From contig NIVC01000096.1 in the NCBI GenBank assembly GCA_002269645.1, positions 310,001 through 374,000 on the forward strand: a stretch of 64,000 bases of DNA, read 5' to 3'. Positions 1-64,000 of the stretch are shown here, piece by piece; the first letter of the stretch is position 1; each line of letters begins with the position of its first letter. The notes under the pieces are model-generated. The model saw only the letters and a list, made by a program, of their open reading frames with translations, had not been told where the DNA came from and searched no databases. The DNA comes from Macrostomum lignano (lineage: Eukaryota). The position numbers and the translations under genes are program-made.

Positions 1-171
1 GCCTTCGGTGAGTTGAGGGATTCAGCTTTGTTCTTTGCAAGTATTTTTTCTGCGCAATATGTCCCCGTGTTCTACTGTTAGTAGAAATATAAGAAAAATA
101 TTCTTGTTGAAGCGAAAAATATGTATAAATTTGGTCAAATTCTCGTATTCGGAATTTCCGCCCCCCTTCAA

Positions 172-450
172 ATGGAATCTGCGCCCCTTCACCGGAATCT
201 CCTCCACCTTCACTGGAATCTCCGCCTCCTTCAACTGGAATCTCCTCCACCTTCACTGGAATCTCCGCCTCCTTCAACTGGAATCTCCTCCACCTTCACT
301 GGAATCTCCGCCTCCTTCAACTGGAATCTCCTCCACCTTCACTGGAATCTCCGCCTCCTTCAACTGGAATCTCCTCCACCTTCACTGGAATCTCCGCCCC
401 CTTCAACTGGAATCTCCGCCCCTTCAACTGGAATCTCCGCCCCTTCACGT
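172..450 (+). repeat. 21/22-bp minisatellite (ctggaatctcctccaccttca / ctggaatctccgcctccttcaa)
   Basis: Alternating units with 43-bp higher-order period, in an EML intron. Confidence 0.9.
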
Positions 451-501
451 GAATCTCTGCACACAATCGAATCCCGCCAATTGTTGTGAACTCAGTTTCA
501 G

Positions 502-540
502 CTTCCCCTGGAAAGCGACATCAGCATGGACGATCTGAAG
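502..540 (+). CDS. EML: Possible 39-nt internal exon of the EML gene (LPLESDISMDDLK)
   Basis: tttcag acceptor at 496-501 and AAG|gtaaaa donor at 540/541. A gtgagt donor at 8-13 marks an upstream exon end. Phase 0 fits the next exon, but there is no recognisable motif. Confidence 0.35.
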
Positions 541-1044
541 GTAAAATTGTTCAAGCTTTTGATTCTTTTGATTGTTGAATTTCATTGATTTCTGGTGTTT
601 TGTAGCTGGACCTGTAGTTCACAAACTGACTTATTAATTCACTTAATTATAGGTAAATCGGTAGATTAACCGCTCAGTGATTTACGGTTGTCAGCTGAGC
701 TAATAATAGTTAGACCAAGCCTAGCCCCCACCCAGAAGCCTATCGTATTGCAACATTTCTTTGCCCACCTTGAAAGCTTTTCATGTCATACTCTATACTT
801 TCTACTTATCAGTAGGCAAACTCTAATAATAAATAAAGTAACAATTTTATGCTGGAATTTTCATTCGATTTTTTTCGTAAAATTTTCCTAAAACTTTGCT
901 TAGGAATTGCAGTGCGTCCTGCTAGTACTCGTATGTCTTTGTCTGGTTAGTTGTACATAGAGAGATATAGACAAAATCAATAAAAATAGACATTATACAA
1001 AGCTTACTAAGTATTAATCACTGTTGCCAATTCTCCAACCGAAG

Positions 1045-1416
1045 GACCGCCTGCTAAGCATCTCAGACCCGCCTGAGCATATGATTGCTCTTTGGGACTC
1101 AAAGCGTCATTCGTTAATCGCCTCAAGCCCTCTCGGCACGGACATCATGTGCGACTGCGACGTGAATCCTCAGGATCCAAATCTGTTTGTCACCGTTGGC
1201 AAAGATCACACAGTCTGGTGGGAATATAGCGAAGCTCTGGGCGCCATCAACATCAAAGCTGCCGGCGAGTATCAAACATTCTTCAAGGCTCGCTACGTTG
1301 TCAGCTTGTTGCACAATAGACAGGGCGACCTGGTCACTGGGGACTCCAATGGCAACGTCTACGTGTGGGGCGGCGGCGGCAACCTTATCACTAATTATAT
1401 CAAACATGCCCACGAG
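1045..1416 (+). CDS. EML: EML (echinoderm microtubule-associated protein-like) WD40/TAPE exon
   Basis: DRLLSISDPPEHMIALWD...FVTVGKDHTVWW...LVTGDSNGNVYVWGGG...AHE matches EML blade motifs. Donor GAG|gtttgt at 1416/1417; the AAG acceptor is weak. Confidence 0.78.
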
Positions 1417-1464
1417 GTTTGTCTGGCTGCTGGAGAGCGCGATTCCAATTCGACACATTTTCTC

Positions 1465-1915
1465 CCGCCACCACCCCAATCCGACACCCCTTCCACCGCC
1501 ACCACCCTAATCTGACACCCCTTCCCCCGACACCACCCTAATCACACACACCTTCCCCGGACACCACCCTAATCTGACACCCCTTCACCCGCCACCCCAA
1601 TCTGACACCCCTTCCCCGCCACTACAATCCGACACTCCTTCCACCACCACCACCCCAATCCGACACCCCTTCCACTGTCACCACCCCAATCCAACACCCC
1701 TTCCCCCGCCACTACAATCCGACACTCCTTCCACCACCACCACCCCAATCCGACACCCCTTCCACTGTCACCACCCCAATCCAACACCCCTTCCCCCGCC
1801 ACTACAATCCGACACTCCTTCCACCACCACCACCCCAATCCGACACCCCTTCCACTGTCACCACCCCAATCCAACACCCCTTCCCCCGCCACCCCAATCC
1901 GACACCCCTTCCCCC
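1465..1915 (+). repeat. C-rich minisatellite with 90-bp higher-order period
   Basis: actacaatcc recurs at 1621, 1711 and 1801. Confidence 0.9.
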
Positions 1916-1957
1916 TTTCCAAACTCCAGCTCACTCGCCCACTACCCCGCTCTCCAG

Positions 1958-2377
1958 GGTCCGGTGTTCTCTCTCTGCTTGTACCGCGGCTGGCTTCTAA
2001 CAGGCGGTCACGACAGCGCCCTCCGCTGCTGGCAGTGGGGCCGAAATATGGACCGAGTGTCGGAGCTTCGCCTGCCAGTCACGGAGGGCGCGCCCCGGTG
2101 CATTCGCGCCCATCGCGGCGCCGAAGTGGACCGTCTGATTGTTGGCACAACGGCAAACTCCATGCTTGACTGTCCGCTCTGTCCCGAGCCGGGCTTGGCC
2201 CCGCTGGAAGGAGTCGCTTTTGGCGACGTGCCAATCACTCAGGGTCACTACGATCAACTGCAGAGCCTGAGTCTGGTGCCCGGGCATGAATCTTTGTTCA
2301 TCACCGCGGGATACGACAGCCAGGTGTGCATCTTTAATGCCGACAATCATAGCAGCGTGCAGAAAACTGTGCTAAAG
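1958..2377 (+). CDS. EML: EML exon
   Basis: ctccag|GGT; GPVFSLC...LLTGGHD...GTTANS...ITQGHYDQLQSL...FITAGYDSQV; AAG|gtgaga; 420 nt, phase 0 to 0. Confidence 0.87.
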
Positions 2378-2531
2378 GTGAGAGCCACACTGGCTAACTG
2401 AGTTTCTGTAGCTCTGATTTGTGCTTACTTTTATTTCTACTTTTAGTAGGAAAGAAAGCGTGTGTGAATAATATTTATATCTTGAGATATGATTGACTGA
2501 CAGTTTACACCAATTGTTGACCTGTTTACAG

Positions 2532-2694
2532 AAAAAGTGTATTACCTACGCCAGCTGGGACGAGAGCAGCACCATTATATTTGGCACGAGAAATGGCGAG
2601 ATTATCATTCTGTACGAGGAGAATAGCAATCTGGTTGAACTGTTTAAAAGTAGCATTGCTTATTGCAAAGTGTCCGCGATCGCCATGTCGCATA
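2532..2694 (+). CDS. EML: EML exon
   Basis: tttacag|AAA; KKCITYASWD...IIFGTRNGEIIIL...; A|gtgagt; phase 0 to 1. Confidence 0.8.
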
Positions 2695-2825
2695 GTGAGT
2701 TGCTTGATGTTTTAGCCGCGGTAGCTAGCACAGTGGTGCAGAGGTCCTAGGAGGGCACCCCCACTCCCAATCGGCCCCAAAAGGTATCCACCTGCCCAAG
2801 ATATATAGGGGCGCCCACCAAGAAT

Positions 2826-3856
2826 AGAACGGTTATAGAACGGCAGCGGTAGTCATTTGATGTTATAGAATGGTAGCGGTAGTCCTTTGATGTTATAGAA
2901 CGATAGCGGTAGTCCTTTGATGTTATAGAACGATAGCGGTAGTCCTTTGATGTTATAGAACGGTAGCGGTAGTCCTTTGATGTTATAGAACGGTAGCGGT
3001 AGTCCTTTGATGTTATAGAACGGTAGCGGTGGTCCTTTGATGTCATAGAACGGTAGCGGTAGTCCTTTGAGGCTATACATGTAGAACGGTAGCGGTAGCC
3101 CTTTGATGTTATAGAACGGTAGCGGTAGTTCTTTGATGTCATAGAACGGTAGCGGTAGTCCTTTGAGGCTATACATGTAGAACGGTAGCGGTAGTCCTTT
3201 GATGTTATAGAACGGTAGCGATAGTTCTTTGATGTTATAGAACGGTAGCGGTAGTCCTTTGATGTTATAGAACAGTAGCGGTAGTTCTTTGATGTTATAG
3301 AACGGTAGCGGTAGTCCTTTGATGTTATAGAACGGTAGCGGTAGTCCTTTGATGTTATAGAACGGTAGCGGTAGTCCTTTGATGTTATAGAACGGTAGCG
3401 GTAGTCCTTTGATGTTATAGAACGGTAGCGGTAGTCCTTTGATGTTATAGAACGGTAGCGGTAGTCCTTTGATGTTATAGAACGGTAGCGGTAGTCCTTT
3501 GATGTTATAGAACGGTAGCGGTAGTCCTTTGATGTTATAGAACGGTAGCGGTAGTCCTTTGATGTTATAGAACGGTAGCGGTAGTCCTTTGATGTTATAG
3601 AACGGTAGCGGTGGCCCTTTGATGTCATAGAACGGTAGCGGTGGCCCTTTGATGTTATAGAACGGTAGCGGTAGTCCTTTGATGTTATAGAACGGTAGCG
3701 GTAGTCCTTTGATGTTATAGAACGGTAGCGGTAGTCCTTTGAGGCTATACATGTAGAACGGTAGCGGTAGTCCTTTGATGTTATAGAACGGTAGCGGTAG
3801 TCCTTTGATGTTATAGAACGGTAGCAGTGGTCCTTTGATGGTATAGAACGGTAGCC
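2826..3856 (+). repeat. 30-bp minisatellite gatgttatagaacggtagcggtagtccttt
   Basis: About 33 near-identical units, intronic. Confidence 0.95.
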
Positions 3857-3915
3857 GTGGTCTTATCGAAGCTATAAATTCTTTTCACCTATCCAATAAA
3901 TTAAAAACATGTCAG

Positions 3916-4128
3916 CAAAAGAGACCGTTGCGGTCGGTGGCTCAGACGGTCGCGTGCATTTCTTGCGGTTTCTACCCACCGAAGAGGACCCAACTGTACG
4001 GGCCTGGCAACCGGCTGGTCAGCTGCTGGCCACAAGGCACGGCGTTGATGCGCTCGATTTTGCCGAAGATTTTATCGACGAATCGTTGATTGTTTGCGCA
4101 ACGAATACGAGTGGAGAGAGGGCCATCT
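3916..4128 (+). CDS. EML: EML exon
   Basis: gtcag|CA; KETVAVGGSDGRVH...HGVDALDFA...; T|gtaagt; phase 1 to 1. Confidence 0.82.
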
Positions 4129-5000
4129 GTAAGTGCGCGGATCGATGCCTTTTGATACAGTCATCCAGCAGGTCTTAGAGTACAGTAGCCCTCGTACAGT
4201 ACTCGTAACATGCCGGTAGAGGGGGGAAGAAGGGGAGGGAAGAAAAGCAGGCGACGATAGCGAGAAGCAACCACAGATACTAGAATAACTAGATGGGCCA
4301 CTCAGCACATTTGCGTACAAGCTACTTTCAGTTCAGTAGTAAGTTAAACAGAAGCATTCTAATGTATTTTTAAAGCCAAGGCTCATTTAGTGGCTCTTAA
4401 CCCCCCCCCAGCTTAAACCCTCCAACCGCGCCTTTCCACACCACGCCCCGCCCCAATTTTTATTGCCTTTCTCGGAATTTAAGTCTAAAGCTGCCATGTA
4501 CATTTCAGTGGACTGGCTAATGTACATTATTGCTGAACCAGTTAGCAAGCTGTTTACCCCCGCAACCTTGCAAACTTATCAGTCATTTCAGTTGCCTTTT
4601 TATTAAATAGCTTATGTCTTCTTCTTTGCTACTGAACTGAAAGTAGAAAGCTGTTTTGCTAAGTATATGTGCCTGAGTGGCCCGTCTGGTTATTCTAGTA
4701 TCTGTGGAAGCAACCAGCCAATCAGCGCGCAGTAATAAACAAGTCAAAATAGGCAAAGGTGTATGACGCAACGTAGGATCTATGAGATTTTCTGGTAGAT
4801 TTGAGGGTTCTAGAAGGGCACCAAAACATCGGCGAATGTCGGGAGAATCCCGGTGGGAAACCCGCGAAATGGGTATGACTGCTCTCCTCCTCGCTTACTT
4901 CCTACTTAAGTTGTTCATGGCCAATATTTCAGACTTTACAGGAATCAGACATGCTTGAAAATAATCTATATCTAACAAACAATCTGGTTGCTGTTTCCAG

Positions 5001-5096
5001 GCGATGCGACAAACTTTTGTTTGCTTGAAGACGAGGAAAAGGTTCGGGATGTTCGCTGGAAGACGCACAATTTCCTATTCGCATATTACAACGTTG
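5001..5096 (+). CDS. EML: EML exon
   Basis: tttccag|GC; DATNFCLLEDEEKVRDVRWKTHNFLFAYYNV (compare EML RDxxWATYTCVLGF); G|gtgagt. Confidence 0.82.
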
Positions 5097-5178
5097 GTGA
5101 GTTCAGTAAAAGCTTCGGTCACCAAAGGAGACAGCGTTGTATTTTTTATGCAAAGAGAATTAAATTACCTTTCAACAG

Positions 5179-5312
5179 GTGCTTGGAACTCCAAGTCTAG
5201 CCAAGAGTCCAGCATCACGTCTGTTGATGTCTGCATAGAAAGGGAACTGCTAGCGGTCGGGCTGAACAATGGCCACATTCTGCTGTATAAGTACCCGTGC
5301 ACCAAATCTGAT
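5179..5312 (+). CDS. EML: EML exon
   Basis: tttcaacag|GT; GAW...ITSVDVC...LLAVGLNNGHILLYKYPCTKSD (EML GVW...LFxYPC motif); GAT|gtaaga. Confidence 0.87.
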
Positions 5313-5518
5313 GTAAGAAAGTTTTTTAGTGTGACTCAATTCAATTTAATATTGACTCGTGTCTCTCTTGTGGCCACATTGCCACATTGCCAGTTTAGGG
5401 GTTGCAGGGTCTGTGAGAATTTCCCACAGGAGGTTTTACCCGCCGAGCCTTCCCCGCAGCGAGATTTTCTCATAGGGGTTTTCCAGTTTTCAAGTCAAAC
5501 CCAGTCGTATGTAAATCG

Positions 5519-6216
5519 CTAGTCTAGTCTAGTTCTAATCTAGTCTAGTCTAGTTCTAATCTAGTCTAGTCTAGTTCTAATCTAGTCTAGTCTAGTTCTA
5601 ATCTAGTCTAGTCTAGTTCTAATTTAGTCTAGTCTAGTTCTAATCTAGTCTAGTCTAGTTCTAATCTAGTCTAGTCTAGTTCTAATCTAATCTAGTCTAG
5701 TTCTAATCTAGTCTAGTCTAGTTCTAATCTAGTCTAGTCTAGTTCTAATCTAGTCTAGTCTAGTTCTAATCTAGTCTAGTCTAGTTCTAATCTAGTCTAG
5801 TCTAGTTCTAATTTAGTCTAGTCTAGTTCTAATCTAGTTTAGTCTAGTTCTAATCTAGTCTAGTCTAGTTCTAATCTAGTCTAGTCTAGTTTTAATTTAG
5901 TCTAGTCTAGTTCTAATCTAGTCTAGTCTAGTTTTAATTTAGTCTAGTCTAGTTCTAATCTAGTCTAGTCTAGTTCTAATCTAGTCTAGTCTAGTTCTAA
6001 TCTAGTCTAGTCTAGTTCTAATTTAGTCTAGTCTAGTTCTAATCTAGTCTAGTCTAGTTCTAATTTAGTCTAGTCTAGTTCTAATCTAGTCTAGTCTAGT
6101 TCTAATTTAGTCTAGTCTAGTTCTAATCTAGTCTAGTCTAGTTCTAATCTAGTCTAGTCTAGTTCTAATCTAGTCTAGTCTAGTTCTAATCTAGTCTAGT
6201 CTAGTCTAGTTCTAAT
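5519..6216 (+). repeat. 21-bp satellite ctagtctagtctagttctaat
   Basis: Tandem array; degenerate continuation at 7288-7385. Confidence 0.95.
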
Positions 6217-6225
6217 CGATTCTAA

Positions 6226-7287
6226 TGAAGTACTTAGGGTTGTCTCGGGGTTTTCTCGAGGTGGCCTGGTAGGTCTTTGAATCCCACCGCAGCCACCAGT
6301 GAAGTACTTGTGCTTCTCCTGCTGTCTAGCACAGTGATTTGGGCTCTCCGTCTTCTCAACCGGAAGCCTTCTATGAGTAGCGTAGGTAGTGCTGCCACCA
6401 GTTCCTTCAGGTCTCGGCCTTCGGGGAGGTGAGCTTCCCGTCGGAACGAACGGAACAAGTCAACGAACTCAGCACAGCGTGCAGATATGCAGATTAATGA
6501 ACAAGGCGTCCTGGTCAGCAGATCCCGCCGGGCTCGGGGGGTGGCTGGGAAGGCAGTTTTGGCCTCCCTTAGGCTTGGGTGTCTAAGTTTAGTCAGGCCA
6601 ATTACAGATAGCTTAAATGGGCAACTGAACGAAGCCTGGAAAACTAGACTAAAGAAGAACAACAAGAAGAAGAAAGAAGAAGCCAATAAGAAGACCAAGA
6701 AGACAAAGACGACAAATCCTTGACTGAACCCAGGGTGAGGGGCACGTATTTATAGGCAGGGAATCCCCGTTGTACCAGTGTGCGCCGGACCTCGTGACTC
6801 TGTTCTATTTTTAGAACTGACGTCACCCTCCGCCTTAGAGAAGGCAGGGTCTGCGGGTAAAGTGCACAGGGCCGCACGACTCAGTATCTATTTTTAGAAA
6901 CATGAGTCACCTGTTACCTTAGAGAAGGCAAGGGCCCCGAAGCACGTGATTCCTCCCGTAAAAATGGGCCAACGAGTGCAGTAAACATGTTTACTGCACT
7001 TTAGGACTTCTAGAAAACAAGACTTGTCAGGTGACTTGCTCACATGACAAGGGAAACAGGCCGCCAGCGGGACCTCAGGACAGGAACGAAACGCAGAGCA
7101 GGCCACAGCAGAGAAGCTCGTGGCTGCAAGCAAGAGCGCAGAGAAGAGGGGGGGGGGCGCCAGAGAACAGGCAGCAAAAGGGGAGGGAGGCTGCCCAGCG
7201 GCAGACAGCGACCCAGGGCGAGGGCGAGGGCGAAAGAAGCTGCTGACAATAGTGCGAGGCCTAACACCAAACTAGCGGATCACTACA
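6226..7287 (-). mobile_element. Probable solo LTR inserted in a CTAG satellite
   Basis: TG...CA ends (tgaagt / actaca) and imperfect 4-bp TSD ctaa/ctag; the satellite resumes on both sides. Minus-strand TATAAA at 6749-6754 and an ~84-bp duplicated enhancer-like block. Confidence 0.55.
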
Positions 7288-7600
7288 CTAGTCTTGTTCT
7301 AATCTAGTATAATCTAGTTCTAATCTAGTCTGTACAGTCTAGTCTAGTTCTACTCTATAGTCTAATCTTTTCTAGTATAGTCTAAAAACTAGATTTGACC
7401 TGAAAATCCGACTGGAAACCCCTGCGGGAAAGCCTCGCTGCGGGAAAACTTCCTGCGGAAAATTCCTGTACTCCCTGAACACTTTGTTTTGGGTCTCTGC
7501 TTTTTCAACAAACTCCGTTTTATTGCGGAATTGCAATGTGAATTTTCTAACATTTTCAACTGAAAATTCATTCATAAGTTGCTCCAAAATCCTCAATCAG

Positions 7601-7723
7601 GCATACTGCCACACCTTTGTCGGGCCAACAAAAATCACGGCGCTAAAATTCACATCCGACGGCCGACATCTCATCAGCATTGGCGGCCGAGACGCCTGCG
7701 TTATGCAGTGGCGCCTCACTTAA
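7601..7723 (+). CDS. EML: EML terminal exon
   Basis: aatcag|GCA; AYCHTFVGPTKITALKFTSDGRHLISIGGRDACVMQWRLT* equals the typical EML C-terminus (LISxGGxDxxxxQW). Confidence 0.88.
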   Translation, partial: AYCHTFVGPTKITALKFTSDGRHLISIGGRDACVMQWRLT

Positions 7724-8749
7724 AAACCGTCGATTTCATAACCCTTGCAATAATTGGACGCTTAATCAACAATTGACCGAAGTTTCTAATCACTCCAAAC
7801 ATTTGATACTATCTTCTACTTATAGTAGCTGCATTTGCGTGTGATATTATATTATATAAACTTTATGTCTATAATTCTGTTTTTCCTCGAAAGCTCTATT
7901 TAGTGACGGATAGAGCTTATTCGGTTAAATTTTTGAACAAATAAATCTGTTTAAAATTCCATTCGAGCTGCAGTGATCTAAGACATAATGCGTAGAAATT
8001 TACACTTACTTACCTCATCAGGCATCACCCTATAAATCAGATTCACGATAAATTGGTATAAGAGCAGTCAATGCTCAGAGCTGTTCTCTTCTGTGATTTC
8101 AGATTTTTTAAGGAAGAGTGTCTTAAGTGACAGCTAATCCATTCAAGGTTGAATGGTCTCTGTCATTGTTGTCAATATGCTTGATTGAGTAGTGCTTCAG
8201 CACACGATGCCAGAAGTTAATATAATATGCCTCGTAACTTCAAGATGACTGACTACAGTTTATGCTTTAGCAATGAGTCGCTAAACATTTGGCAAATGAT
8301 GCGAAACTGCCGTGTCAGGTCCCCCCAGTTTTAGGATAAATACTTCGCACCTTCCGCATCATAGAGAGCTCTCCCTGAGCAACCAGCATTTTGACACCTT
8401 TCAATGCGCGTTGAGTGCATTGTACTCATGACAGGCTGCGGTGACTGGGTATATTCTAAAAAAATAGACTTCCGCATTGTATAGGAGAGTTCAATCAGAT
8501 CCCCGGTGGGTAACTATAGGGCCAAATTGGCGCTGCCATTGCTGCGGTGACATGTGACACGGGGAAGTTGGTGATGGTTAAGCCAAATTAGCTCAGTGGT
8601 TGGCTAGCAATCTTCCCTGGGTATCCCAGATCAATAGCCAGTATTGTCATTGACAGAATGAAAATTTTCAAAGTTTAAATACTTGAAGTTGCTCGGAAGT
8701 TTCATCAAATCTATTTTGGCTTCGGTGTCTAAAGCGATGCTTTATCTGT

Positions 8750-9262
8750 CAGCCTCCCAAAATGTCAGTTGCTGAGCCAGCCTCCCAGATCCTCAGTTGC
8801 ATGGGCCGGCCTCCCAGATCTTCAGTTGCATGGGCCGGCCTCCCAGATCCTCAGTTTCTGGGCCGGCCTCCCAGATCCTCAGTTGCTGGGCCAGCCTCCC
8901 AGATCCTCAGTTGCTGGGCCAGCCTCCCAGATCCTCAGTTGCTGGGCCAGCCTCCCAGATCCTCAGTTGCTGGGCCAGCCTCCCAGATCCTCAGTTGCTG
9001 GGCCAGCCTCCCAGATCCTCAGTTGCTGGGCCAGCCTCCCAGATCCTCAGTTGCTGGGCCAGCCTCCCAGAGTGTCAGTTGCTGGGCCAGCCTCCCAGAT
9101 CCTCAGTTGCTGGGCCAGCCTCCCAGATCCTCAGTTGCTGAGCCACCACTCTCCCAGATCCTCAGTTGCTAGGCCAGCCTCCCAAATCCTCAGTTGCTGG
9201 GCCAGCCTCCCAGATCCTCAGTTGCTGAGCCACCACTCTCTCAGATCCCCAGTTGCTGGGGC
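8750..9262 (+). repeat. 28-bp minisatellite family A (ggccagcctcccagatcctcagttgctg)
   Basis: Tandem array; the same unit occurs at 29.6 kb and 36.5 kb. Confidence 0.95.
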
Positions 9263-10095
9263 AGCCTCCCGGAGTCTAAAAATTTCTTGTCACAGTAGAT
9301 AAACAGCTGACATAAGAAGGAACCAACAACAGAGTCGTGTAGGGCCTTTGCTTTGACACGAACTCGCAGAATGAAAGAGACAGAACAAGAAACAAATCAA
9401 TTATCTACTCGTCGAAATTAACAAAATCAACACTGTTTGTTGTTTGTTTTAAATCTCGAAAAAGCTTCAAAGTTCGTGCTTGATATTTTAAAATATTCTA
9501 TCAATCAAGCAATTTCAAAAGCAGCCGAATCTTAACGCATGCTTGCTCCTCTCTGATTGCCAGATGGCTTTTATGGCAGTCGTCTGTTTATTTCATAGCG
9601 ATTCTATTCATACATATACAAACCAAATAGTTTTATAAATTTCCTGTCAAACCTCTTTAGGCAGTCCTGCATACTGGAAAGTGATTGCCTATAGGATATA
9701 TGCATATCCGCCATCAAATCTGGACGTGTCTCAAACCATGAGAATCAGAAACTCTGTTTAATTAATTTAATTGAACAGAGGACTAAACACTGTAAACCCT
9801 GTACGGGGCATAAGTGAGCGATTTTCGGAATTTAGACACTGACGGTCAGGGCTGTTTGCTCTGTAGGGTTCTGTGTGAAAATTTTATAGTTTAATTTGGA
9901 TCTCCATCTTCAGTATTTATTACTTTGTAGTTTAAAAAATCATCAGGATGACACTACCATAGTAAAATTGGATGTCTCAAGATGTAAAAATATGAAATTT
10001 CGAAACCTTAACAAGGATGTCACCTTAAAGACAGAAATATCAGTAAGAATACGAGTGTACGAGTACATTTGAGTCAGCTTTGACGCCATAGGGTC

Positions 10096-11340
10096 AAGAA
10101 TAAATGCGAGGATGTCAGAATGAATGCGAGGATGTCAGAATAAATGCGAGGATGTCAGAATAAATGCGAGGATGTCAGAATAAATGCGAGGATGTCAGAA
10201 TAAATGCGAGGATGTCAGAATGAATGCGAGGATGTCAGAATGAATGCGAGGATGTCAGAATGAATGCGAGGAAGTCAGAATAAATGCGAGGATGTCAGAA
10301 TGAATGCGAGGATGTCAGAATGAATGCGAGAATGTCAGAATGAATGCGAGGATGTCAGAATGAATGCGAGGATGTCAGAATAAATGCGAGGATGTCAGAA
10401 TGAATGCGAGGATGTCAGAATGAATACGAGGATGTCAGAACGAATTTGAGGATGTCAGAACGAATTTGAGGATGTCAGAACGAATTTGAGGATGTCAGAA
10501 CGAATTTGAGGATGTCAGAACGAATTTGAGGATGTCAGAACGAATTTGAGGATGTCAGAACGAATTTGAGGATGTCAGAACGAATTTGAGGATGTCAGAA
10601 CGAATTTGAGGATGTCAGAACGAATTTGAGGATGTCAGAACGAATTTGAGGATGTAGGAACGAATTTGAGGATGGCAGAACGAATTTGAGGATGTCAGAA
10701 CAAATTTGAGAATGGCAGAACGAATTTGAGGATGGCAGAACAAATTTGAGGATTGCAGAACGAATTTGAGGATGTAGGAACGAATTTGAGGATTGCAGAA
10801 CGAATTTGAGGATGTAGGAACAAATTTGGGGATGGCTGAACGAATTTGAGGATGGCAGAACGAATTTGAGGATGGCAGAACGAATTTGAGGATGTAGGAA
10901 CAAATTTGAGGATTGCAGAACGAATTTGAGGATGTAGGAACGAATTTGAGGATTGCAGAACGAATTTGAGGATGTCAGAACGAATTTGAGGATGTCAGAA
11001 CGAATTTGAGGATGTCAGAACGAATTTGAGGATGTCAGAACGAATTTGAGGATTTCAGAACGAATTTGAGGATGTAGGAACAAATTTGGGGATGTCAGAA
11101 CGAATTTGAGGATGTCAGAACGAATTTGAGGATGTAGGAACGAATTTGAGGATGGCAGAACGAATTTGAGGATGGCAGAACGAATTTGAGGATGGCAGAA
11201 CGAATTTGAGGATGGCAGAACGAATTTGAGGATGGCAGAACGAATTTGAGGATGGCAGAACGAATTTGAGGATGGCAGAACGAATTTGAGGATGTAGGAA
11301 CAAATTTGAGGATGGCAGAACGAATTTGAGGATGGCAGAG
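10096..11340 (+). repeat. 20-bp minisatellite (gaatgaatgcgaggatgtca changing to gaacgaatttgaggatgtca)
   Basis: About 62 units; the variant switches near 10440. Confidence 0.95.
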
Positions 11341-12621
11341 TTACGCATCTTGCGAATCAGGCGGTTACCATATATTTTTTTGGCTATAAAATAAATGCAG
11401 CAGTTATGAGAACCTCATAAAAAATTTTGACAGCCACTTAACTCTGCCTCTGAGTCCATCGGCCCGCAGCGCACAATATAAATCACAGATGACGCATTCC
11501 ATCCTAAGCCATTCAGTTTAATTATATGGCAATATTGGCATACACGGTTAAACACCTTTACCTGCCAACCTTTCAGCACTTCAAGGCTCATTCAAAATAC
11601 CTTTGGTGGTGCAATTCATATAGGTGAGAAGCATTTTTTTATTAAAAAACACTCATGTGAGCAGCCCGCCAAGGATTTGGTGAGAGCCAGCTGTTCAATA
11701 TTGTTATTCAGCAATGAAGTGCCCCTGCATGGGGGAGTAACCGGACATAAATAACTGTTTTTCCTTCGGGTTAGCGCACATTACCTTCAAAGGGGTTAAC
11801 TTCTCTTACCTGATCTCATCTCTCTCACTCACACCTTAACGCCTTGACTATAATGAAGGCAGAACAAATCAGGAAGTTATATGTGTGCGCTGTGCTGGTT
11901 TTTCTTCTTTTGGAAGAACCACACCTCTTCTCCCTCTTGTGAGGCATTTTTTACCCTTGGCCTCGGCTTTGCTCGGCTATTTCTGCAATGCGTCCCTTTC
12001 TAGCTGCATCTCCAGACTCAGCAACTTCATCAATCATAACTTTATTGATTAGTTCAAGTCTTTCTTTGGGTTTAGCCAATTTATTTCAGTGAGTAATGTA
12101 GAAAAATATGCAGCATGGATGTTAGGGTGCCAGGTCCAATTGGTGTAATTTTTAGCATGTAAAATTTGCTCATTTTTAGTATACAGGATTATGAGTTAAT
12201 ACGATGGAGAAACTACCGAAAGAGATGAAGATGAGAGGCTGGTGAGAAGATAAAGAATAGATATTGGAAGGAATATGAGGAAGAGAGGCTTAAGGAAGGT
12301 TGAAGAGGAGTGGTTTGTGATAAGATGGAAAAAAGCAACAGTCACAAATAAAACCCAATTGTAAGTCAAAAAATAAAAAAAGTCAAGTCAAAAGTCAAAA
12401 AGCGACTTTCTTGAAGGCTTTTTAAAATAAGGTAGTTATAGATAGAGGCTATTAGTTCTGCATGGGAACACACGTATTTATGAGCTAAATATTTTGTGTA
12501 TTTTTAATCGGTAAATTTACATGTAGAACAAAATTTGCCTCAAATTGTCTAAACAAGCAGATGGTTTGAGATCAGTTTAACCATTTAACCAGGTTTCAAA
12601 CGCCTGTTCTGAGAATATAAC

Positions 12622-13140
12622 GCTGCACTTCCGGTTCCTAGCTACCTTCGGGTTTTCCCGGTTGCCAAAAACACTGCACTTCCGGTTCCTAACTATCTTA
12701 GGGTTTTCCCGGTTGCCAAAAACACTGCACTTCCGGTTCCTAACTATCTTAGGGTTTTTCCGGTTGCCAAAAACACTGCACTTCCGGTTCCTAACTATCT
12801 TAGGGTTTTTCCGGTTGCCAAAAACACTGCACTTCCGGTTTCTTATAATCTTAGGGTTTTTCCGGCTGCCAAAAACACTGCACTTCCGGTTCCTAACTAT
12901 CTTAGGGTTTTTCCGGTTGCCAAAAACACTGCACTTCCGGTTTCTTATAATCTTAGGGTTTTTCCGGCTGCCAAAAACACTGCACTTCCGGTTTCTAATT
13001 ATCTCAGAATTTTCCGGTTGCCAAAAACACTGCACTTCCGGTTTCTAATTATCTCAGAATTTTCCGGTTGCCAAAAACACTGCACTTCCGGTTTCTAATT
13101 ATCTCAGAATTTTCCGGTTGCCAAAAACACTGCACTTCCG
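12622..13140 (+). repeat. 51-bp minisatellite
   Basis: About 10 copies of aaaacactgcacttccggttcctaactatcttagggtttttccggttgcca. Confidence 0.95.
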
Positions 13141-13296
13141 TTTGTTCACCATACTAAATCAATAACTAGCTACATAATATGTAAATGTGCATATCTAGCT
13201 GGGAATCAGACGCAAATATCTATTAAATTGAAGTCGTCAACAAGAAGCCATTGCGCAAAACAAAGTGAAACAGTGGTAGCATATGATGAGGCCTAT

Positions 13297-13623
13297 CTAT
13301 GGCATATAGCCGCTCTCAGGGCTAGGGGTGCAGCTGTTCAGCATTGGCGGCCCAACTGAAGCTGCAGAGCTGCATCGCTCTCGATGCTGCTGAGGCTTGA
13401 GTTCGGCTTCATCAGCTTCCTCAGCAGCAGCAGCTTCATCGTGGCCTCCTCGCTCATTGGCATCCTCATCGGAATCGCTCGCTTCGACTTGCTGTGGCTG
13501 TTCAACTCCGCCAGTCGAGGAGCTGCAGCCGCCGACGCCGCCGCCCGGGACGCTGTTGTTGAACAGCTCGCGTTCCTTGGAGTTTCGCCATTTCATTCGA
13601 CGATTTTGAAACCAGATTTTCAC
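13297..13623 (-). CDS. Dbx: Dbx homeobox exon 4 (helix 3 and C-terminus)
   Basis: cgcag|GTG; VKIWFQNRRMKWRNSKEREL matches vertebrate Dbx1; stop at 13297-13299. Confidence 0.95.
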   Translation of the reverse strand: MKIWFQNRRMKWRNSKERELFNNSVPGGGVGGCSSSTGGVEQPQQVEASDSDEDANERGGHDEAAAAEEADEAELKPQQHRERCSSAASVGPPMLNSCTPSPESGYMP

Positions 13624-13677
13624 CTGCGGCGATGTGTGAAGTGGATTAATTACTGAGAATTGTCATGGCTTGTTCGG

Positions 13678-14005
13678 GCGGGCAGAGTAGCCAAGTGGTA
13701 AACGCGTCAGACTCTCGCCTCAACAGTCCCCGGGTTCGAATCCGTGCGGGCGACGAGAAAGTCAGGGCTGCTGTACACCCTGTGGGAGCGGGTGCCCATA
13801 GGTTCAGGGCTGCTGTACACCCTGTGGGAGCGGGTGCCCATAGGTTCAGGGCTGCTGTACACCCTGTGGGAGCGGGTGCCCATAGGTTCAGGGCTGCTGT
13901 ACACCCTGTGGGAGCGGGTGCCCATACGTACAGGGATCAGCGAAACTCCCGACCGACCTTCGTATTGATTCGCGGCACCGTCCAAAAGACTCGACTACCA
14001 ACTAA
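13678..14005 (+). mobile_element. tRNA-derived SINE with internal 42-bp tandem repeat
   Basis: Pol III A box tagccaagtgg (13688-13698) and B box ggttcgaatcc (13733-13743). The acceptor stem does not pair. About 4 copies of agggctgctgtacaccctgtgggagcgggtgcccataggttc follow. The 3' end is approximate. Confidence 0.65.
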
Positions 14006-14804
14006 TTAAGAATCCTCTGTAGATTTGCAATTACCGATATGTATCGAAAGTTAAATTTGTAAGGGACACAAAATCAAAACGATCGTGACAAAAAATTGTT
14101 TCCCGATGGGAATTCGAGTGGTGAGAGAAGGGAGACAAATGGGAAGGTGGAAAAAAACTGCTCCACTATTCGAGCTGGAAAATGACTCGTAATATTCAAA
14201 TCTCGTTTTTATCGACCTAGGAAAAAACTCAGAGAGCGAGTCTATTTGGCGTTGTCAAGCGGAAAGGGAATGGCATGAATATTTGAGCGAAGTCGCTTCA
14301 GCCATGGTTGAGTTTTGACGTCAGTTTAGGATTAATCTCATGACTGGCCAATTTATTCAATTCCCCCAAGACTTGGAACTAGAAAAAGGGATATTTCGCC
14401 TCAAACCTGTTAGACTAAATTTTTTTATTGACCTCGGGATGCAAATGAGAGCCTCGGCTCGCAGACCCATCTGGCGATGATGGCTCCCTGGGGTGCTGGC
14501 AGGCTGAGATGACCAATATGTGGCTTTTGTCCCCGCCTCAATAAAGATTGAGTGGCTCATGTGCGACCAGCGCTTGCTTTATGCAGCTCATAGTTTGAAA
14601 TATTTATAAGGCTGTTCCTATTCTACCACACAGAAATCATCATCAACTATGCCTAATATAATTTCATATTCACATCCTAATGATCTGACGAAATGTGTCG
14701 AGCTATAGAGGGGGGGGCTATATAAATTTAGATTCGTCAGCATCTTTCGAGACAATTTGGTCAGCGCAACAAGTTAAGCCGAGCTGGTCGTGGTTAGTTA
14801 GTTA

Positions 14805-16730
14805 CCAAGAGACAGAAAGCGCTCACCAAGAGACAGGGGCACCCACCAAGGAACAGGGGCGCCCACCAAGAGACAGAAAGCGCTCACCAAGAGACAGGGG
14901 CGCTCACCAAGAGACAGGGGCGCCCACCAAGAGACAGGGGCGCCCACCAAGAGACAGAGGGCGCCACCCAACAGAAAAGGGCGCCCACCAAGAGACAGGG
15001 GGCGCCCACCAAGACACAGGGGCGCCCACCAAGAGACAGGGGGCGCCGACCAAGAGACAGGGGCGCCCACCAAGAGACAGGGGGACCCACCAAGGGACAG
15101 GGGCGCCCACCAAGAGACAGGGAGCGCCCACCAAGAGACAGGGGGCGCCCACCAAGAGACAGGAGCGCCCACCAAGAGACGGGGGCGCCCACCAAGAGAC
15201 AGGGGGCGCCCACCAAGAGACAGGAGCGCCCACCAAGAGACGGGGGCGCCCACCAAGAGACAGAGGGCGCCAACCAACAGACAGGGGTGCCCACCAAGAG
15301 ACAGGGGTGCCCACCAAGAGACAGGGGCGCCAAACCAAGAGACAGAGGGCGCCACCCAACAGACAGGGGTGCCCACCAAGAGACAGGGGTGCCCACCAAG
15401 AGACAGGGGCGCCAAACCAAGAGACAGGGGCGCCCACCAAGGGACAGGGGCGCCCACCAAGAGACAGAGGCGCCACCCAAAAGACAGGGGCGCCCACCAA
15501 GAGACTGGGGGCGCCCACCAAGAGACGGGGGGCGCCCACCAAGAGACGGGGGGCGCCCACCAAGAGACGGGGGGCGCCTACCAAGAGACAGGGGCGCCCA
15601 CCAAGAGACGGGGGCGCCCACCAAGAGACAGGCGCGCCCACTAAGAGACAGGGGCGCCCACCAAGAGACGGGGGCGCCCACCAAGAGACAGGCGCGCCCA
15701 CTAAGAGACAGGGGCGCCCAACCAAGAGACGGAGGGCGCCCACTAAGAGACAGGCGCGCCCAACAAAGAGACAGGGGCGCCCACTAAGAGACAGGCGCAC
15801 CCAACCAAGAGACAGGGGCGCCCACTAAGAGACAGGCGCGCCCACCAAGAGACAGGGGCGCCCACCAAGAGACAGAGGGCGCCACCCAACAGAAAAGGGC
15901 GCCCACCAAGAGACAGGGGGCGCCCACCAAGAGACAGGGGGCGCCCACCAAGACACAGGGGCGCCCACCAAGAGACAGGGGGCGCCGACCAAGAGACAGG
16001 GGCGCCCACCAAGAGACAGGGGGACCCACCAAGGGACAGGGGCGCCCACCAAGAGACAGGGAGCGCCCACCAAGAGACAGGGGGCGCCCACCAAGAGACA
16101 GGAGCGCCCACCAAGAGACGGGGGCGCCCACCAAGAGACAGAGGGCGCCAACCAACAGACAGGGGTGCCCACCAAGAGACAGGGGTGCCCACCAAGAGAC
16201 AGGGGCGCCAAACCAAGAGACAGGGGCGCCCACCAAGGGACAGGGGCGCCCACCAAGAGACAGAGGCGCCACCCAAAAGACAGGGGCGCCCACCAAGAGA
16301 CTGGGGGCGCCCACCAAGAGACGGGGGGCGCCCACCAAGAGACGGGGGGCGCCCACCAAGAGACGGGGGCGCCTACCAAGAGACAGGGGCGCCCACCAAG
16401 AGACGGGGGCGCCCACCAAGAGACAGGGGCGCCCACCAAGAGACAGGCGCGCCCACTAAGAGACAGGGGCGCCCAACCAAGAGACGGGGGGCGCCCACCA
16501 AGAGACGGGGGCGCCCACCAAGAGACAGGCGCGCCCACTAAGAGACAGGGGCGCCCAACCAAGAGACGGAGGGCGCCCACTAAGAGACAGGCGCGCCCAA
16601 CCAAGAGACAGGGGCGCCCACTAAGAGACAGGCGCACCCAACCAAGAGACAGGGGCGCCCACTAAGAGACAGGCGCGCCCACCAAGAGACGGGGGGCGCC
16701 CACCAAGAGACAGGGGGCGCCACCCAAGAC
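14805..16730 (+). repeat. GC-rich 20-22-bp minisatellite ggggcgcccaccaagagaca
   Basis: ~1.9-kb array in Dbx intron 3. Confidence 0.95.
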
Positions 16731-16909
16731 GCCCTCAGGTTTGCGGCCCCCTTCAATAAAAATTCCTCGCACGCCTCTGTGTCAAACCTCAGTGTACAGC
16801 CGCTGCGAAAGCTCTCAGCTCCAGCAGTTCAGCCCTCGTGCTGCTGTGACTTTGGTTCTACGACAATTGCCAGTCAGAATTACAGGCTGCAACACCTGAC
16901 GTCACTCAC

Positions 16910-17319
16910 CTGCGAATCCTTGAGGCCGAGTTTATCGGCCAGTCGCTTTCTGTCCGGTTTGCTGATGTACTTTTGCCGCTGGAACACCTTCTCGAGGCCG
17001 CGCCTCTGGCAGTCGCTGAACACGGCCCGTCGGAGCATTCCCCGACGTGGCTTGCCGCGGAACGCAGCCACGGAAGCGAAGGCGGCGGCTGCGGCGGCTG
17101 CGGAACCCGGCGGATACTGCGGATGATGCTGGTGATGCTGGTGATGAAGCATAAAGTCCAGGTGGTGCAGCGGGCCTGGTAGCAGGAGGCTGCCGAGCAT
17201 CAGCTGCTGATGCTGGCTGGGCAGGTAGCTGGCTGCTGCTGCTGCGGCGGCCGCGGCCGCTGCCGCCGATGCAGCCGAAACTGTAGGGCCCGCCGCTGAC
17301 GGTTGATGAGGCAGAGAGG
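16910..17319 (-). CDS. Dbx: Dbx homeobox exon 3
   Basis: cttgcag acceptor; polyAla, then KPRRGMLRRAVFSDCQRRGLEKVFQRQKYISKPDRKRLADKLGLKDSQ (Dbx-type homeodomain); CAG|gtgagt; 410 nt, phase 1 to 0. Confidence 0.93.
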
Positions 17320-17399
17320 CTGCAAGGAAGCGTGCAGGTGTTGGGTTTGGTGAAAGCAGTGTTGAGAATTAAAAATTATTTCAAGCAGAGATTTGAGCC

Positions 17400-17870
17400 T
17401 GTAAGTTAGTCTGTAAATCTGTAAGTCTGTAAATCTGTAAGTCTGTAAATCTGTAAGTCTGTAAATCTGTAAGTCTGTAAATCTGTAAGTCTGTAAATCT
17501 GTAAGTCTGTAAATCTGTAAGTCTGTAAATCTGTAAGTCTGTAAATCTGTAAGTCTGTAAATCTGTAAGTCTGTAAATCTGTAAGTCTGTAAATCTGTAA
17601 GTCTGTAAATCTGTAAGTCTGTAAATCTGTAAGTCTGTAAATCTGTAAGTCTGTAAATCTGTAAGTCTGTAAATCTGTAAGTCTTTAAATCTGTAAGTCT
17701 GTAAATCTGAAAATCTTTAAATCTTTAAATACTGTAAATCAGTAATCCTGTAATCTGCAATCCTGTAATCTGTAGTCCTGTAATCTGCAATCCTGTAATC
17801 TGTAATCCAGTAATCTCTAGACCTGCAATCTGCAATCCTGTAATCTGTAATTCTGTAATATGTAATCCTG
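17400..17870 (+). repeat. 16-bp repeat gtaagtctgtaaatct decaying to 8-bp gtaatcct units
   Basis: Tandem array in Dbx intron 2. Confidence 0.92.
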
Positions 17871-18395
17871 TAAGACAAATATGAAACTACAATAAATAGT
17901 TAAGCCTAAATATGTTTAAGTTAATAACTTATGCTCATAAATTAGCTGTTTAGGTTAATTAAGTTCGTGAGAAATTAAGCTTTATATAGTATATTTCTCT
18001 GTAACCTCTGCTGCGATGGGTCTCGGGCCATTTTAACACTTCTTATCTCACAGTGGGTTGGAAGCTCAGCCCTCAACTGCAAGTAAGTACCTCATTAAAT
18101 TGTGCATTTGGATTTAATTGTACCACTTATTAACTCACCGTGCAATGCTGCTGCATGGGCCCACCTCAGAGGGATGCCCCCGCAGCTTGGCCACTTTATA
18201 GCCAGTCTTTATCTTATCTAATCAGCAAGCGTAATTATTGTCACGCTGGGCGAACCCATTACCTGTAAATAGCTGCTTTTTGTTACTTAGACCTTGATAG
18301 TCTCAGGTCTATGGGCGACGTTCAAAGTATAGAGCAACTTCCCAATGCCCCCATGACCCCTCGTTTTGATTGAGAAGGACAGCTGACCCCTCTGC

Positions 18396-19418
18396 GTGCT
18401 TATGTCAGACCTGATGAGTGCTTATGTCAGACCTGATGTGTGCTTATGTCAGACTTAATGCGTGCTTATGTCAGACATGATGTGTGCTTATGTCAGACTT
18501 AATGCGTGCTTATGTCAGACCTGATGTGTGCTTATGTCAGACCTGCGTGCTTATGTCAGACCTGATGCGTGCTTATGTCAGACCTGATGCGTGCTTATGT
18601 CAGATCTAATGCGTGCTTATGTCAGACCTGATGCCTGCTTATGTCAGACCTGATGTGTGCTTATGTCAGACCTGATGCGTGCTTATGTCAGACATGATGT
18701 GTGCTTATGTCAGACTTAATGCCTGCTTATGTCAGACCTGATGTGTGCTTATGTCAGACCTGATGTGTGCTTATGTCAGATCTAATGCGTGCTTATGTCA
18801 GACCTGATGCCTGCTTATGTCAGACCTAATGCGTGCTTATGTCAGACATGATGTGTGCTTATGTCAGACTTAATGCGTGCTTATGTCAGACCTGATGTGT
18901 GCTTATGTCAGACCTGCGTGCTTATGTCAGACCTGATGCGTGCTTATGTCAGACCTGATGCGTGCTTATGTCAGATCTAATGCGTGCTTATGTCAGACCT
19001 GATGCCTGCTTATGTCAGACCTAATGCGTGCTTATGTCAGACATGATGTGTGCTTATGTCAGACTTAATGCCTGCTTATGTCAGACCTGATGTGTGCTTA
19101 TGTCAGACCTGCGTGCTTATGTCAGACCTGATGCGTGCTTATGTCAGACCTAATGTGTGCTTATGTCAGACCTGATGTGTGCTTATGTCAGACATGATGT
19201 GTGCTTATGTCAGACTTAATGCGTGCTTATGTCAGACCTGATGTGTGCTTATGTCAGACCTGCGTGCTTATGTCAGACCTGATGCGTGCTTATGTCAGAC
19301 CTGATGCGTGCTTATGTCAGACCTGATGCGTGCTTATGTCAGACCTAATGTGTGCTTATGTCAGACCTAATGTGTGCTTATGTCAGACCTGATGTGTGCT
19401 TATGTCAGACCTGATGCG
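18396..19418 (+). repeat. 22-bp minisatellite gtgcttatgtcagacctgatgc
   Basis: Tandem array in Dbx intron 2. Confidence 0.95.
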
Positions 19419-20312
19419 CAGTCAGCGAACCAATGCGAATTTATCCTGGCTTTGAACAACATGTTAATGAGCCTATGTATACAGCATATATATATATATT
19501 CTTGTTAATCATAACATCGCAATCTCGTCATCTTGACACTCGATTTTGAGCTTCAAAATATAATTATTTCCCTATATTCTATTGTATGGCTCGCTAAACT
19601 CAGTTATTGAGTGTCTGGCTATCTTATATAAATTTTAACAAAAACTGTGAAAATTCAAGTGCCTTCAGGCCTGGTGCTGCTCTCAAGATTCTCTAAGAGA
19701 AGAATGAATGAGATACAGTTAGAGAATATATAGGTGTAGGTGGTGGCGCACTGCGATCTTGAGACTTAAGAGGCCAATTAGTAGAGAGTCGAGTCGAGTT
19801 ATGAGTATGTGAGCACACACGCACACACACACATGACTCATACTTGTATATTTAACGTGATGCAGCAATAGTTCCGAATTAAACGACATGAATCAGACGT
19901 AACAAGTATATAGAGGGGCCTGTTAGACTAATTAGTAGCATAAGTATGCATAAGCATAGCATAGTCTTCGTTCTGGAATCCCTCAACAATAGCTATTTTA
20001 ATAACTATACAGCTACAACTGATATGCTTGCTCTTCTGAGCTTGCTCTTCTCTTCTTCGTTCGCGAGCCTCAAGTGGTCAAAAAAATTCAAGATTTTGTT
20101 GTTCAACTATAGAGATAGCATAATATAGTGTGTGCTCAGGCATCCCAAGTGTCTTGAGTCAATCTTGACTCTCTCAAGTGCCAAGGAATTTGAGGAAAAG
20201 ACTAAAAATATGTTTTTAATCAAGCGAGAATCTTTCTCCAGAAAAATCACTGCATTTTCAGACAGATGTACTCGTAACATTGACTGCATGCGTGAAATTT
20301 AAACGCGCTCAC

Positions 20313-20391
20313 CGTTAATATTAGCAGGTAGATACGGCGCAGTTGCTGGGCAATAAAACTGAGATTGTAACCGCTGTTCCTGCAGTTGTTG

Positions 20392-20448
<57 letters not shown>

Positions 20449-20672
20449 AGCTGCTACTGATGAAGCTTCTAGCAGACGGTAATCAATGAGTCCCGCAGAA
20501 GCGAGAGAATGCAGTGAGGTCGCAGCAGAAGCAGCTGCACGATGCTGCTGATGAAGCACCGCTGATTCTGCAAGCGAATTAGATGAAACTGGAGACGCCT
20601 CTGATGATGCTGTGGTTACCACGGGCAACGAGTCCGACTTGGTTAACTGCCGGTGCAGCTGACTGGGTGCTT
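20313..20672 (-). CDS. Dbx: Dbx exon 2 (Ser/Ala/polyGln rich)
   Basis: gataacag|AA acceptor chosen because it matches phase 1; AACG|gtgagc donor; 360 nt open frame including a CAG/CAA polyQ run. The 5' boundary is less certain. Confidence 0.72.
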
Positions 20673-20732
20673 CTGTTATCGTGTGTAGAATTGGGGTGTG
20701 ATTCTTGGGATTCATTGTGCATAGCTATATGG

Positions 20733-21455
20733 ATATTGAGATGGAGATGGAGAGGGAGAGGGAGATAGAGATGGAGATAGAGATGGAGATGGAAATGGAG
20801 ATAGAGATGGAGATGGAGATGGGGATTGAGATTGAGAGGGAGATAGAGAAGGAGATAGAGATGGAGATGGAGATGGAGAGGGGGAGGGAGAGGGAGATGG
20901 AGATAGAGAAGGAGATGGAGATGGAGATAGAGATAGAGATGGAGAGGGAGAGGGAGATGGAGAGGGGGAGGGAGAGGGAGATGGAGATAGAGATAGAGCG
21001 TGGGGGAGAGGGAGATGGAGATAGAGAAGGAGATGGAGAGGGAGATGGAGAGGGAGATGGAGAGGGAGATGGAGAGGGAGATGGAGAGGGAGATGGAGAT
21101 GGAGATGTAGATGGAGATGGAGATGGAGATGGAGATGGAGATGGAGATGTAGATGGAGAGGGAGATGGAGATGGAGAGGAAGATGGAGATAGAGATGGAG
21201 ATTGAGATAGAGATTGAGATCGAGAAGGAGATGGAGATGGAGATGGAGATGGAGATGGAGATGGAGATGGAGATGGAGAGGGAGATGGAGATGGAGAGGG
21301 AGATGGAGATAGAGATAGAGAGGGGAGGGAGAAGGAGATGGAGATAGAGAAGGAGATGGAGATGGAGATGGAGATAGAGAAGGAGATGGAGATGGAGATG
21401 GAGATGGAGATAGAGATAGAGAGGGGAGGGAGAGGGAGAGGGAGATGGAGATGGG
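20733..21455 (+). repeat. (GAGATG)n purine-rich simple repeat
   Basis: Fills most of Dbx intron 1. Confidence 0.93.
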
Positions 21456-21597
21456 TAAAAGTGTTAAGTATTTTATGAAGAGAGCAGGCAGAGAGTCGAA
21501 ATGAAGAGACAAATGAGGTGAAAATAGAGATGAGAACAAACATGAGCACTAAAATAAAGCAAAGGAGAATTGATCTGATAAAAGGCCAGACTCTAAC

Positions 21598-21718
21598 CTT
21601 GCTTGATATCGTCCGAATCGTTGCAGCCCAGGATTGCGGACATGCCAAATTTCAATTTAGGCTTCTGCTGATGCTGCTGCGGCGGTTTTGCAGCCTTGAA
21701 CTGCCGGAATCCGTCCAT
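21598..21718 (-). CDS. Dbx: Dbx exon 1 with eh1-like motif
   Basis: MDGFRQF...[11 protein letters not shown] (Dbx LKFGVNAIL-type eh1 motif); CAAG|gttaga donor; 121 nt, phase 1. Confidence 0.82.
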
Positions 21719-22437
21719 TGCAAATTTAAACAAGGAGTAAATTAATTGAGAAAACGGTTTTAACGAGAGCAGAGAAATAGCTTCCCCGCGCCGCGCCGTA
21801 TTAAATAAAAGCATTTAGCGGACAGAAGAAAGGCTGTAAGATTATCGAAAAGCTCTCATTCGTCCAGTGGAGTTCAGTGGAGATCTCTGATTGGCTGCCT
21901 ACTTTCCGGGTTTTTTCTTCATGGCTCCGCAAAGGGGGTGGGTGTGTGGCGGCGGCTGGGCAAGGCGAGAATGTCGTGGAGAACTCAACTGGCGCATGGA
22001 ATACTATAGCTAGAATCTGGAGCGGAGAAAACTTTAGATTCCATAAGTAATCAACTTGTGAAATTGCACAGTTGATTGAATTAAACTATTAAACAGTATA
22101 CATTGATCAACTACGTAACTATGGTATCTATCACTGGCACCATCGTGCAGACTTCTTTGCAACAGATTAAAAATATTATGAAAAAATTGCTTACTAATAA
22201 ATTCATAGTTATCGGAGTTATCAAATTACGCCGCAAATTGTAAACAGCTACAATTATAGTGAGGTAAAAAGTTTCCATTTTCAGTATAACGATTTCCAGG
22301 AAATGCTAATGTTTTTATAGTAGTAATAACTAGCAATCTTCGCCCCCCCCCCCGATGGGGGACATCTGGATAGAGTATCTGTTCTCTAAAAGTAACAAAA
22401 AGACAGCGAAATAAAGCTTTCACAAAGACAAAAGACA

Positions 22438-23210
22438 TCCTATATACTAAAAATGAGTTGTCTGTATGTATGTATGTGGGTTAGGGTTAGGGTTTGGGTT
22501 AGGGTTACCATGTCAAACATAAAAGAGCCACCATGCCAAACATAAAAGAGCCACCATGTCGAATATAAAAGAGCCACCATGTCGAACATAAAAGAGCCAC
22601 TATGTCAGACATTAAAGAGCTGCCATGTCAAATATAAAAGAGCCACTATGTCAAACATGTTCACGACTCCATGTCAAACATTAAAGAGCCACCATGTCAA
22701 ACATTAAATAGCCACCACGTCGAACATTAAAAAGCAACCATGTCAAACATAAAAGAGCTACCAAGTCAGACATAGAAGAGCCACCATGTCAAACATAAAA
22801 TATCCACCATGTCAAACATATACGTGACACCATGTCAAACATTAAAGAGCCACCATGTCGAACATTAAAGAGCTATCATGTCAAACATACTCGTAAAAGA
22901 GCCACCATGTCAAACATATACGTGACTCCATGTCAAACATATACGTGACTCCATGTCAAACATATACGTGACTCCATGTCAAACATATACGTGACTCCAT
23001 GTCAAACATATACGTGACTCCATGTCAAACATATACGTGACTCCATGTCAAACATTAAAAAGCCACTATGTCAAAAATTAAAGAGCTACCATTAGAACAT
23101 AAAAGAGCCACCATGTAGAACATAAAGGAGACATCATTTCAAACGTAAAAAGAAGCGTCATGCCAAACATAAAGGAGCCACTATAAAGCTAAGGATATTG
23201 TTGCACTAGC
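22438..23210 (+). mobile_element. Possible non-autonomous Helitron/DINE-like element carrying a satellite
   Basis: A|TCctatatactaaaaatgagttgtctgtatgtatgt resembles Helitron-like 5' heads with a tetranucleotide microsatellite. A CTAG lies at 23206-23209, but there is no clear 3' hairpin. Confidence 0.33.
22487..23185 (+). repeat. Short (TTAGGG)-like tract followed by 22-bp satellite ccatgtcaaacataaaagagcca
   Basis: gggttagggttagggtttgggttagggtta at ~22487-22507, then a degenerate tandem array. Confidence 0.85.
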
Positions 23211-23224
23211 TACTTGTTGTCTGG

Positions 23225-23765
23225 TGGATGCTTGCTATTTAAGGATAGATAATTGCCATCAGGGGGATGCTTGCTATCTGAGGGATGCTTGCTATCAGGG
23301 GGGATGCTTGCTATCTGAGGGATGCTTGCTATCTGAGGGATGCTTGCTATCTGAGGGATGCTTGCTATCTGAGGGATGCTTGCTATCTGAGGGATGCTTG
23401 CTATCTGAGGGATGCTTGCTATCTGAGGGATGCTTGCTGTTGGGGGGGGGGATGCTTGCTGTTGGGGGGGGGGATGCTTGCTATCGGAAGAATGCTTGCT
23501 ATCTTGGGTAACTTGCTATTGCGGGATGCTTGATCTTGGGGAGTGGAGGGTACTTGCTATCTGAGAGGGGGTTGCTAGCTATCTATAAGGATTCTTTGTA
23601 TCCAGGGATGCTTGCTATCTGGGGGATGCTTGCATGCTGTCTGGGGATGCTTGCTATCGGGGGATGCTTGATATTTGGGAGGCAAGAGGCTTGCTCTCGG
23701 TGGAAGGGTACTTGCAATATTGGGGGGGGGTTTGCTATCTGGGGAGATGCTTGCTGTCTTGGGAT
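23225..23765 (+). repeat. 18-bp minisatellite gggatgcttgctatctga
   Basis: Homogeneous core with degenerate edges. Confidence 0.9.
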
Positions 23766-24084
23766 GTTTTCTTTTTAGAATCTCCCCAATTTCTTTCGCA
23801 TTTCAAGTCGAAAATTTTGCTTGACATTTGCAAAAAAGCATGTTATTTGAATATTTAATCCCTTTAACATTGAGCAATTTCTTAGCCAAGATGCATGTAC
23901 CGTTTCAGGAAAATTTCTGATCGAATGGTGCAAGTTTGAAGAAAATTGGTTGAGCCATTTTTTCTCTAATCGATCACACAGCTACATACATACACACAGA
24001 TGTCATGTAGTTTGGTTGTGACTCTCTTGTCAAACTCCTGCAGGAGAGGCACCAAAAGGTTTCAACAGCGCCAGATATGGTTTT

Positions 24085-24575
24085 GGTAGCGCCAAAAATG
24101 GCTTTGGAGTGGCGCCAAAGATGGCTTCGGAGCGGCGCCAAAACAAAGAGACAATGGCATCACAAAAAGAGTCAGTGACGCTAAAACATAGAGTCAGTGG
24201 TGCCAAAACAAAGAGTCAGTAGCATCAAAACAAAGAATCAGTAGCGTCAAAACAAAGAGTCAGTGGCGTCACAACAAAGAGTCAGTAGCGTCAAAACAAA
24301 GAGTCAGTAGCATCAAAACAAAGAGTCAGTAGTGCCAAAACAAATATTCAGTGGCGCCAAAACAAAGAGTCAGTAGCATCAAAACAAAGAATCAGTAGCG
24401 TCAAAACAAAGAGTCAGTGGCGTCACAACAAAGAGTCAGTAGCGTCAAAACAAAGAGTCAGTAGCATCAAAACAAAGAGTCAGTAGTGCCAAAACAAATA
24501 TTCAGTGGCGCCAAAACAGAGTCAATGGTGCCACAACAAAGAGTCAGCATAGTGTCAAAACAGAGTCAGTTGCGC
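24085..24575 (+). repeat. 22-bp minisatellite gagtcagtagcgtcaaaacaaa
   Basis: Includes an ~154-bp (7-unit) higher-order duplication. Confidence 0.9.
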
Positions 24576-25439
24576 CCTCCTTCCCTACGTACAGTGTTGG
24601 CGCGCTTGCATAGCCCAGGGGTCAGCTAAATGGGTAAAATTGCCTCAACCTCCACTGGGGTGCCTTTTGCAATTGTTATTATGCTGTGCCCTGTTAACAC
24701 TGCGGAAATGTACACCTGTGTTACATCCGTTCAGATGCATGCATGAACCGATTGCAGGACCATATGCGCAGATGAAGCATTTCTGCATCGCATGCAGATG
24801 GGTCTCAGATTTCTCCTCAACTCAATCGCTTGGAACTGATGCTCTGGCTACAATTATTATTATTGTTATTATTATTATTATTATTGGCACTGAATTCATA
24901 TGAAACCTATACGGCGGATTTACTCAATAGAGCCTACATATATAAGACTGTGTTTCACACAGAAGACATATACAATTCACTTTGTAGCATGTGATATCCG
25001 AAATTGAGGACTTCTGCAGTGGCTGCAATGGATGTGTGGAAGTTAAAAACACACAAAACACACACACAAGGCCATGCACGCACTGCCTGCCTTATAAAAG
25101 ACGAGGGGGGTTTAAGGTTACAACTGGAGCCATCTAATTGCAGCAATAATTTCATAGCATAATTTTTTGCTACAAAATCTCTGTCAACTTCCTAATGCGC
25201 TTGATTTGAGAGATCTGCAGCAGATCTCATGCCGCCACCGAACTGTATAGAAAGCTTATACATCATCATTTACGAATGCAATTCTTGTTTATTTAATAAA
25301 TATGCAACATATCGAGGCTGTTCATTAACGGAAAGAAGAGCGGTTGATATTTGGCACTAATTTGAGACAAAGATTCTGCATGACTTCATGTAGACTGCTT
25401 CTCGAGTGATATGTGCTTTTTAGAATGCATTTTTGTACT

Positions 25440-26065
25440 GTGATGAGACTATAGGGAGGGGTGAAAGAGGGTTAAAGAGAGTGGGAGAGGGTAAGAGAGG
25501 GTGGAGAGCTAGGATAAGAAAGGGTGGGAGAGTGTGGGAGAGGGTAAGAGAGGGTAAGAGAGGGTGGGAGAGAGTGGGAGAGGAAAAGAGAGGGTAAGAG
25601 AGGGTGGGAAAGGGTAAGAGAGGGTGTGAGAGGATAATAGAGGGTAAGAGAGGGTAAGAGATGGTGGGAGAGGGTGGGAGAGGGTGGGAGAGGATAAGAG
25701 AGGGTGGGAGAAGGTAAGAGAGGGTAAGAGAGGGTGGGAGAGGATAAGAGAGGGTAAGAGAGGGTAGGAAAGGGTAAGAGAGGGTAAGAGAGGGTAAGAG
25801 AGGGTGGGAAAGGGTAAGAGAGGGTAAGAGAGGGTGGGAAAGGGTAAGAGAGGGTAAGAGAGGGTGGGAATGGGTAAGTGAGGGTGGGAGTGGGTAAGAG
25901 AGGGTGGGAGTGGGTAAGAGAGGGTGGGAGTGGGTAAGAGAGGGTGGGAGTGGGTAAGAGAGGGTGGGAGTGGGTAAGAGAGGGTGGGAGTGGGTAAGAG
26001 AGGGTGGGAGTGGGTAAGAGAGGGTGGGAGTGGGTAAGAGAGGGTGGGAGTGGGTAAGAGAGTGT
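25440..26065 (+). repeat. GA-rich 10/20-bp repeat agagagggtgggagtgggta
   Basis: Tandem array. Confidence 0.9.
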
Positions 26066-27009
26066 AAGAAAGATTTTGTTTTCAAATTTTCATGCCAAAT
26101 CGGTGCCGTATGCATGCAGCATCATCTCATAATGGCTCCCAATGCCTCATCAATCAGATCCAGAATCGCAATCCGACGGGGAGCAGAGAACACAATCAGA
26201 GAAGGGTAAAAATGTAAATGTATTCTTCCCAACTCCAACAGATCCAGATTACAGAGCCTCCTGCCGATCTCCCATTTGCGGGATAATCCCGCTCATAAGC
26301 TCGGTCAATCAGCTGGATGACCCCTCGCCCCTGGTAGAATCATTCTCACAATATCCACAGGGAATAACGGCGCCAGATTAACTTCGAGCGTGCATTGGGG
26401 GATCGCTGATAGGGGATAATCTTCCCCTTTAGTTCTCATTCCTCCATAGGGGCCACTTAAAAGCGGATAAACTCCCCAAATCTGCGACACGAGGCCGGAA
26501 AGAGCCAAGATCTCTCAAACTCCCCAAATATAGAATGGGATATTAATCCCTTCGATATTTGCTTCGTTCCAGTCGAAAAAAGCCAAGATATGTTTTTGTC
26601 TGACCAGAGTTATCGGTGACAAAAAGCCAATTTTGTGAACAAATATTTCTCTTTCTATATGACTCTCTCTGTGTAGACTGTAGAATATCTTACTAATATA
26701 TATCATATAATAATATAGGTCGCTGACATCAAAGGCAGGCGGCACAGACACACAGGCTTAGCAAGGCAAACGAACAAATTAGGAGACCATGGAGAATTTA
26801 TTTGTTTTTGAGCTTAATAAACGCCTCCCCTTCTAAGAGCTCGACTTGGTGCCGAGCTTCAATAAACAGCGTTGGACCTAGGCAGCTCAGGGCCGGCTGC
26901 TGAGCATGGACCGCTGCAACAGACAATATGGACTGCGGGCTTGAAACCGAGACAGAATGCTAGTACGTTAGAAACTGTAAAATAGATACTCTTAGATAGT
27001 TACATGTAT

Positions 27010-27725
<716 letters not shown>

Positions 27726-28393
27726 GCTGGTTGTTACAAATATAAATTCTATTTTGTCGTCTTTATCAATGTAAACAATTTTTGTTAATTAAAATCCGCT
27801 CATGGAATGCTTCTCTTAAGTGTCCACGTCCTTTAGTGCGACACTTAGTGGTCTGTTGAGTTTGAGAAATCTTGCTTCGCTTTCCAATCCAAGTGTTCCC
27901 TAGGGGTCTTTGGTAGTAGTCTCACATCTATAGCTCTTAGCCAGTCTATGAGGCTAATAATATGCACTACTCGTATATAGACCACAAGCATTAAACTGTT
28001 TGACAGCTCGTTCGAGCACAGCATTCATAGGTGCCGAATATGATAGCCTGGCCCGGCTGTGTGCACTGCGGTGTCCTTTGATAATGGATTCTCTCTTAAA
28101 TCGCTTTGACAGCAGATCGAGGAGCCGGGGGTGCCAAAAGAAAACAAGTTAAATAAAAAGAGAACAGGAAATTTCTTTCAATAGAAAAGCAGCGAGTGTC
28201 ATCATCGCATATTTTTTTAATTACTGCCAGGTGCCAGGTGCTATACGATGCTGCAAGATGGCTGTTTAACTGACTATGCAAGTTTGAGTAGACCCTGTGG
28301 CTTACGGGCTTTAAGTTAAGCTGACGCTGGACATTATGCTTGATAGAAAAGAATGCTTTTGCGTTAGAAACTGTAAAGGCAGATATATACCAG

Positions 28394-28394
<1 letters not shown>

Positions 28395-28440
<46 letters not shown>

Positions 28441-28441
28441 G

Positions 28442-28536
<95 letters not shown>

Positions 28537-28561
28537 GTAGATAGATAGATAGATAGATAGG

Positions 28562-28620
<59 letters not shown>

Positions 28621-28621
28621 G

Positions 28622-28659
<38 letters not shown>

Positions 28660-28766
28660 TATATAGATAGATAGGTAGATAGATAGATAGATAGGTAGAT
28701 AGATAGATAGATAGATAGATAGGTAGATAGATAGATAGATAGATAGGTAGATAGATAGATAGATAT

Positions 28767-28826
<60 letters not shown>

Positions 28827-28891
28827 GTAGATAGATAGGTAGATAGATAGATAGATAGATAGATAGGTAGATAGATAGGTAGATAGATAGG

Positions 28892-28930
<39 letters not shown>

Positions 28931-28980
28931 GTAGATAGATAGATATATAGATAGATAGATAGATAGATAGATGTAGATAG
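28395..28980 (+). repeat. (GATA)n microsatellite
   Basis: Direct reading. Confidence 0.97.
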
Positions 28981-29581
28981 GCATCCATTAAAAAGACAGA
29001 TAAATAGAGACACAGAGACAGACATTAACAAGATAGATAAACAAATGCAAGAAACAGACGGTTGGACAAACGCAACAGGTAATAACTGCGCGCATGTTTC
29101 ACTGTGAGCACACTGACTCACCTGACAATTACATCTTTAATGCTGCTACACAGTCCTGAAGCGACAGTCGTTTAACAAACACTCCACCCTACCCTACAAT
29201 AAGCTACAGAACAGTGCAAAACAGAAAGCCTATCAGCTGTCAATCAAGTGCTCGGGATTGAACTCTCGCTTTTTCTCACCGCGATGAGCCAGCATTTAAT
29301 TAGAATTTTTACTCCAGCCCGCCAACATCGCTAAGCATGCGATGCGCATTTACCATTTTTATAGTAGAGACACGTACAATTAAATAAGAGTGGCGTCAGC
29401 AGGAAAGCAATCGAGCTGAAGCAGCTGAAAGATAGCAGCGACTCAGCGCAAAACTGCAGTGGTTTGCCTGTGCTAAAGCACTACAACTTGATGCTCAATT
29501 CTAATGAACGCAGTGCTAATACTGAAAAGAATCACTACTGCCTTTGGCGAGACAAAAGCGGGAATCTAGAGGAGGCCGAGG

Positions 29582-30345
29582 CCCAGCAATTAAGGATCTG
29601 GGAGGCTGGCACAGAAACTGAGGATCTGGGAGGCTGGCACAGAAACTGAGGATCTGGGAGGCTGGCCCAGAAACTGAGGATCTGGGAGGCTGGCACAGAA
29701 ACTGAGGATCTGGGAGGCTGGCCCAGCAACTGAGGATCTGGGAGGCTGGCCCAGAAACTGAGGATCTGGGAGGCTGGCCCAGCAACTGGGGATCTGGGAG
29801 GCTGGCACAGAAACTAAGGATCTGGGAGGCTGGCTCATCAACTGAGGATCTGGGAGGCTGGCACAGCAACTAAGGATCTGGGAGGCTGGCTCATCAACTG
29901 AGGATCTGGGAGGCTGGCACAGCAACTGAGGATCTGGAAGGCTGGCACAGCAACTGAGGATCTCGAGGCTGGCCCAGAAACTGAGGATCTGGGAGGCTGG
30001 CACAGCAACTGAGGATCTGGGAGGCTGGCCCAGCAACTGAGGATCTGGGAGGCTGGCTCAGCAACTGAGGATCTCGAGGCTGGCCCAGAAACTGAGGATC
30101 TGGGAGGCTGGCTCATTAACTGAGGATCTGGGAGGCTGGCTCATCAACTGAGGATCTGGGAGGCCGACCCAGCAACTGAGGATCTGGGAGGCTGGCCCAG
30201 AAACTGAGGATCTGGGAGGCTGGACCAGCAACAGAGGATCTGGGAGGCTGGCCCAGCAACTGAGGATCTGGGAGGCTGGCCCAGCAACTGAGGATCTGGG
30301 AGGCTGGCTCAGCAACTGAGGATGTGGGAGGCTGGCCCAGCAACT
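29582..30345 (-). repeat. 28-bp minisatellite family A (reverse orientation)
   Basis: gaggatctgggaggctggcccagcaact units. Confidence 0.95.
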
Positions 30346-31149
30346 GTATTTCTGTGCGTATGGCTAGAGATAACCTAGAGAATAAATTTATCAATGGATA
30401 TGGACGAGTAGCTACTCGATATTCTGTACTCATAGTAGGCACAATCGAGCAGTGCGATAATATTATTATAAAAAGAAAGTAACAAATGAAAACATAGAAA
30501 TGCTGTTTACTGTAACAAACACAAATGAACTCTTTGAATAGACAACAATGCCTTTGATTTTGTTAATTTCAGCGGCACGAATTCAAATATTTTATTTAGT
30601 CTCATACCGATTGCATGTTGATAAATAGACAATGGCTGCATCAATATATTGTAGCAAGAATTTGAAATGTTTAATTGTGTTCAAACACTTCAAAATGTGT
30701 ATTAAAATGAATTTAGGGTTGTTTATTAAATGAAAAACTGAGTCAGTGAGTCTTGATAAACTTTCTCAACATCCATAGCTGAAATCAGTATTGGTGAAAA
30801 GAAATTATTTAAAAAACATAACATACTACTTTTGAACTTGAGTAGTAAATAGATTAACAATAGGTAAATGTAGATTACCGGTTAAATATCAGAAACTCTT
30901 TGTCTTTAGATTAAATGCTGTTGCAATGCTTTTAATATTTTTTTCAATTGACAAAGACAATTTACTTAACAGCAGAGTGAAAACAGCTTGAGGGCACAAT
31001 GCGAATTTCCAGGGTGGCGTATATAAATGAGAACTGAGTAGTTACTGTCAAACCAAAAAATCTGATAAAAAGCTATATTAATAAGGCTAAGGAGGGAACA
31101 ACAGAGAAAGTGCAATTCAAAGTTTCCACTTTCGATTTGGGAGAGAGGG

Positions 31150-31822
31150 ATAAAGGGTGAGAGTATGGGTGAGAGTCGATGAGATTTTGACTGAGAGTCA
31201 GGGTGAGAGTCAGGTAGAGAGTTGGGGTGAGAGTCTAGGTGAGAGTCAGGGTGAGAGTTGGGGTGTCAGGGTGAGAGTCAGGTAGAGAGTTGGGGTGAGA
31301 GTCAGGGTGAGAGTTGGGGTGTTAGGGTGAGAGTCAGGTAGAGAGTTGGGGTGAGAGTCTAGGTGAGAGTCAGGGTGAGAGTTGGGGTGTTAGGGTGAGA
31401 GTCAGGTTGAGATTTGGGGTGAGAGTCCGGTTGAGAGTCAGGGTGAGAGTCGGGTTGGGAGTTGGGGTGAGAGTCAGGGTGAGAGTTGGGATGAGAGTTG
31501 GGTAAAGAGTCAGGGTGAGAGTTGGGGTGTCAGGGTGAGAGTCAGGGTGAGAGTTGGGGTGAGAGTTGGGGTGAGAGTTGGGGTGAGAGTTGGGTAAAGA
31601 GTCAGGGTGAGAGTTGGGGTGAGAGTCAGATTGAGAGTTGGGATGAGAGTCAGGTTGAGAATCAGGGTGAGAGTACGGGTGAGAGTACCGGTGAGAGTCA
31701 GGGTGAGAGTCAGGGTAAGAGTCAGGGTGAGAGTCAGGGTAAGAGTCAGGTTGAGAGTCAGGGTGAGAGTCAGGGTAAGAGTCAGGTTGAGAGTCAGGGT
31801 GAGAGTTGGCGTGAGAGTCAGG
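31150..31822 (+). repeat. 12-bp repeat gggtgagagtca / gggtgagagttg
   Basis: Tandem array just 3' of the NADK2 stop codon. Confidence 0.92.
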
Positions 31823-31975
31823 ATGGGAGAAATACAAGACTTATTACAATAAAACAAAAGAGAAAATCTGCCAAATTAAATTTTTCATACGAGTAAGCAA
31901 CAGAAGTGTACAATAGATGCACACAGTGGCAGACAGAGATTCACATGAATAAAAGGCAGAACATAAAAAACCAAA

Positions 31976-32346
31976 TCAATCCAACAGTCTCACGCAGCAG
32001 ATCGCATCCTCTGGTCGCATCTCTAGCAGGGCAACGCAGCCGTCATTGAAACTGAAGGCGTAGTCGCCATCGATCACCAGCCTGGCGTCCCACATTCGAG
32101 ACCGGACTCGAATCAGGTCCGTCACGCCGCGGCACTGATCGGCCGCGAACACGGAATTAACAACCGGATCCCGAACTGCCCAGGCCATGCGGATCAGCTC
32201 CGGGTCGAATGTTAACGCAGAATTGTAGTTGCGCGCTATGCTAGCGATTTCGGCTGGAGTGTAGCGGCGACTGCGGCTGCCACTGCCGTCAGGTGAGTCA
32301 GCTAATTGGTTGGCGTAGTGCAGGATCTCCTCTACCTGGCTCTCGG
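31976..32346 (-). CDS. NADK2: NADK2 exon 5 (terminal)
   Basis: cctgcag|CC; ...VRDPVVNSVF...RVRSRMWDARLVIDGDYAFSFNDG...* matches the NADK2 C-terminus (VRSRCWDACMVVDGG...FNDG). Confidence 0.93.
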
Positions 32347-32384
32347 CTGCAGGTGGGGGGATTTCTGGCTTTCTAGTTCGAGTT

Positions 32385-34560
32385 TAGGGGCGATTGCTAA
32401 AGTTTAGGGCAATTCCTAAAGTGAGTTTAGTGGAGATTCCTTAAGTGAGTTGAGGGCGACTCCTAAAGTGAGTTGAGGGCGATTCCTAAAGTGAGTTGAG
32501 TGCGATTCCTAAAGTGAGTTTAGTGGCGATTCCTAAAGTGAGTTTAGTGGCGACTCCTAAAGTGAGTTTAGGGCAATTCCTAAAGTGAGTTCAGTGGCGA
32601 TTCCTAAAGTGAGTTTAGTGGCGATTCCTAAAGTGAGTTTAGTGGCGATTCCTAAAGTGAGTTTAGGGCAATTCCTAAAGTGAGTTTAGTGGCGATTCCT
32701 AAAGTTAGTTTAGTGGCGATTCCTAAAGTGAGTTTAGTGGCGATTCCTAAAGTGAGTTTAGTGGCGATTCCTTAAGTGAGTTGAGGGCGATTCCTAAAGT
32801 GAGTTGAGGGCGATTCCTAAAGTGAGTTGAGGGCGATTCCTAAAGTGAGTTTAGTGGCGATTCCTAAAGTGAGTTGAGTGGCGATTCCTAAAGTGAGTTT
32901 AGTGGCGATTCCTAAAGTGAGTTTAGTGGCGACTCCTAAAGTGAGTTTAGGGCAATTCCTAAAGTGAGTTTAGTGGCGATTCCTAAAGTTAGTTTAGTGG
33001 CGATTCCTAAAGTGAGTTTAGTGGCGATTCCTAAAGTTAGTTTAGTGGCGATTCCTTAAGTGAGTTGAGGGCGACTCCTAAAGTGAGTTGAGGGCGATTC
33101 CTAAAGTGAGTTTAGTGGCGATTCCTAAAGTTAGTTTAGTGGCGATTCCTAAAGTGAGTTTAGTGGCGATTCCTAAAGTGAGTTTAGTGGCGATTCCTTA
33201 AGTGAGTTGAGGGCGATTCCTAAAGTGAGTTGAGGGCGATTCCTAAAGTGAGTTGAGGGCGATTCCTAAAGTGAGTTTAGTGGCGATTCCTAAAGTGAGT
33301 TGAGTGGCGATTCCTAAAGTGAGTTTAGTGGCGATTCCTAAAGTGAGTTTAGTGGCGACTCCTAAAGTGAGTTTAGGGCAATTCCTAAAGTGAGTTTAGT
33401 GGCGATTCCTAAAGTGAGTTTAGTGGCGATTCCTTAAGTGAGTTGAGGGCGACTCCTAAAGTGAGTTGAGGGCGATTCCTAAAGTGAGTTGAGGGCGATT
33501 CCTAAAGTGAGTTTAGTGGCGATTCCTAAAGTGAGTTCAGTGGCGACTCCTAAAGTGAGTTTAGGGCAATTCCTAAAGTGAGTTTAGTGGCGATTCCTAA
33601 AGTGAGTTCAGTGGCGATTCCTAAAGTGAGTTTAGTGGCGACTCCTAAAGTGAGTTTAGTGGCGACTCCTAAAGTGAGTTTAGTGGCGACTCCTAAAGTG
33701 AGTTTAGTGGCGACTCCTAAAGTGAGTTTAGTGGCGATTCCTAAAGTGAGTTTAGTGGCGATTCCTAAAGTGAGTTTAGTGGCGACTCCTAAAGTGAGTT
33801 TAGGGACGATTCCTAAAGTGAGTTGAGAGCGATTCCTAAAGTTTAGGGAAATTCCTAAAGTGAGTTTAGTGGCGACTCCTAAAGTGAGTTTAGTGGCGAT
33901 TCCTAAAGTGAGTTTAGTGGCGATTCCTAAAGTGAGTTGAGTGGCGATTCCTAAAGTGAGTTTAGTGGCGACTCCTAAAGTGAGTTTAGTGGTGATTTCT
34001 AAAGTGAGTTTAGTGGCGATTCCTAAAGTGAGTTTAGTGGCGACTCCTAAAGTGAGTTTAGGGACGATTCCTAAAGTGAGTTGAGAGCGATTCCTAAAGT
34101 TTAGGGAAATTCCTAAAGTGAGTTTAGTGGCGACTCCTAAAGTGAGTTTAGTGGCGATTCCTAAAGTGAGTTTAGTGGCGATTCCTAAAGTGAGTTGAGT
34201 GGCGATTCCTAAAGTGAGTTTAGTGGCGACTCCTAAAGTGAGTTTAGGGACGATTCCTAAAGTGAGTTGAGAGCGATTCCTAAAGTTTAGGGCAACTCCT
34301 AAAGTGAGTTTAGGGACGATTCCTAAAGTGAGTTTAGTGGCGACTCCTAAAGTGAGTTTAGGGCGATTCCTATAGAAATTTTAGGGCGATTCCTATAGAA
34401 ATTTTAGGGCGATTCCTATAGAAATGTTAGGGCGATTCCTATAGAAATGTTAGGGCGATTCCTATAGAAATGTTAGGGCGATTCCTATAGAAATGTTAGG
34501 GCGATTCCTATAGAAATGTTGGGGCGATTCCTACATAAATTTTAGAGCGATTCCTATAGA
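32385..34560 (+). repeat. 24-bp minisatellite gcgattcctaaagtgagtttagtg
   Basis: ~2.1-kb array filling NADK2 intron 4; variant units at the right end. Confidence 0.96.
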
Positions 34561-34694
34561 GATTTTAGGTCTTTAGGATTTAAGGGAGTTAAGGATCTAT
34601 TTTTAGCGGGAATTTAAATACGCGATTTCTTAGCGACAATCAGACTTCAAAGGCTATTTAACAATGAAAATTTCGCGTCAATGTTTAAACTCAC

Positions 34695-35092
34695 ACAGGT
34701 GATTGATATGGAAATACCAAGAAGTGGACCCGGTCCCAGTGCACACGGTCACTCCGGAGGATTTCTGCTTTCGCATTCGCCCCTCTCGGCCCAGTCCCAT
34801 CTCATAATAGGACACCCTGGCCGACAGGGACTCGCCGATGAACACTTCGTTCAGGGCGAGCACTGGCAGCGGGCTGAGCTCATGCTCCTGGCACTGCAGC
34901 ATCGGCTGCCGGCGCAGCCAAGCCTCCTCGAGCTCCTTGTAGTGCTCCGAAAAGCGGTACTCCGGGTACCTTAGGTGTAACGACTGCAGGCGGCTGGCGC
35001 CATCGGCTGGGCTGTCCGCTGACGACTGGCTGCTGGAAGGCAATCCCGTTGACATGGAGACCCGGATGCGTTGCCGCCACAGCCAGCGGAAC
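34695..35092 (-). CDS. NADK2: NADK2 exon 4
   Basis: cgcccag|G; FRWLWRQRIR...LPVLALNEVFIGESLSARVSYYE...KQKSSGVTVCTGTGSTSW; T|gtgagt; 398 nt. Confidence 0.95.
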
Positions 35093-35114
35093 CTGGGCGA
35101 ATGGGAGCGGCGGA

Positions 35115-35682
35115 TCAGGATCTGGGGAATGGGGATCTGGAATGGGGAATGGGGATCTGAGATGTGGAATGGGGATCTGGGATGGGAAATGGGGATCTGG
35201 GATGGGGAATGGGGATCTGGGATGGGAAATGGGGATCTGGAATGGGGATCTGGGATGGGGAATGGGGATTTGGAATGGGGAATGGGGAATGGGGATTAGG
35301 AATGGGGAATGGGGATCTGGGAAAGGGAATGGGAATCTGGGATGGGGAATGGGGATTTGGGATGGGGAATGGGGATCTTGGAAAAGGAATGGGAATCTGG
35401 GATGGGGAATGGGAATTTGGGATGGGGAATGGGGATTTGGGATGGGAATAGCGGATCTAGGATAGGGCATGGGGACCTGGGATGAGGCATGTGGATCTGA
35501 TATGGAGAGTGGAAGGCTGAATTACGGATTGGGGATCTTATCTAGAATGAAAAATGGGGATCTAAAATGAGGAATGGGGTTCTGGGATGGGAAAGGGGAT
35601 CTGGAATTGGGGAATGTGGATCTGGAATGGGGAATAGGGATCTGGAATGGGGAATAGGGATCTGGGATGAGAAAAGGGGATC
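35115..35682 (+). repeat. G-rich repeat ggggatctgggatggggaat
   Basis: Tandem array in NADK2 intron 3. Confidence 0.9.
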
Positions 35683-35989
35683 TAGGAGGCTCTAAGCTTG
35701 AACTGATGCATGATGCAATTCGAGTTCATAAACTGGGGATCTGGGATCAGCATTAAACCTGTCCGCCTCGTGACTAACGGGCCGGTCCATTGTTCCGGAC
35801 TGCGGGCCCATGATAAGGGCAGAGGCGCCGCTGTCTCTCTTGCAACCCAAACTGCTAACTCCGATGCGACACTGTGAGAACTGCTGTCAATATCAGAGCT
35901 CAACTGGGTGCGAATTTGCCTCTGATGGCTGCATATTGAGCAGCTGGAGGCGCAACTACTGATAATGTAAGCTGAGTGGCTGCTGCACC

Positions 35990-36630
35990 TGGGTCTGGGA
36001 GGGCGGTGGCTGAGCCTGGGGTCTGGGAGGGCGGTGGCTGAGCCTGGGGTCTGGGAGGGCGTGGCTGAGCCTGGGGTCTGGGAGGGCGTGGCTGAGCCTG
36101 GGGTCTGGGAGGGCGGTGGCTGAGTCCGGGGTCTGGGAGGGCGTGGCTGAGCCTGGGGTCTGGGAGGGCGGTGGCTGAGCTTGGGGTCTGGGAGGGCGGT
36201 GGCTGAGCCTGGGGTCTGGGAGGGCGGTGGATGAGCTTGGGGTCTGGGAGGGCGGTGGCTGAGCCTGGGGTCTGGGAGGGCGGTGGCTGAGCCTTGGGTC
36301 TGGGAGGGCGGTGGCTGAGCCTTGGGTCTGGGAGGGCGGTGGCTGAGCCTGGGGTCTGGGAGAGCGGTGGCTGAGCCTGGGGTCTGGGAGGGCGGTGGCT
36401 GAGCCTGGGGTCTGGGAGGGCGGTGGCTGAGTCTGGGAGGGTGGCCCAGCAACTGAGGATCTGGGAGGCTGGCCCAGCAACTGAGGATCTGGGAGGCTGG
36501 CCCAGCAACTGAGGATCTGGGAGGCTGGCCCAGCAACTGAGGATCTGGGAGGCTGGCCCAGCAACTGAGGATCTGGGAGGCTGGCCCAGCAACTGAGGAT
36601 CTGGGAGGCTGGCCCAGCAATCGAGGATCT
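35990..36630 (-). repeat. Compound 28-bp array: variant ggcggtggctgagcctggggtctgggag (35990-36437) joined to family A (36438-36630)
   Basis: Tandem arrays in NADK2 intron 3. Confidence 0.92.
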
Positions 36631-36653
36631 GATGCGAGACTCCGCAGGCTCAC

Positions 36654-36896
36654 CTTCCAGCCAGCAAGGCATCGATGGCATCGGGCGCAGTCTTGCTGGT
36701 CGGCATGCACAGGTAGCCTTCTGACTTTCCCGGATCGGTGTTGACGCCAATCAAAGGCTTAGTGGCGGATTTAATCCGGCTGGCGGCCAGCAGAAAGGTG
36801 CCGTCGCCGCCAGCTGAAACCACGGCGTCGGCCCAGTCGATGGCGGCCAAGGTGTACATGTTGCGGGACACCACCTGGCAGTCGATGCCGCGCTGT
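36654..36896 (-). CDS. NADK2: NADK2 exon 3 (GGDGT motif)
   Basis: attcag|A; WADAVVSAGGDGTFLLAAS...GVNTDPGKSEGYLC; AG|gtgagc; 243 nt. Confidence 0.96.
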
Positions 36897-37004
36897 CTGA
36901 ATTGAAATTTAGGTACAGATTGATCAGTGCTGAAGCAGTGATCATTACATTGGAAATAAGAACAAAGCCAACAATTACATACAATACAATACAGAGAAAC
37001 GGAG

Positions 37005-37310
37005 TGGGGGGGGGGGAAAGAGGGAGGAGAGAGCGAGATGGAGAGGAAGAGAGGGAGAGGGAAATAGGGTGAAAGGGAAATAGGGAGAGGGGGATTGGGA
37101 GAGTGGGAGAGGGAGAGGGAGAGGGAGAGGGAGGGTAGAGTGTGAGAGGGAAAGGGGGTGAGAGGAGAGGAAGAGAGGGAGAAGGAGATGGAGAGGGAGA
37201 GGGAGGGAGAGAGAGTGAGAGAAAGAGGAGTGGGAGAGGGTAAGAGGGAGAAGAAAAGAGGGAGAGAGAGCGAGGTACAGGGAGAGAGGGAGATGGAGTG
37301 AGAGGAGTAA
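37005..37310 (+). repeat. GA-rich low-complexity tract
   Basis: NADK2 intron 2. Confidence 0.85.
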
Positions 37311-37392
37311 GCTAAATCTTTTATGCTTATAAACATACATATATTAGTACTTTATATTAGCACATGTGAATTTACAGTTAAATTTAACTCAC

Positions 37393-37481
37393 TGCAGATG
37401 AGCCACCAGCGAATTCAAGGTGCCATGGTGAACATTGTGGTGCAGCAGTAAATTATCGTAATCCGACCCTTTGCGCTTTAA
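37393..37481 (-). CDS. NADK2: NADK2 exon 2
   Basis: tttaag|TTA; LKRKGSDYDNLLLHHNVHHGTLNSLVAHL (compare LKGSSYSGLLERHHIH); CA|gtgagt; 89 nt. Confidence 0.88.
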
Positions 37482-37539
37482 CTTAAATTTAGATGAAAAA
37501 GGATACGATTGTTGATTAACTTAACAATTCTCTAAAACC

Positions 37540-38225
37540 TCAGATCCCTAAACTCTGAATCCCTAACTTTAAATGCATAAACTCCAAATCCCCAAACTCC
37601 AAGTCTCTAAACTCCAAGTCTCTAAACTCCAAATCCCCAAACTCCAAGTCTCTAAACTCCAAGTCTCTAAACTCCAAGTCTCTAAACTCCAAATCCCCAA
37701 ACTCCAAGTCTCTAAACTCCAAATCTCTAAACTCCAAATCCCCAGACTCTAAATCCCCAAACTCTAAATCCCCAAACTCCAAGTCTCTAAACTCTAAATC
37801 CCCAAACTCCAAATCTCTAAACTCCAAATCCCCAAACTCCAAGTCTCTAAACTCCAAGTCTCTAAACTCCAAGTCTCTAAACTCCAAATCCCCAAACTCC
37901 AAGTCTCTAAACTCTAAATCCCCAAACTCCAAGTCTCTAAACTCCAAACTCCAAGTCTCTAAACTCCAAATCCCAAAACTCTAAATATCTAAACTCCAAA
38001 TCTCTAAACTCCAAATCCCCAAACTCCAAGTCTCTAAACTCCTAATCCCCAAACTCCAAGTCTCTAAACTCCAAATCCCAAAACTCCAAATCCCTAAACT
38101 CCAAGTCTCTAAACTCCAAATCTCAAAACTCCAAATCCCCAAACTCCAAGTCTCTAAACTCTAAATCCCTAAACTCCAAATCCCCAAACTCCAAATCTTT
38201 AAACTCCAAATCTCTAAACTCCACA
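37540..38225 (+). repeat. 15-bp minisatellite aaactccaagtctct
   Basis: NADK2 intron 1. Confidence 0.93.
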
Positions 38226-38433
38226 TTCTCAAACGACTAATCTTAATACTTCCACTTGAAAGTCCATAAAATCCAAATCCCGAAACAACAAATCCAAGAC
38301 CATAAATCCCTATAATCTAATTAATTCCATAAAATTGAAATCCAAAAAGTAAAATTTGTTAAACACTAAATTCATAAACTACAAATCCATAGGTGTCAAT
38401 GCAGATATAATAGAGCAGGAACAAATCACTCAC

Positions 38434-38706
38434 ATGATCCTTCAGCTTCTCCTCAGACAGATGCGGATTAAGCGATCTCTCATACTCCAAGCGAGTAATT
38501 TTAGTTAGCAGCAGAAGTCGTCTGGGCTCAAAACCAGGCAGCTGCTGGGAGAAGCGCATGGCTGGTTGGCACCAACCGCCCGTGGCAGCAGAGGAGAGCA
38601 ATTTAGCCAACTGTTTGGTACCAGTGCAGCATCGGTTGCACTGGCTGACAGTCGCAATGGCCAACTGACATCCATGCACTGTGCGAAGTATAACTGAACC
38701 AAGCAT
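38434..38706 (-). CDS. NADK2: NADK2 exon 1 with probable mitochondrial transit peptide
   Basis: ATG at 38706; ...FEPRRLLLLTKITRLEYERS...LSEEKLKDH|gtgagt. The joined CDS is 1374 nt (457 aa). The start could instead be the ATG at 38559. Confidence 0.85.
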
Positions 38707-40699
38707 TGCACTTATTAATATTCTGTTTTTTTAAATATTTGTAGACTGATAGATAGCAGGAAAATTTTGATTTAACATTGCACAATCGATTGAGCAGTTC
38801 TTAGGTTTGATGACTGGCATTAAAAATGTAAAATTTTTGGATAAAGACCTAATTGCATAAATGCTAGTTCGTCAAGCAATCTCAATTGTATTAGAGACAA
38901 AGCAAAGTAGAGACTTTGGTAAGGATATTTCTTGTTTTTGTTAATAGGATAGGCCACAATAAAGTGTTGATTAATTATAGTTAGCATGTGGTAAATCAGG
39001 TGGCAAATATGGATAGCAAATCAAAAATAAAAATATTCTGCATAATTAAAATTTTCTATCTGGTCATTCTAAATTATCTACTTGCTGGTTGGAATTCTTA
39101 TCAGTGGCTATTACTTGTCTAACTATAACTTTTTACTCTTTTTGTAGTGTGTTATAAAAGAATTCTACTTAAATTTATTGTAGTAAACTAACATATGCAT
39201 ATTCATATTATGGCTATGACATTTTACCAAAGTAATGTTTTTACAAATCATAGAAATCACATTTTAGCAAAGAGTTATATTATATAAAATATAGAATTAT
39301 AATGCAATTTTACAAATCTGATAAATATAAGTAACAAATAAAGAATAAGCTTTTACTTTACAAATTAAAAAAGAAAAATTCTAAGTAATAAAGAAGTAAA
39401 AGAAACAAATCTATTTATGCCTTGTTAGGTCTAATGCTAGGCCTAACCTTATTGTTTTTGAGTTTTGTAACAAAGAAGATAGAATAGAGTTTGGTAGGAT
39501 GCTTTGCAATTGCAACATAGTAAGTATGACAAAGGTAGCCTATGGCTATGTTTTGCTTGCATTACAGTAATATAATTTCAAAAACTTCAATTGCCATTCT
39601 TGTCAACTAAAATGATACAAATCTTGATGAACTTTAGGATACAATTTTTAGGATATAGGATGCAAACATTGCAATGCAAAATATGTTTTATAAAGGATAA
39701 ATATATTATAAAGCTTATTTTTAATAATTAGTTTGCAGGTCATTTTAATATTTATAATCAGATGTAATTTTTTTGAATTGAGCTACAAGTTTTCTTTAAC
39801 AAAATAACACATGCATTCTTATTGTCACTATACACTTTTACCACTTTCTGCTTTTGTGCATTTAGCTACAAATATTCTTGGTCATGGTCAGCTTTTTACC
39901 ATTTTTCTTTAAATAAAATAACATTAATTTTTTGGCATTGTCCAATAAAAAGTAAGCAAATTCTGATTAGTAAAATAATCATACATTTGCAACATTACTG
40001 ACTTACACTGGCTGTGTAACTTACTTTTCAACCAAAAATGTAAATTTCCTTTGAAAGAAAGCTAAGCAAAATAAACATAATTTTGATTAAACAACAAGAG
40101 TAACTATAATAATATTATTTAGACTAAATGCTGCACTATCTAATTAGTACTATATGAACATTACTGGTGCTTTTTTAATAGCCACCTAATTGTAGCCTAT
40201 GAAGTAATTTGCAAATTGTCTTAATACAATGTAGTGAGCTTACTATATAAGTCATGATTCATGAAAGTCTAGAATGCTTATGCCTAGAAGAAAAGTGAAA
40301 TAAATGCAGTGTGATACAATTCGCAATGTATTCTGGGTTTTTTGGCCATATAGGGTTTTTTGGCCCCTTGAAAATCTCATTTGCAACTGGATTTTTGGCA
40401 TCAAAGGCCAATCTGGCAACTTCATTTTCCTTGTACCAGTTGCCAATTAAAAAAATAATATAAGTGTAATATTGTAAGTGTAATAAAAGACTACACGAAA
40501 GTGTAATAAAACTATATAAATCAATGTGATGGAATTATTAGTTTGTTATTATTTGCTAAATTCTAAGTTTATGAAACTAAGAGTATTTTTGCATAGATTC
40601 TTAAATTTGAAGTCAGGCTCTAACAAAAAATTGTTAACAGTTAGGAAAAAGTCAAATAAAAATGGGAGTAAATGCATGTTAAATTACAATTTGAGGCTT

Positions 40700-41270
40700 T
40701 TGAAACTTCTCTTGTCTCTACAATCTCGTCCTCCATTTCCTCTTTTTATTTTTTCTTATTACTTATCCCTCTTCTCTCTTTTCCTTTCTTCTCTTTTCTC
40801 CCCTTTCTTCTCTAAACTCTCATCTCTCCACTCTACTTTCTTATCTCTTCTCACTAATCTCTAATCCCTCCTGTCTTTTCTACTCTCTAATCTCTCCTTA
40901 TATCCTCTTTATCTTCTCTACTCCCATTTACTCTCTCCTTTCATCTCTCTCCTCACTTAGCTTTTCTCTCCTCTTCTATCTTTTCTCTCATTGCATCTCT
41001 TGCCTCTCCTTTGTTTGCTAATCTCTAATCTTCTATTCCCTCTCCTTTGAAGCAAGAAAATCTGCCAACATTTTTGCTAAAGATAAGAGGAGAGAAAAGG
41101 GAAAAGAAAAAATGGGAGAGAGAAGAGGGGAGAAGAGAGAAGGGATCAAAGCAGCAGAGAAGGAAAAGAAGAAGGAAGGAGAGGAGAGAAAAAAGGGAAA
41201 TAGGAGGGAGAGAGAGAAGAGAGGAGAGAAGGTAAAAAAGAAAGGAGAGAAAAGAAATTTTGAGAATGGG
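40700..41270. repeat. CT-rich tract followed by GA-rich tract
   Basis: Pyrimidine tract ~40700-41045, purine tract ~41080-41270. Confidence 0.8.
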
Positions 41271-41289
41271 CTTGAAATTTGAGAACAGT

Positions 41290-41783
41290 TGAGCGAGATT
41301 GAATTCAGTATAGAAAAAATAAATATTTTATTGTGATAGATACAAAAAATATTGTGAAGATGCAATACCAAATTGACAATATCCTCAGCCTAATCAACTG
41401 ACAGTCAACAAGCCAGTGTACACAAACCCTAGCACAGCCTGTAAGCTTTTAGTAATGATACCTTTAAGTTCCAGGCAAGAGGCTTTAGCTTTGTAAATGC
41501 CTGAACTAAATGCAGCCCTGAAATAGTTGTTGCTAGCTACTAGCACATTTTTATGCATAGAAACTAGACCCTGCTAGCACTGAGAGTCAGGGCATAATAG
41601 TCTGAGCATAGCCTGAGCAGGTTGAGCTAGGACAGCAGCTTGGCTAGATAGCCAGTAGCCAACACTATGCAACTCTTTTGGCCAGCTTTGAAGCACTTTT
41701 CTGATGCTGTGGCTGTGGATATGGTTGACAATGTTGAAACTTTACAAATGTTTAGCATCCTGCTAATCTTAGGGAGAAGCCAT
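41290..41783 (-). pseudogene. Hypermutated BTB/POZ (Kelch-like) pseudogene fragment
   Basis: Minus frame from ATG 41783: MASP*D*QDAKHL*...C*QGLVSMHKNVLVASNNYFRAAFSSGIYKAKASCLELKGIITKSLQAVLGFVYTGLLTVS*, then a frameshift to AEDIVNLVLHLH. BTB motifs HKxVL, YFRA.F and F.YTG are present, with multiple in-frame stops. Confidence 0.8.
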
Positions 41784-42001
41784 CTTAGGACAAGACTTCC
41801 TATGGGACCTAAAGGCTACTACTGTTAGAGCAACAGAGATTGTTGTTGTTAATGTGTTAATAAGGTAATGTTAATGAATAATATAATATAATATAATATA
41901 ATAAACCAAAAATTAAAAAAAAGAAACAAAGAGAATTTGATTTATTTGCCTTTAAAAAGATGGATTAGTGATCAAATCTAACTAGACCATTAGCTAGGCC
42001 T

Positions 42002-42646
42002 GGGTACCAGTCGTTTCGGTGACAGACATTTTGGTGACAAATAGTCGTTTTGGTGACAAGTTGCAATTGTGATAGACACACTTCATTTTCAATGAAAAAT
42101 CAAAGATTTCATAAGTACTGTTGTTTTAGTGATAAGAGGCATTTCATAATATTCGGTTGTAGTTATTTTGTTAAGATTTATGTTTCATAATATATTTAAA
42201 AATTTTCATCAAAAGAATATATTTAAAAAAAGAAAGCAAACTAATTATATTGTTTTCTTCCTGTGCAGATCATTTTGAATTGTCCCAGAGTGTTCAGACA
42301 CAAACCATAAACCTATAGAGAATCCTCATGAAATGCAGACCACGAGAAAGGCGGAGATATTCACTCGTTGACGCTTTTGCATGTTTAAATTGGAAAACAT
42401 AATTCAAAAGACCGCAACTCTATAATTGTAAATAAACAAAATTAAATACAGAAATACTTAACTGTTTAAAAAAATATAAAATTTTAGGCTCGATATCCCT
42501 TAAGATTTTCTAAGTAATTTTCTGTTTAAAAACAGAATGGCTATAACTAAAATTGTATTTTTTTGTCACCGAAATGACTTCTGCTTGTCACCAAAATTCA
42601 AAAAGACTGTCACTGAAACATATTGTCACCAAAACGACTGTAATCC
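42002..42646. mobile_element. MITE with GG termini, subterminal repeats and 8-bp TSD (Merlin- or hAT-like)
   Basis: TSD ctaggcct at 41994-42001 and 42647-42654. Inverted ends gggtaccagtcgtttcggtgaca versus tgtcaccaaaacgactgtaatcc, with repeated ttttggtgacaa motifs at both ends. No ORF. Confidence 0.8.
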
Positions 42647-44019
42647 CTAGGCCTATACATAATACATAGTATATAAAAGTATAAAACTGGTATTTATTTT
42701 AGCTATTGTATGCCCTATTCACTATTGTATAAAAAACAATAGTACTATTTATAAGGTCAATGAAAAGGAAAATATATATTAACTTCAATCTTCATATAGG
42801 AGCCTAGACAAATCATTTATTTTCAGTAAGGCCTACTCCTGAATATTTACAGTATGATAATACCAAATAAATCCACTATAAATAAGCTATTGATCTTTAG
42901 TTTAGACCCTATGCTAGAGCTTTAAGTTTAAGTTAAGTTTAAGCTTTAAAACTGCATTTACAAATGTGCCAACCAATAAAACATCTGTCTTAATAAAGAT
43001 CACACCTAAGGCCTAATAATAATAGGCCTAGCTAATACTAGTAATAGCTAATAGGTCTAGGAATGCATCAAATAGCCTAAATAGGCCTACAATTTCAAAA
43101 TAGTACTTGTTATGTTAAAATTAATATTAATAATACTTTTTTAAAATAAATAGGGGCCTTATGCTATCAAATTAAATTTTCAACAAAGCCAAGCCCCACC
43201 TATAAACTAGACATGTGCTGTCTGTCTCATCTCATGTCTGTAGACAAGACATGGTGTTGTGACATGTGCAATTGCAAATATAGCACCTTATCATCCTTAT
43301 GAATATGACTGACATGTGTCAAATAAACCCTAGGCCTTGGACTCTTGAGTCAGAAAATTTTCATGGTAGGCCTAAGCTCTGCTTAAGCTAATCAAATTCA
43401 GCTCCAACAAAGCAGTGGTACCTCATCTCATCATCAGCATAGGCATAGAGGATCTCTTCGAGTTCGACTTCGATCGAGTTCAGACTGGTAAGCAAAAAAT
43501 TTAAAACTCCCGCGCTCAGGGTACGAATTTCCTAGAAAGCATCTTTCGCTAATTCCGAAATATTATCTGTCTATCCCCACTATTTTTAAATTCACAAAAT
43601 AAGTTAAGTTCAAGTAAACGGATTTAATTACAACGCACACTTATTGCGCTAGCTAACTATCAGCAAATCAATTCCTTTTTGTCGAATTCTGGAAAGTTTT
43701 TCTTTCGGTTTAATTAGGTATGGAAGTTTTTCATAGTTGGTGCATTGTATATAAATTGATACTTACTGACCAACTATTAGAATCGCGGTTTGCTACCTTA
43801 TATTAGTATAACATGTCAGCTAGCGCTTATGTGCTTGCATGGTGTACGTACATGTACATGTACATATACATGTATGTACATGTTGAGTCGATCGAGTCGA
43901 GCTTCTTTCGAAATCGATATTTCCTAAAAAGTGAGCCTCCACATCCCGTGCGCAATTTCAGAGCTAAGTATAAGGGTCCGGGCCCAAAAATAAAGTGCCC
44001 TCTGTCTGATGTTCATGAC

Positions 44020-44208
44020 CAGCTGGGAGCTGGTACGGATCCAGAAAATTTTGAACGGGGGGCGCAGATTACTAAGGTACATGTATGTATATCATGTACA
44101 TTGTATATGCACACGATAATGTGTATTTTCCATATAAAAAATATAAAAAATTCTAACTCGACGGTTGGGGGCGCGTGCTCTGTACGCCTGCCCCTAAATA
44201 CGCCACTG
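44020..44208. mobile_element. Small hAT-like MITE
   Basis: CAG...CTG termini; right end cccctaaatacgccactg; 8-bp TSD ttcatgac / ctcatgac with one mismatch. Confidence 0.6.
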
Positions 44209-45665
44209 CTCATGACATTCTAAATGTCAAATTTCATTCATGTTCATGTAATGCATGTAAGTGATCGATTAAGTGCTTGACGCAATCACACAGTGCAGTG
44301 CTATCAGTGATACATGTTTTTCATGTGTGCACTAGTTTTAGGCAAAGTTAACTATGATCTTCGCAGGTTTTCATGCTGGCCAATTTTCTACGAAAATATA
44401 TACATACGCGCATACATGTTATATTATGTATATGTATCATACTTATACACGCTATTATAGCTAACAACTTATGCATGTTTTTTATTCAGTAGTACGAGAC
44501 CGAGTAGTATTGCAATTATAATCTTCAAAAGGATTTGACACTAGAGTCTCTAAAACTCAGAGATAATGCAGGAGGCAGGGAACAGTGGGGCAACTGACCC
44601 CAGACATTGATGATTAATATCATCTTCAAGTTCAATGTAATGGGAGATCGAGGACATAAGTACATGATGTATTAGATTCATTTATTAGATAATTTTTTAG
44701 CGTATTTTCCTTATACTCCTACTGCATGGCAGTAGAGTTATAAAATAAAAGTTTAGTATAATTTAGGCTGGGTATTTTTTGTACGTTTCGTACTTAAACA
44801 ATTATCGATATACCAGTTTTTATGTTTATATATGGTACAAGTATTTCGTGGGGGTCTAGCCATATAAATATAAATATACTGGAGCGGTCTATATAGCTCA
44901 CTACTTCTCTGCTGCAACTGCAAGTACAACTGTACGTAATAACCAACAGCATCCAGTCGAGGTCAACTGCCCCCCTGTTAAAAAAGGGCTTCGAAAAAAT
45001 TTTCTTTGAAAAACTATACAGACGTCCGGTGGTTTCTGCTCGCTCTACTTTTTTGATTCCACGAAACTCTTCCGTTAAAATTATCTTAAGCTTTTATCAA
45101 TGATTTCAACTCCCCAAAACTCAAACTTCCCCTCGGCATTAAAAAGTTTCATCAAATTAACAAATTTTCGTTAAAGCATCTCGCAGCAATCGTTCTCAAC
45201 CTCAGGAGAACTAAACCCTTCAGGATTTCAAGTCCGCCCCAGCTCTTGGTACACTTTAATCCGAGTTAAGTCCAGCCCCATTAACCTTATCGATTCTAGC
45301 GAATGCAACGGTTCAGAATGCAATTTAAAAGGATTTTCTTGGCAAGATTTGATCATGATTTTTGCCAGTTCAACTTCTACAGCGACTGAGCTTCTCAGTT
45401 CTAAAAATGTAGATTTTAATTTGATTCAGGACATACCTAATCCTCGATTGATGCCATGCTTTAACAAACTTGAGCGAGCTGTCCCGAACTTAATTTGTAT
45501 TTTTCTGCTTTCATCGGATCGGCACTTAAATTATGAGTTGTATTGTATTTCTAGTTTCCTAAAAGGATGCGAAGCTGTTTTCTGTGTTTTGTTGATGTTG
45601 ATGTTCATGAGCATGTGAAAGATGCTGTCCTGTCCCGTGCTGTGCTGTTTTGTGCTGTACCAATG

Positions 45666-46248
45666 CAGGGGCGCCAGCACCAGGGGCGCCAGCACCAGGG
45701 GCGCCAGCACCAGGGGCGCCAGCACCAGGGGCGCCAGCACCAGGGGCGCCAGCACCAGGGGCGCCAGCACCAGGGGCGCCAGCACCAGGGGCGCCAGCAC
45801 CAGGGGCGCCAGCACCAGGGGCGCCAGCACCAGGGGCGCCAGCACCAGGGGCGCCAGCACCAGGGGCGCCAGCACCAGGGGCGCCAGCACCAGGGGCGCC
45901 AGCACCAGGGGCGCCAGCACCAGGGGCGCCAGCACCAGGGGCGCCAGCACCAGGGGCGCCAGCACCAGGGGCGCCAGCACCAGGGGCGCCAGCACCAGGG
46001 GCGCCAGCACCAGGGGCGCCAGCACCAGGGGCGCCAGCACCAGGGGCGCCAGCACCAGGGGCGCCAGCACCAGGGGCGCCAGCACCAGGGGCGCCAGCAC
46101 CAGGGGCGCCAGCACCAGGGGCGCCAGCACCAGGAGCTTTAGCTCCAGGGGCGCCAGCGCCAGGGGCGCCAGCACCAGGGGCGCCAGCACCAGGGGCGCC
46201 AGCACCAGGGGCGCCAGCGCCAGGGGCGCCAGCACCAGGGGCACCCCT
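45666..46248 (+). repeat. 15-bp minisatellite caggggcgccagcac
   Basis: About 38 almost identical units. Confidence 0.96.
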
Positions 46249-47194
46249 GATATTGATGTAACCGGCTTATTGAAAAATAAGTTTACTATCGAATGAGTTT
46301 AAATTACGCTAATTAACAAACTTGACCACAAAAATATGGTAATGTGGTTTAACCATCCTTCTATACACTGACTTTGGTTCCCAGCTCGGGCGCTGAGCTT
46401 TCTCTATCATGTCGCGAGTCTCAATCTGTCAGATGATCGAGACTGCCAATTGCGTGTAAATACCACCCAAAGCTGGCCAATCCTGGACTCAGCACAAGTG
46501 AGTTTGCTATAGGAGTGTCTAACGGGATTCCGATTCTGCTGCAAATTGCAACGGAGAGTGGAATTGAGTAGCCAAACCAGCCAACCGCCGGAGGATAGCA
46601 GCTCGCGGAGATTCCTCCGGATGAGCTGGTAGACAAGAAAGCAAAAGACAGCTGCTAGTGGCTACATAAGTAAGGAGAAGGGAAAGAGACTAAAATGATG
46701 TATTAATCCTGACTTAATCTGGCCTAGATGAGCTATCTATAGGCGCTGAGCACACAGTAAATGGTTCCCAGCTGAAGAGAAACCAGATGGGAGTTCTCTA
46801 TCCACACCACCCACCGCGGGCCGCTATAGATACATATTAGGACTTGACAAAGTTTTCACGCAAGCAAGCCGCAGTCACACAATCAATCACTCAGCCAATT
46901 GATCCAGGAAATTACTACTCGCTAATGAGGCACACAGGCGGGTGGATGGACGCTGTTGGACCGACTAGGGGACTCCAGAATCGAGCCATCGCGATCTAGC
47001 TAGCCTTATCCTTAGACTTCGCTGATCCCTTCTTCTCACTTTCTCCGCTAAGCCTACTTTGAACACTCGCCCGCTGTGTCTGTCTCTTAGTCAGGCCTTC
47101 ATTTTATCATATCTGCTCAATTCTCTTTTAGCTTCTCTGCCCGGACAATGTCACCAATTCAAGCTGCATGGACCGAGAGAATGCATGTCTACAG

Positions 47195-48350
<1,156 letters not shown>

Positions 48351-49409
48351 TCTCTTGCCTGTGTGTCTAATTCTGTCTGATTGCGAATCAGGGACCGTGG
48401 CGCGAGAGTCAGCCAGTTAACCTTACCCGTCTGGGTCAAAGCAGAAGTGTTTAAGGGTTATACCACAGAAGCATCTTAGGAATTCTGAAAAAAACGACAG
48501 TTGGATTATAATGACCGCTACTGTAACAGGTCAGAGACACTGACTGATCAATTATGCAGTTTTAATTGCTGCTTTCAGAAGCTCGGATGGACGGTATAGC
48601 TGCAGACGATCGGTTGCTAACCAGCCGATAAAAATGGTTGCAAGAATAGAGAAAATGTTTGTTTGCAGGCCGCCGACTCCTCCCATCAGTTTGATCGTGG
48701 CGGGTGCAGCGGGCGGAACAGTTTCCAAACTGCACGGTCCCGACAGCTGTCTGCAATTGTTCAATCGTCATCAGTTATTTTTGCTGGCCGTGCCTTTAAA
48801 GAGCAATTCACTCGAGAATGCTGCATAGGGGTTGAGGCACTTAAAAGCGCGGCGATAGGAACTTAACGCAGTTGTCGTAAAAACATGTTCACCTGAGGAG
48901 TAAAATGGGGGAAAACAGGAATTCTTAGTTTTTGAAATGACCAAATTTAGTGCCTTTGGAAAACAAAGACCTTTTTTAAAGGGTTCCGGCGCAAAGCGAC
49001 TTCTCTTGTCCGGCATTTTAATCGGATGCCTGTCGCGCAGACACTCATTGTTGAAATTGTCTGAACCCATGCAACATTATCCTCCAATTTTCCTTTCATA
49101 TCCCAAGAAGCTTATAATTTTAGCTCACTTTTGCGCCCGAGCGAGTTTGGACAAATTTGACAAATGGTCAAGATGGCCCGGGCTCTCTTAGCTCGCTCCG
49201 GTTATTAGAAAGGGACAGTTTTGTCCGATGTTCTGAATTTAGGCCTTATCGAAATTTTCTTTCTGGAAACTGAAAACTTCTGTGAGTTTCTTCACGTAGT
49301 TTCAGTGAATTGATCTGACCAAACTTTCATTGAAATTTTTTTAAATATTACGGATGTACATATTCTAGCGCAATTTAAAAATGTACAAGCACCCAGCACG
49401 TCAGCAGAG

Positions 49410-49582
49410 TGGCGCCACCGGTGCTGGCGCCCCCGGTGCTGGCGCCCCCGGTGCTGGCGCCCCCGGTGCTGGCGCCCCCGGTGCTGGCGCCCCCGGTGCT
49501 GGCGCCCCCGGTGCTGGCGCCCCCGGTGCTGGCGCCCCCGGTGCTGGCGACCCCGGTGCTGGCGCCCCCGGTGCTGGCGCCC
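49410..49582 (-). repeat. 15-bp minisatellite ccggtgctggcgccc (inverted relative of the 45.7-kb array)
   Basis: About 11 units. Confidence 0.93.
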
Positions 49583-50996
49583 AATAATTTTGATAAACAT
49601 TCAGGATGACAAGCTTTTTGTCGTATTACAGTGATATCGTTGCTGCTTGAAATGTTTTCAAAATAGGTTGAAAATCTTAAAAGACTTTGAAATTAAGGTA
49701 GCAAGCTGTGCATAAATTCTAAGAAAGTAAAGAAGTTGAGGCGATTAAAATACTCATTTAAACTCAATTTTAACGGCAACTCTCCAACTCGAAAACACAA
49801 CTCGAATTCTTTATCTTGGACTGCGGATTTTTTCGAATCGTTTTAGCGCCAGTCGAGAAAGCAGGAAGGTAGGAAGGCAAGCCGCGGGCCGCCCGCCACA
49901 CGGGAAAGGATTTCAAAGTTTTGATGGATTCACACCAGGTGTCTAACAAGGCCCCCCTCGGCGCTTTTGACATCTGTGACCGCCCTCCCCCCTAATTCTC
50001 CTCCCCCTTTTTTCTTTTATTTATCTCTTAAACTGTTTCCTCACTCCACTCTCCCCCACTCTTCCCTCATCCGTAGAGGTGTGCATGTGTTGTGTGTGGG
50101 TTCCCCGGACCCATTTAGACTGTCGCGCAAGCAATCCATGCAGAGGCCAAGCAATTTATGACGAAGAGCCCATGGGCCAGCTAATAGGCCACTAGCTAGT
50201 CTTCTGACCACACTAATTCCTTTGCTTGCCTCTTCCAAAACAAATACACCTAATGGGGCTGCTGCTAAGCCACTTAACAGCTTAACAACTTTTAACACCG
50301 AAAGCTGGGGCCAAACTAGACAGACCAGAAATCCGCCTCTATAACTCCGTCTCTAAGGCCGCAGAATATCTTATTATAACAGGAATGTCAACCCCATGCA
50401 GCCTTACTAATGGGGCTCATAAGAGATAGTGGCCCCGTTCTCTTCATTCTTAAGTTGTGACTTTCGAACTTAGCGGATCTGTCTATGCCTGTCTACCCGC
50501 CTGTCTGCCCGCCTGTCTGTTCCCCGTGTCATTGCTCGTTTATCACTGACCACTTTGCATTGCCACTGAGGTAAGGAGGTTTCTAAGCTGGGTTGCCGAG
50601 AAACCGCTGCCACTCTGCGCGTCTACCACCTACCTTTCTCTGCCTTCCTGACGGCCCCGCCTCCCCCCGCACACGGCCCGAAACTGAAAATTCGTGGCCC
50701 ATCAATTTTCAAACCGGTTATGTCCGGGAGAAGTCATGGCCATACCTTGGCAACTAGGATTTTTGCGTGTTCATAGGACTTTGCCTTGTGCAGTTGTCAT
50801 TAGTGAGCAGTGATAAGCCAAATAAATATACCAAAGTCGTCACTGATAATCAGTATGTTAATTTTCTAATTGGAGATTTGCTACTTGCTACCTGCTTATC
50901 ATCTGCAACCGAAAGCCATATATTTTTATCGATGTCTCTCATTCTCAAACTCTTATCTGGGCTCTTAAGGTCGTTCCGTATATTTAGTTTCTTTTG

Positions 50997-51262
50997 GATT
51001 CTATCAGACCTTTACTCAGGATTCTATCAGGCCTTACTTAGGATTCTATCAGACCTCAACTCAGGATTCTATCAGACCTTAACCCAGGATTCTATCAGAC
51101 CTTACTCAGGATTCTATCAGACCTTACTCAGGATTCTATCAGATCTTACTCAGGATTCTATCAGACCTTACTCAGAATTCTATCAGACCTTACTCAGAAT
51201 TCTATCAGACCTTACTCAGAATTCTATCAGACCTTACTCAGAATTCTATCAGACCTTACTCA
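50997..51262 (+). repeat. 22-bp minisatellite gattctatcagaccttactcag
   Basis: About 12 units. Confidence 0.92.
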
Positions 51263-53532
51263 GGCAAACTTGAGCACTTCTGTGCGTGCTCAAAGTTTGT
51301 ACAGCATTATTCCAAAGCAGGAAAAAAACAATCCTTCCCCAAAAAAACTAGGATTCGTGCATATTAGTCAGGAACTAAGCTTAGACAGTTTCCAGTTATT
51401 TAGCAGTGGAATTCGTGTCCCGGAATTCAAATTCGTTTTGGTTTAGTTTCGCCGACAAGTGTCGAGAATTTCATTATGAAAAGAAAACTTTATATTTTTT
51501 TATGTCTGCTAACAAACCAAAGCAGAAAAAAGGGGATGGAATTGGGGAGATTTTCGATACTCTTGCACACGCCCGAAATTGGAAGTTTGTCAACTCTGTA
51601 AGGCATGCCGAAGCAGCGCACAAGAAAGAAAAAGCGAGTTGGCTACACAACTGGAAAAGCCGACAACGCAGTAATTTTAGAACCATGCAGTTTTTTCTCT
51701 GTTCTTCTTTTCGAATCTGTGCAGGAATTTCAGTTCGTTACAATTATACAATCTTGGCTAAGCAAAGAAGACAGAACAGATAGACACATTCTGGAAAGGG
51801 GGGGGGTTGGATACAAACTGTGGATCAGAGAGATGTTCATCATCATAGCGTCAGTGGTAGGCGCCGGTGGTTGTTAATTTCGCAGTGATAAAACTATCAT
51901 GTGCGACGCTATAGAAACAGGTTTTATGCAGCGTAGGTAGTCCTGTTGGTGACTTGTTTTTAGTTGCACAAGTTTCTGTTTTCAGCAGGACAACTGAGAT
52001 GTATAAATGAATATTTAGTACCCGCTTCTGAAATCGTTTGCGGACACCTCGCCTCGCAGCCTTCACAAACGACTTGGAATTGGAAAAAAACATAAAGAAT
52101 AAAAACTTTGATGACAAAAGAATTGTCATTTATTTTTCGGTACAAAGCGCGGCCGTGAATTCGACAATTTACTGTCCACACTTTCCTGTGGCTGCCTTGC
52201 AGAATCAGTAAGCAATCATAGTACACAATAGCACAGCATAATCTATTTTCATGTTAAATATTTTTTGTTAATTCTCGTAATAACAACAACCAAAGCGAAA
52301 AGAAGGCTGATTTTATTTAAAAAGTTTACGCGATAATTAGAAGGCAAACATAAACCAGAAACGACATGTAAATTTTCAAAACATTACAATTTAGTTTTAG
52401 TTAAAGCAATTGAATATTTGGTTACTTAAAGTACATTCCGAAACGTTTGGATAAGGAGAAACCAATAAAATTCTGTTTATTTGAAGTTTTTAATTAATTT
52501 TATCGCAAAATGTGAGGCGCCAAAGAAAGGAAGATGATATGCAAGCAGGAGAAAAAAATTATTTTATAAGGTGATGTAATGTAGTTGTTAGTTTATAATC
52601 AGAGTATTTCTTCTATACAAGGGCTGCATAATATTATGTTTCGAACAAACGTATCTGGGGTACTCTAATTGTTAACTGATTTTTTAATTTTATACTTAAC
52701 ATTAACTCGTGTAGCCTTATACGAGCTAAAAGCTAAATTTGTTAATAGCATTTGAGAAGGAAAACTGTACAAAATCAGTTTACTTTAGAACATGTAGCTA
52801 TCGTAGTCTATTAAGTCTTCAGACGATCAAATTTTCAAAGCTTTCGATTATAAAATTGAAAATTAATTAGCTAAGCTAGCCATTAGAAAATTAGGTAAAT
52901 TCAAGACTTGACTTTGAGTGAGAATACTTTTGATTTTAAAAACTTAGGATGCTATTTTTAGAAGTCCACTTGTGTTGGTAACAAGGGAATCATGAGATTA
53001 TTTTGAGATTGGAACATAGATCTTATTTAAGACTTATTGATTGGACGAGTAATAAAACGAAATTCACTCGGCTATTTGTCATTTTGTGTAACTGACAAGT
53101 TAGTTATGAAAAGCTTCTCCCAAAAGGTCAAAAGCGATTAGTAGGCTAGTCCAGAAAGAAGATAAGAGCGGAGAAGCGACACAACACGAAGAGATACGGC
53201 AGTAATAAAACCGGAAAATTCAATTTTACATTTAATAATGCCAGGCACTGTCATTCTTTTCTAATTTTAAAGTTAATTTAAAAAGCCAGGGATTTCTTGG
53301 CGCTCTAAAAAACTAACCTTAATCCAAGTAGCTTCCACGGTTTTTTAGACTAAGTTTTGTTTTAACGGAAACATTTTTCTAGTTCCCGTGTTCAATCAAA
53401 ATCAATCAAAGTAATTGATTTTCTTCTGAGAGGAATAAATTTTCTGTGTTCGCTCCCTCCGGTCTTCTCTCCGAATTAGACTGATTTTACAAGTAGTTCA
53501 GAATTAATTCAAACCAGAATCCAAAATCTTGC

Positions 53533-54123
<591 letters not shown>

Positions 54124-54279
54124 TCAGTTGGTAGAAGGTGTACTTTTATTTATTTGAAATTTTGAAGCTCTCGATCCTTTTATTCTGAACTCGTCTTGAC
54201 CTACCCTAACCTCTATCGACTCATCTAGATTCATCTTGACCATCTTGACCCATTGTGACTCACCGTGACCCGTCCTGAT

Positions 54280-55025
54280 TTATTCTGACCTATTCTGACC
54301 TATTCCGACCTATTCCGACCTATTCCGACCTATTCCGACCTATTCCGACTTATCCTGACCTATCCTGCCCTATCCTGACTCATTCTGATCAATCCTGCCT
54401 CATCCTGACCTATCCTGACCTATTCCGACCTATCCTGACCTATTCCGACCTATCCTGACCAATTCCGACCTATCCTGACCTATTCCGACCTATCCTGACC
54501 TATCCTGACCTACTCCGACCTATCCTGACCTATTCCGACCTATCCTGACCTATTCCGACCTATCCTGACCTATTCCGACCTATCCTGACCTATTCCGACC
54601 TATCCTGACCTATTCCGACCTATCCTGACCTATTCCGACCTATCCTGACCTATTCCGACCTATCATGACCTATCCTGCCCTATCCTGACTCATTCTGATC
54701 AATCCTGACCTATTCCGACCTATCCTGACCTATTCCGACCTATCCTGACCTATTCCGACCTATCCTGACCTATTCCGACCTATCCTGACCTATCTTGACC
54801 TACTCCGACCTATCCTGACTCATTCCGACCTATCCTGACCTATTCCGACCTATCCTGACCTATCCTGATCTATCCTGACCTATCCTGACTCATTCCGATC
54901 TATCCTGACCTATTCCGACCTATCCTGACCTATCCTGACCTATTCCGACCTATCCTGACCTATCCTGATCTATCCTGACCTATCCTGACCTATCCTGACC
55001 TATCCTGACCTATCCTAACCTATCC
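54280..55025 (+). repeat. 10-bp repeat cctatcctga / cctattccga
   Basis: ZC4H2 intron 3. Confidence 0.94.
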
Positions 55026-55049
55026 CGTCAGACTCAACCCGCTACTCAC

Positions 55050-55261
55050 TCTGCCGTTCCCAGCAGTGCGGCTGGCAGAGCTCCTGGAGGCGGCGGCGGC
55101 AGCGGCGGCGCCATGGAGTTGCTGTTCGATTCCAGGCCAACGCAGCGGGCCCGCAGGCGGTTGATTTGGCACAGCAGGCCGCCGTACCGGTCCATGAGAC
55201 CGCGCGCCCGACCGGCCACTCTGAGACGCTCTTCCTCGGAGCGCTTGATGCTGCTCTCCAG
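55050..55261 (-). CDS. ZC4H2: ZC4H2 exon 3
   Basis: atttcag|CTG; LESSIKRSEEERLRV...INRLR (compare MENTIKQSE...VDALR); GA|gtgagt; phase 0 to 2. Confidence 0.88.
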
Positions 55262-55317
55262 CTGAAATTTCCAGAAGGAGCTCGCATTAAAACCAACACT
55301 AAAAGGACACTGTGATA

Positions 55318-56130
55318 TCGAATTTGGCGCTTAGCTGACATCAGATTTGGCGCTTATCCGGCATCAGATTTAGCGCTTATCTGACATCAGATTTGGCGCT
55401 TATCCGACATCAGATTTGGCGCTTATCCGACACAAGATTTGGCGCTGATCCGACATCAGATTTGGCGCTTATCTGACATCAGATTTGGCGCTTATGTGAC
55501 ATCAGATTTGGCGCTTATCCGACTCAGATTTGGCGCTTATCCTACATCAGATTTGGCGCCTCATTTGACATCAGATTTGGCGCCTCATTTGACATCAGAT
55601 TTGGCGCCTCTTTTGACATCAGATTTGGCGCCTCCTTTGACATCAGATTTGGCGCCTCATTTGACATCAGATTTGGCGCCTCATTTGACATCAGATTTGG
55701 CGCCTCTTTTGACATCAGATTTGGTGCTTATCTGACATCAGATTTGGCGCTTATCCAAACTCAGATTTGGCGCTTATCTTACATCAGATTTGGCGCTTAT
55801 CCAAACTCAGATTTGGCGCTTATCCAAACTCAGATTTGGCGCTTATCTTACATCAGATTTGGCGCTTATCCAAACTCAGATTTGGCGCTTATCTGACATC
55901 AGATTTGGCGCTTATTTAACATCAGATTTGGCGCTTATTTAACATCAGATTTAGCGCTTATTTAACATCAGATTTGGCGCTTATTTAACATCAGATTTGG
56001 CGCTTATTTAACATCAGATTTAGCGCTTATTTAACATCAGATTTGGCGCTTATTTGACATCAGATTTGGCGCTTATTTAACATCAGATTTGGCGCTTATT
56101 TAACATCAGCTTTGGCGCTTATTTGACATG
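55318..56130 (+). repeat. 23/24-bp minisatellite catcagatttggcgcttatctga
   Basis: ZC4H2 intron 2. Confidence 0.94.
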
Positions 56131-56499
56131 AGATTTTACCACCCGTTTTGAATTAAAACTTCACGCCTTTCTTTTGCCGCTCAAATCAATTTAACATAAG
56201 CGGCACTAAATATCTTGTTTTTAAAAAAAGGCATTAAGAAAAACAAAGCAGTAAACGCGTCCAACCGTAGCCGACAATATTTATAACAATTTATCCGAAG
56301 TCACCCGAGCAGCATCTGGCGCCTCCCACAATGTCAATTATAAAACATATCTCTATCGATATAGTGGAAGAATTTCTTAAACAGGTGGCCGCGGGATCGG
56401 GCTGGGGGAGGGTTGTCGCGGTGGATCAGTCACATGCAGTCAGTCAGAGTCACATCAGGGAAAGTGTTGCAATCGTTTAGCGTTTGGGGCTCGACTCAC

Positions 56500-56520
56500 C
56501 GCCGGTTGGTCTGTCTGCAT
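56500..56520 (-). CDS. ZC4H2: Putative alternative first coding exon of ZC4H2 (MQTDQPA)
   Basis: gacATG, 7 codons, then a consensus GCG|gtgagt donor in phase 0, compatible with the exon 3 acceptor. Confidence 0.4.
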
Positions 56521-56815
56521 GTCTGTTTGTCTACTCTGACTTCTCTCTCCGTTTCTGATTGATCGTGTCCGATGGTGAGACTGAAGTCGTCGACTGGCTC
56601 CCATTTTAGGACAGATTGCTGTTCACGGCATAGTATTATTTATGCCTTCCCTAACCCGCGAGGACGGTCCCGCTGTGATCGCTAAATATAAACTACAACT
56701 GTACGCCTGTAGTTATCAAAACAATTTGTCAACAGGCTTTTTTTACTTGAAAAAGTCAGAACAACTGCGCTAGCCTGACCCAAGGTGCACGGCGTCCCCT
56801 CCCCCGCTCTCTCAC

Positions 56816-56987
56816 CGAGCCGATGTCCGCGTGAATGTTGCGCAATTGTTCCACGTGAGCCAGGCGTTCCTGCTGCAGCGATTCCAGTTCTTTTGTGTAG
56901 CGATCCAAGCGCTTAGACTGGTCTTCGCTGGCCCGGACTGTGGCTTCCAGCTCCGCGCTAACCTGGCCGATAGTGGACGCCAGCTTG
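56816..56987 (-). CDS. ZC4H2: ZC4H2 exon 2 (coiled coil)
   Basis: ccccacag|C; ...[26 protein letters not shown] (compare [26 protein letters not shown]); TCG|gtgaga; 172 nt. Confidence 0.93.
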
Positions 56988-56994
56988 CTGTGGG

Positions 56995-57630
<636 letters not shown>

Positions 57631-58739
57631 CACAGGTAAACAGACATTCCATTCCCCACTCAGCTACTCTATAAGCAAGCAACTCATTGACAAAGATAAG
57701 CGGTCTCTATCTATCTATTACCAAACGCTCCAACCAACGAAATCAACGAGTTTGAGACCTATTTGCTCAAGTCAAAAAAGCCTAAATTCCAAATACGCGA
57801 GTATTTTTTTTATATCTTGACGCATCGAGGCTGTGAAATTGACATTTCCCTACTTGACAGAAGCTGTCTATGATACTCGTACGCGCAGGGAAGTTAAGCG
57901 ATGCGCCCAGCAGCTCTTCAACGCGACTGGATTGCGAGACTTTAAAAAAATTCTGCCCTCGTACTGCTTAATGAGGTGTTGTTTGCTTTTTAGCCTCAAG
58001 AAAGATGGCATTGACAGACAGGTGACAACTGAAAATGTGGATGAGTCAATGACACCCATACGCCTCATATAGATAGCTATTTTAGCAGCTCAACTACCTG
58101 TTAATACAGAGACCCTCAGTTGACAAGAGTCTGCTTGGACTCCTAACATTCATCGGTTGCTGTCTACCTTTGTTGTCTAATGTGTCCAATACGTACTAAT
58201 CAAATGCACATTTTCTCCCATGAAACAGATGACGACGAAAGATATTTGTTGTAATAAGTGTTAAAAATCTTGACATTTCGCTATACATCATCATATGTTT
58301 CTTTGAAAGTTTCTGCACGGTGTTTTGGGATCCTTATTTGCCATTTTTAATACATTCAATACTTTTCCAAGATCCAAGATACACTTGTCAAAATAATGGA
58401 GCTTCTGTCTCTGAGAGACGTTTATATAGCAAAGTTCCAGAAGATCCAGAAGTCTATAGATTTTCTGCCAAAAACAATCCAAGATCTAACCGCAATTGGA
58501 CGAAGGAGGAAGTCATAAATGGACAAGGCCACAAGTTCCACAAGGACAAGGCATGAAAACACAAAGTTTGATTTCAGGCGTAGGACCTGCAATTATCATG
58601 GTTCTAGAGGAAAGAGATGAAAGAGTGGAGGATGAAGTGCAACAAGTACGGTTGGCCGCGTGGAGTACCTGTATGGAGCTGGTAAATGAATATTTCGAAA
58701 ATGCAAAATTTTGGACATGTTATTAGAGAAATGACAAAC

Positions 58740-59008
58740 CTGATTTCTTCCTGCCACTGCTGCTGTTGCTGCTGCGCCTGTTGCTGCGGCTGCTGCTGCT
58801 CTTCAGCTAGCTCCATCTCTTCTCTCTGCTCTGTCAGATCCTCAGCCCCGGCATCGCCAAAGCTGCAGTCCTGCTGATCGTGATGATAGGAGAGATGCTG
58901 ATCGTGATGATGGGTGAGATGCTGATCGTGAGCGTCGCTAGTCGCTGACCTGCTGCTGCTGCTTCTGCTGGCCGCAGGTGACAGGTTCAGAATCTTGGAA
59001 ATTTCCAT
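58740..59008 (-). CDS. ZC4H2: ZC4H2 exon 1 (extended His/Gln-rich N-terminus)
   Basis: ATG at 59008, open frame to EEI AG|gtttgt. Phase 2 matches exon 2. The joined CDS is 1230 nt (409 aa). Confidence 0.75.
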
Positions 59009-59994
59009 GCTGGTCTGCTTTTTATGTAAAGGACAGCAGAAGGCAAGGGCTATTATTTAGGAGATTTTAGAGAGGCGTTAAACACGGGATCCCATCCGTG
59101 GGATTTATTTTAAAGCTTTGCCTCCGAGTGGGGGGGGGGTTCAGAGTGGGGACTGGAGGAGGGTGGGCGAGAAGAAAGCGGCACTGCTGGCAGCCAATAG
59201 GGGATCGAGTTTTAAAAACTTCCCCCGGTCAATTTGGGAGGAGGCGCGCCATTTAGAGGTCCTGCGCATGAACTGAGCCAGTCATGGACTACTGCACTCA
59301 CTGGATTGGAAGCACCTGTTAATTTTTCAGTACGGCCTTCAAACATAAGTTAATCTCAAGCTTAGGCACTGCAAAGTTAAGCGAAATTGGCTCCGGTTAG
59401 TAGGATTTAAGGGTCAAGGAGGGAGCGGGAGCCCCTCTGAACGATTTTGCCAGGAAACATAACACCTAATTTTACTAAAGGAGGAAGGGGTTCAAACATT
59501 TTAATCATGGACTCAAGGGCGCGCTGCATGGCACATGCGAGTATAGTTTTTCGAACTGGGAAGTTTTTAATTCAATTTTTGAAAACAGATTTTATAACTA
59601 CGAGCTAATAGGCCCGGCACAGATTGGGTCATCCGTTCATTGATTTACGAGACCAAGCTATGAGAAAAACGTGTCAAAAGACGTCTGTCACGGTCTCTAG
59701 TTATATGGTCATTTTTTCACACTTAATTTCTTTACAACACATACGGCTGAGGTGGCGAGGAGTGTTGTAAACCTGAAATCTTTCATATTTTATTGGATAA
59801 ATCTGATGGGCTGTTTTAGTCTTGCGCATGCAATCTGTGTGCTCAATTTTGGGAAAACTTTAAAGTTTGAGTTTTATGACCGCGAATACTCGTATAATTT
59901 GCCTCTAATTCTATTGATAATATGTGTATCAAAGATTGCAGAGAAGCTTTCATTAGACGAGTTTCAATGTGGGCGCTGAAATCAAAGGGTGCCC

Positions 59995-61497
59995 CATGCC
60001 AAGGAAGATCGAGAATGGCGCCAAGATCAAGAATATGGCGCTAAGATCAAGAATGGCGCCAAGATCAAGAATGGCGCCTAAGTCAAGAGTTGGCGCCAAG
60101 ATCAAGAATGGCGCCTAAGTCAAGAGTGGTGCCAAGATCAAGAATGGCGTCTATAGGTCAAGAATGGCGCCAAGATCAAGAATGGCGCCAAGATCAAGAA
60201 TGGCGCCAAGATCAAGAATGGCGCCAAGATCAAGAATGGCGCCAAGATCAAGAATGGCGCCAAGATCAAGAATGGCGCCAAGATCAAGAATGGCGCCATG
60301 ATCAAGAATGGCGTCTATAGGTCAACAATGGCGCCAAGATCAAGAATGGCGCCTAAGTCGAGAGTTGGCGCCAAGATCAAGAATGGCGCCTAAGTCAAGA
60401 GTGGTGCCAAGATCAAGAATGGCGTCTATAGGTCAAGAATGGCGCCAAGATCAAGAATGGCGCCAAGATCAAGAATGGCGCCAAGATCAAGAATGGCGCC
60501 AAGATCAAGAATGGCGCCAAGATCAAGAATGGCGCCAAGATCAAGAATGGCGCCAAGATCAAGAATGGCGCCATGATCAGGAATGGCGCCAAGATCAAGA
60601 ATGGCGCCAAGATCAAGAATGGCGCCTAAGTCAAGAGTGGCACCAAGATCAAGGATGGCGCCTAAGTCAAGAATGGCGCCAAGATCAAGAATGGCGCCTA
60701 AGTCAAGAGTTGGCGCCAAGATCAAGAATGGCGTCTATAGGTCAACAATGGCGCCAAGATCAAGAATGGCGTCTATAGGTCAACAATGGCGCCTAAATCA
60801 AGAGTTGATACCATGCAAGATCAAGAAAATCGTCAAGATCAAGAATGGCGCCAAGATCAAGAATGGCGCCAAGATCAAGAGTGGCGCCAAGATCAAGAAT
60901 GGCGCCTAAGTCAAGAATGGCGCCAAGATCAAGAATGGCGCCTAAGTCGAGAGTTGGCGCCAAGATCAAGGATGGCGCCTAAGTCAAGAATGGCGCCAAG
61001 ATCAAGAATGGCGTCTATAGGTCAAGAATGGCGCCAAGATCAAGAATGGCGTCTATAGGTCAAGAATGGCGCCAAGATCAAGAATGGCGCCAAGATCAAG
61101 AATGGCGCCAAGATCAAGAATGGCGCCAAGATCAAGAATGGCGCCAAGATCAAGAATGGCGCCAAGATCAAGAATGGCGCCAAGATCAAGAATGGCGTCA
61201 AGATCAAGAATGGCGCAAAGATCAAGGATGGCGCCTAAGTCAAGAGTGGCGCCAAGATCAAGAATGGCGCCTAAGTCAAGAATGGCGCCAAGATCAAGAA
61301 TGGCGCCTAAGTCGAGAGTTGGCGCCAAGATCAAGGATGGCGCCTAAGTCAAGAATGGCGCCAAGATCAAGAATGGCGTCTATAGGTCAAAAATGGCGCC
61401 TAAATCAAGAGTTGACACCATGCAAGATCAAGAAAATCGTCAAGATCAAGAATGGCGCCAAGATCAAGAATGGCGCCAAGATCAAGAATGGCGCTTA
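59995..61497 (+). repeat. 18-bp minisatellite ggcgccaagatcaagaat
   Basis: Higher-order duplication: the marker catgcaagatcaagaaaatcgtc occurs near 60810 and 61420. Confidence 0.95.
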
Positions 61498-62569
61498 GGC
61501 AAAGAAGGGTCAGTGAGTCGCTGATTTAACGCCACTGTCGGGACGCAATTATTAATTGGCTTTTAAACGATGCGTGCTTAAGACTTTGGGGGGGGGGGTT
61601 GTGGAGTCATGGACTCACTGATCAGCTAATTGGTAGGCTCACATCAGACAGGTGATTTTTATCCAAAATCCAAGATTGAAAGAAGCTGGCCATGCAGCGT
61701 AATTTTTAAGGGAGTCTTCTAGTTCTGAGGCTCCTTGTGTGCTGGTATTGAGAAAGTCTGCTGAAGGTTAATTGAAAACCTAATTGAGCAAACATATGCA
61801 GGCTCGGAAAGGATTGGAGTTCATTATAGTCGAATTTAACAAAGCGCAAAAAAAGTATTCATCCAGTGAATTCGGTTGAAATTATACAAAGCTTCTTTAC
61901 TAATGTAGATTTTATCAAAGTAATCCAAGAATTAAAATCGATACTATGGATCTGCTGATTAGGAAACTCGGGAATTCACTTTCCATAAATAGTATATACA
62001 TGACCAGATGAAGATTCAGTGAGAAGAAGGAACGGCAATGTCTAAGCCATCAGTTCATTTCGGATTATGGTGTACCTTCTTTTTTGGAGGGAAAAAGAAT
62101 CGCTCTATCTGCATTGTCTTGAAAGAATTGGCCTGTTTAAGCTACTTATAAGCCTATAATTAAACAGTTGAAGTCAGACATTGTCCATTGATCGCACACT
62201 GATGATATTAAGCCATATGTTGACTGCGTGCATTAAAACTTGACCATAAGCTTTTCTACTTGCAGTTTGACATTATTTGACAAGAGATTAGACAGATGAA
62301 AGGAACGCTATGTGGACTAGTATAATATATATTGTGCTTTACTAAGAGTATTAATAGAATTTAGACAGCTGTTCTGTTAGCAAAACTTTTAATAACACTA
62401 TTATAGGCCAAACACATGCATGCACGAAGGCAAGGAGCATTAGAGTCCCAGATAAAGAGCTCCGAACCAAACGATAGACCCAGGGTTGGTATTTTTTGGC
62501 CTAGCAAGTGGGAGTGCAAGCGTCCCATGAGGTCCCTGTTACTACGGGATTCTAGCTCTATTTCGGCGC

Positions 62570-62995
62570 AAAGATCAAGGGTGGCGCCAAGATCAAGAGT
62601 AGCGCCAAGATCAAGAATGGCGCCTGGATCAAGAATGGCGCCAAGATCAAGAGTTTCGCCAAGATCAAAGATGGAACCTAGATCGAGAATGGCGCCAAGA
62701 TCAACAATGGCGCCAAGATCAACAATGGCACCAAGATCAAGAATGGAGCCTCGATCAAGAATGGAGCCTAGATCAAGAATGGCGCCAAGATCAAGAATGG
62801 AGCCTAGATCAAGAATGGCGCCAAAATCAAGAATGGCGCCAAGATCAAGAATGGCGCAAAGATCAAGAATGGAGCCTAGATCAAGAATGGCGTCAAAATC
62901 AAGAATGGCGCCAAGATCAAGAATAGCGCCAAGATCAAGAGTGGCGCCTAGATCAAGAATGGCGCCAAGATCAAGGTTTTCGCCAAGATCAAGGA
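62570..62995 (+). repeat. Second, more diverged 18-bp ggcgccaagatcaagaat array
   Basis: Same unit as 60.0-61.5 kb. Confidence 0.9.
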
Positions 62996-63044
62996 TGAGT
63001 AGAAGGCATGAGGGGGCTTCTGGGACAAAATTTTTCACCTCCTC

Positions 63045-63400
63045 CATAATCCACCTAAATCCATCCATATTATCCCTGACAGAATCAGAAAAAAAGGGGG
63101 GTCGCACCTGCTCACAAAACATCGTCCATAATCCCATTAAATCCATCCATATTATCCCCGACAGAATCAGAAAAAAGGGGGGTCGCACTCGCTCACAAAA
63201 CGTCCTCCATAATCCCATTAAATCCATCCATATTATCCTTGACAGAATCATGAAAAAGGGGAGGGGCCGCACTTGCTCCGAAAACTTCGAACATAATCCC
63301 ATTAAATCCATCCATATTATCCCTGACAGAATCAGAGCATAACAGGTGTCCTACTTGTTCCGAAAACTTCGAATATAATCCCATTTTAATCCACTGACAT
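63045..63400 (+). repeat. ~81-84-bp tandem repeat
   Basis: ccatccatattatcc recurs at 63061, 63143, 63224 and 63308. Confidence 0.88.
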
Positions 63401-63559
63401 CCACCCATAGCATCTTCGAAACAATCAGAAAATAATCTGCATTCTTCTCCCCACATTCAATCCGCAACGTGAAACCAGATCCCTAAGACTTTAAATCATC
63501 AGCGCAGGGTCCTTACCCTTTGAAAAAATCTAAATTTTTTCTGAATCTTGATTGTCTTT

Positions 63560-64000
63560 TATATGCTTACGAAGCTTCGTAAATCTAAATTTTCTGTTGC
63601 TAAAAATATTCATTCTGAACTACTACTTCCAGTAGCAGTAGGTTAAAAATATATTTTAGCATTTTATGCTTTTTCATTTAGGAGTTTACAATGTTTCGTA
63701 AATTGAAATTTTCTGTCGCTTAAAATTTTCACTCTAAACTACTACTTATACTAGCAGTAGTTAAAAATTTATTTTTGCATTTTCTCCTTTTTTAATAAAG
63801 AGTTTATACAATGCTTCATAAATTGAAATTTTCTGTCGCTTAAAATTTTCACTCTGAACTACTACTTCCAGTAGCAGTAGGTTAAAAATATATTTTAGCA
63901 TTTTATGCTTTTTCATTTAAGAGTTTACAATGCTTCGTAAATCGAAATTTTCTGTCGCTTAAAATTTTCACTCTGAACTACTACTTCTACTAGCAGTAGG
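63560..64000 (+). repeat. ~120-bp AT-rich tandem repeat, truncated by the window end
   Basis: ttctgtcgcttaaaattttcactct recurs near 63711, 63831 and 63950. Confidence 0.88.

What the first reader, a model, noticed from the sequence alone, without database searches (positions are those of the whole stretch)
38871..43458. Sharply bounded CpG desert with TpA excess: RIP-like or methylation-driven hypermutation domain in an animal genome
Seen: outside the internal MITE there are only 4 CpG in ~3.9 kb, while flanking DNA is CpG-rich (five CpG in 43459-43477, right at the border). This is not just AT richness. In 41401-41820 (GC ~44%) I count 0 CpG against ~20 expected, and TpA/ApT is about 35/22 (~1.6). 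CTAG and TAGGCCTA words abound, as expected from CCGG or CGGGCCCG with CG>TA change. CpA+TpG is not depleted, so classical Neurospora CpA-RIP does not fit. The pattern is complete CpG loss plus further C>T in CpA. Known: 5mC deamination erodes CpG gradually, and fungal RIP produces dense, locally bounded transitions. Inference: a locus-targeted process saturated this region with transitions.
Basis: partly seen in the sequence, partly recalled or inferred. Interest (0 to 1): 0.85.

Follow-up and report, generated by a model that had tools for sequence, protein, structure and literature searches.

The report
CpG-erased, C-to-T hypermutated flatworm DNA domain
A 4.6-kb stretch of a Macrostomum flatworm genome has lost almost every CpG, and a dead gene fragment inside it differs from its intact copy almost only by C-to-T changes, which points to targeted, probably methylation-driven, mutational erosion in an animal whose methylation pattern is unmapped.

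Summary
The CpG desert is real. Window 38871-43458 holds 4 CpG outside a younger hAT-like MITE, against about 80 expected from the window's other unique DNA (o/e 0.04 vs 0.81, P~1e-29). The edges fall at the stated coordinates.

The window is Macrostomum lignano or a very close relative. Inside the desert, 41355-41848 (minus strand) is a dead copy of exon 1 (BTB domain) of a KLHL9/13/26-like gene.

I aligned the relic to the intact M. lignano gene. The 361-nt core shows 55 G:C>A:T transitions, 2 A:T>G:C transitions and 5 transversions. All 31 paralog CpGs are lost, 12 of them to TpA. Non-CpG hits concentrate at CAG and CCA, and both strands are hit equally.

Two baselines are ordinary: minisatellites in the window, and homeolog comparisons at the intact locus (ts:tv 1-2, CpG sites about 3x). 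So the process is targeted to this compartment, not genome-wide.

The domain is not unique. The intact gene's locus carries two more unique CpG-free, TAG-enriched stretches, conserved in three homeologous contigs.

Best explanation: dense germline cytosine methylation of a silent domain, followed by deamination (CG >> CAG is a DNMT3-type signature; the species keeps DNMT1 and DNMT3). A RIP-like, duplication-triggered burst is not excluded.

The parts
38871..43458 (.). CpG-erased AT-rich domain: 4 CpG in about 3.95 kb outside the MITE, CpG o/e 0.04, GpC o/e 1.56, TAG/CTA o/e about 1.3-1.4, CTAG o/e 1.74
41355..41848 (-). Dead copy of exon 1 (BTB/POZ domain) of a KLHL9/13/26-like gene, with 7 in-frame stops. 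The core 41355-41715 is 82-83% identical to M. lignano exon 1, and 98% identical if G:C>A:T transitions are ignored. No other exon of the gene is present in the window.
   Evidence: Pfam BTB E=1e-6; phmmer best hit P0015; tblastn and blastn against L001; alignment and spectrum
42002..42646 (.). hAT-like non-autonomous element (MITE) inserted into the desert. It has imperfect terminal inverted repeats, subterminal repeats GTCGTTTYGGTGACA, 12 CpG (o/e 0.85) and background-like TAG/CAG. It is therefore younger than the CpG erasure, or exempt from it.
41994..42001 (.). Left 8-bp target-site duplication CTAGGCCT of the MITE
   Evidence: read from the sequence
42647..42654 (.). Right 8-bp target-site duplication CTAGGCCT of the MITE
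   Evidence: read from the sequence
40720..41260 (.). Low-complexity block inside the desert: a polypyrimidine (CT-rich) half followed by a polypurine (AG-rich) half. It inflates the AG/CT statistics if not removed.
43459..45665 (.). Right flank: unique AT-rich DNA with normal CpG (o/e about 0.8-1.0). The step from 0 CpG in 824 nt to 4 CpG in 17 nt marks the border. No Pfam domain and no repeat copy in the window.
38224..38870 (.). Left flank: unique DNA with CpG o/e 0.53, lying between a 15-nt minisatellite and the desert

Best explanation
The segment is a silent, non-coding compartment of a Macrostomum genome. In the germ line its cytosines were densely methylated, at CpG and to a lesser degree at neighbouring CAG, as DNMT3-type enzymes do. 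Those cytosines were then converted to thymine by deamination on both strands.

The process removed essentially every CpG (CG>TG/CA, often on to TA), turned part of the CAG/CTG into TAG/CTA, lowered GC, and destroyed a duplicated fragment of a KLHL gene that lay in the domain. GC-rich words with no susceptible cytosine, such as AGGCCT, survived and now stand out as TAGGCCTA.

The process is confined to this compartment. Exons, CpG-normal non-coding DNA and minisatellites of the same genome show only about 3-fold CpG mutability. It is probably self-limiting, because once the CpGs are gone an ordinary spectrum resumes.

Shown: the CpG erasure, its borders, the near-pure C>T spectrum and its contexts in the relic, the ordinary baselines, and the recurrence at a second locus.

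Inferred: that 5-methylcytosine is the mutated base, that DNMT3/DNMT1 wrote it, and what recruits them.
For: 1. CpG o/e is 0.04 against 0.81 in other unique DNA, with sharp borders.
2. Relic vs intact paralog, 361-nt core: 55 G:C>A:T transitions, 2 A:T>G:C transitions, 5 transversions. Per-site C>T is 0.71 at CpG and 0.13 at non-CpG, against 0.013 for A:T>G:C. Over the full 513-nt homology block all 31 CpGs are lost (12 to TA, 11 to TG, 4 to CA).
3. The non-CpG hot spot is CAG (8/26 vs 13/135, p=0.008) and CCA. Mammalian DNMT3B prefers CAG, and non-CpG methylation clusters around methylated CpG (PMC5595995).
4. The changes are strand-symmetric and interspersed: 28 C>T and 27 G>A, runs test not significant. 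This fits symmetric methylation.
5. Changes are polarised to the relic lineage.
6. The baselines differ. Window minisatellites: CpG transitions 0.098, non-CpG C>T 0.033, A:T>G:C 0.030, ts:tv 2.0; chi-square against the relic p=5e-12. Homeologs L001/L002: CpG-site transitions 2.7% vs 0.8% in CpG-normal non-coding DNA; ts:tv 58:44 in deserts.
7. Domain-wide, TAG/CTA o/e is 1.3-1.5 in the window desert and the L001 deserts vs 0.74-0.78 in background, and CAG/CTG is 1.0 vs 1.34-1.48. AGGCCT is preceded by T in deserts (10/13) but by C, G or A elsewhere.
8. AG/CT is enriched (1.18-1.32 vs 1.05). A 2026 preprint derives this as a second-order mark of methylated-CpG mutability (10.64898/2026.09.02.747768).
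9. M. lignano retains DNMT1 and DNMT3 and has low 5mC in adults (PMC11292947, PMC9246332, PMC10658182). Low overall 5mC is what one expects if the methylated compartment has few CpGs left.
Against: - No methylation data were available for this locus or species. The genomic pattern of 5mC in free-living flatworms is described as unknown (PMC9246332).
- The implied CpG rate is about 90x the A:T>G:C transition rate (wide interval, roughly 25-600x). That is higher than the roughly 15-20x known for fully methylated mammalian DNA (my own knowledge).
- The embedded MITE keeps its CpGs, so any methylation is not now eroding everything in the domain, or the MITE is very young.
- In the intact locus a CpG-rich exon abuts a CpG-free intron at the splice site. 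A purely regional methylation domain does not easily explain this.
- The usual invertebrate target of methylation is transcribed gene bodies, not silent intergenic DNA.
- The non-CpG excess rests on 21 events.
Confidence: 0.55

Rival explanations
1. A RIP-like genome defence: a duplication- or homology-triggered burst of enzymatic C>T mutation in the germ line hit a duplicated segment (here including the copied KLHL exon 1) within one or a few generations. After the burst the segment evolved normally.
For: - The spectrum is as pure as in fungal RIP: 55 of 62 differences, on both strands.
- The mutated object is a duplicate of a gene fragment.
- Non-C>T divergence is only 1.9% while every CpG is gone.
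- Since the homeolog split, the deserts of the intact locus have evolved with an ordinary spectrum (ts:tv 58:44). This suggests that erasure was an episode rather than a steady regime.
- The 4 residual CpGs match the roughly 6 expected to regenerate after a burst (my estimate).
- The MITE inserted later is untouched.
Against: - The functional paralogs (three copies) are not mutated. In RIP both copies are hit (PMC2621366).
- Homology with the gene is limited to about 0.5 kb of a 4.6-kb desert, and no second copy of the remainder was found in the window or in the three fetched loci, the only host sequence I could search.
- The deserts at the intact locus are an intron and an upstream region with no sign of being repeats.
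- C>T and G>A are interspersed rather than in strand-coordinated runs.
- The Neurospora substrate index is not met (1.40).
- RIP and its RID-type enzyme are regarded as fungus-specific (PMC2621366, PMC12543289).
- An equilibrium under continuous decay predicts about 2-3 residual CpGs, which is equally compatible with the 4 observed.
Confidence: 0.15
2. Ordinary neutral decay. The desert is simply the oldest unconstrained DNA, under a genome-wide AT-biased, CpG-hypermutable regime. CpG-normal DNA would then be either young (repeats) or selected (exons, promoters), and the borders would be junctions between old and young DNA.
For: - Deserts recur at the only other locus examined, in an intron and an upstream region. 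There they are the fastest-evolving parts (3.6-5.3% vs 1.5-1.8% between homeologs).
- At that locus a CpG-rich exon meets a CpG-free intron exactly at the splice site.
- 6 of 8 exon differences between homeologs are at CpG sites.
- About 40% of the window is tandem arrays that may be young.
Against: - CpG sites in CpG-normal non-coding DNA diverged only 2.7% between homeologs, and 4-fold CpG sites in exons 5.6%. At that rate the relic could not have lost 31 of 31 CpGs while accumulating 1.9% other changes.
- Minisatellite units that are 10-20% diverged still keep their CpGs, with only about 3x CpG mutability.
- Many synonymous CpGs persist in the functional exons over the same period in which the relic lost all of them.
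- The relic's ts:tv of 57:5 differs from both baselines (p about 1e-6).
Confidence: 0.12
3. Editing by an AID/APOBEC-like cytidine deaminase acting on single-stranded DNA or on a cDNA intermediate of the copied fragment.
For: - The C>T spectrum is nearly pure.
- There is a weak preference for a pyrimidine 5' of the mutated C: non-CpG YCH 14/67 vs RCH 7/95, p=0.017.
- Homology ends at the exon 1/intron boundary, which would fit an RNA-derived copy.
Against: - The dominant determinant is the 3' base (CpG >> CpA), not the 5' base.
- Both strands are hit equally and the hits are interspersed, with no strand-coordinated clusters.
- CpG erasure extends over 4.6 kb of non-genic DNA and occurs in an intron and an upstream region elsewhere.
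- Exon 2 does not follow the relic, which argues against a spliced cDNA.
Confidence: 0.05
4. Not host biology: foreign or contaminant DNA, a chimeric join, or systematic base-calling error at modified bases in the assembly.
For: - Composition differs sharply from the flanks.
- Hot spots at CpG and CCAG resemble motifs that confuse some long-read base callers (my own knowledge).
Against: - The relic is 98% identical to the host's own KLHL exon once C>T changes are ignored.
- GpC excess and other dinucleotide biases are host-like.
- A MITE with perfect 8-bp target-site duplications lies inside the desert.
- Equivalent deserts are present and nearly identical in three separate contigs of the public M. 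lignano assembly: L001 vs L003 shows 0 differences in 1341 nt of the intron desert.
- 12 of 31 CpGs became TA, which consensus errors would not produce.
Confidence: 0.03

Closest known systems
Mosaic germ-line CpG methylation with CpG depletion in invertebrate genomes, and CpG decay of methylated pseudogenes and transposons in vertebrates
   Same: CpG is lost to TpG/CpA in a bounded compartment next to CpG-normal DNA. AG/CT rises as a secondary mark (10.64898/2026.09.02.747768). The species has DNMT1 and DNMT3 (PMC11292947, PMC9246332). A non-functional gene copy decays faster than its parent.
   Different: - Depletion is nearly absolute (o/e 0.04). Methylated compartments elsewhere are roughly 0.2-0.5 (my own knowledge).
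- The compartment is silent non-coding DNA, an intron and an upstream region, not a whole transcribed gene body. The exons next to it keep synonymous CpGs.
- There is an added C>T component at CAG/CCA.
- The implied CpG rate relative to other substitutions is several-fold above the mammalian figure.
Fungal repeat-induced point mutation (RIP)
   Same: C:G>T:A transitions on both strands make up about 90% of the changes. They destroy a duplicated gene fragment, create stop codons, lower GC, raise TpA/ApT, and leave a sharply bounded AT-rich block (PMC2621366).
   Different: - The preferred context is CpG, then CAG, rather than CpA. The CpA+TpG substrate index is not depleted.
- The other copies of the gene are untouched.
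- Duplication of the whole domain is not shown.
- Animals have no RID-type enzyme on record. RIP is described as fungus-specific (PMC2621366, PMC12543289).
AID/APOBEC hypermutation of retroelements and viral DNA in animals
   Same: Dense C>T/G>A changes that inactivate a copied sequence.
   Different: Here specificity lies in the 3' neighbour, both strands are hit in an interspersed way, and the affected tract is a 4.6-kb genomic domain.

Membership tests
Fungal RIP | Mutations are almost exclusively C:G>T:A transitions | tested here: met
   55 of 62 differences in the 361-nt core; 80 of 121 over the full 513-nt block
Fungal RIP | Acts on duplicated DNA and mutates both copies | tested here: not met
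   The relic is a duplicate of KLHL exon 1, but the three functional copies L001-L003 keep their CpGs. No duplicate of the rest of the desert was found in the data held.
Fungal RIP | CpA-biased target, seen as TpA/ApT >0.89 and (CpA+TpG)/(ApC+GpT) <1.03 (thresholds from my own knowledge of the Neurospora indices) | tested here: not met
   The product index is met (1.05). The substrate index is 1.40. The context order is CpG 0.64-0.71 > CpA 0.19-0.23 > CpT, CpC.
Fungal RIP | Premeiotic process dependent on a RID/DIM-2 type methyltransferase | not testable with these tools
   Needs genetics.
Methylation-driven CpG decay (mosaic methylated compartment) | Strong CpG deficit relative to neighbouring DNA, with TpG/CpA as products | tested here: met
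   o/e 0.04 vs 0.81. Paralog CpGs became TG (11), CA (4), TA (12).
Methylation-driven CpG decay (mosaic methylated compartment) | CpG-site mutability far above other sites in the compartment but not outside it | tested here: met
   Relic 0.71 vs 0.013 per site. Outside the compartment about 3x.
Methylation-driven CpG decay (mosaic methylated compartment) | The organism has maintenance and de novo cytosine methyltransferases | not tested
   Taken from the literature only: DNMT1 and DNMT3 retained in M. lignano (PMC11292947, PMC9246332).
Methylation-driven CpG decay (mosaic methylated compartment) | 5mC present on the domain in germ cells | not testable with these tools
   No methylome data available. 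The 5mC pattern in free-living flatworms is said to be unknown (PMC9246332).
AID/APOBEC editing | Strand-coordinated clusters and specificity set by the 5' neighbour | tested here: not met
   34 runs vs 28.5 expected, with 28 C>T and 27 G>A interspersed. The 3' G dominates. Only a weak YC preference is seen (p=0.017).
BTB-Kelch (KLHL9/13/26-like) gene, as a pseudogene fragment | BTB/POZ domain similarity plus a disabled reading frame | tested here: met
   Pfam PF00651 at 29.4 bits (cut-off 20.5). 69% amino-acid identity to P0051 over 55 residues. 7 stops from CAG/CGG. No BACK or Kelch part in the window.
hAT-type MITE | Terminal inverted repeats, 8-bp target-site duplication, no coding capacity | tested here: met
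   TIR and subterminal repeats. TSD CTAGGCCT on both sides. No Pfam hit. Assignment to the hAT superfamily rests on TSD length only.

The most novel reading that the evidence does not exclude
Macrostomum has an animal counterpart of fungal RIP/MIP. In this reading, a germ-line genome-defence process, probably DNMT3-based, recognises silenced or duplicated DNA. In a short burst it converts essentially all CpG cytosines and part of the CAG cytosines to thymine, permanently disabling the sequence and leaving CpG-free, TAG-rich blocks scattered through the genome.
Probability: 0.15. Interest if true: 0.9.

Novelty: new variant of a known kind. Interest (0 to 1): 0.6.

Why it matters
Free-living flatworms such as M. 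lignano keep DNMT1 and DNMT3, but where they methylate is unknown (PMC9246332). These CpG-erased blocks are a sequence-only footprint of where cytosine modification has acted in the germ line.

The footprint is unusually strong: it is a mutagen that is confined to sharply bounded compartments and can destroy a gene copy while other substitutions reach only about 2%.

If the process is a burst triggered by duplication or silencing, it would be the first RIP-like defence outside fungi. If it is steady methylation decay, it shows a non-canonical (non-gene-body) target and an extreme mutational cost of 5mC in a transgenic, RNAi-tractable model animal.

Both readings are directly testable with methylomes, DNMT knock-down and duplicated transgenes.

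Tried and rejected
- Rfam scan of the window found nothing.
- Six-frame Pfam scans found only the BTB relic in the desert and nothing in the flanks.
- The word-indexed protein search with the stop-containing relic peptide found nothing. The exhaustive phmmer search was needed.
- Ten window ORFs looked up by exact sequence were not in the collection, so no other individual or assembly of this locus could be fetched.
- P0015 and P0052 have no contig on record.
- Transition-tolerant local alignment between the relic's upstream DNA and the intact gene's upstream desert gave a score no better than shuffles.
- The window holds no relic of the neighbouring syntaxin or SCAI genes, so this is not a collinear decayed homeologous locus.
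- Neither the desert nor the flanks have repeat copies within the window. The MITE family is absent from the three M. lignano loci.
- At 500-nt resolution the TAG/CAG ratio is too noisy to define the borders independently of CpG.
- The idea that CTAG abundance by itself proves CCGG>CTAG is rejected as stated, because CTAG matches the desert's own dinucleotide expectation. CCGG>CTAG events are nevertheless seen directly in the relic alignment.
- I considered and rejected a mitochondrial or viral insert and bisulfite-like read artefacts. Host-like dinucleotide biases, the host paralog and interspersed changes on both strands argue against them.
- Wasik et al. 2015, the primary source for M. lignano methylation, is not held in the library.

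Full report
**Observation**

The last CpG left of the domain is at 38870 and the first on the right is at 43459. Between them, CpG occurs only at 40322, 40496, 40727 and 41294, plus 12 sites at 42012-42635.

Those 12 sites all lie in a 645-bp non-autonomous element at 42002-42646. It has imperfect terminal inverted repeats, repeated subterminal GTCGTTTYGGTGACA motifs and a perfect 8-bp target-site duplication CTAGGCCT.

Without this element the domain is about 3.95 kb, GC 0.316, with CpG o/e 0.04, GpC 1.56, TpA 0.92 and CpA/TpG 1.01/1.11.

About 40% of the window is minisatellite arrays. With these masked, the other unique blocks have CpG o/e 0.43-1.05, pooled 0.81, and 0.82 in AT-rich tiles. 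Four or fewer CpG then has P about 1e-29. Other long CpG-free runs in the window are arrays whose unit has no CpG.

The border cluster has four CpG, not five. The TpA excess is strong only in that segment and modest domain-wide (TpA/ApT 1.05 vs 0.84). CTAG is about 3-fold enriched relative to the genome background (o/e 1.74 vs 0.59), though not relative to the desert's own dinucleotides.

**What lies inside, and the organism**

On the minus strand, 41355-41848 encodes a BTB/POZ domain interrupted by stop codons (Pfam PF00651, 29.4 bits). An exhaustive phmmer search with its 59-codon open stretch gave a Macrostomum lignano BTB-kelch protein as the most identical hit (63%).

The full-length gene (P0051) is a KLHL9/13/26-like orthologue that is about 50% identical to mollusc and annelid proteins. 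It lies on M. lignano contig NIVC01002116.1 (locus L001).

- Window 41355-41715 aligns to exon 1 of that gene at 82-83% nucleotide identity. A looser alignment extends to 41848.
- Homology stops at the exon 1 splice donor. No other exon, and no relic of the neighbouring syntaxin or SCAI genes, is present in the window.
- A 28-nt minisatellite family of the window is related to a 29-mer array in L001.
- Ignoring G:C>A:T transitions, the relic core differs from the M. lignano exon at 7 of 361 positions.

The window is therefore M. lignano or a very close relative.

**Substitution spectrum of the relic**

| Measure | Value |
|---|---|
| Core (361 nt): G:C>A:T transitions | 55 |
| Core: A:T>G:C transitions | 2 |
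| Core: transversions | 5 |
| Full 513-nt block (same three classes) | 80 / 9 / 32 |
| Fate of the 31 paralog CpGs | none survives: TA 12, TG 11, CA 4, other 4 |
| GC of paralog vs relic | 0.60 vs 0.42 |
| TpA/ApT of paralog vs relic segment 41401-41820 | 0.82 vs 1.59 |
| Per-cytosine C>T at CpG | 0.71 |
| Per-cytosine C>T at non-CpG | 0.13 |
| A:T>G:C transitions per A/T site | 0.013 |

The extra transversions in the full block lie in the poorly conserved, Q-rich N-terminal part.

Among non-CpG sites, CAG is hit in 8 of 26 cases against 13 of 135 for the rest (p=0.008), and CCA in 7 of 14. C>T and G>A are equally frequent (28 and 27) and interspersed, with 34 runs against 28.5 expected.

The direction of change is secure. 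Where the intact protein agrees with 13 outgroup proteins, 15 of 19 relic-specific nucleotide changes are G:C>A:T transitions. Seven premature stops arise from CAG or CGG. 24 of 29 synonymous differences run in the same direction.

**Baselines from the same genome**

In 15 CpG-containing minisatellite arrays of the window, deviations from the unit consensus give the following:

- CpG transitions 0.098 per site
- non-CpG C>T 0.033 per site
- A:T>G:C transitions 0.030 per site
- transversions about 0.02 per site, so ts:tv is 2.0

The relic spectrum differs from this at p=5e-12.

I fetched two further copies of the syntaxin-KLHL-SCAI locus: L002, about 95% identical to L001, and L003, about 99% identical. 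Between L001 and L002:

- CpG-normal non-coding DNA differs by 1.5-1.8%, with CpG-site transitions 2.7% against 0.8% for other transitions.
- Exons differ by 0.42%, and 6 of the 8 differences are at CpG sites.
- 4-fold degenerate CpG sites differ by 5.6%.

Outside deserts, then, CpG is only mildly hypermutable, and synonymous CpGs persist in the functional exons. The relic lost all CpGs while gaining 1.9% other changes. Under the CpG-normal regime that loss would need far more time than its other changes allow.

This argues against a genome-wide or purely historical regime. It supports a compartment-specific process.

**The domain belongs to a class**

The intact locus contains two unique AT-rich CpG-free stretches:

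- a syntaxin intron, L001 6181-7520, with 1 CpG against 15.7 expected;
- the region upstream of the KLHL gene, L001 8674-10132, with 0 CpG against 35.9 expected.

Both are conserved as deserts in L002 and L003.

They share the window desert's signature. TAG/CTA o/e is 1.3-1.5 against 0.74-0.78 in background. CAG/CTG is 1.0 against 1.34-1.48. CTAG o/e is 3.0. GpC is high. AGGCCT words are preceded by T in deserts (TAGGCCT in 10 of 13) but by C, G or A elsewhere.

This is what C>T at CAG on both strands of CAGGCCTG would produce. AGGCCT itself contains no cytosine followed by a purine, so it would survive the process.

Between homeologs, these deserts evolve about 3 times faster than CpG-normal non-coding DNA (3.6-5.3%), but with an ordinary spectrum (ts:tv 58:44). 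Once CpG is gone, no C>T hypermutation is visible.

**Mechanism**

The specificity is CG far above CAG, on both strands, with an AG/CT rise. It is set by the base 3' of the cytosine. That is the behaviour of cytosine-5 methyltransferases, not of AID/APOBEC deaminases.

Mammalian DNMT3B prefers CAG, and non-CpG methylation clusters near methylated CpG (PMC5595995). AG/CT enrichment has been derived as a secondary effect of methylated-CpG mutability (10.64898/2026.09.02.747768). M. lignano retains DNMT1 and DNMT3 and has low adult 5mC (PMC11292947, PMC9246332, PMC10658182).

I therefore favour dense germ-line methylation of a silent compartment followed by deamination (confidence 0.55). The methylation itself is inferred, not shown.

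The points that sit badly with a simple steady regional model are these:

- The CpG rate is very high relative to other changes.
- The embedded MITE is untouched.
- A CpG-rich exon abuts a CpG-free intron at a splice site in the intact locus.
- The deserts have had an ordinary spectrum since the homeolog split.

These keep a burst-like, RIP-like process alive (0.15). The number of residual CpGs does not decide between them: 4 are observed, about 6 are expected to regenerate after a burst, and about 2-3 at a steady-state equilibrium.

Ordinary genome-wide decay (0.12), deaminase editing (0.05) and artefact or foreign DNA (0.03) are less likely, for the reasons given under the rival explanations.

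**Comparison with known systems, and novelty**

In spectrum and consequence the relic looks like a RIP product. It fails two defining features of RIP that I could test: both copies being mutated, and a depleted CpA substrate. The enzymology cannot be addressed here.

It fits the general kind [quoted passage not shown]. It differs in four ways: the near-absolute depletion, the non-genic target, the added CAG component, and the size of the rate ratio.

I found no description of such domains in Macrostomum in the searchable literature. [quoted passage not shown]

I rate it a new variant of a known kind, with interest 0.6.

**Limits**

- Only about 134 kb of Macrostomum sequence could be examined: the 64-kb window and three copies of a single other locus.
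- The direct spectrum rests on one relic of about 0.4-0.5 kb.
- Array variants are not independent events.
- The homeolog comparisons are unpolarised.
- No methylation, small-RNA or read-level data were available.

Noticed in passing
L001 6181-7520 and 8674-10132 vs L002 (M. lignano homeologs): Unique CpG-free stretches diverge 3.6-5.3% between homeologs. CpG-normal non-coding DNA of the same locus diverges 1.5-1.8% and exons 0.42%. Transitions and transversions are both raised in the deserts.
   Followed up: partly
L001/L002/L003 exon 1 (L001 10001-10585) and the other KLHL exons: All six exon-1 differences among the three functional copies, and 6 of 8 differences over all exons between L001 and L002, are CpG<>TpG/CpA changes. 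Non-CpG 4-fold sites differ at only 1 of 260. This may reflect synonymous constraint or gene conversion between homeologs.
   Followed up: partly
L001 8672-10000 vs L003: L001 and L003 are 99-100% identical elsewhere. In the upstream desert they differ at 24 sites (1.8%), mostly transversions. Possible causes are an alignment effect around indels or a conversion tract. Unexplained.
   Followed up: no
window 1-64000: About 40% of the window is minisatellite arrays with 10-60-nt units, about 38 distinct arrays in all. Several unrelated units share GGCGCC. A 28-nt family occurs in both orientations (8750-9270, 29580-30346, 35991-36631) and is related to a 29-mer array in M. lignano L001 5612-5940.
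   Followed up: partly
window 10108-11339, 54281-55013, 18393-19418, 1445-1915, 24134-24547: Some arrays show strong CpG-specific variation among units (19-30% of CpG positions changed by transition), while others show none. CpG mutability or array age seems heterogeneous among arrays.
   Followed up: no
window 39439, 41996, 42649, 43024, 43083, 43332, 43368; L001 8587, 8593, 8770: The palindrome-like word TAGGCCTA is confined to CpG-free domains. Outside them AGGCCT is preceded by C, G or A. The MITE inserted into one such word, which became its target-site duplication.
   Followed up: partly
window 42008-42058 and 42564-42640: The five subterminal repeat copies of the MITE differ from each other mostly at their two CpG positions (CG>TG or CG>CA). 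This hints at CpG decay in the element family or in place.
   Followed up: no
window 41355-41715 (relic core): A cytosine in CGA context was converted less often (3/10) than in CGC, CGG or CGT (31/38). This suggests a flanking-base effect at position +2.
   Followed up: no
window 40720-41260: A polypyrimidine block is followed by a polypurine block, forming an imperfect inverted arrangement just downstream of the relic. Similar AG-rich low-complexity arrays occupy intron 3 of the intact KLHL gene, and another lies at L001 1192-1388 within the neighbouring syntaxin gene's span.
   Followed up: no

What the first reader, a model, noticed from the sequence alone, without database searches (positions are those of the whole stretch)
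41290..41783. BTB (Kelch-like) gene copy inactivated mainly by C>T/G>A transitions
Seen: a 131-codon colinear frame from ATG 41783, with no indel through the BTB core (HKNVLVASNNYFRAAFSSGIYKAK...LELKGIITKSLQAVLGFVYTG). It has four internal stops before the core (TAA, TAG, TAA, TAG), each reachable from CGA/CAA/CGG/CAG by transitions only. Departures from BTB consensus fit the same pattern: GTA for Ala, AAA for Glu after TAC, AAC for Asp. Third positions are T/A-rich, whereas neighbouring genes are GC3-rich. Dense substitution with few indels suggests fast mutation rather than age. Inference: a host-gene duplicate, not a transposon, was the target. The ORF track misses it.
Basis: partly seen in the sequence, partly recalled or inferred. 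Interest (0 to 1): 0.75.

Follow-up and report, generated by a model that had tools for sequence, protein, structure and literature searches.

The report
Decayed flatworm Kelch-gene exon copy
This is a dead, partial copy of the first exon of a Kelch-like (KLHL26-type) gene of the flatworm Macrostomum lignano; it lost every CpG and changed almost only by C-to-T/G-to-A mutations, which most likely reflects local DNA methylation and is an ordinary kind of relic.

Summary
The BTB fragment is real (Pfam BTB E 1.5e-8). The window is Macrostomum lignano. The parent is a KLHL26-like gene with three intact copies in that genome.

Window 41355-41863 (minus strand) matches only exon 1 of the parent (blastn E 1.7e-99, 82% identity). 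The match stops within 1 nt of the splice donor. No intron, later exon, BACK or Kelch part is present.

A 1-nt and a 2-nt deletion bracket it. The four stops it listed lie upstream of the 1-nt deletion, out of the parental frame. That frame has six stops, all from CAG or CGG.

The transition bias is strongly confirmed:
- Of 62 substitutions in 361 nt, 54 are C>T or G>A, 2 are reverse transitions and 6 are transversions (ts/tv 9.3, against 1.8 between the intact paralogues).
- All 24 parental CpGs are destroyed.
- All three codon positions are hit equally, and outgroup proteins favour the parent's residue 20:2.

The copy lies in a 3.3-kb CpG desert (6 CpGs, 80 expected). Long, nearly identical paralogues are unmutated. 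I therefore favour regional germline methylation plus deamination over a RIP-like process. The copy was dead on arrival. It is a new member of a known kind, of modest interest.

The parts
41355..41863 (-). Pseudogene fragment: a copy of most of exon 1 (about codons 18-192) of the M. lignano KLHL26-like gene. It covers the N-terminal low-complexity region and about 80% of the BTB domain.
   Evidence: blastn against parent locus L001 10218-10581 gives 82% identity, E 1.7e-99. The local alignment runs L001 10073-10581 to window 41848-41355; with transitions collapsed it extends to L001 10059 / window 41863. tblastn of P0051 residues 25-193 gives E 1e-18, the only hit in the window.
41561..41848 (-). 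Segment in the parental frame, before the first frameshift. It reads QQQSLLL*Q**PLG...SEKCFKAGQKSCIVLATGYLAKLLS*LNLLRLCSDYYALTLSASRV*F. Parental-frame stops: 41825-41827 (TAA), 41819-41821, 41816-41818, 41627-41629 and 41564-41566 (all TAG), each derived from CAG.
41406..41558 (-). It is bounded by a 1-nt deletion (between 41561 and 41560) and a 2-nt deletion (between 41406 and 41405).
   Evidence: Pfam BTB hit; indel positions; translation
41357..41404 (-). End of the copy, back in the first frame: LSVD*AEDIVNLVLHL. TAG at 41390-41392 derives from CGG by two transitions. Homology stops at 41355, 1 nt before the parent's exon 1 splice donor.
   Evidence: no exon 2 or intron 1 follows
38707..41996 (.). 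CpG desert that contains the pseudogene: 6 CpGs in 3290 nt where 80 are expected from base composition. The unrelated flank 38707-41354 has 6 against 58 expected.
41997..42653 (.). MITE-like element bounding the desert. Its terminal inverted repeats are GGCCTRGG...CAGTCGTTTYGGTGACA, with three subterminal TGTCACCRAAAYG copies at each end in inverted orientation and TA on both flanks. Its CpG o/e is 0.77.

Best explanation
The feature is a non-functional relic. Most of the first coding exon of the Macrostomum lignano KLHL26-like gene (BTB-BACK-Kelch) was copied into the intergenic DNA 2.6 kb upstream of NADK2.

The copy lacked a start codon and everything after exon 1, so it was dead on arrival (inferred). 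It then drifted without constraint (shown).

Its decay is not generic. Cytosines were lost far faster than other bases, CpG first and completely, then other C's, on both strands equally (shown).

The most likely cause is that this 3.3-kb stretch was cytosine-methylated in the germline. M. lignano keeps DNMT1 and DNMT3. Under this reading 5-methylcytosine deaminated to T, and an AT-biased mutation pressure pulled a 59%-GC exon towards the roughly 30%-GC surroundings (inferred).

The stops and amino-acid changes are by-products of that spectrum, not the cause of inactivation.
For: Identity and origin:
- The NADK2 exons in the window are about 100% identical to M. lignano A0A1I8GWA6.
- The parent gene P0051/P0230/P0231 sits in three intact loci with Syntaxin-KLHL-SCAI synteny.
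- Only exon 1 is present in the window.

Spectrum over 361 aligned nt:
- 28 C>T, 26 G>A, 2 AT>GC transitions and 6 transversions.
- Fate of the 24 parental CpGs: 11 became TG, 3 CA and 10 TA; none survive.
- GC>AT rate per G/C site at codon positions 1, 2 and 3 is 0.26, 0.21 and 0.29.
- Nine outgroup KLHL26 proteins side with the parent at 20 differing residues and with the copy at 2.
- C>T and G>A changes are interleaved along the copy with no strand runs.

Excess over background:
- Non-coding divergence between paralogous loci L003 and L002 has ts/tv 1.8, and CpG sites change only 1.9-3.5x faster than other sites.
- Overall ts:tv is 56:6 in the copy against 246:139 in the background, Fisher p = 1.5e-5.
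- Substitutions per indel are 31:1 in the copy against about 6.5:1 in the background.

Regional nature:
- The unrelated flank 38707-41354 has 6 CpGs where 58 are expected. The MITE and the far flank have o/e about 0.8, and the NADK2 exons 0.8-1.1.

Literature:
- M. lignano retains DNMT1 and DNMT3 and has low-level 5mC. Its genome-wide methylation pattern is undescribed (PMC11292947, PMC9246332, PMC10658182).
Against: - No methylation data for this locus were available, so methylation is inferred from its mutational footprint only.
- Published 5mC levels in M. lignano are low.
- Non-CpG C>T is also in excess: 20, plus 10 second hits at former CpGs, against roughly 5-12 expected. CpG methylation alone does not explain this.
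- The background rates rest on one pair of loci, on an assumption of stationary base composition, and on surviving CpGs that are probably unmethylated.
- The clock rests on only 6 transversions and 2 indels.
- The N-terminal 145 nt is much more diverged (67% identity, 14 transversions, 7 indels). This is probably misalignment in low-complexity sequence, but that is not shown.
- How a copy of exon 1 alone arose, ending at the splice donor with no exon 2 and no poly(A), is unexplained.
Confidence: 0.6

Rival explanations
1. Plain age. This is an old pseudogene fragment relaxing to the local AT-rich, CpG-poor equilibrium under the genome's normal mutation spectrum, with no special methylation of this locus.
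For: - AT-rich unique non-coding DNA near the parent also has low CpG o/e (0.31-0.36).
- The GC>AT: AT>GC ratio at non-CpG sites (about 5:1) has a wide confidence interval that just includes the ratio needed for the local GC of about 0.3 (my calculation from the counts).
- Non-CpG ts:tv of 22:6 against 215:130 is not significant on its own (p = 0.10).
Against: - On the transversion and indel clocks, only about 1-6 CpG-site transitions are expected and 34 are seen. All 24 CpGs are gone.
- Overall ts/tv differs from background at p = 1.5e-5.
- The desert's o/e (0.08) is far below the 0.3-0.4 of other AT-rich non-coding DNA.
Confidence: 0.2
2. A RIP-like or MIP-like genome defence. The ectopic duplicate was recognised by homology and hit by a burst of cytosine deamination, with some leakage into the flanks.
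For: - Almost pure C>T/G>A on both strands, with few indels and transversions for the amount of substitution.
- Excess of double hits, CpG to TpA in 10 of 24 (p = 0.046 against parental CpA sites).
- Non-CpG C>T is also elevated, with CpA (18%) above CpT and CpC (10%).
- TpA/ApT is 1.45.
Against: - Three paralogous loci of at least 20 kb, 97-99.5% identical, show ts/tv 1.5-1.9 and keep GC- and CpG-rich exons. Duplication as such does not trigger the process.
- The parent copies are unmutated.
- The preferred context is CpG, not CpA. The substrate index (CpA+TpG)/(ApC+GpT) is 1.74, far above the RIP threshold of 1.03 (threshold from my own knowledge).
- 2.6 kb of non-duplicated flank is equally CpG-free.
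- RIP is known only from fungi (PMC9246332).
Confidence: 0.08
3. Editing of an RNA or cDNA intermediate (APOBEC/AID-like or ADAR) during an RNA-mediated copying event.
For: The copy ends within 1 nt of the exon 1 splice donor, which hints at an RNA intermediate.
Against: - C>T (28) and G>A (26) are equal and interleaved, not confined to one strand.
- A>G changes are almost absent (2), which rules out ADAR.
- The CpG context and the CpG-free unrelated flank are not expected from editing of the copied molecule.
Confidence: 0.03
4. A functional exon or small BTB-only gene that the ORF track missed.
For: An open 59-codon stretch scores above the Pfam BTB threshold.
Against: - Six stops and two frameshifts in the parental frame.
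- Equal substitution rates at all codon positions.
- 33 amino-acid differences from the parent, including invariant BTB residues.
- No matching protein in 1.8 billion representatives other than the parent family.
Confidence: 0.01

Closest known systems
Fragmentary (dead-on-arrival) gene-copy pseudogenes of animals
   Same: It is a partial copy of a host gene in an unrelated genomic context. It shows stops, frameshifts and equal substitution rates at all codon positions, while the parent is intact elsewhere.
   Different: Only exon 1 is present. The copy ends at the splice donor, but no exon 2, poly(A) tail or target-site duplication is recognisable. It therefore fits neither the classical processed type nor the classical segmental-duplication type.
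Methyl-CpG decay of pseudogenes and old repeats in vertebrate genomes
   Same: CpG is lost first and completely, to TpG/CpA. The loss is symmetrical on both strands, transitions dominate, and the sequence drifts towards AT (well-established knowledge; compare).
   Different: The host is a flatworm reported to have only low 5mC. The depletion is confined to a 3.3-kb patch rather than being genome-wide. 10 of 24 CpGs went all the way to TpA, and non-CpG C>T is also raised.
Repeat-induced point mutation (RIP) of Neurospora and other Ascomycota; MIP of Ascobolus
   Same: It shows a near-exclusive C>T/G>A spectrum on both strands in a duplicated sequence, with nonsense codons created from CAG and CGG.
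   Different: The context is CpG, not CpA. Other long duplicates in the same genome are untouched. The unrelated flank is also depleted. The host is an animal, and no RID/Masc1-type enzyme is known in animals.
KLHL26 (Kelch-like family member 26) BTB-BACK-Kelch proteins
   Same: The parent's best named relatives are mollusc 'kelch-like protein 26' proteins at 32-36% identity. The fragment's best solved structure is the KLHL26 BTB domain, 9etw.
   Different: The window holds only a broken N-terminal region plus BTB positions 23-97 of 110. There is no BACK domain and there are no Kelch repeats.

Membership tests
BTB/POZ domain (Pfam PF00651) | Sequence match to the family profile above the curated threshold | tested here: met
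   35.3 bits against a cut-off of 20.5, E 1.5e-8, HMM 23-79. With the frameshift bridged: 40.3 bits, HMM 23-97.
BTB-BACK-Kelch (KLHL) gene | BACK domain and Kelch repeats downstream of the BTB domain | tested here: not met
   A six-frame Pfam scan of 39501-43500 finds the BTB piece only. tblastn of the 650-aa parent finds only residues 25-193 anywhere in the window.
Pseudogene (non-functional gene copy) | Disabled reading frame relative to an intact parent in the same genome | tested here: met
   Six in-frame stops and two frameshifts relative to L001 exon 1. Three intact parent copies exist.
Pseudogene (non-functional gene copy) | No purifying selection: substitutions spread evenly over codon positions | tested here: met
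   GC>AT rate per G/C site is 0.26, 0.21 and 0.29 at positions 1, 2 and 3. There are 37 non-synonymous and 25 synonymous single changes.
Processed pseudogene (retrocopy) | Exons joined without introns | tested here: inconclusive
   Homology ends 1 nt before the exon 1 donor and intron 1 does not follow, but exon 2 does not follow either.
Processed pseudogene (retrocopy) | 3' poly(A) tract and flanking target-site duplications | tested here: not met
   The sequence after 41355 is CAATATTTTTTGTATC..., with no A-run. The 5' end is too fuzzy to look for duplications.
Methyl-CpG deamination decay | CpG cytosines mutate far faster than other cytosines, giving TpG/CpA | tested here: met
   34 of 48 CpG sites changed against 20 of 162 non-CpG G/C sites. 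All 24 CpG dinucleotides are lost (11 TG, 3 CA, 10 TA).
Methyl-CpG deamination decay | Both strands affected equally | tested here: met
   28 C>T against 26 G>A, interleaved along the copy.
Methyl-CpG deamination decay | The organism has maintenance and de novo DNA methyltransferases and 5mC | not tested
   Taken from the literature only: DNMT1 and DNMT3 are retained and 5mC is low in M. lignano (PMC11292947, PMC9246332, PMC10658182).
Methyl-CpG deamination decay | The locus is methylated in the germline | not testable with these tools
   This needs bisulfite, EM-seq or nanopore data. The only indirect sign is the CpG desert, o/e 0.08 over 3.3 kb.
RIP (repeat-induced point mutation) | C>T/G>A transitions dominate in the duplicated DNA | tested here: met
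   54 of 62 substitutions.
RIP (repeat-induced point mutation) | CpA preferred; substrate index (CpA+TpG)/(ApC+GpT) below about 1.03 (threshold from my own knowledge) | tested here: not met
   The index is 1.74. Per-context rates are CpG 71%, CpA 18%, CpT 10%, CpC 10%.
RIP (repeat-induced point mutation) | All sufficiently long, similar duplicates in the genome are mutated, both copies included | tested here: not met
   L001, L002 and L003 (19.6-25.8 kb held, 97-99.5% identical) have ts/tv 1.5-1.9, and their exon 1 GC is 0.59 with CpG o/e 0.6-0.67.

The most novel reading that the evidence does not exclude
Macrostomum lignano marks ectopic, non-transposon gene fragments and their immediate surroundings for dense cytosine methylation. 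These patches then mutate at C five to ten times faster than the neutral clock. This would be a methylation-coupled, RIP/MIP-like erosion of stray duplicates in an animal, visible here as a 3.3-kb CpG desert around the KLHL exon copy.
Probability: 0.1. Interest if true: 0.75.

Novelty: new member of a known kind. Interest (0 to 1): 0.35.

Why it matters
On its own this is one more pseudogene fragment. Its value is as a natural mutation reporter, because the intact parent lies in the same genome and almost every change can be polarised.

It shows that at least some patches of the M. lignano germline genome underwent strong, CpG-centred cytosine loss. This flatworm keeps DNMT1 and DNMT3, and its methylation landscape is still undescribed (PMC9246332).

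If such CpG deserts and C>T-eroded copies are common, they would map past germline methylation in a free-living flatworm. They would also show what the retained DNMTs target.

The case also carries an annotation warning. UniRef A0A1I8FJI9, a model of the parent gene, appears to be frameshifted. It was the closest hit in identity (63%) only because it reads the parent DNA in the same shifted frame as the first-stage reader did.

Tried and rejected
- The word-indexed protein search with the stop-masked fragment found nothing. The exhaustive phmmer search was needed to reach the parent.
- I looked for BACK, Kelch or transposon proteins in six frames of 39501-43500 and in the long open stretches of 42700-53500. 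None were found.
- I looked for synteny between the parent loci (Syntaxin / SCAI) and the window with tblastx. None was found, so this is not a homoeologous remnant of the whole locus.
- I looked for exon 2, intron 1, the upstream region or the 3'UTR of the parent beside the copy. I used plain, transition-collapsed and transition-tolerant alignments with shuffled controls. Nothing was found. Transition-tolerant scoring over-extends into AT-rich flanks and was not used to set the boundaries.
- I tried to fetch the homoeologous NADK2-ZC4H2 regions through P0110 and through a local ORF. Neither is on record.
- I looked for further copies of the MITE in the window and in the three parent loci. None were found.
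- The Rfam scan of the window found no match.
- The repeat search around the copy found no flanking direct or inverted repeats that would define a carrier element.

Full report
**1. The observation**

The open stretch of 59 codons (41397-41573) matches Pfam BTB at E 1.5e-8, 35 bits against a cut-off of 20.5, profile positions 23-79 of 110. Its best solved structure is the BTB domain of human KLHL26, 9etw, at E 3.7e-7. So the BTB fragment is real and not a chance match.

A six-frame Pfam scan of 39501-43500 finds no BACK, Kelch or transposon domain beside it.

**2. Organism and parent gene**

The window is animal DNA. About 39% of it is mini- and microsatellite arrays. It carries exons of an EML-like gene, a NADK2 gene and a ZC4H2 gene.

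The word-indexed protein search found nothing for the fragment. An exhaustive phmmer search over 1.84 billion representatives did find relatives. The closest in identity, at 63%, was P0015, a Macrostomum lignano 'BTB domain-containing protein'.

P0015's intact-looking relative P0051 (BOX15_Mlig033334g1, 650 aa, BTB-BACK-Kelch) has mollusc 'kelch-like protein 26' proteins as its best named relatives, at 32-36% identity.

The NADK2 exons in the window are about 100% identical to M. lignano A0A1I8GWA6. The window is therefore M. lignano, and parent and copy share one genome.

Three intact parent loci were fetched from assembly GCA_002269645.1: L001, L002 and L003. All three show the gene order Syntaxin-KLHL-SCAI. 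L001 and L003 differ by 0.45%; L002 differs from them by about 3%. This fits the recent whole-genome duplication reported for the species (PMC12869490).

**3. Anatomy of the copy**

tblastn of P0051 hits the window once, with residues 25-193 on 41848-41357 (E 1e-18).

At the DNA level, window 41355-41715 aligns to L001 10218-10581 at 82% identity (E 1.7e-99). Weaker homology runs on to about 41848-41863, matching L001 10059-10073.

The parent's ATG is at L001 10007. Exon 1 ends at 10582, followed by GTGTGC. The copy's homology ends at 10581, 1 nt before the donor site. Neither intron 1 nor exon 2 follows, and exons 3-4, the upstream region and the 3'UTR are absent. This was tested with plain, transition-collapsed and transition-tolerant alignments against shuffled controls. 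There is no synteny with the parent loci.

Relative to the parent, a 1-nt deletion lies between 41561 and 41560 and a 2-nt deletion between 41406 and 41405.
It reads ...SEKCFKAGQKSCIVLATGYLAKLLS*LNLLRLCSDYYALTLSASRV*F.
- Downstream of the second deletion, homology returns to that first frame (LSVD*AEDIVNLVLHL).
- Bridging the second shift raises the Pfam score from 34.7 to 40.3 bits and extends the match to position 97.

In the parental frame there are six stops. Five derive from CAG (41825-27, 41819-21, 41816-18, 41627-29, 41564-66) and one from CGG (41390-92).

P0015 looked closest only because it appears to be a frameshifted gene model that reads the parent DNA in the same shifted frame (AMLRL...).

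**4. Substitution spectrum**

In the 361 well-aligned positions there are 62 substitutions:

| Class | Count |
|---|---|
| C>T | 28 |
| G>A | 26 |
| AT>GC transitions | 2 |
| Transversions | 6 |

This gives ts/tv 9.3.

Further features of the spectrum:
- **CpG loss.** 34 of 48 CpG-site bases changed, against 20 of 162 other G/C bases and 6 of 151 A/T bases. All 24 parental CpGs are gone: 11 to TG, 3 to CA and 10 to TA.
- **Codon positions.** The GC>AT rate per G/C site is 0.26, 0.21 and 0.29 at positions 1, 2 and 3.
- **Polarity.** Nine outgroup KLHL26-like proteins agree with the parent at 20 of the 33 differing residues and with the copy at 2. The changes therefore happened on the unconstrained copy, not by GC enrichment of the parent.
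- **Strands.** C>T and G>A alternate along the sequence without strand runs.
- **Composition.** GC fell from 0.59 to 0.44, and GC3 from 0.75 to 0.41.

**5. Is this more than ordinary drift?**

As a background I used the non-coding divergence between the paralogous loci L003 and L002:
- ts/tv is 1.8, and only 15-17% of transitions are CpG-related.
- The CpG-site transition rate is 1.9x the non-CpG G/C transition rate overall. In AT-rich unique DNA it is 3.5x the rate at all non-CpG sites.
- Substitutions per short indel are about 6.5:1.

Scaled by the copy's transversions (6) or indels (2), the background predicts about 3 CpG-site transitions (at most about 6) and about 5 (at most about 12) non-CpG GC>AT transitions. 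Observed are 34 and 20. Overall ts:tv is 56:6 against 246:139, p = 1.5e-5.

The clock rests on few events and on an assumption of stationary composition, and the surviving background CpGs are probably unmethylated. The size of the excess is therefore rough. Its existence at CpG is not in doubt.

The non-CpG excess is weaker: 22:6 against 215:130 gives p = 0.10. Including the 10 second hits at former CpGs gives p = 0.007.

**6. Regional context**

The copy lies in a CpG desert. Window 38707-41996 has 6 CpGs where 80 are expected from composition. The unrelated flank alone (38707-41354) has 6 against 58 expected.

Elsewhere in the window:
- Most other 1-kb bins have CpG o/e 0.4-1.1.
- The NADK2 exons have 0.8-1.1.
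- The MITE-like element that bounds the desert (41997-42653) has 0.77, and the far flank has 0.81.

Cytosine loss is therefore a property of a 3.3-kb patch, not of the duplicated segment alone.

**7. Mechanism**

The best-supported reading has four steps:
- A dead-on-arrival copy of exon 1 landed between ZC4H2 and NADK2.
- The patch was cytosine-methylated in the germline.
- 5mC deamination erased all CpGs.
- AT-biased mutation pulled the GC-rich exon towards the local roughly 30% GC.

M. lignano retains DNMT1 and DNMT3 and has low 5mC. Methylation patterns have not been described in any free-living flatworm (PMC11292947, PMC9246332, PMC10658182).

What is shown: the identity of the copy, its extent, the spectrum, its polarity, the excess over background and the regional desert. 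What is inferred: methylation as the cause, and non-functionality from the start.

Rival readings:
- **RIP-like defence.** This is unlikely. Paralogous loci of at least 20 kb, 97-99.5% identical, are not mutated. The context is CpG rather than CpA, and the substrate index is 1.74. The unrelated flank is affected too.
- **RNA or cDNA editing.** The strand symmetry excludes it.
- **Functional exon.** The six stops, two frameshifts and position-independent substitution exclude it.

**8. What stays unexplained**

- How a copy of exon 1 alone arose, ending at the splice donor with no exon 2 and no poly(A).
- Why non-CpG C>T is also raised, and why 10 of 24 CpGs went to TpA.
- Why the N-terminal low-complexity part is so much more diverged (67% identity, 14 transversions, 7 indels). 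This is probably misalignment.

**9. Verdict**

It is a new member of a known kind, a fragmentary pseudogene with a methyl-CpG-type decay pattern. Its interest is modest and lies in its use as a footprint of germline methylation in a flatworm.

Noticed in passing
window 38707-41996: CpG desert of 3.3 kb: 6 CpGs where 80 are expected (o/e 0.08). It lies between the NADK2 start region and a MITE-like element. Most other 1-kb bins of the window are at o/e 0.4-1.1. It contains the pseudogene but extends 2.6 kb beyond it.
   Followed up: partly
window 41997-42653: MITE-like element of about 657 nt. Its terminal inverted repeats are GGCCTRGG...CAGTCGTTTYGGTGACA. Three subterminal TGTCACCRAAAYG motifs sit at each end in inverted orientation (6 matches against 0.22 expected by chance), with TA on both flanks. 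No other copy occurs in the window or in the three parent loci.
   Followed up: partly
whole window (for example 2832-3862, 10108-11339, 14804-16729, 32380-34510, 47202-48368, 60005-61494): About 25 kb of the 64 kb is tandem arrays with units of 4-90 nt. They create many long spurious ORFs. The 28-nt unit CAGCCTCCCAGATCCTCAGTTGCTGGGC recurs at 8750-9270, 29580-30346 and 36432-36631, and also in parent locus L001 at 5613-5940.
   Followed up: no
window 31979-38706 (-), 53533-57682 (-), 1024-5522 (+): Neighbouring genes are NADK2 (exons about 100% identical to M. lignano A0A1I8GWA6), ZC4H2 (Pfam zf-C4H2, E 9.5e-32) and an EML-like WD40 gene (Beta-prop_EML, E 1.3e-28). Several of their introns are filled with minisatellites.
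   Followed up: partly
P0015 (UniRef A0A1I8FJI9), compared with L001 10300-10600: This public M. lignano protein model of the parent gene appears to be frameshifted. It starts AMLRL..., which is the parent DNA read one frame off, and it has a nonsensical C-terminal tail.
   Followed up: partly
window 41090-41290 and 40900-41090: A CT-rich low-complexity tract lies directly downstream of the copy. It is followed by a GA-rich tract that is its imperfect inverted complement (arms 40932-40970 / 41212-41250 and others, 72-86% complementary).
   Followed up: no
L001 / L002 / L003 (GCA_002269645.1 contigs NIVC01002116, NIVC01001189, NIVC01003155): There are three copies of the Syntaxin-KLHL26-like-SCAI locus. 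Two are 0.45% apart and the third is about 3% apart. Transversion divergence is 2.6 times higher in AT-rich unique DNA (1.29%) than in GC-rich, tandem-repeat DNA (0.5%).
   Followed up: partly
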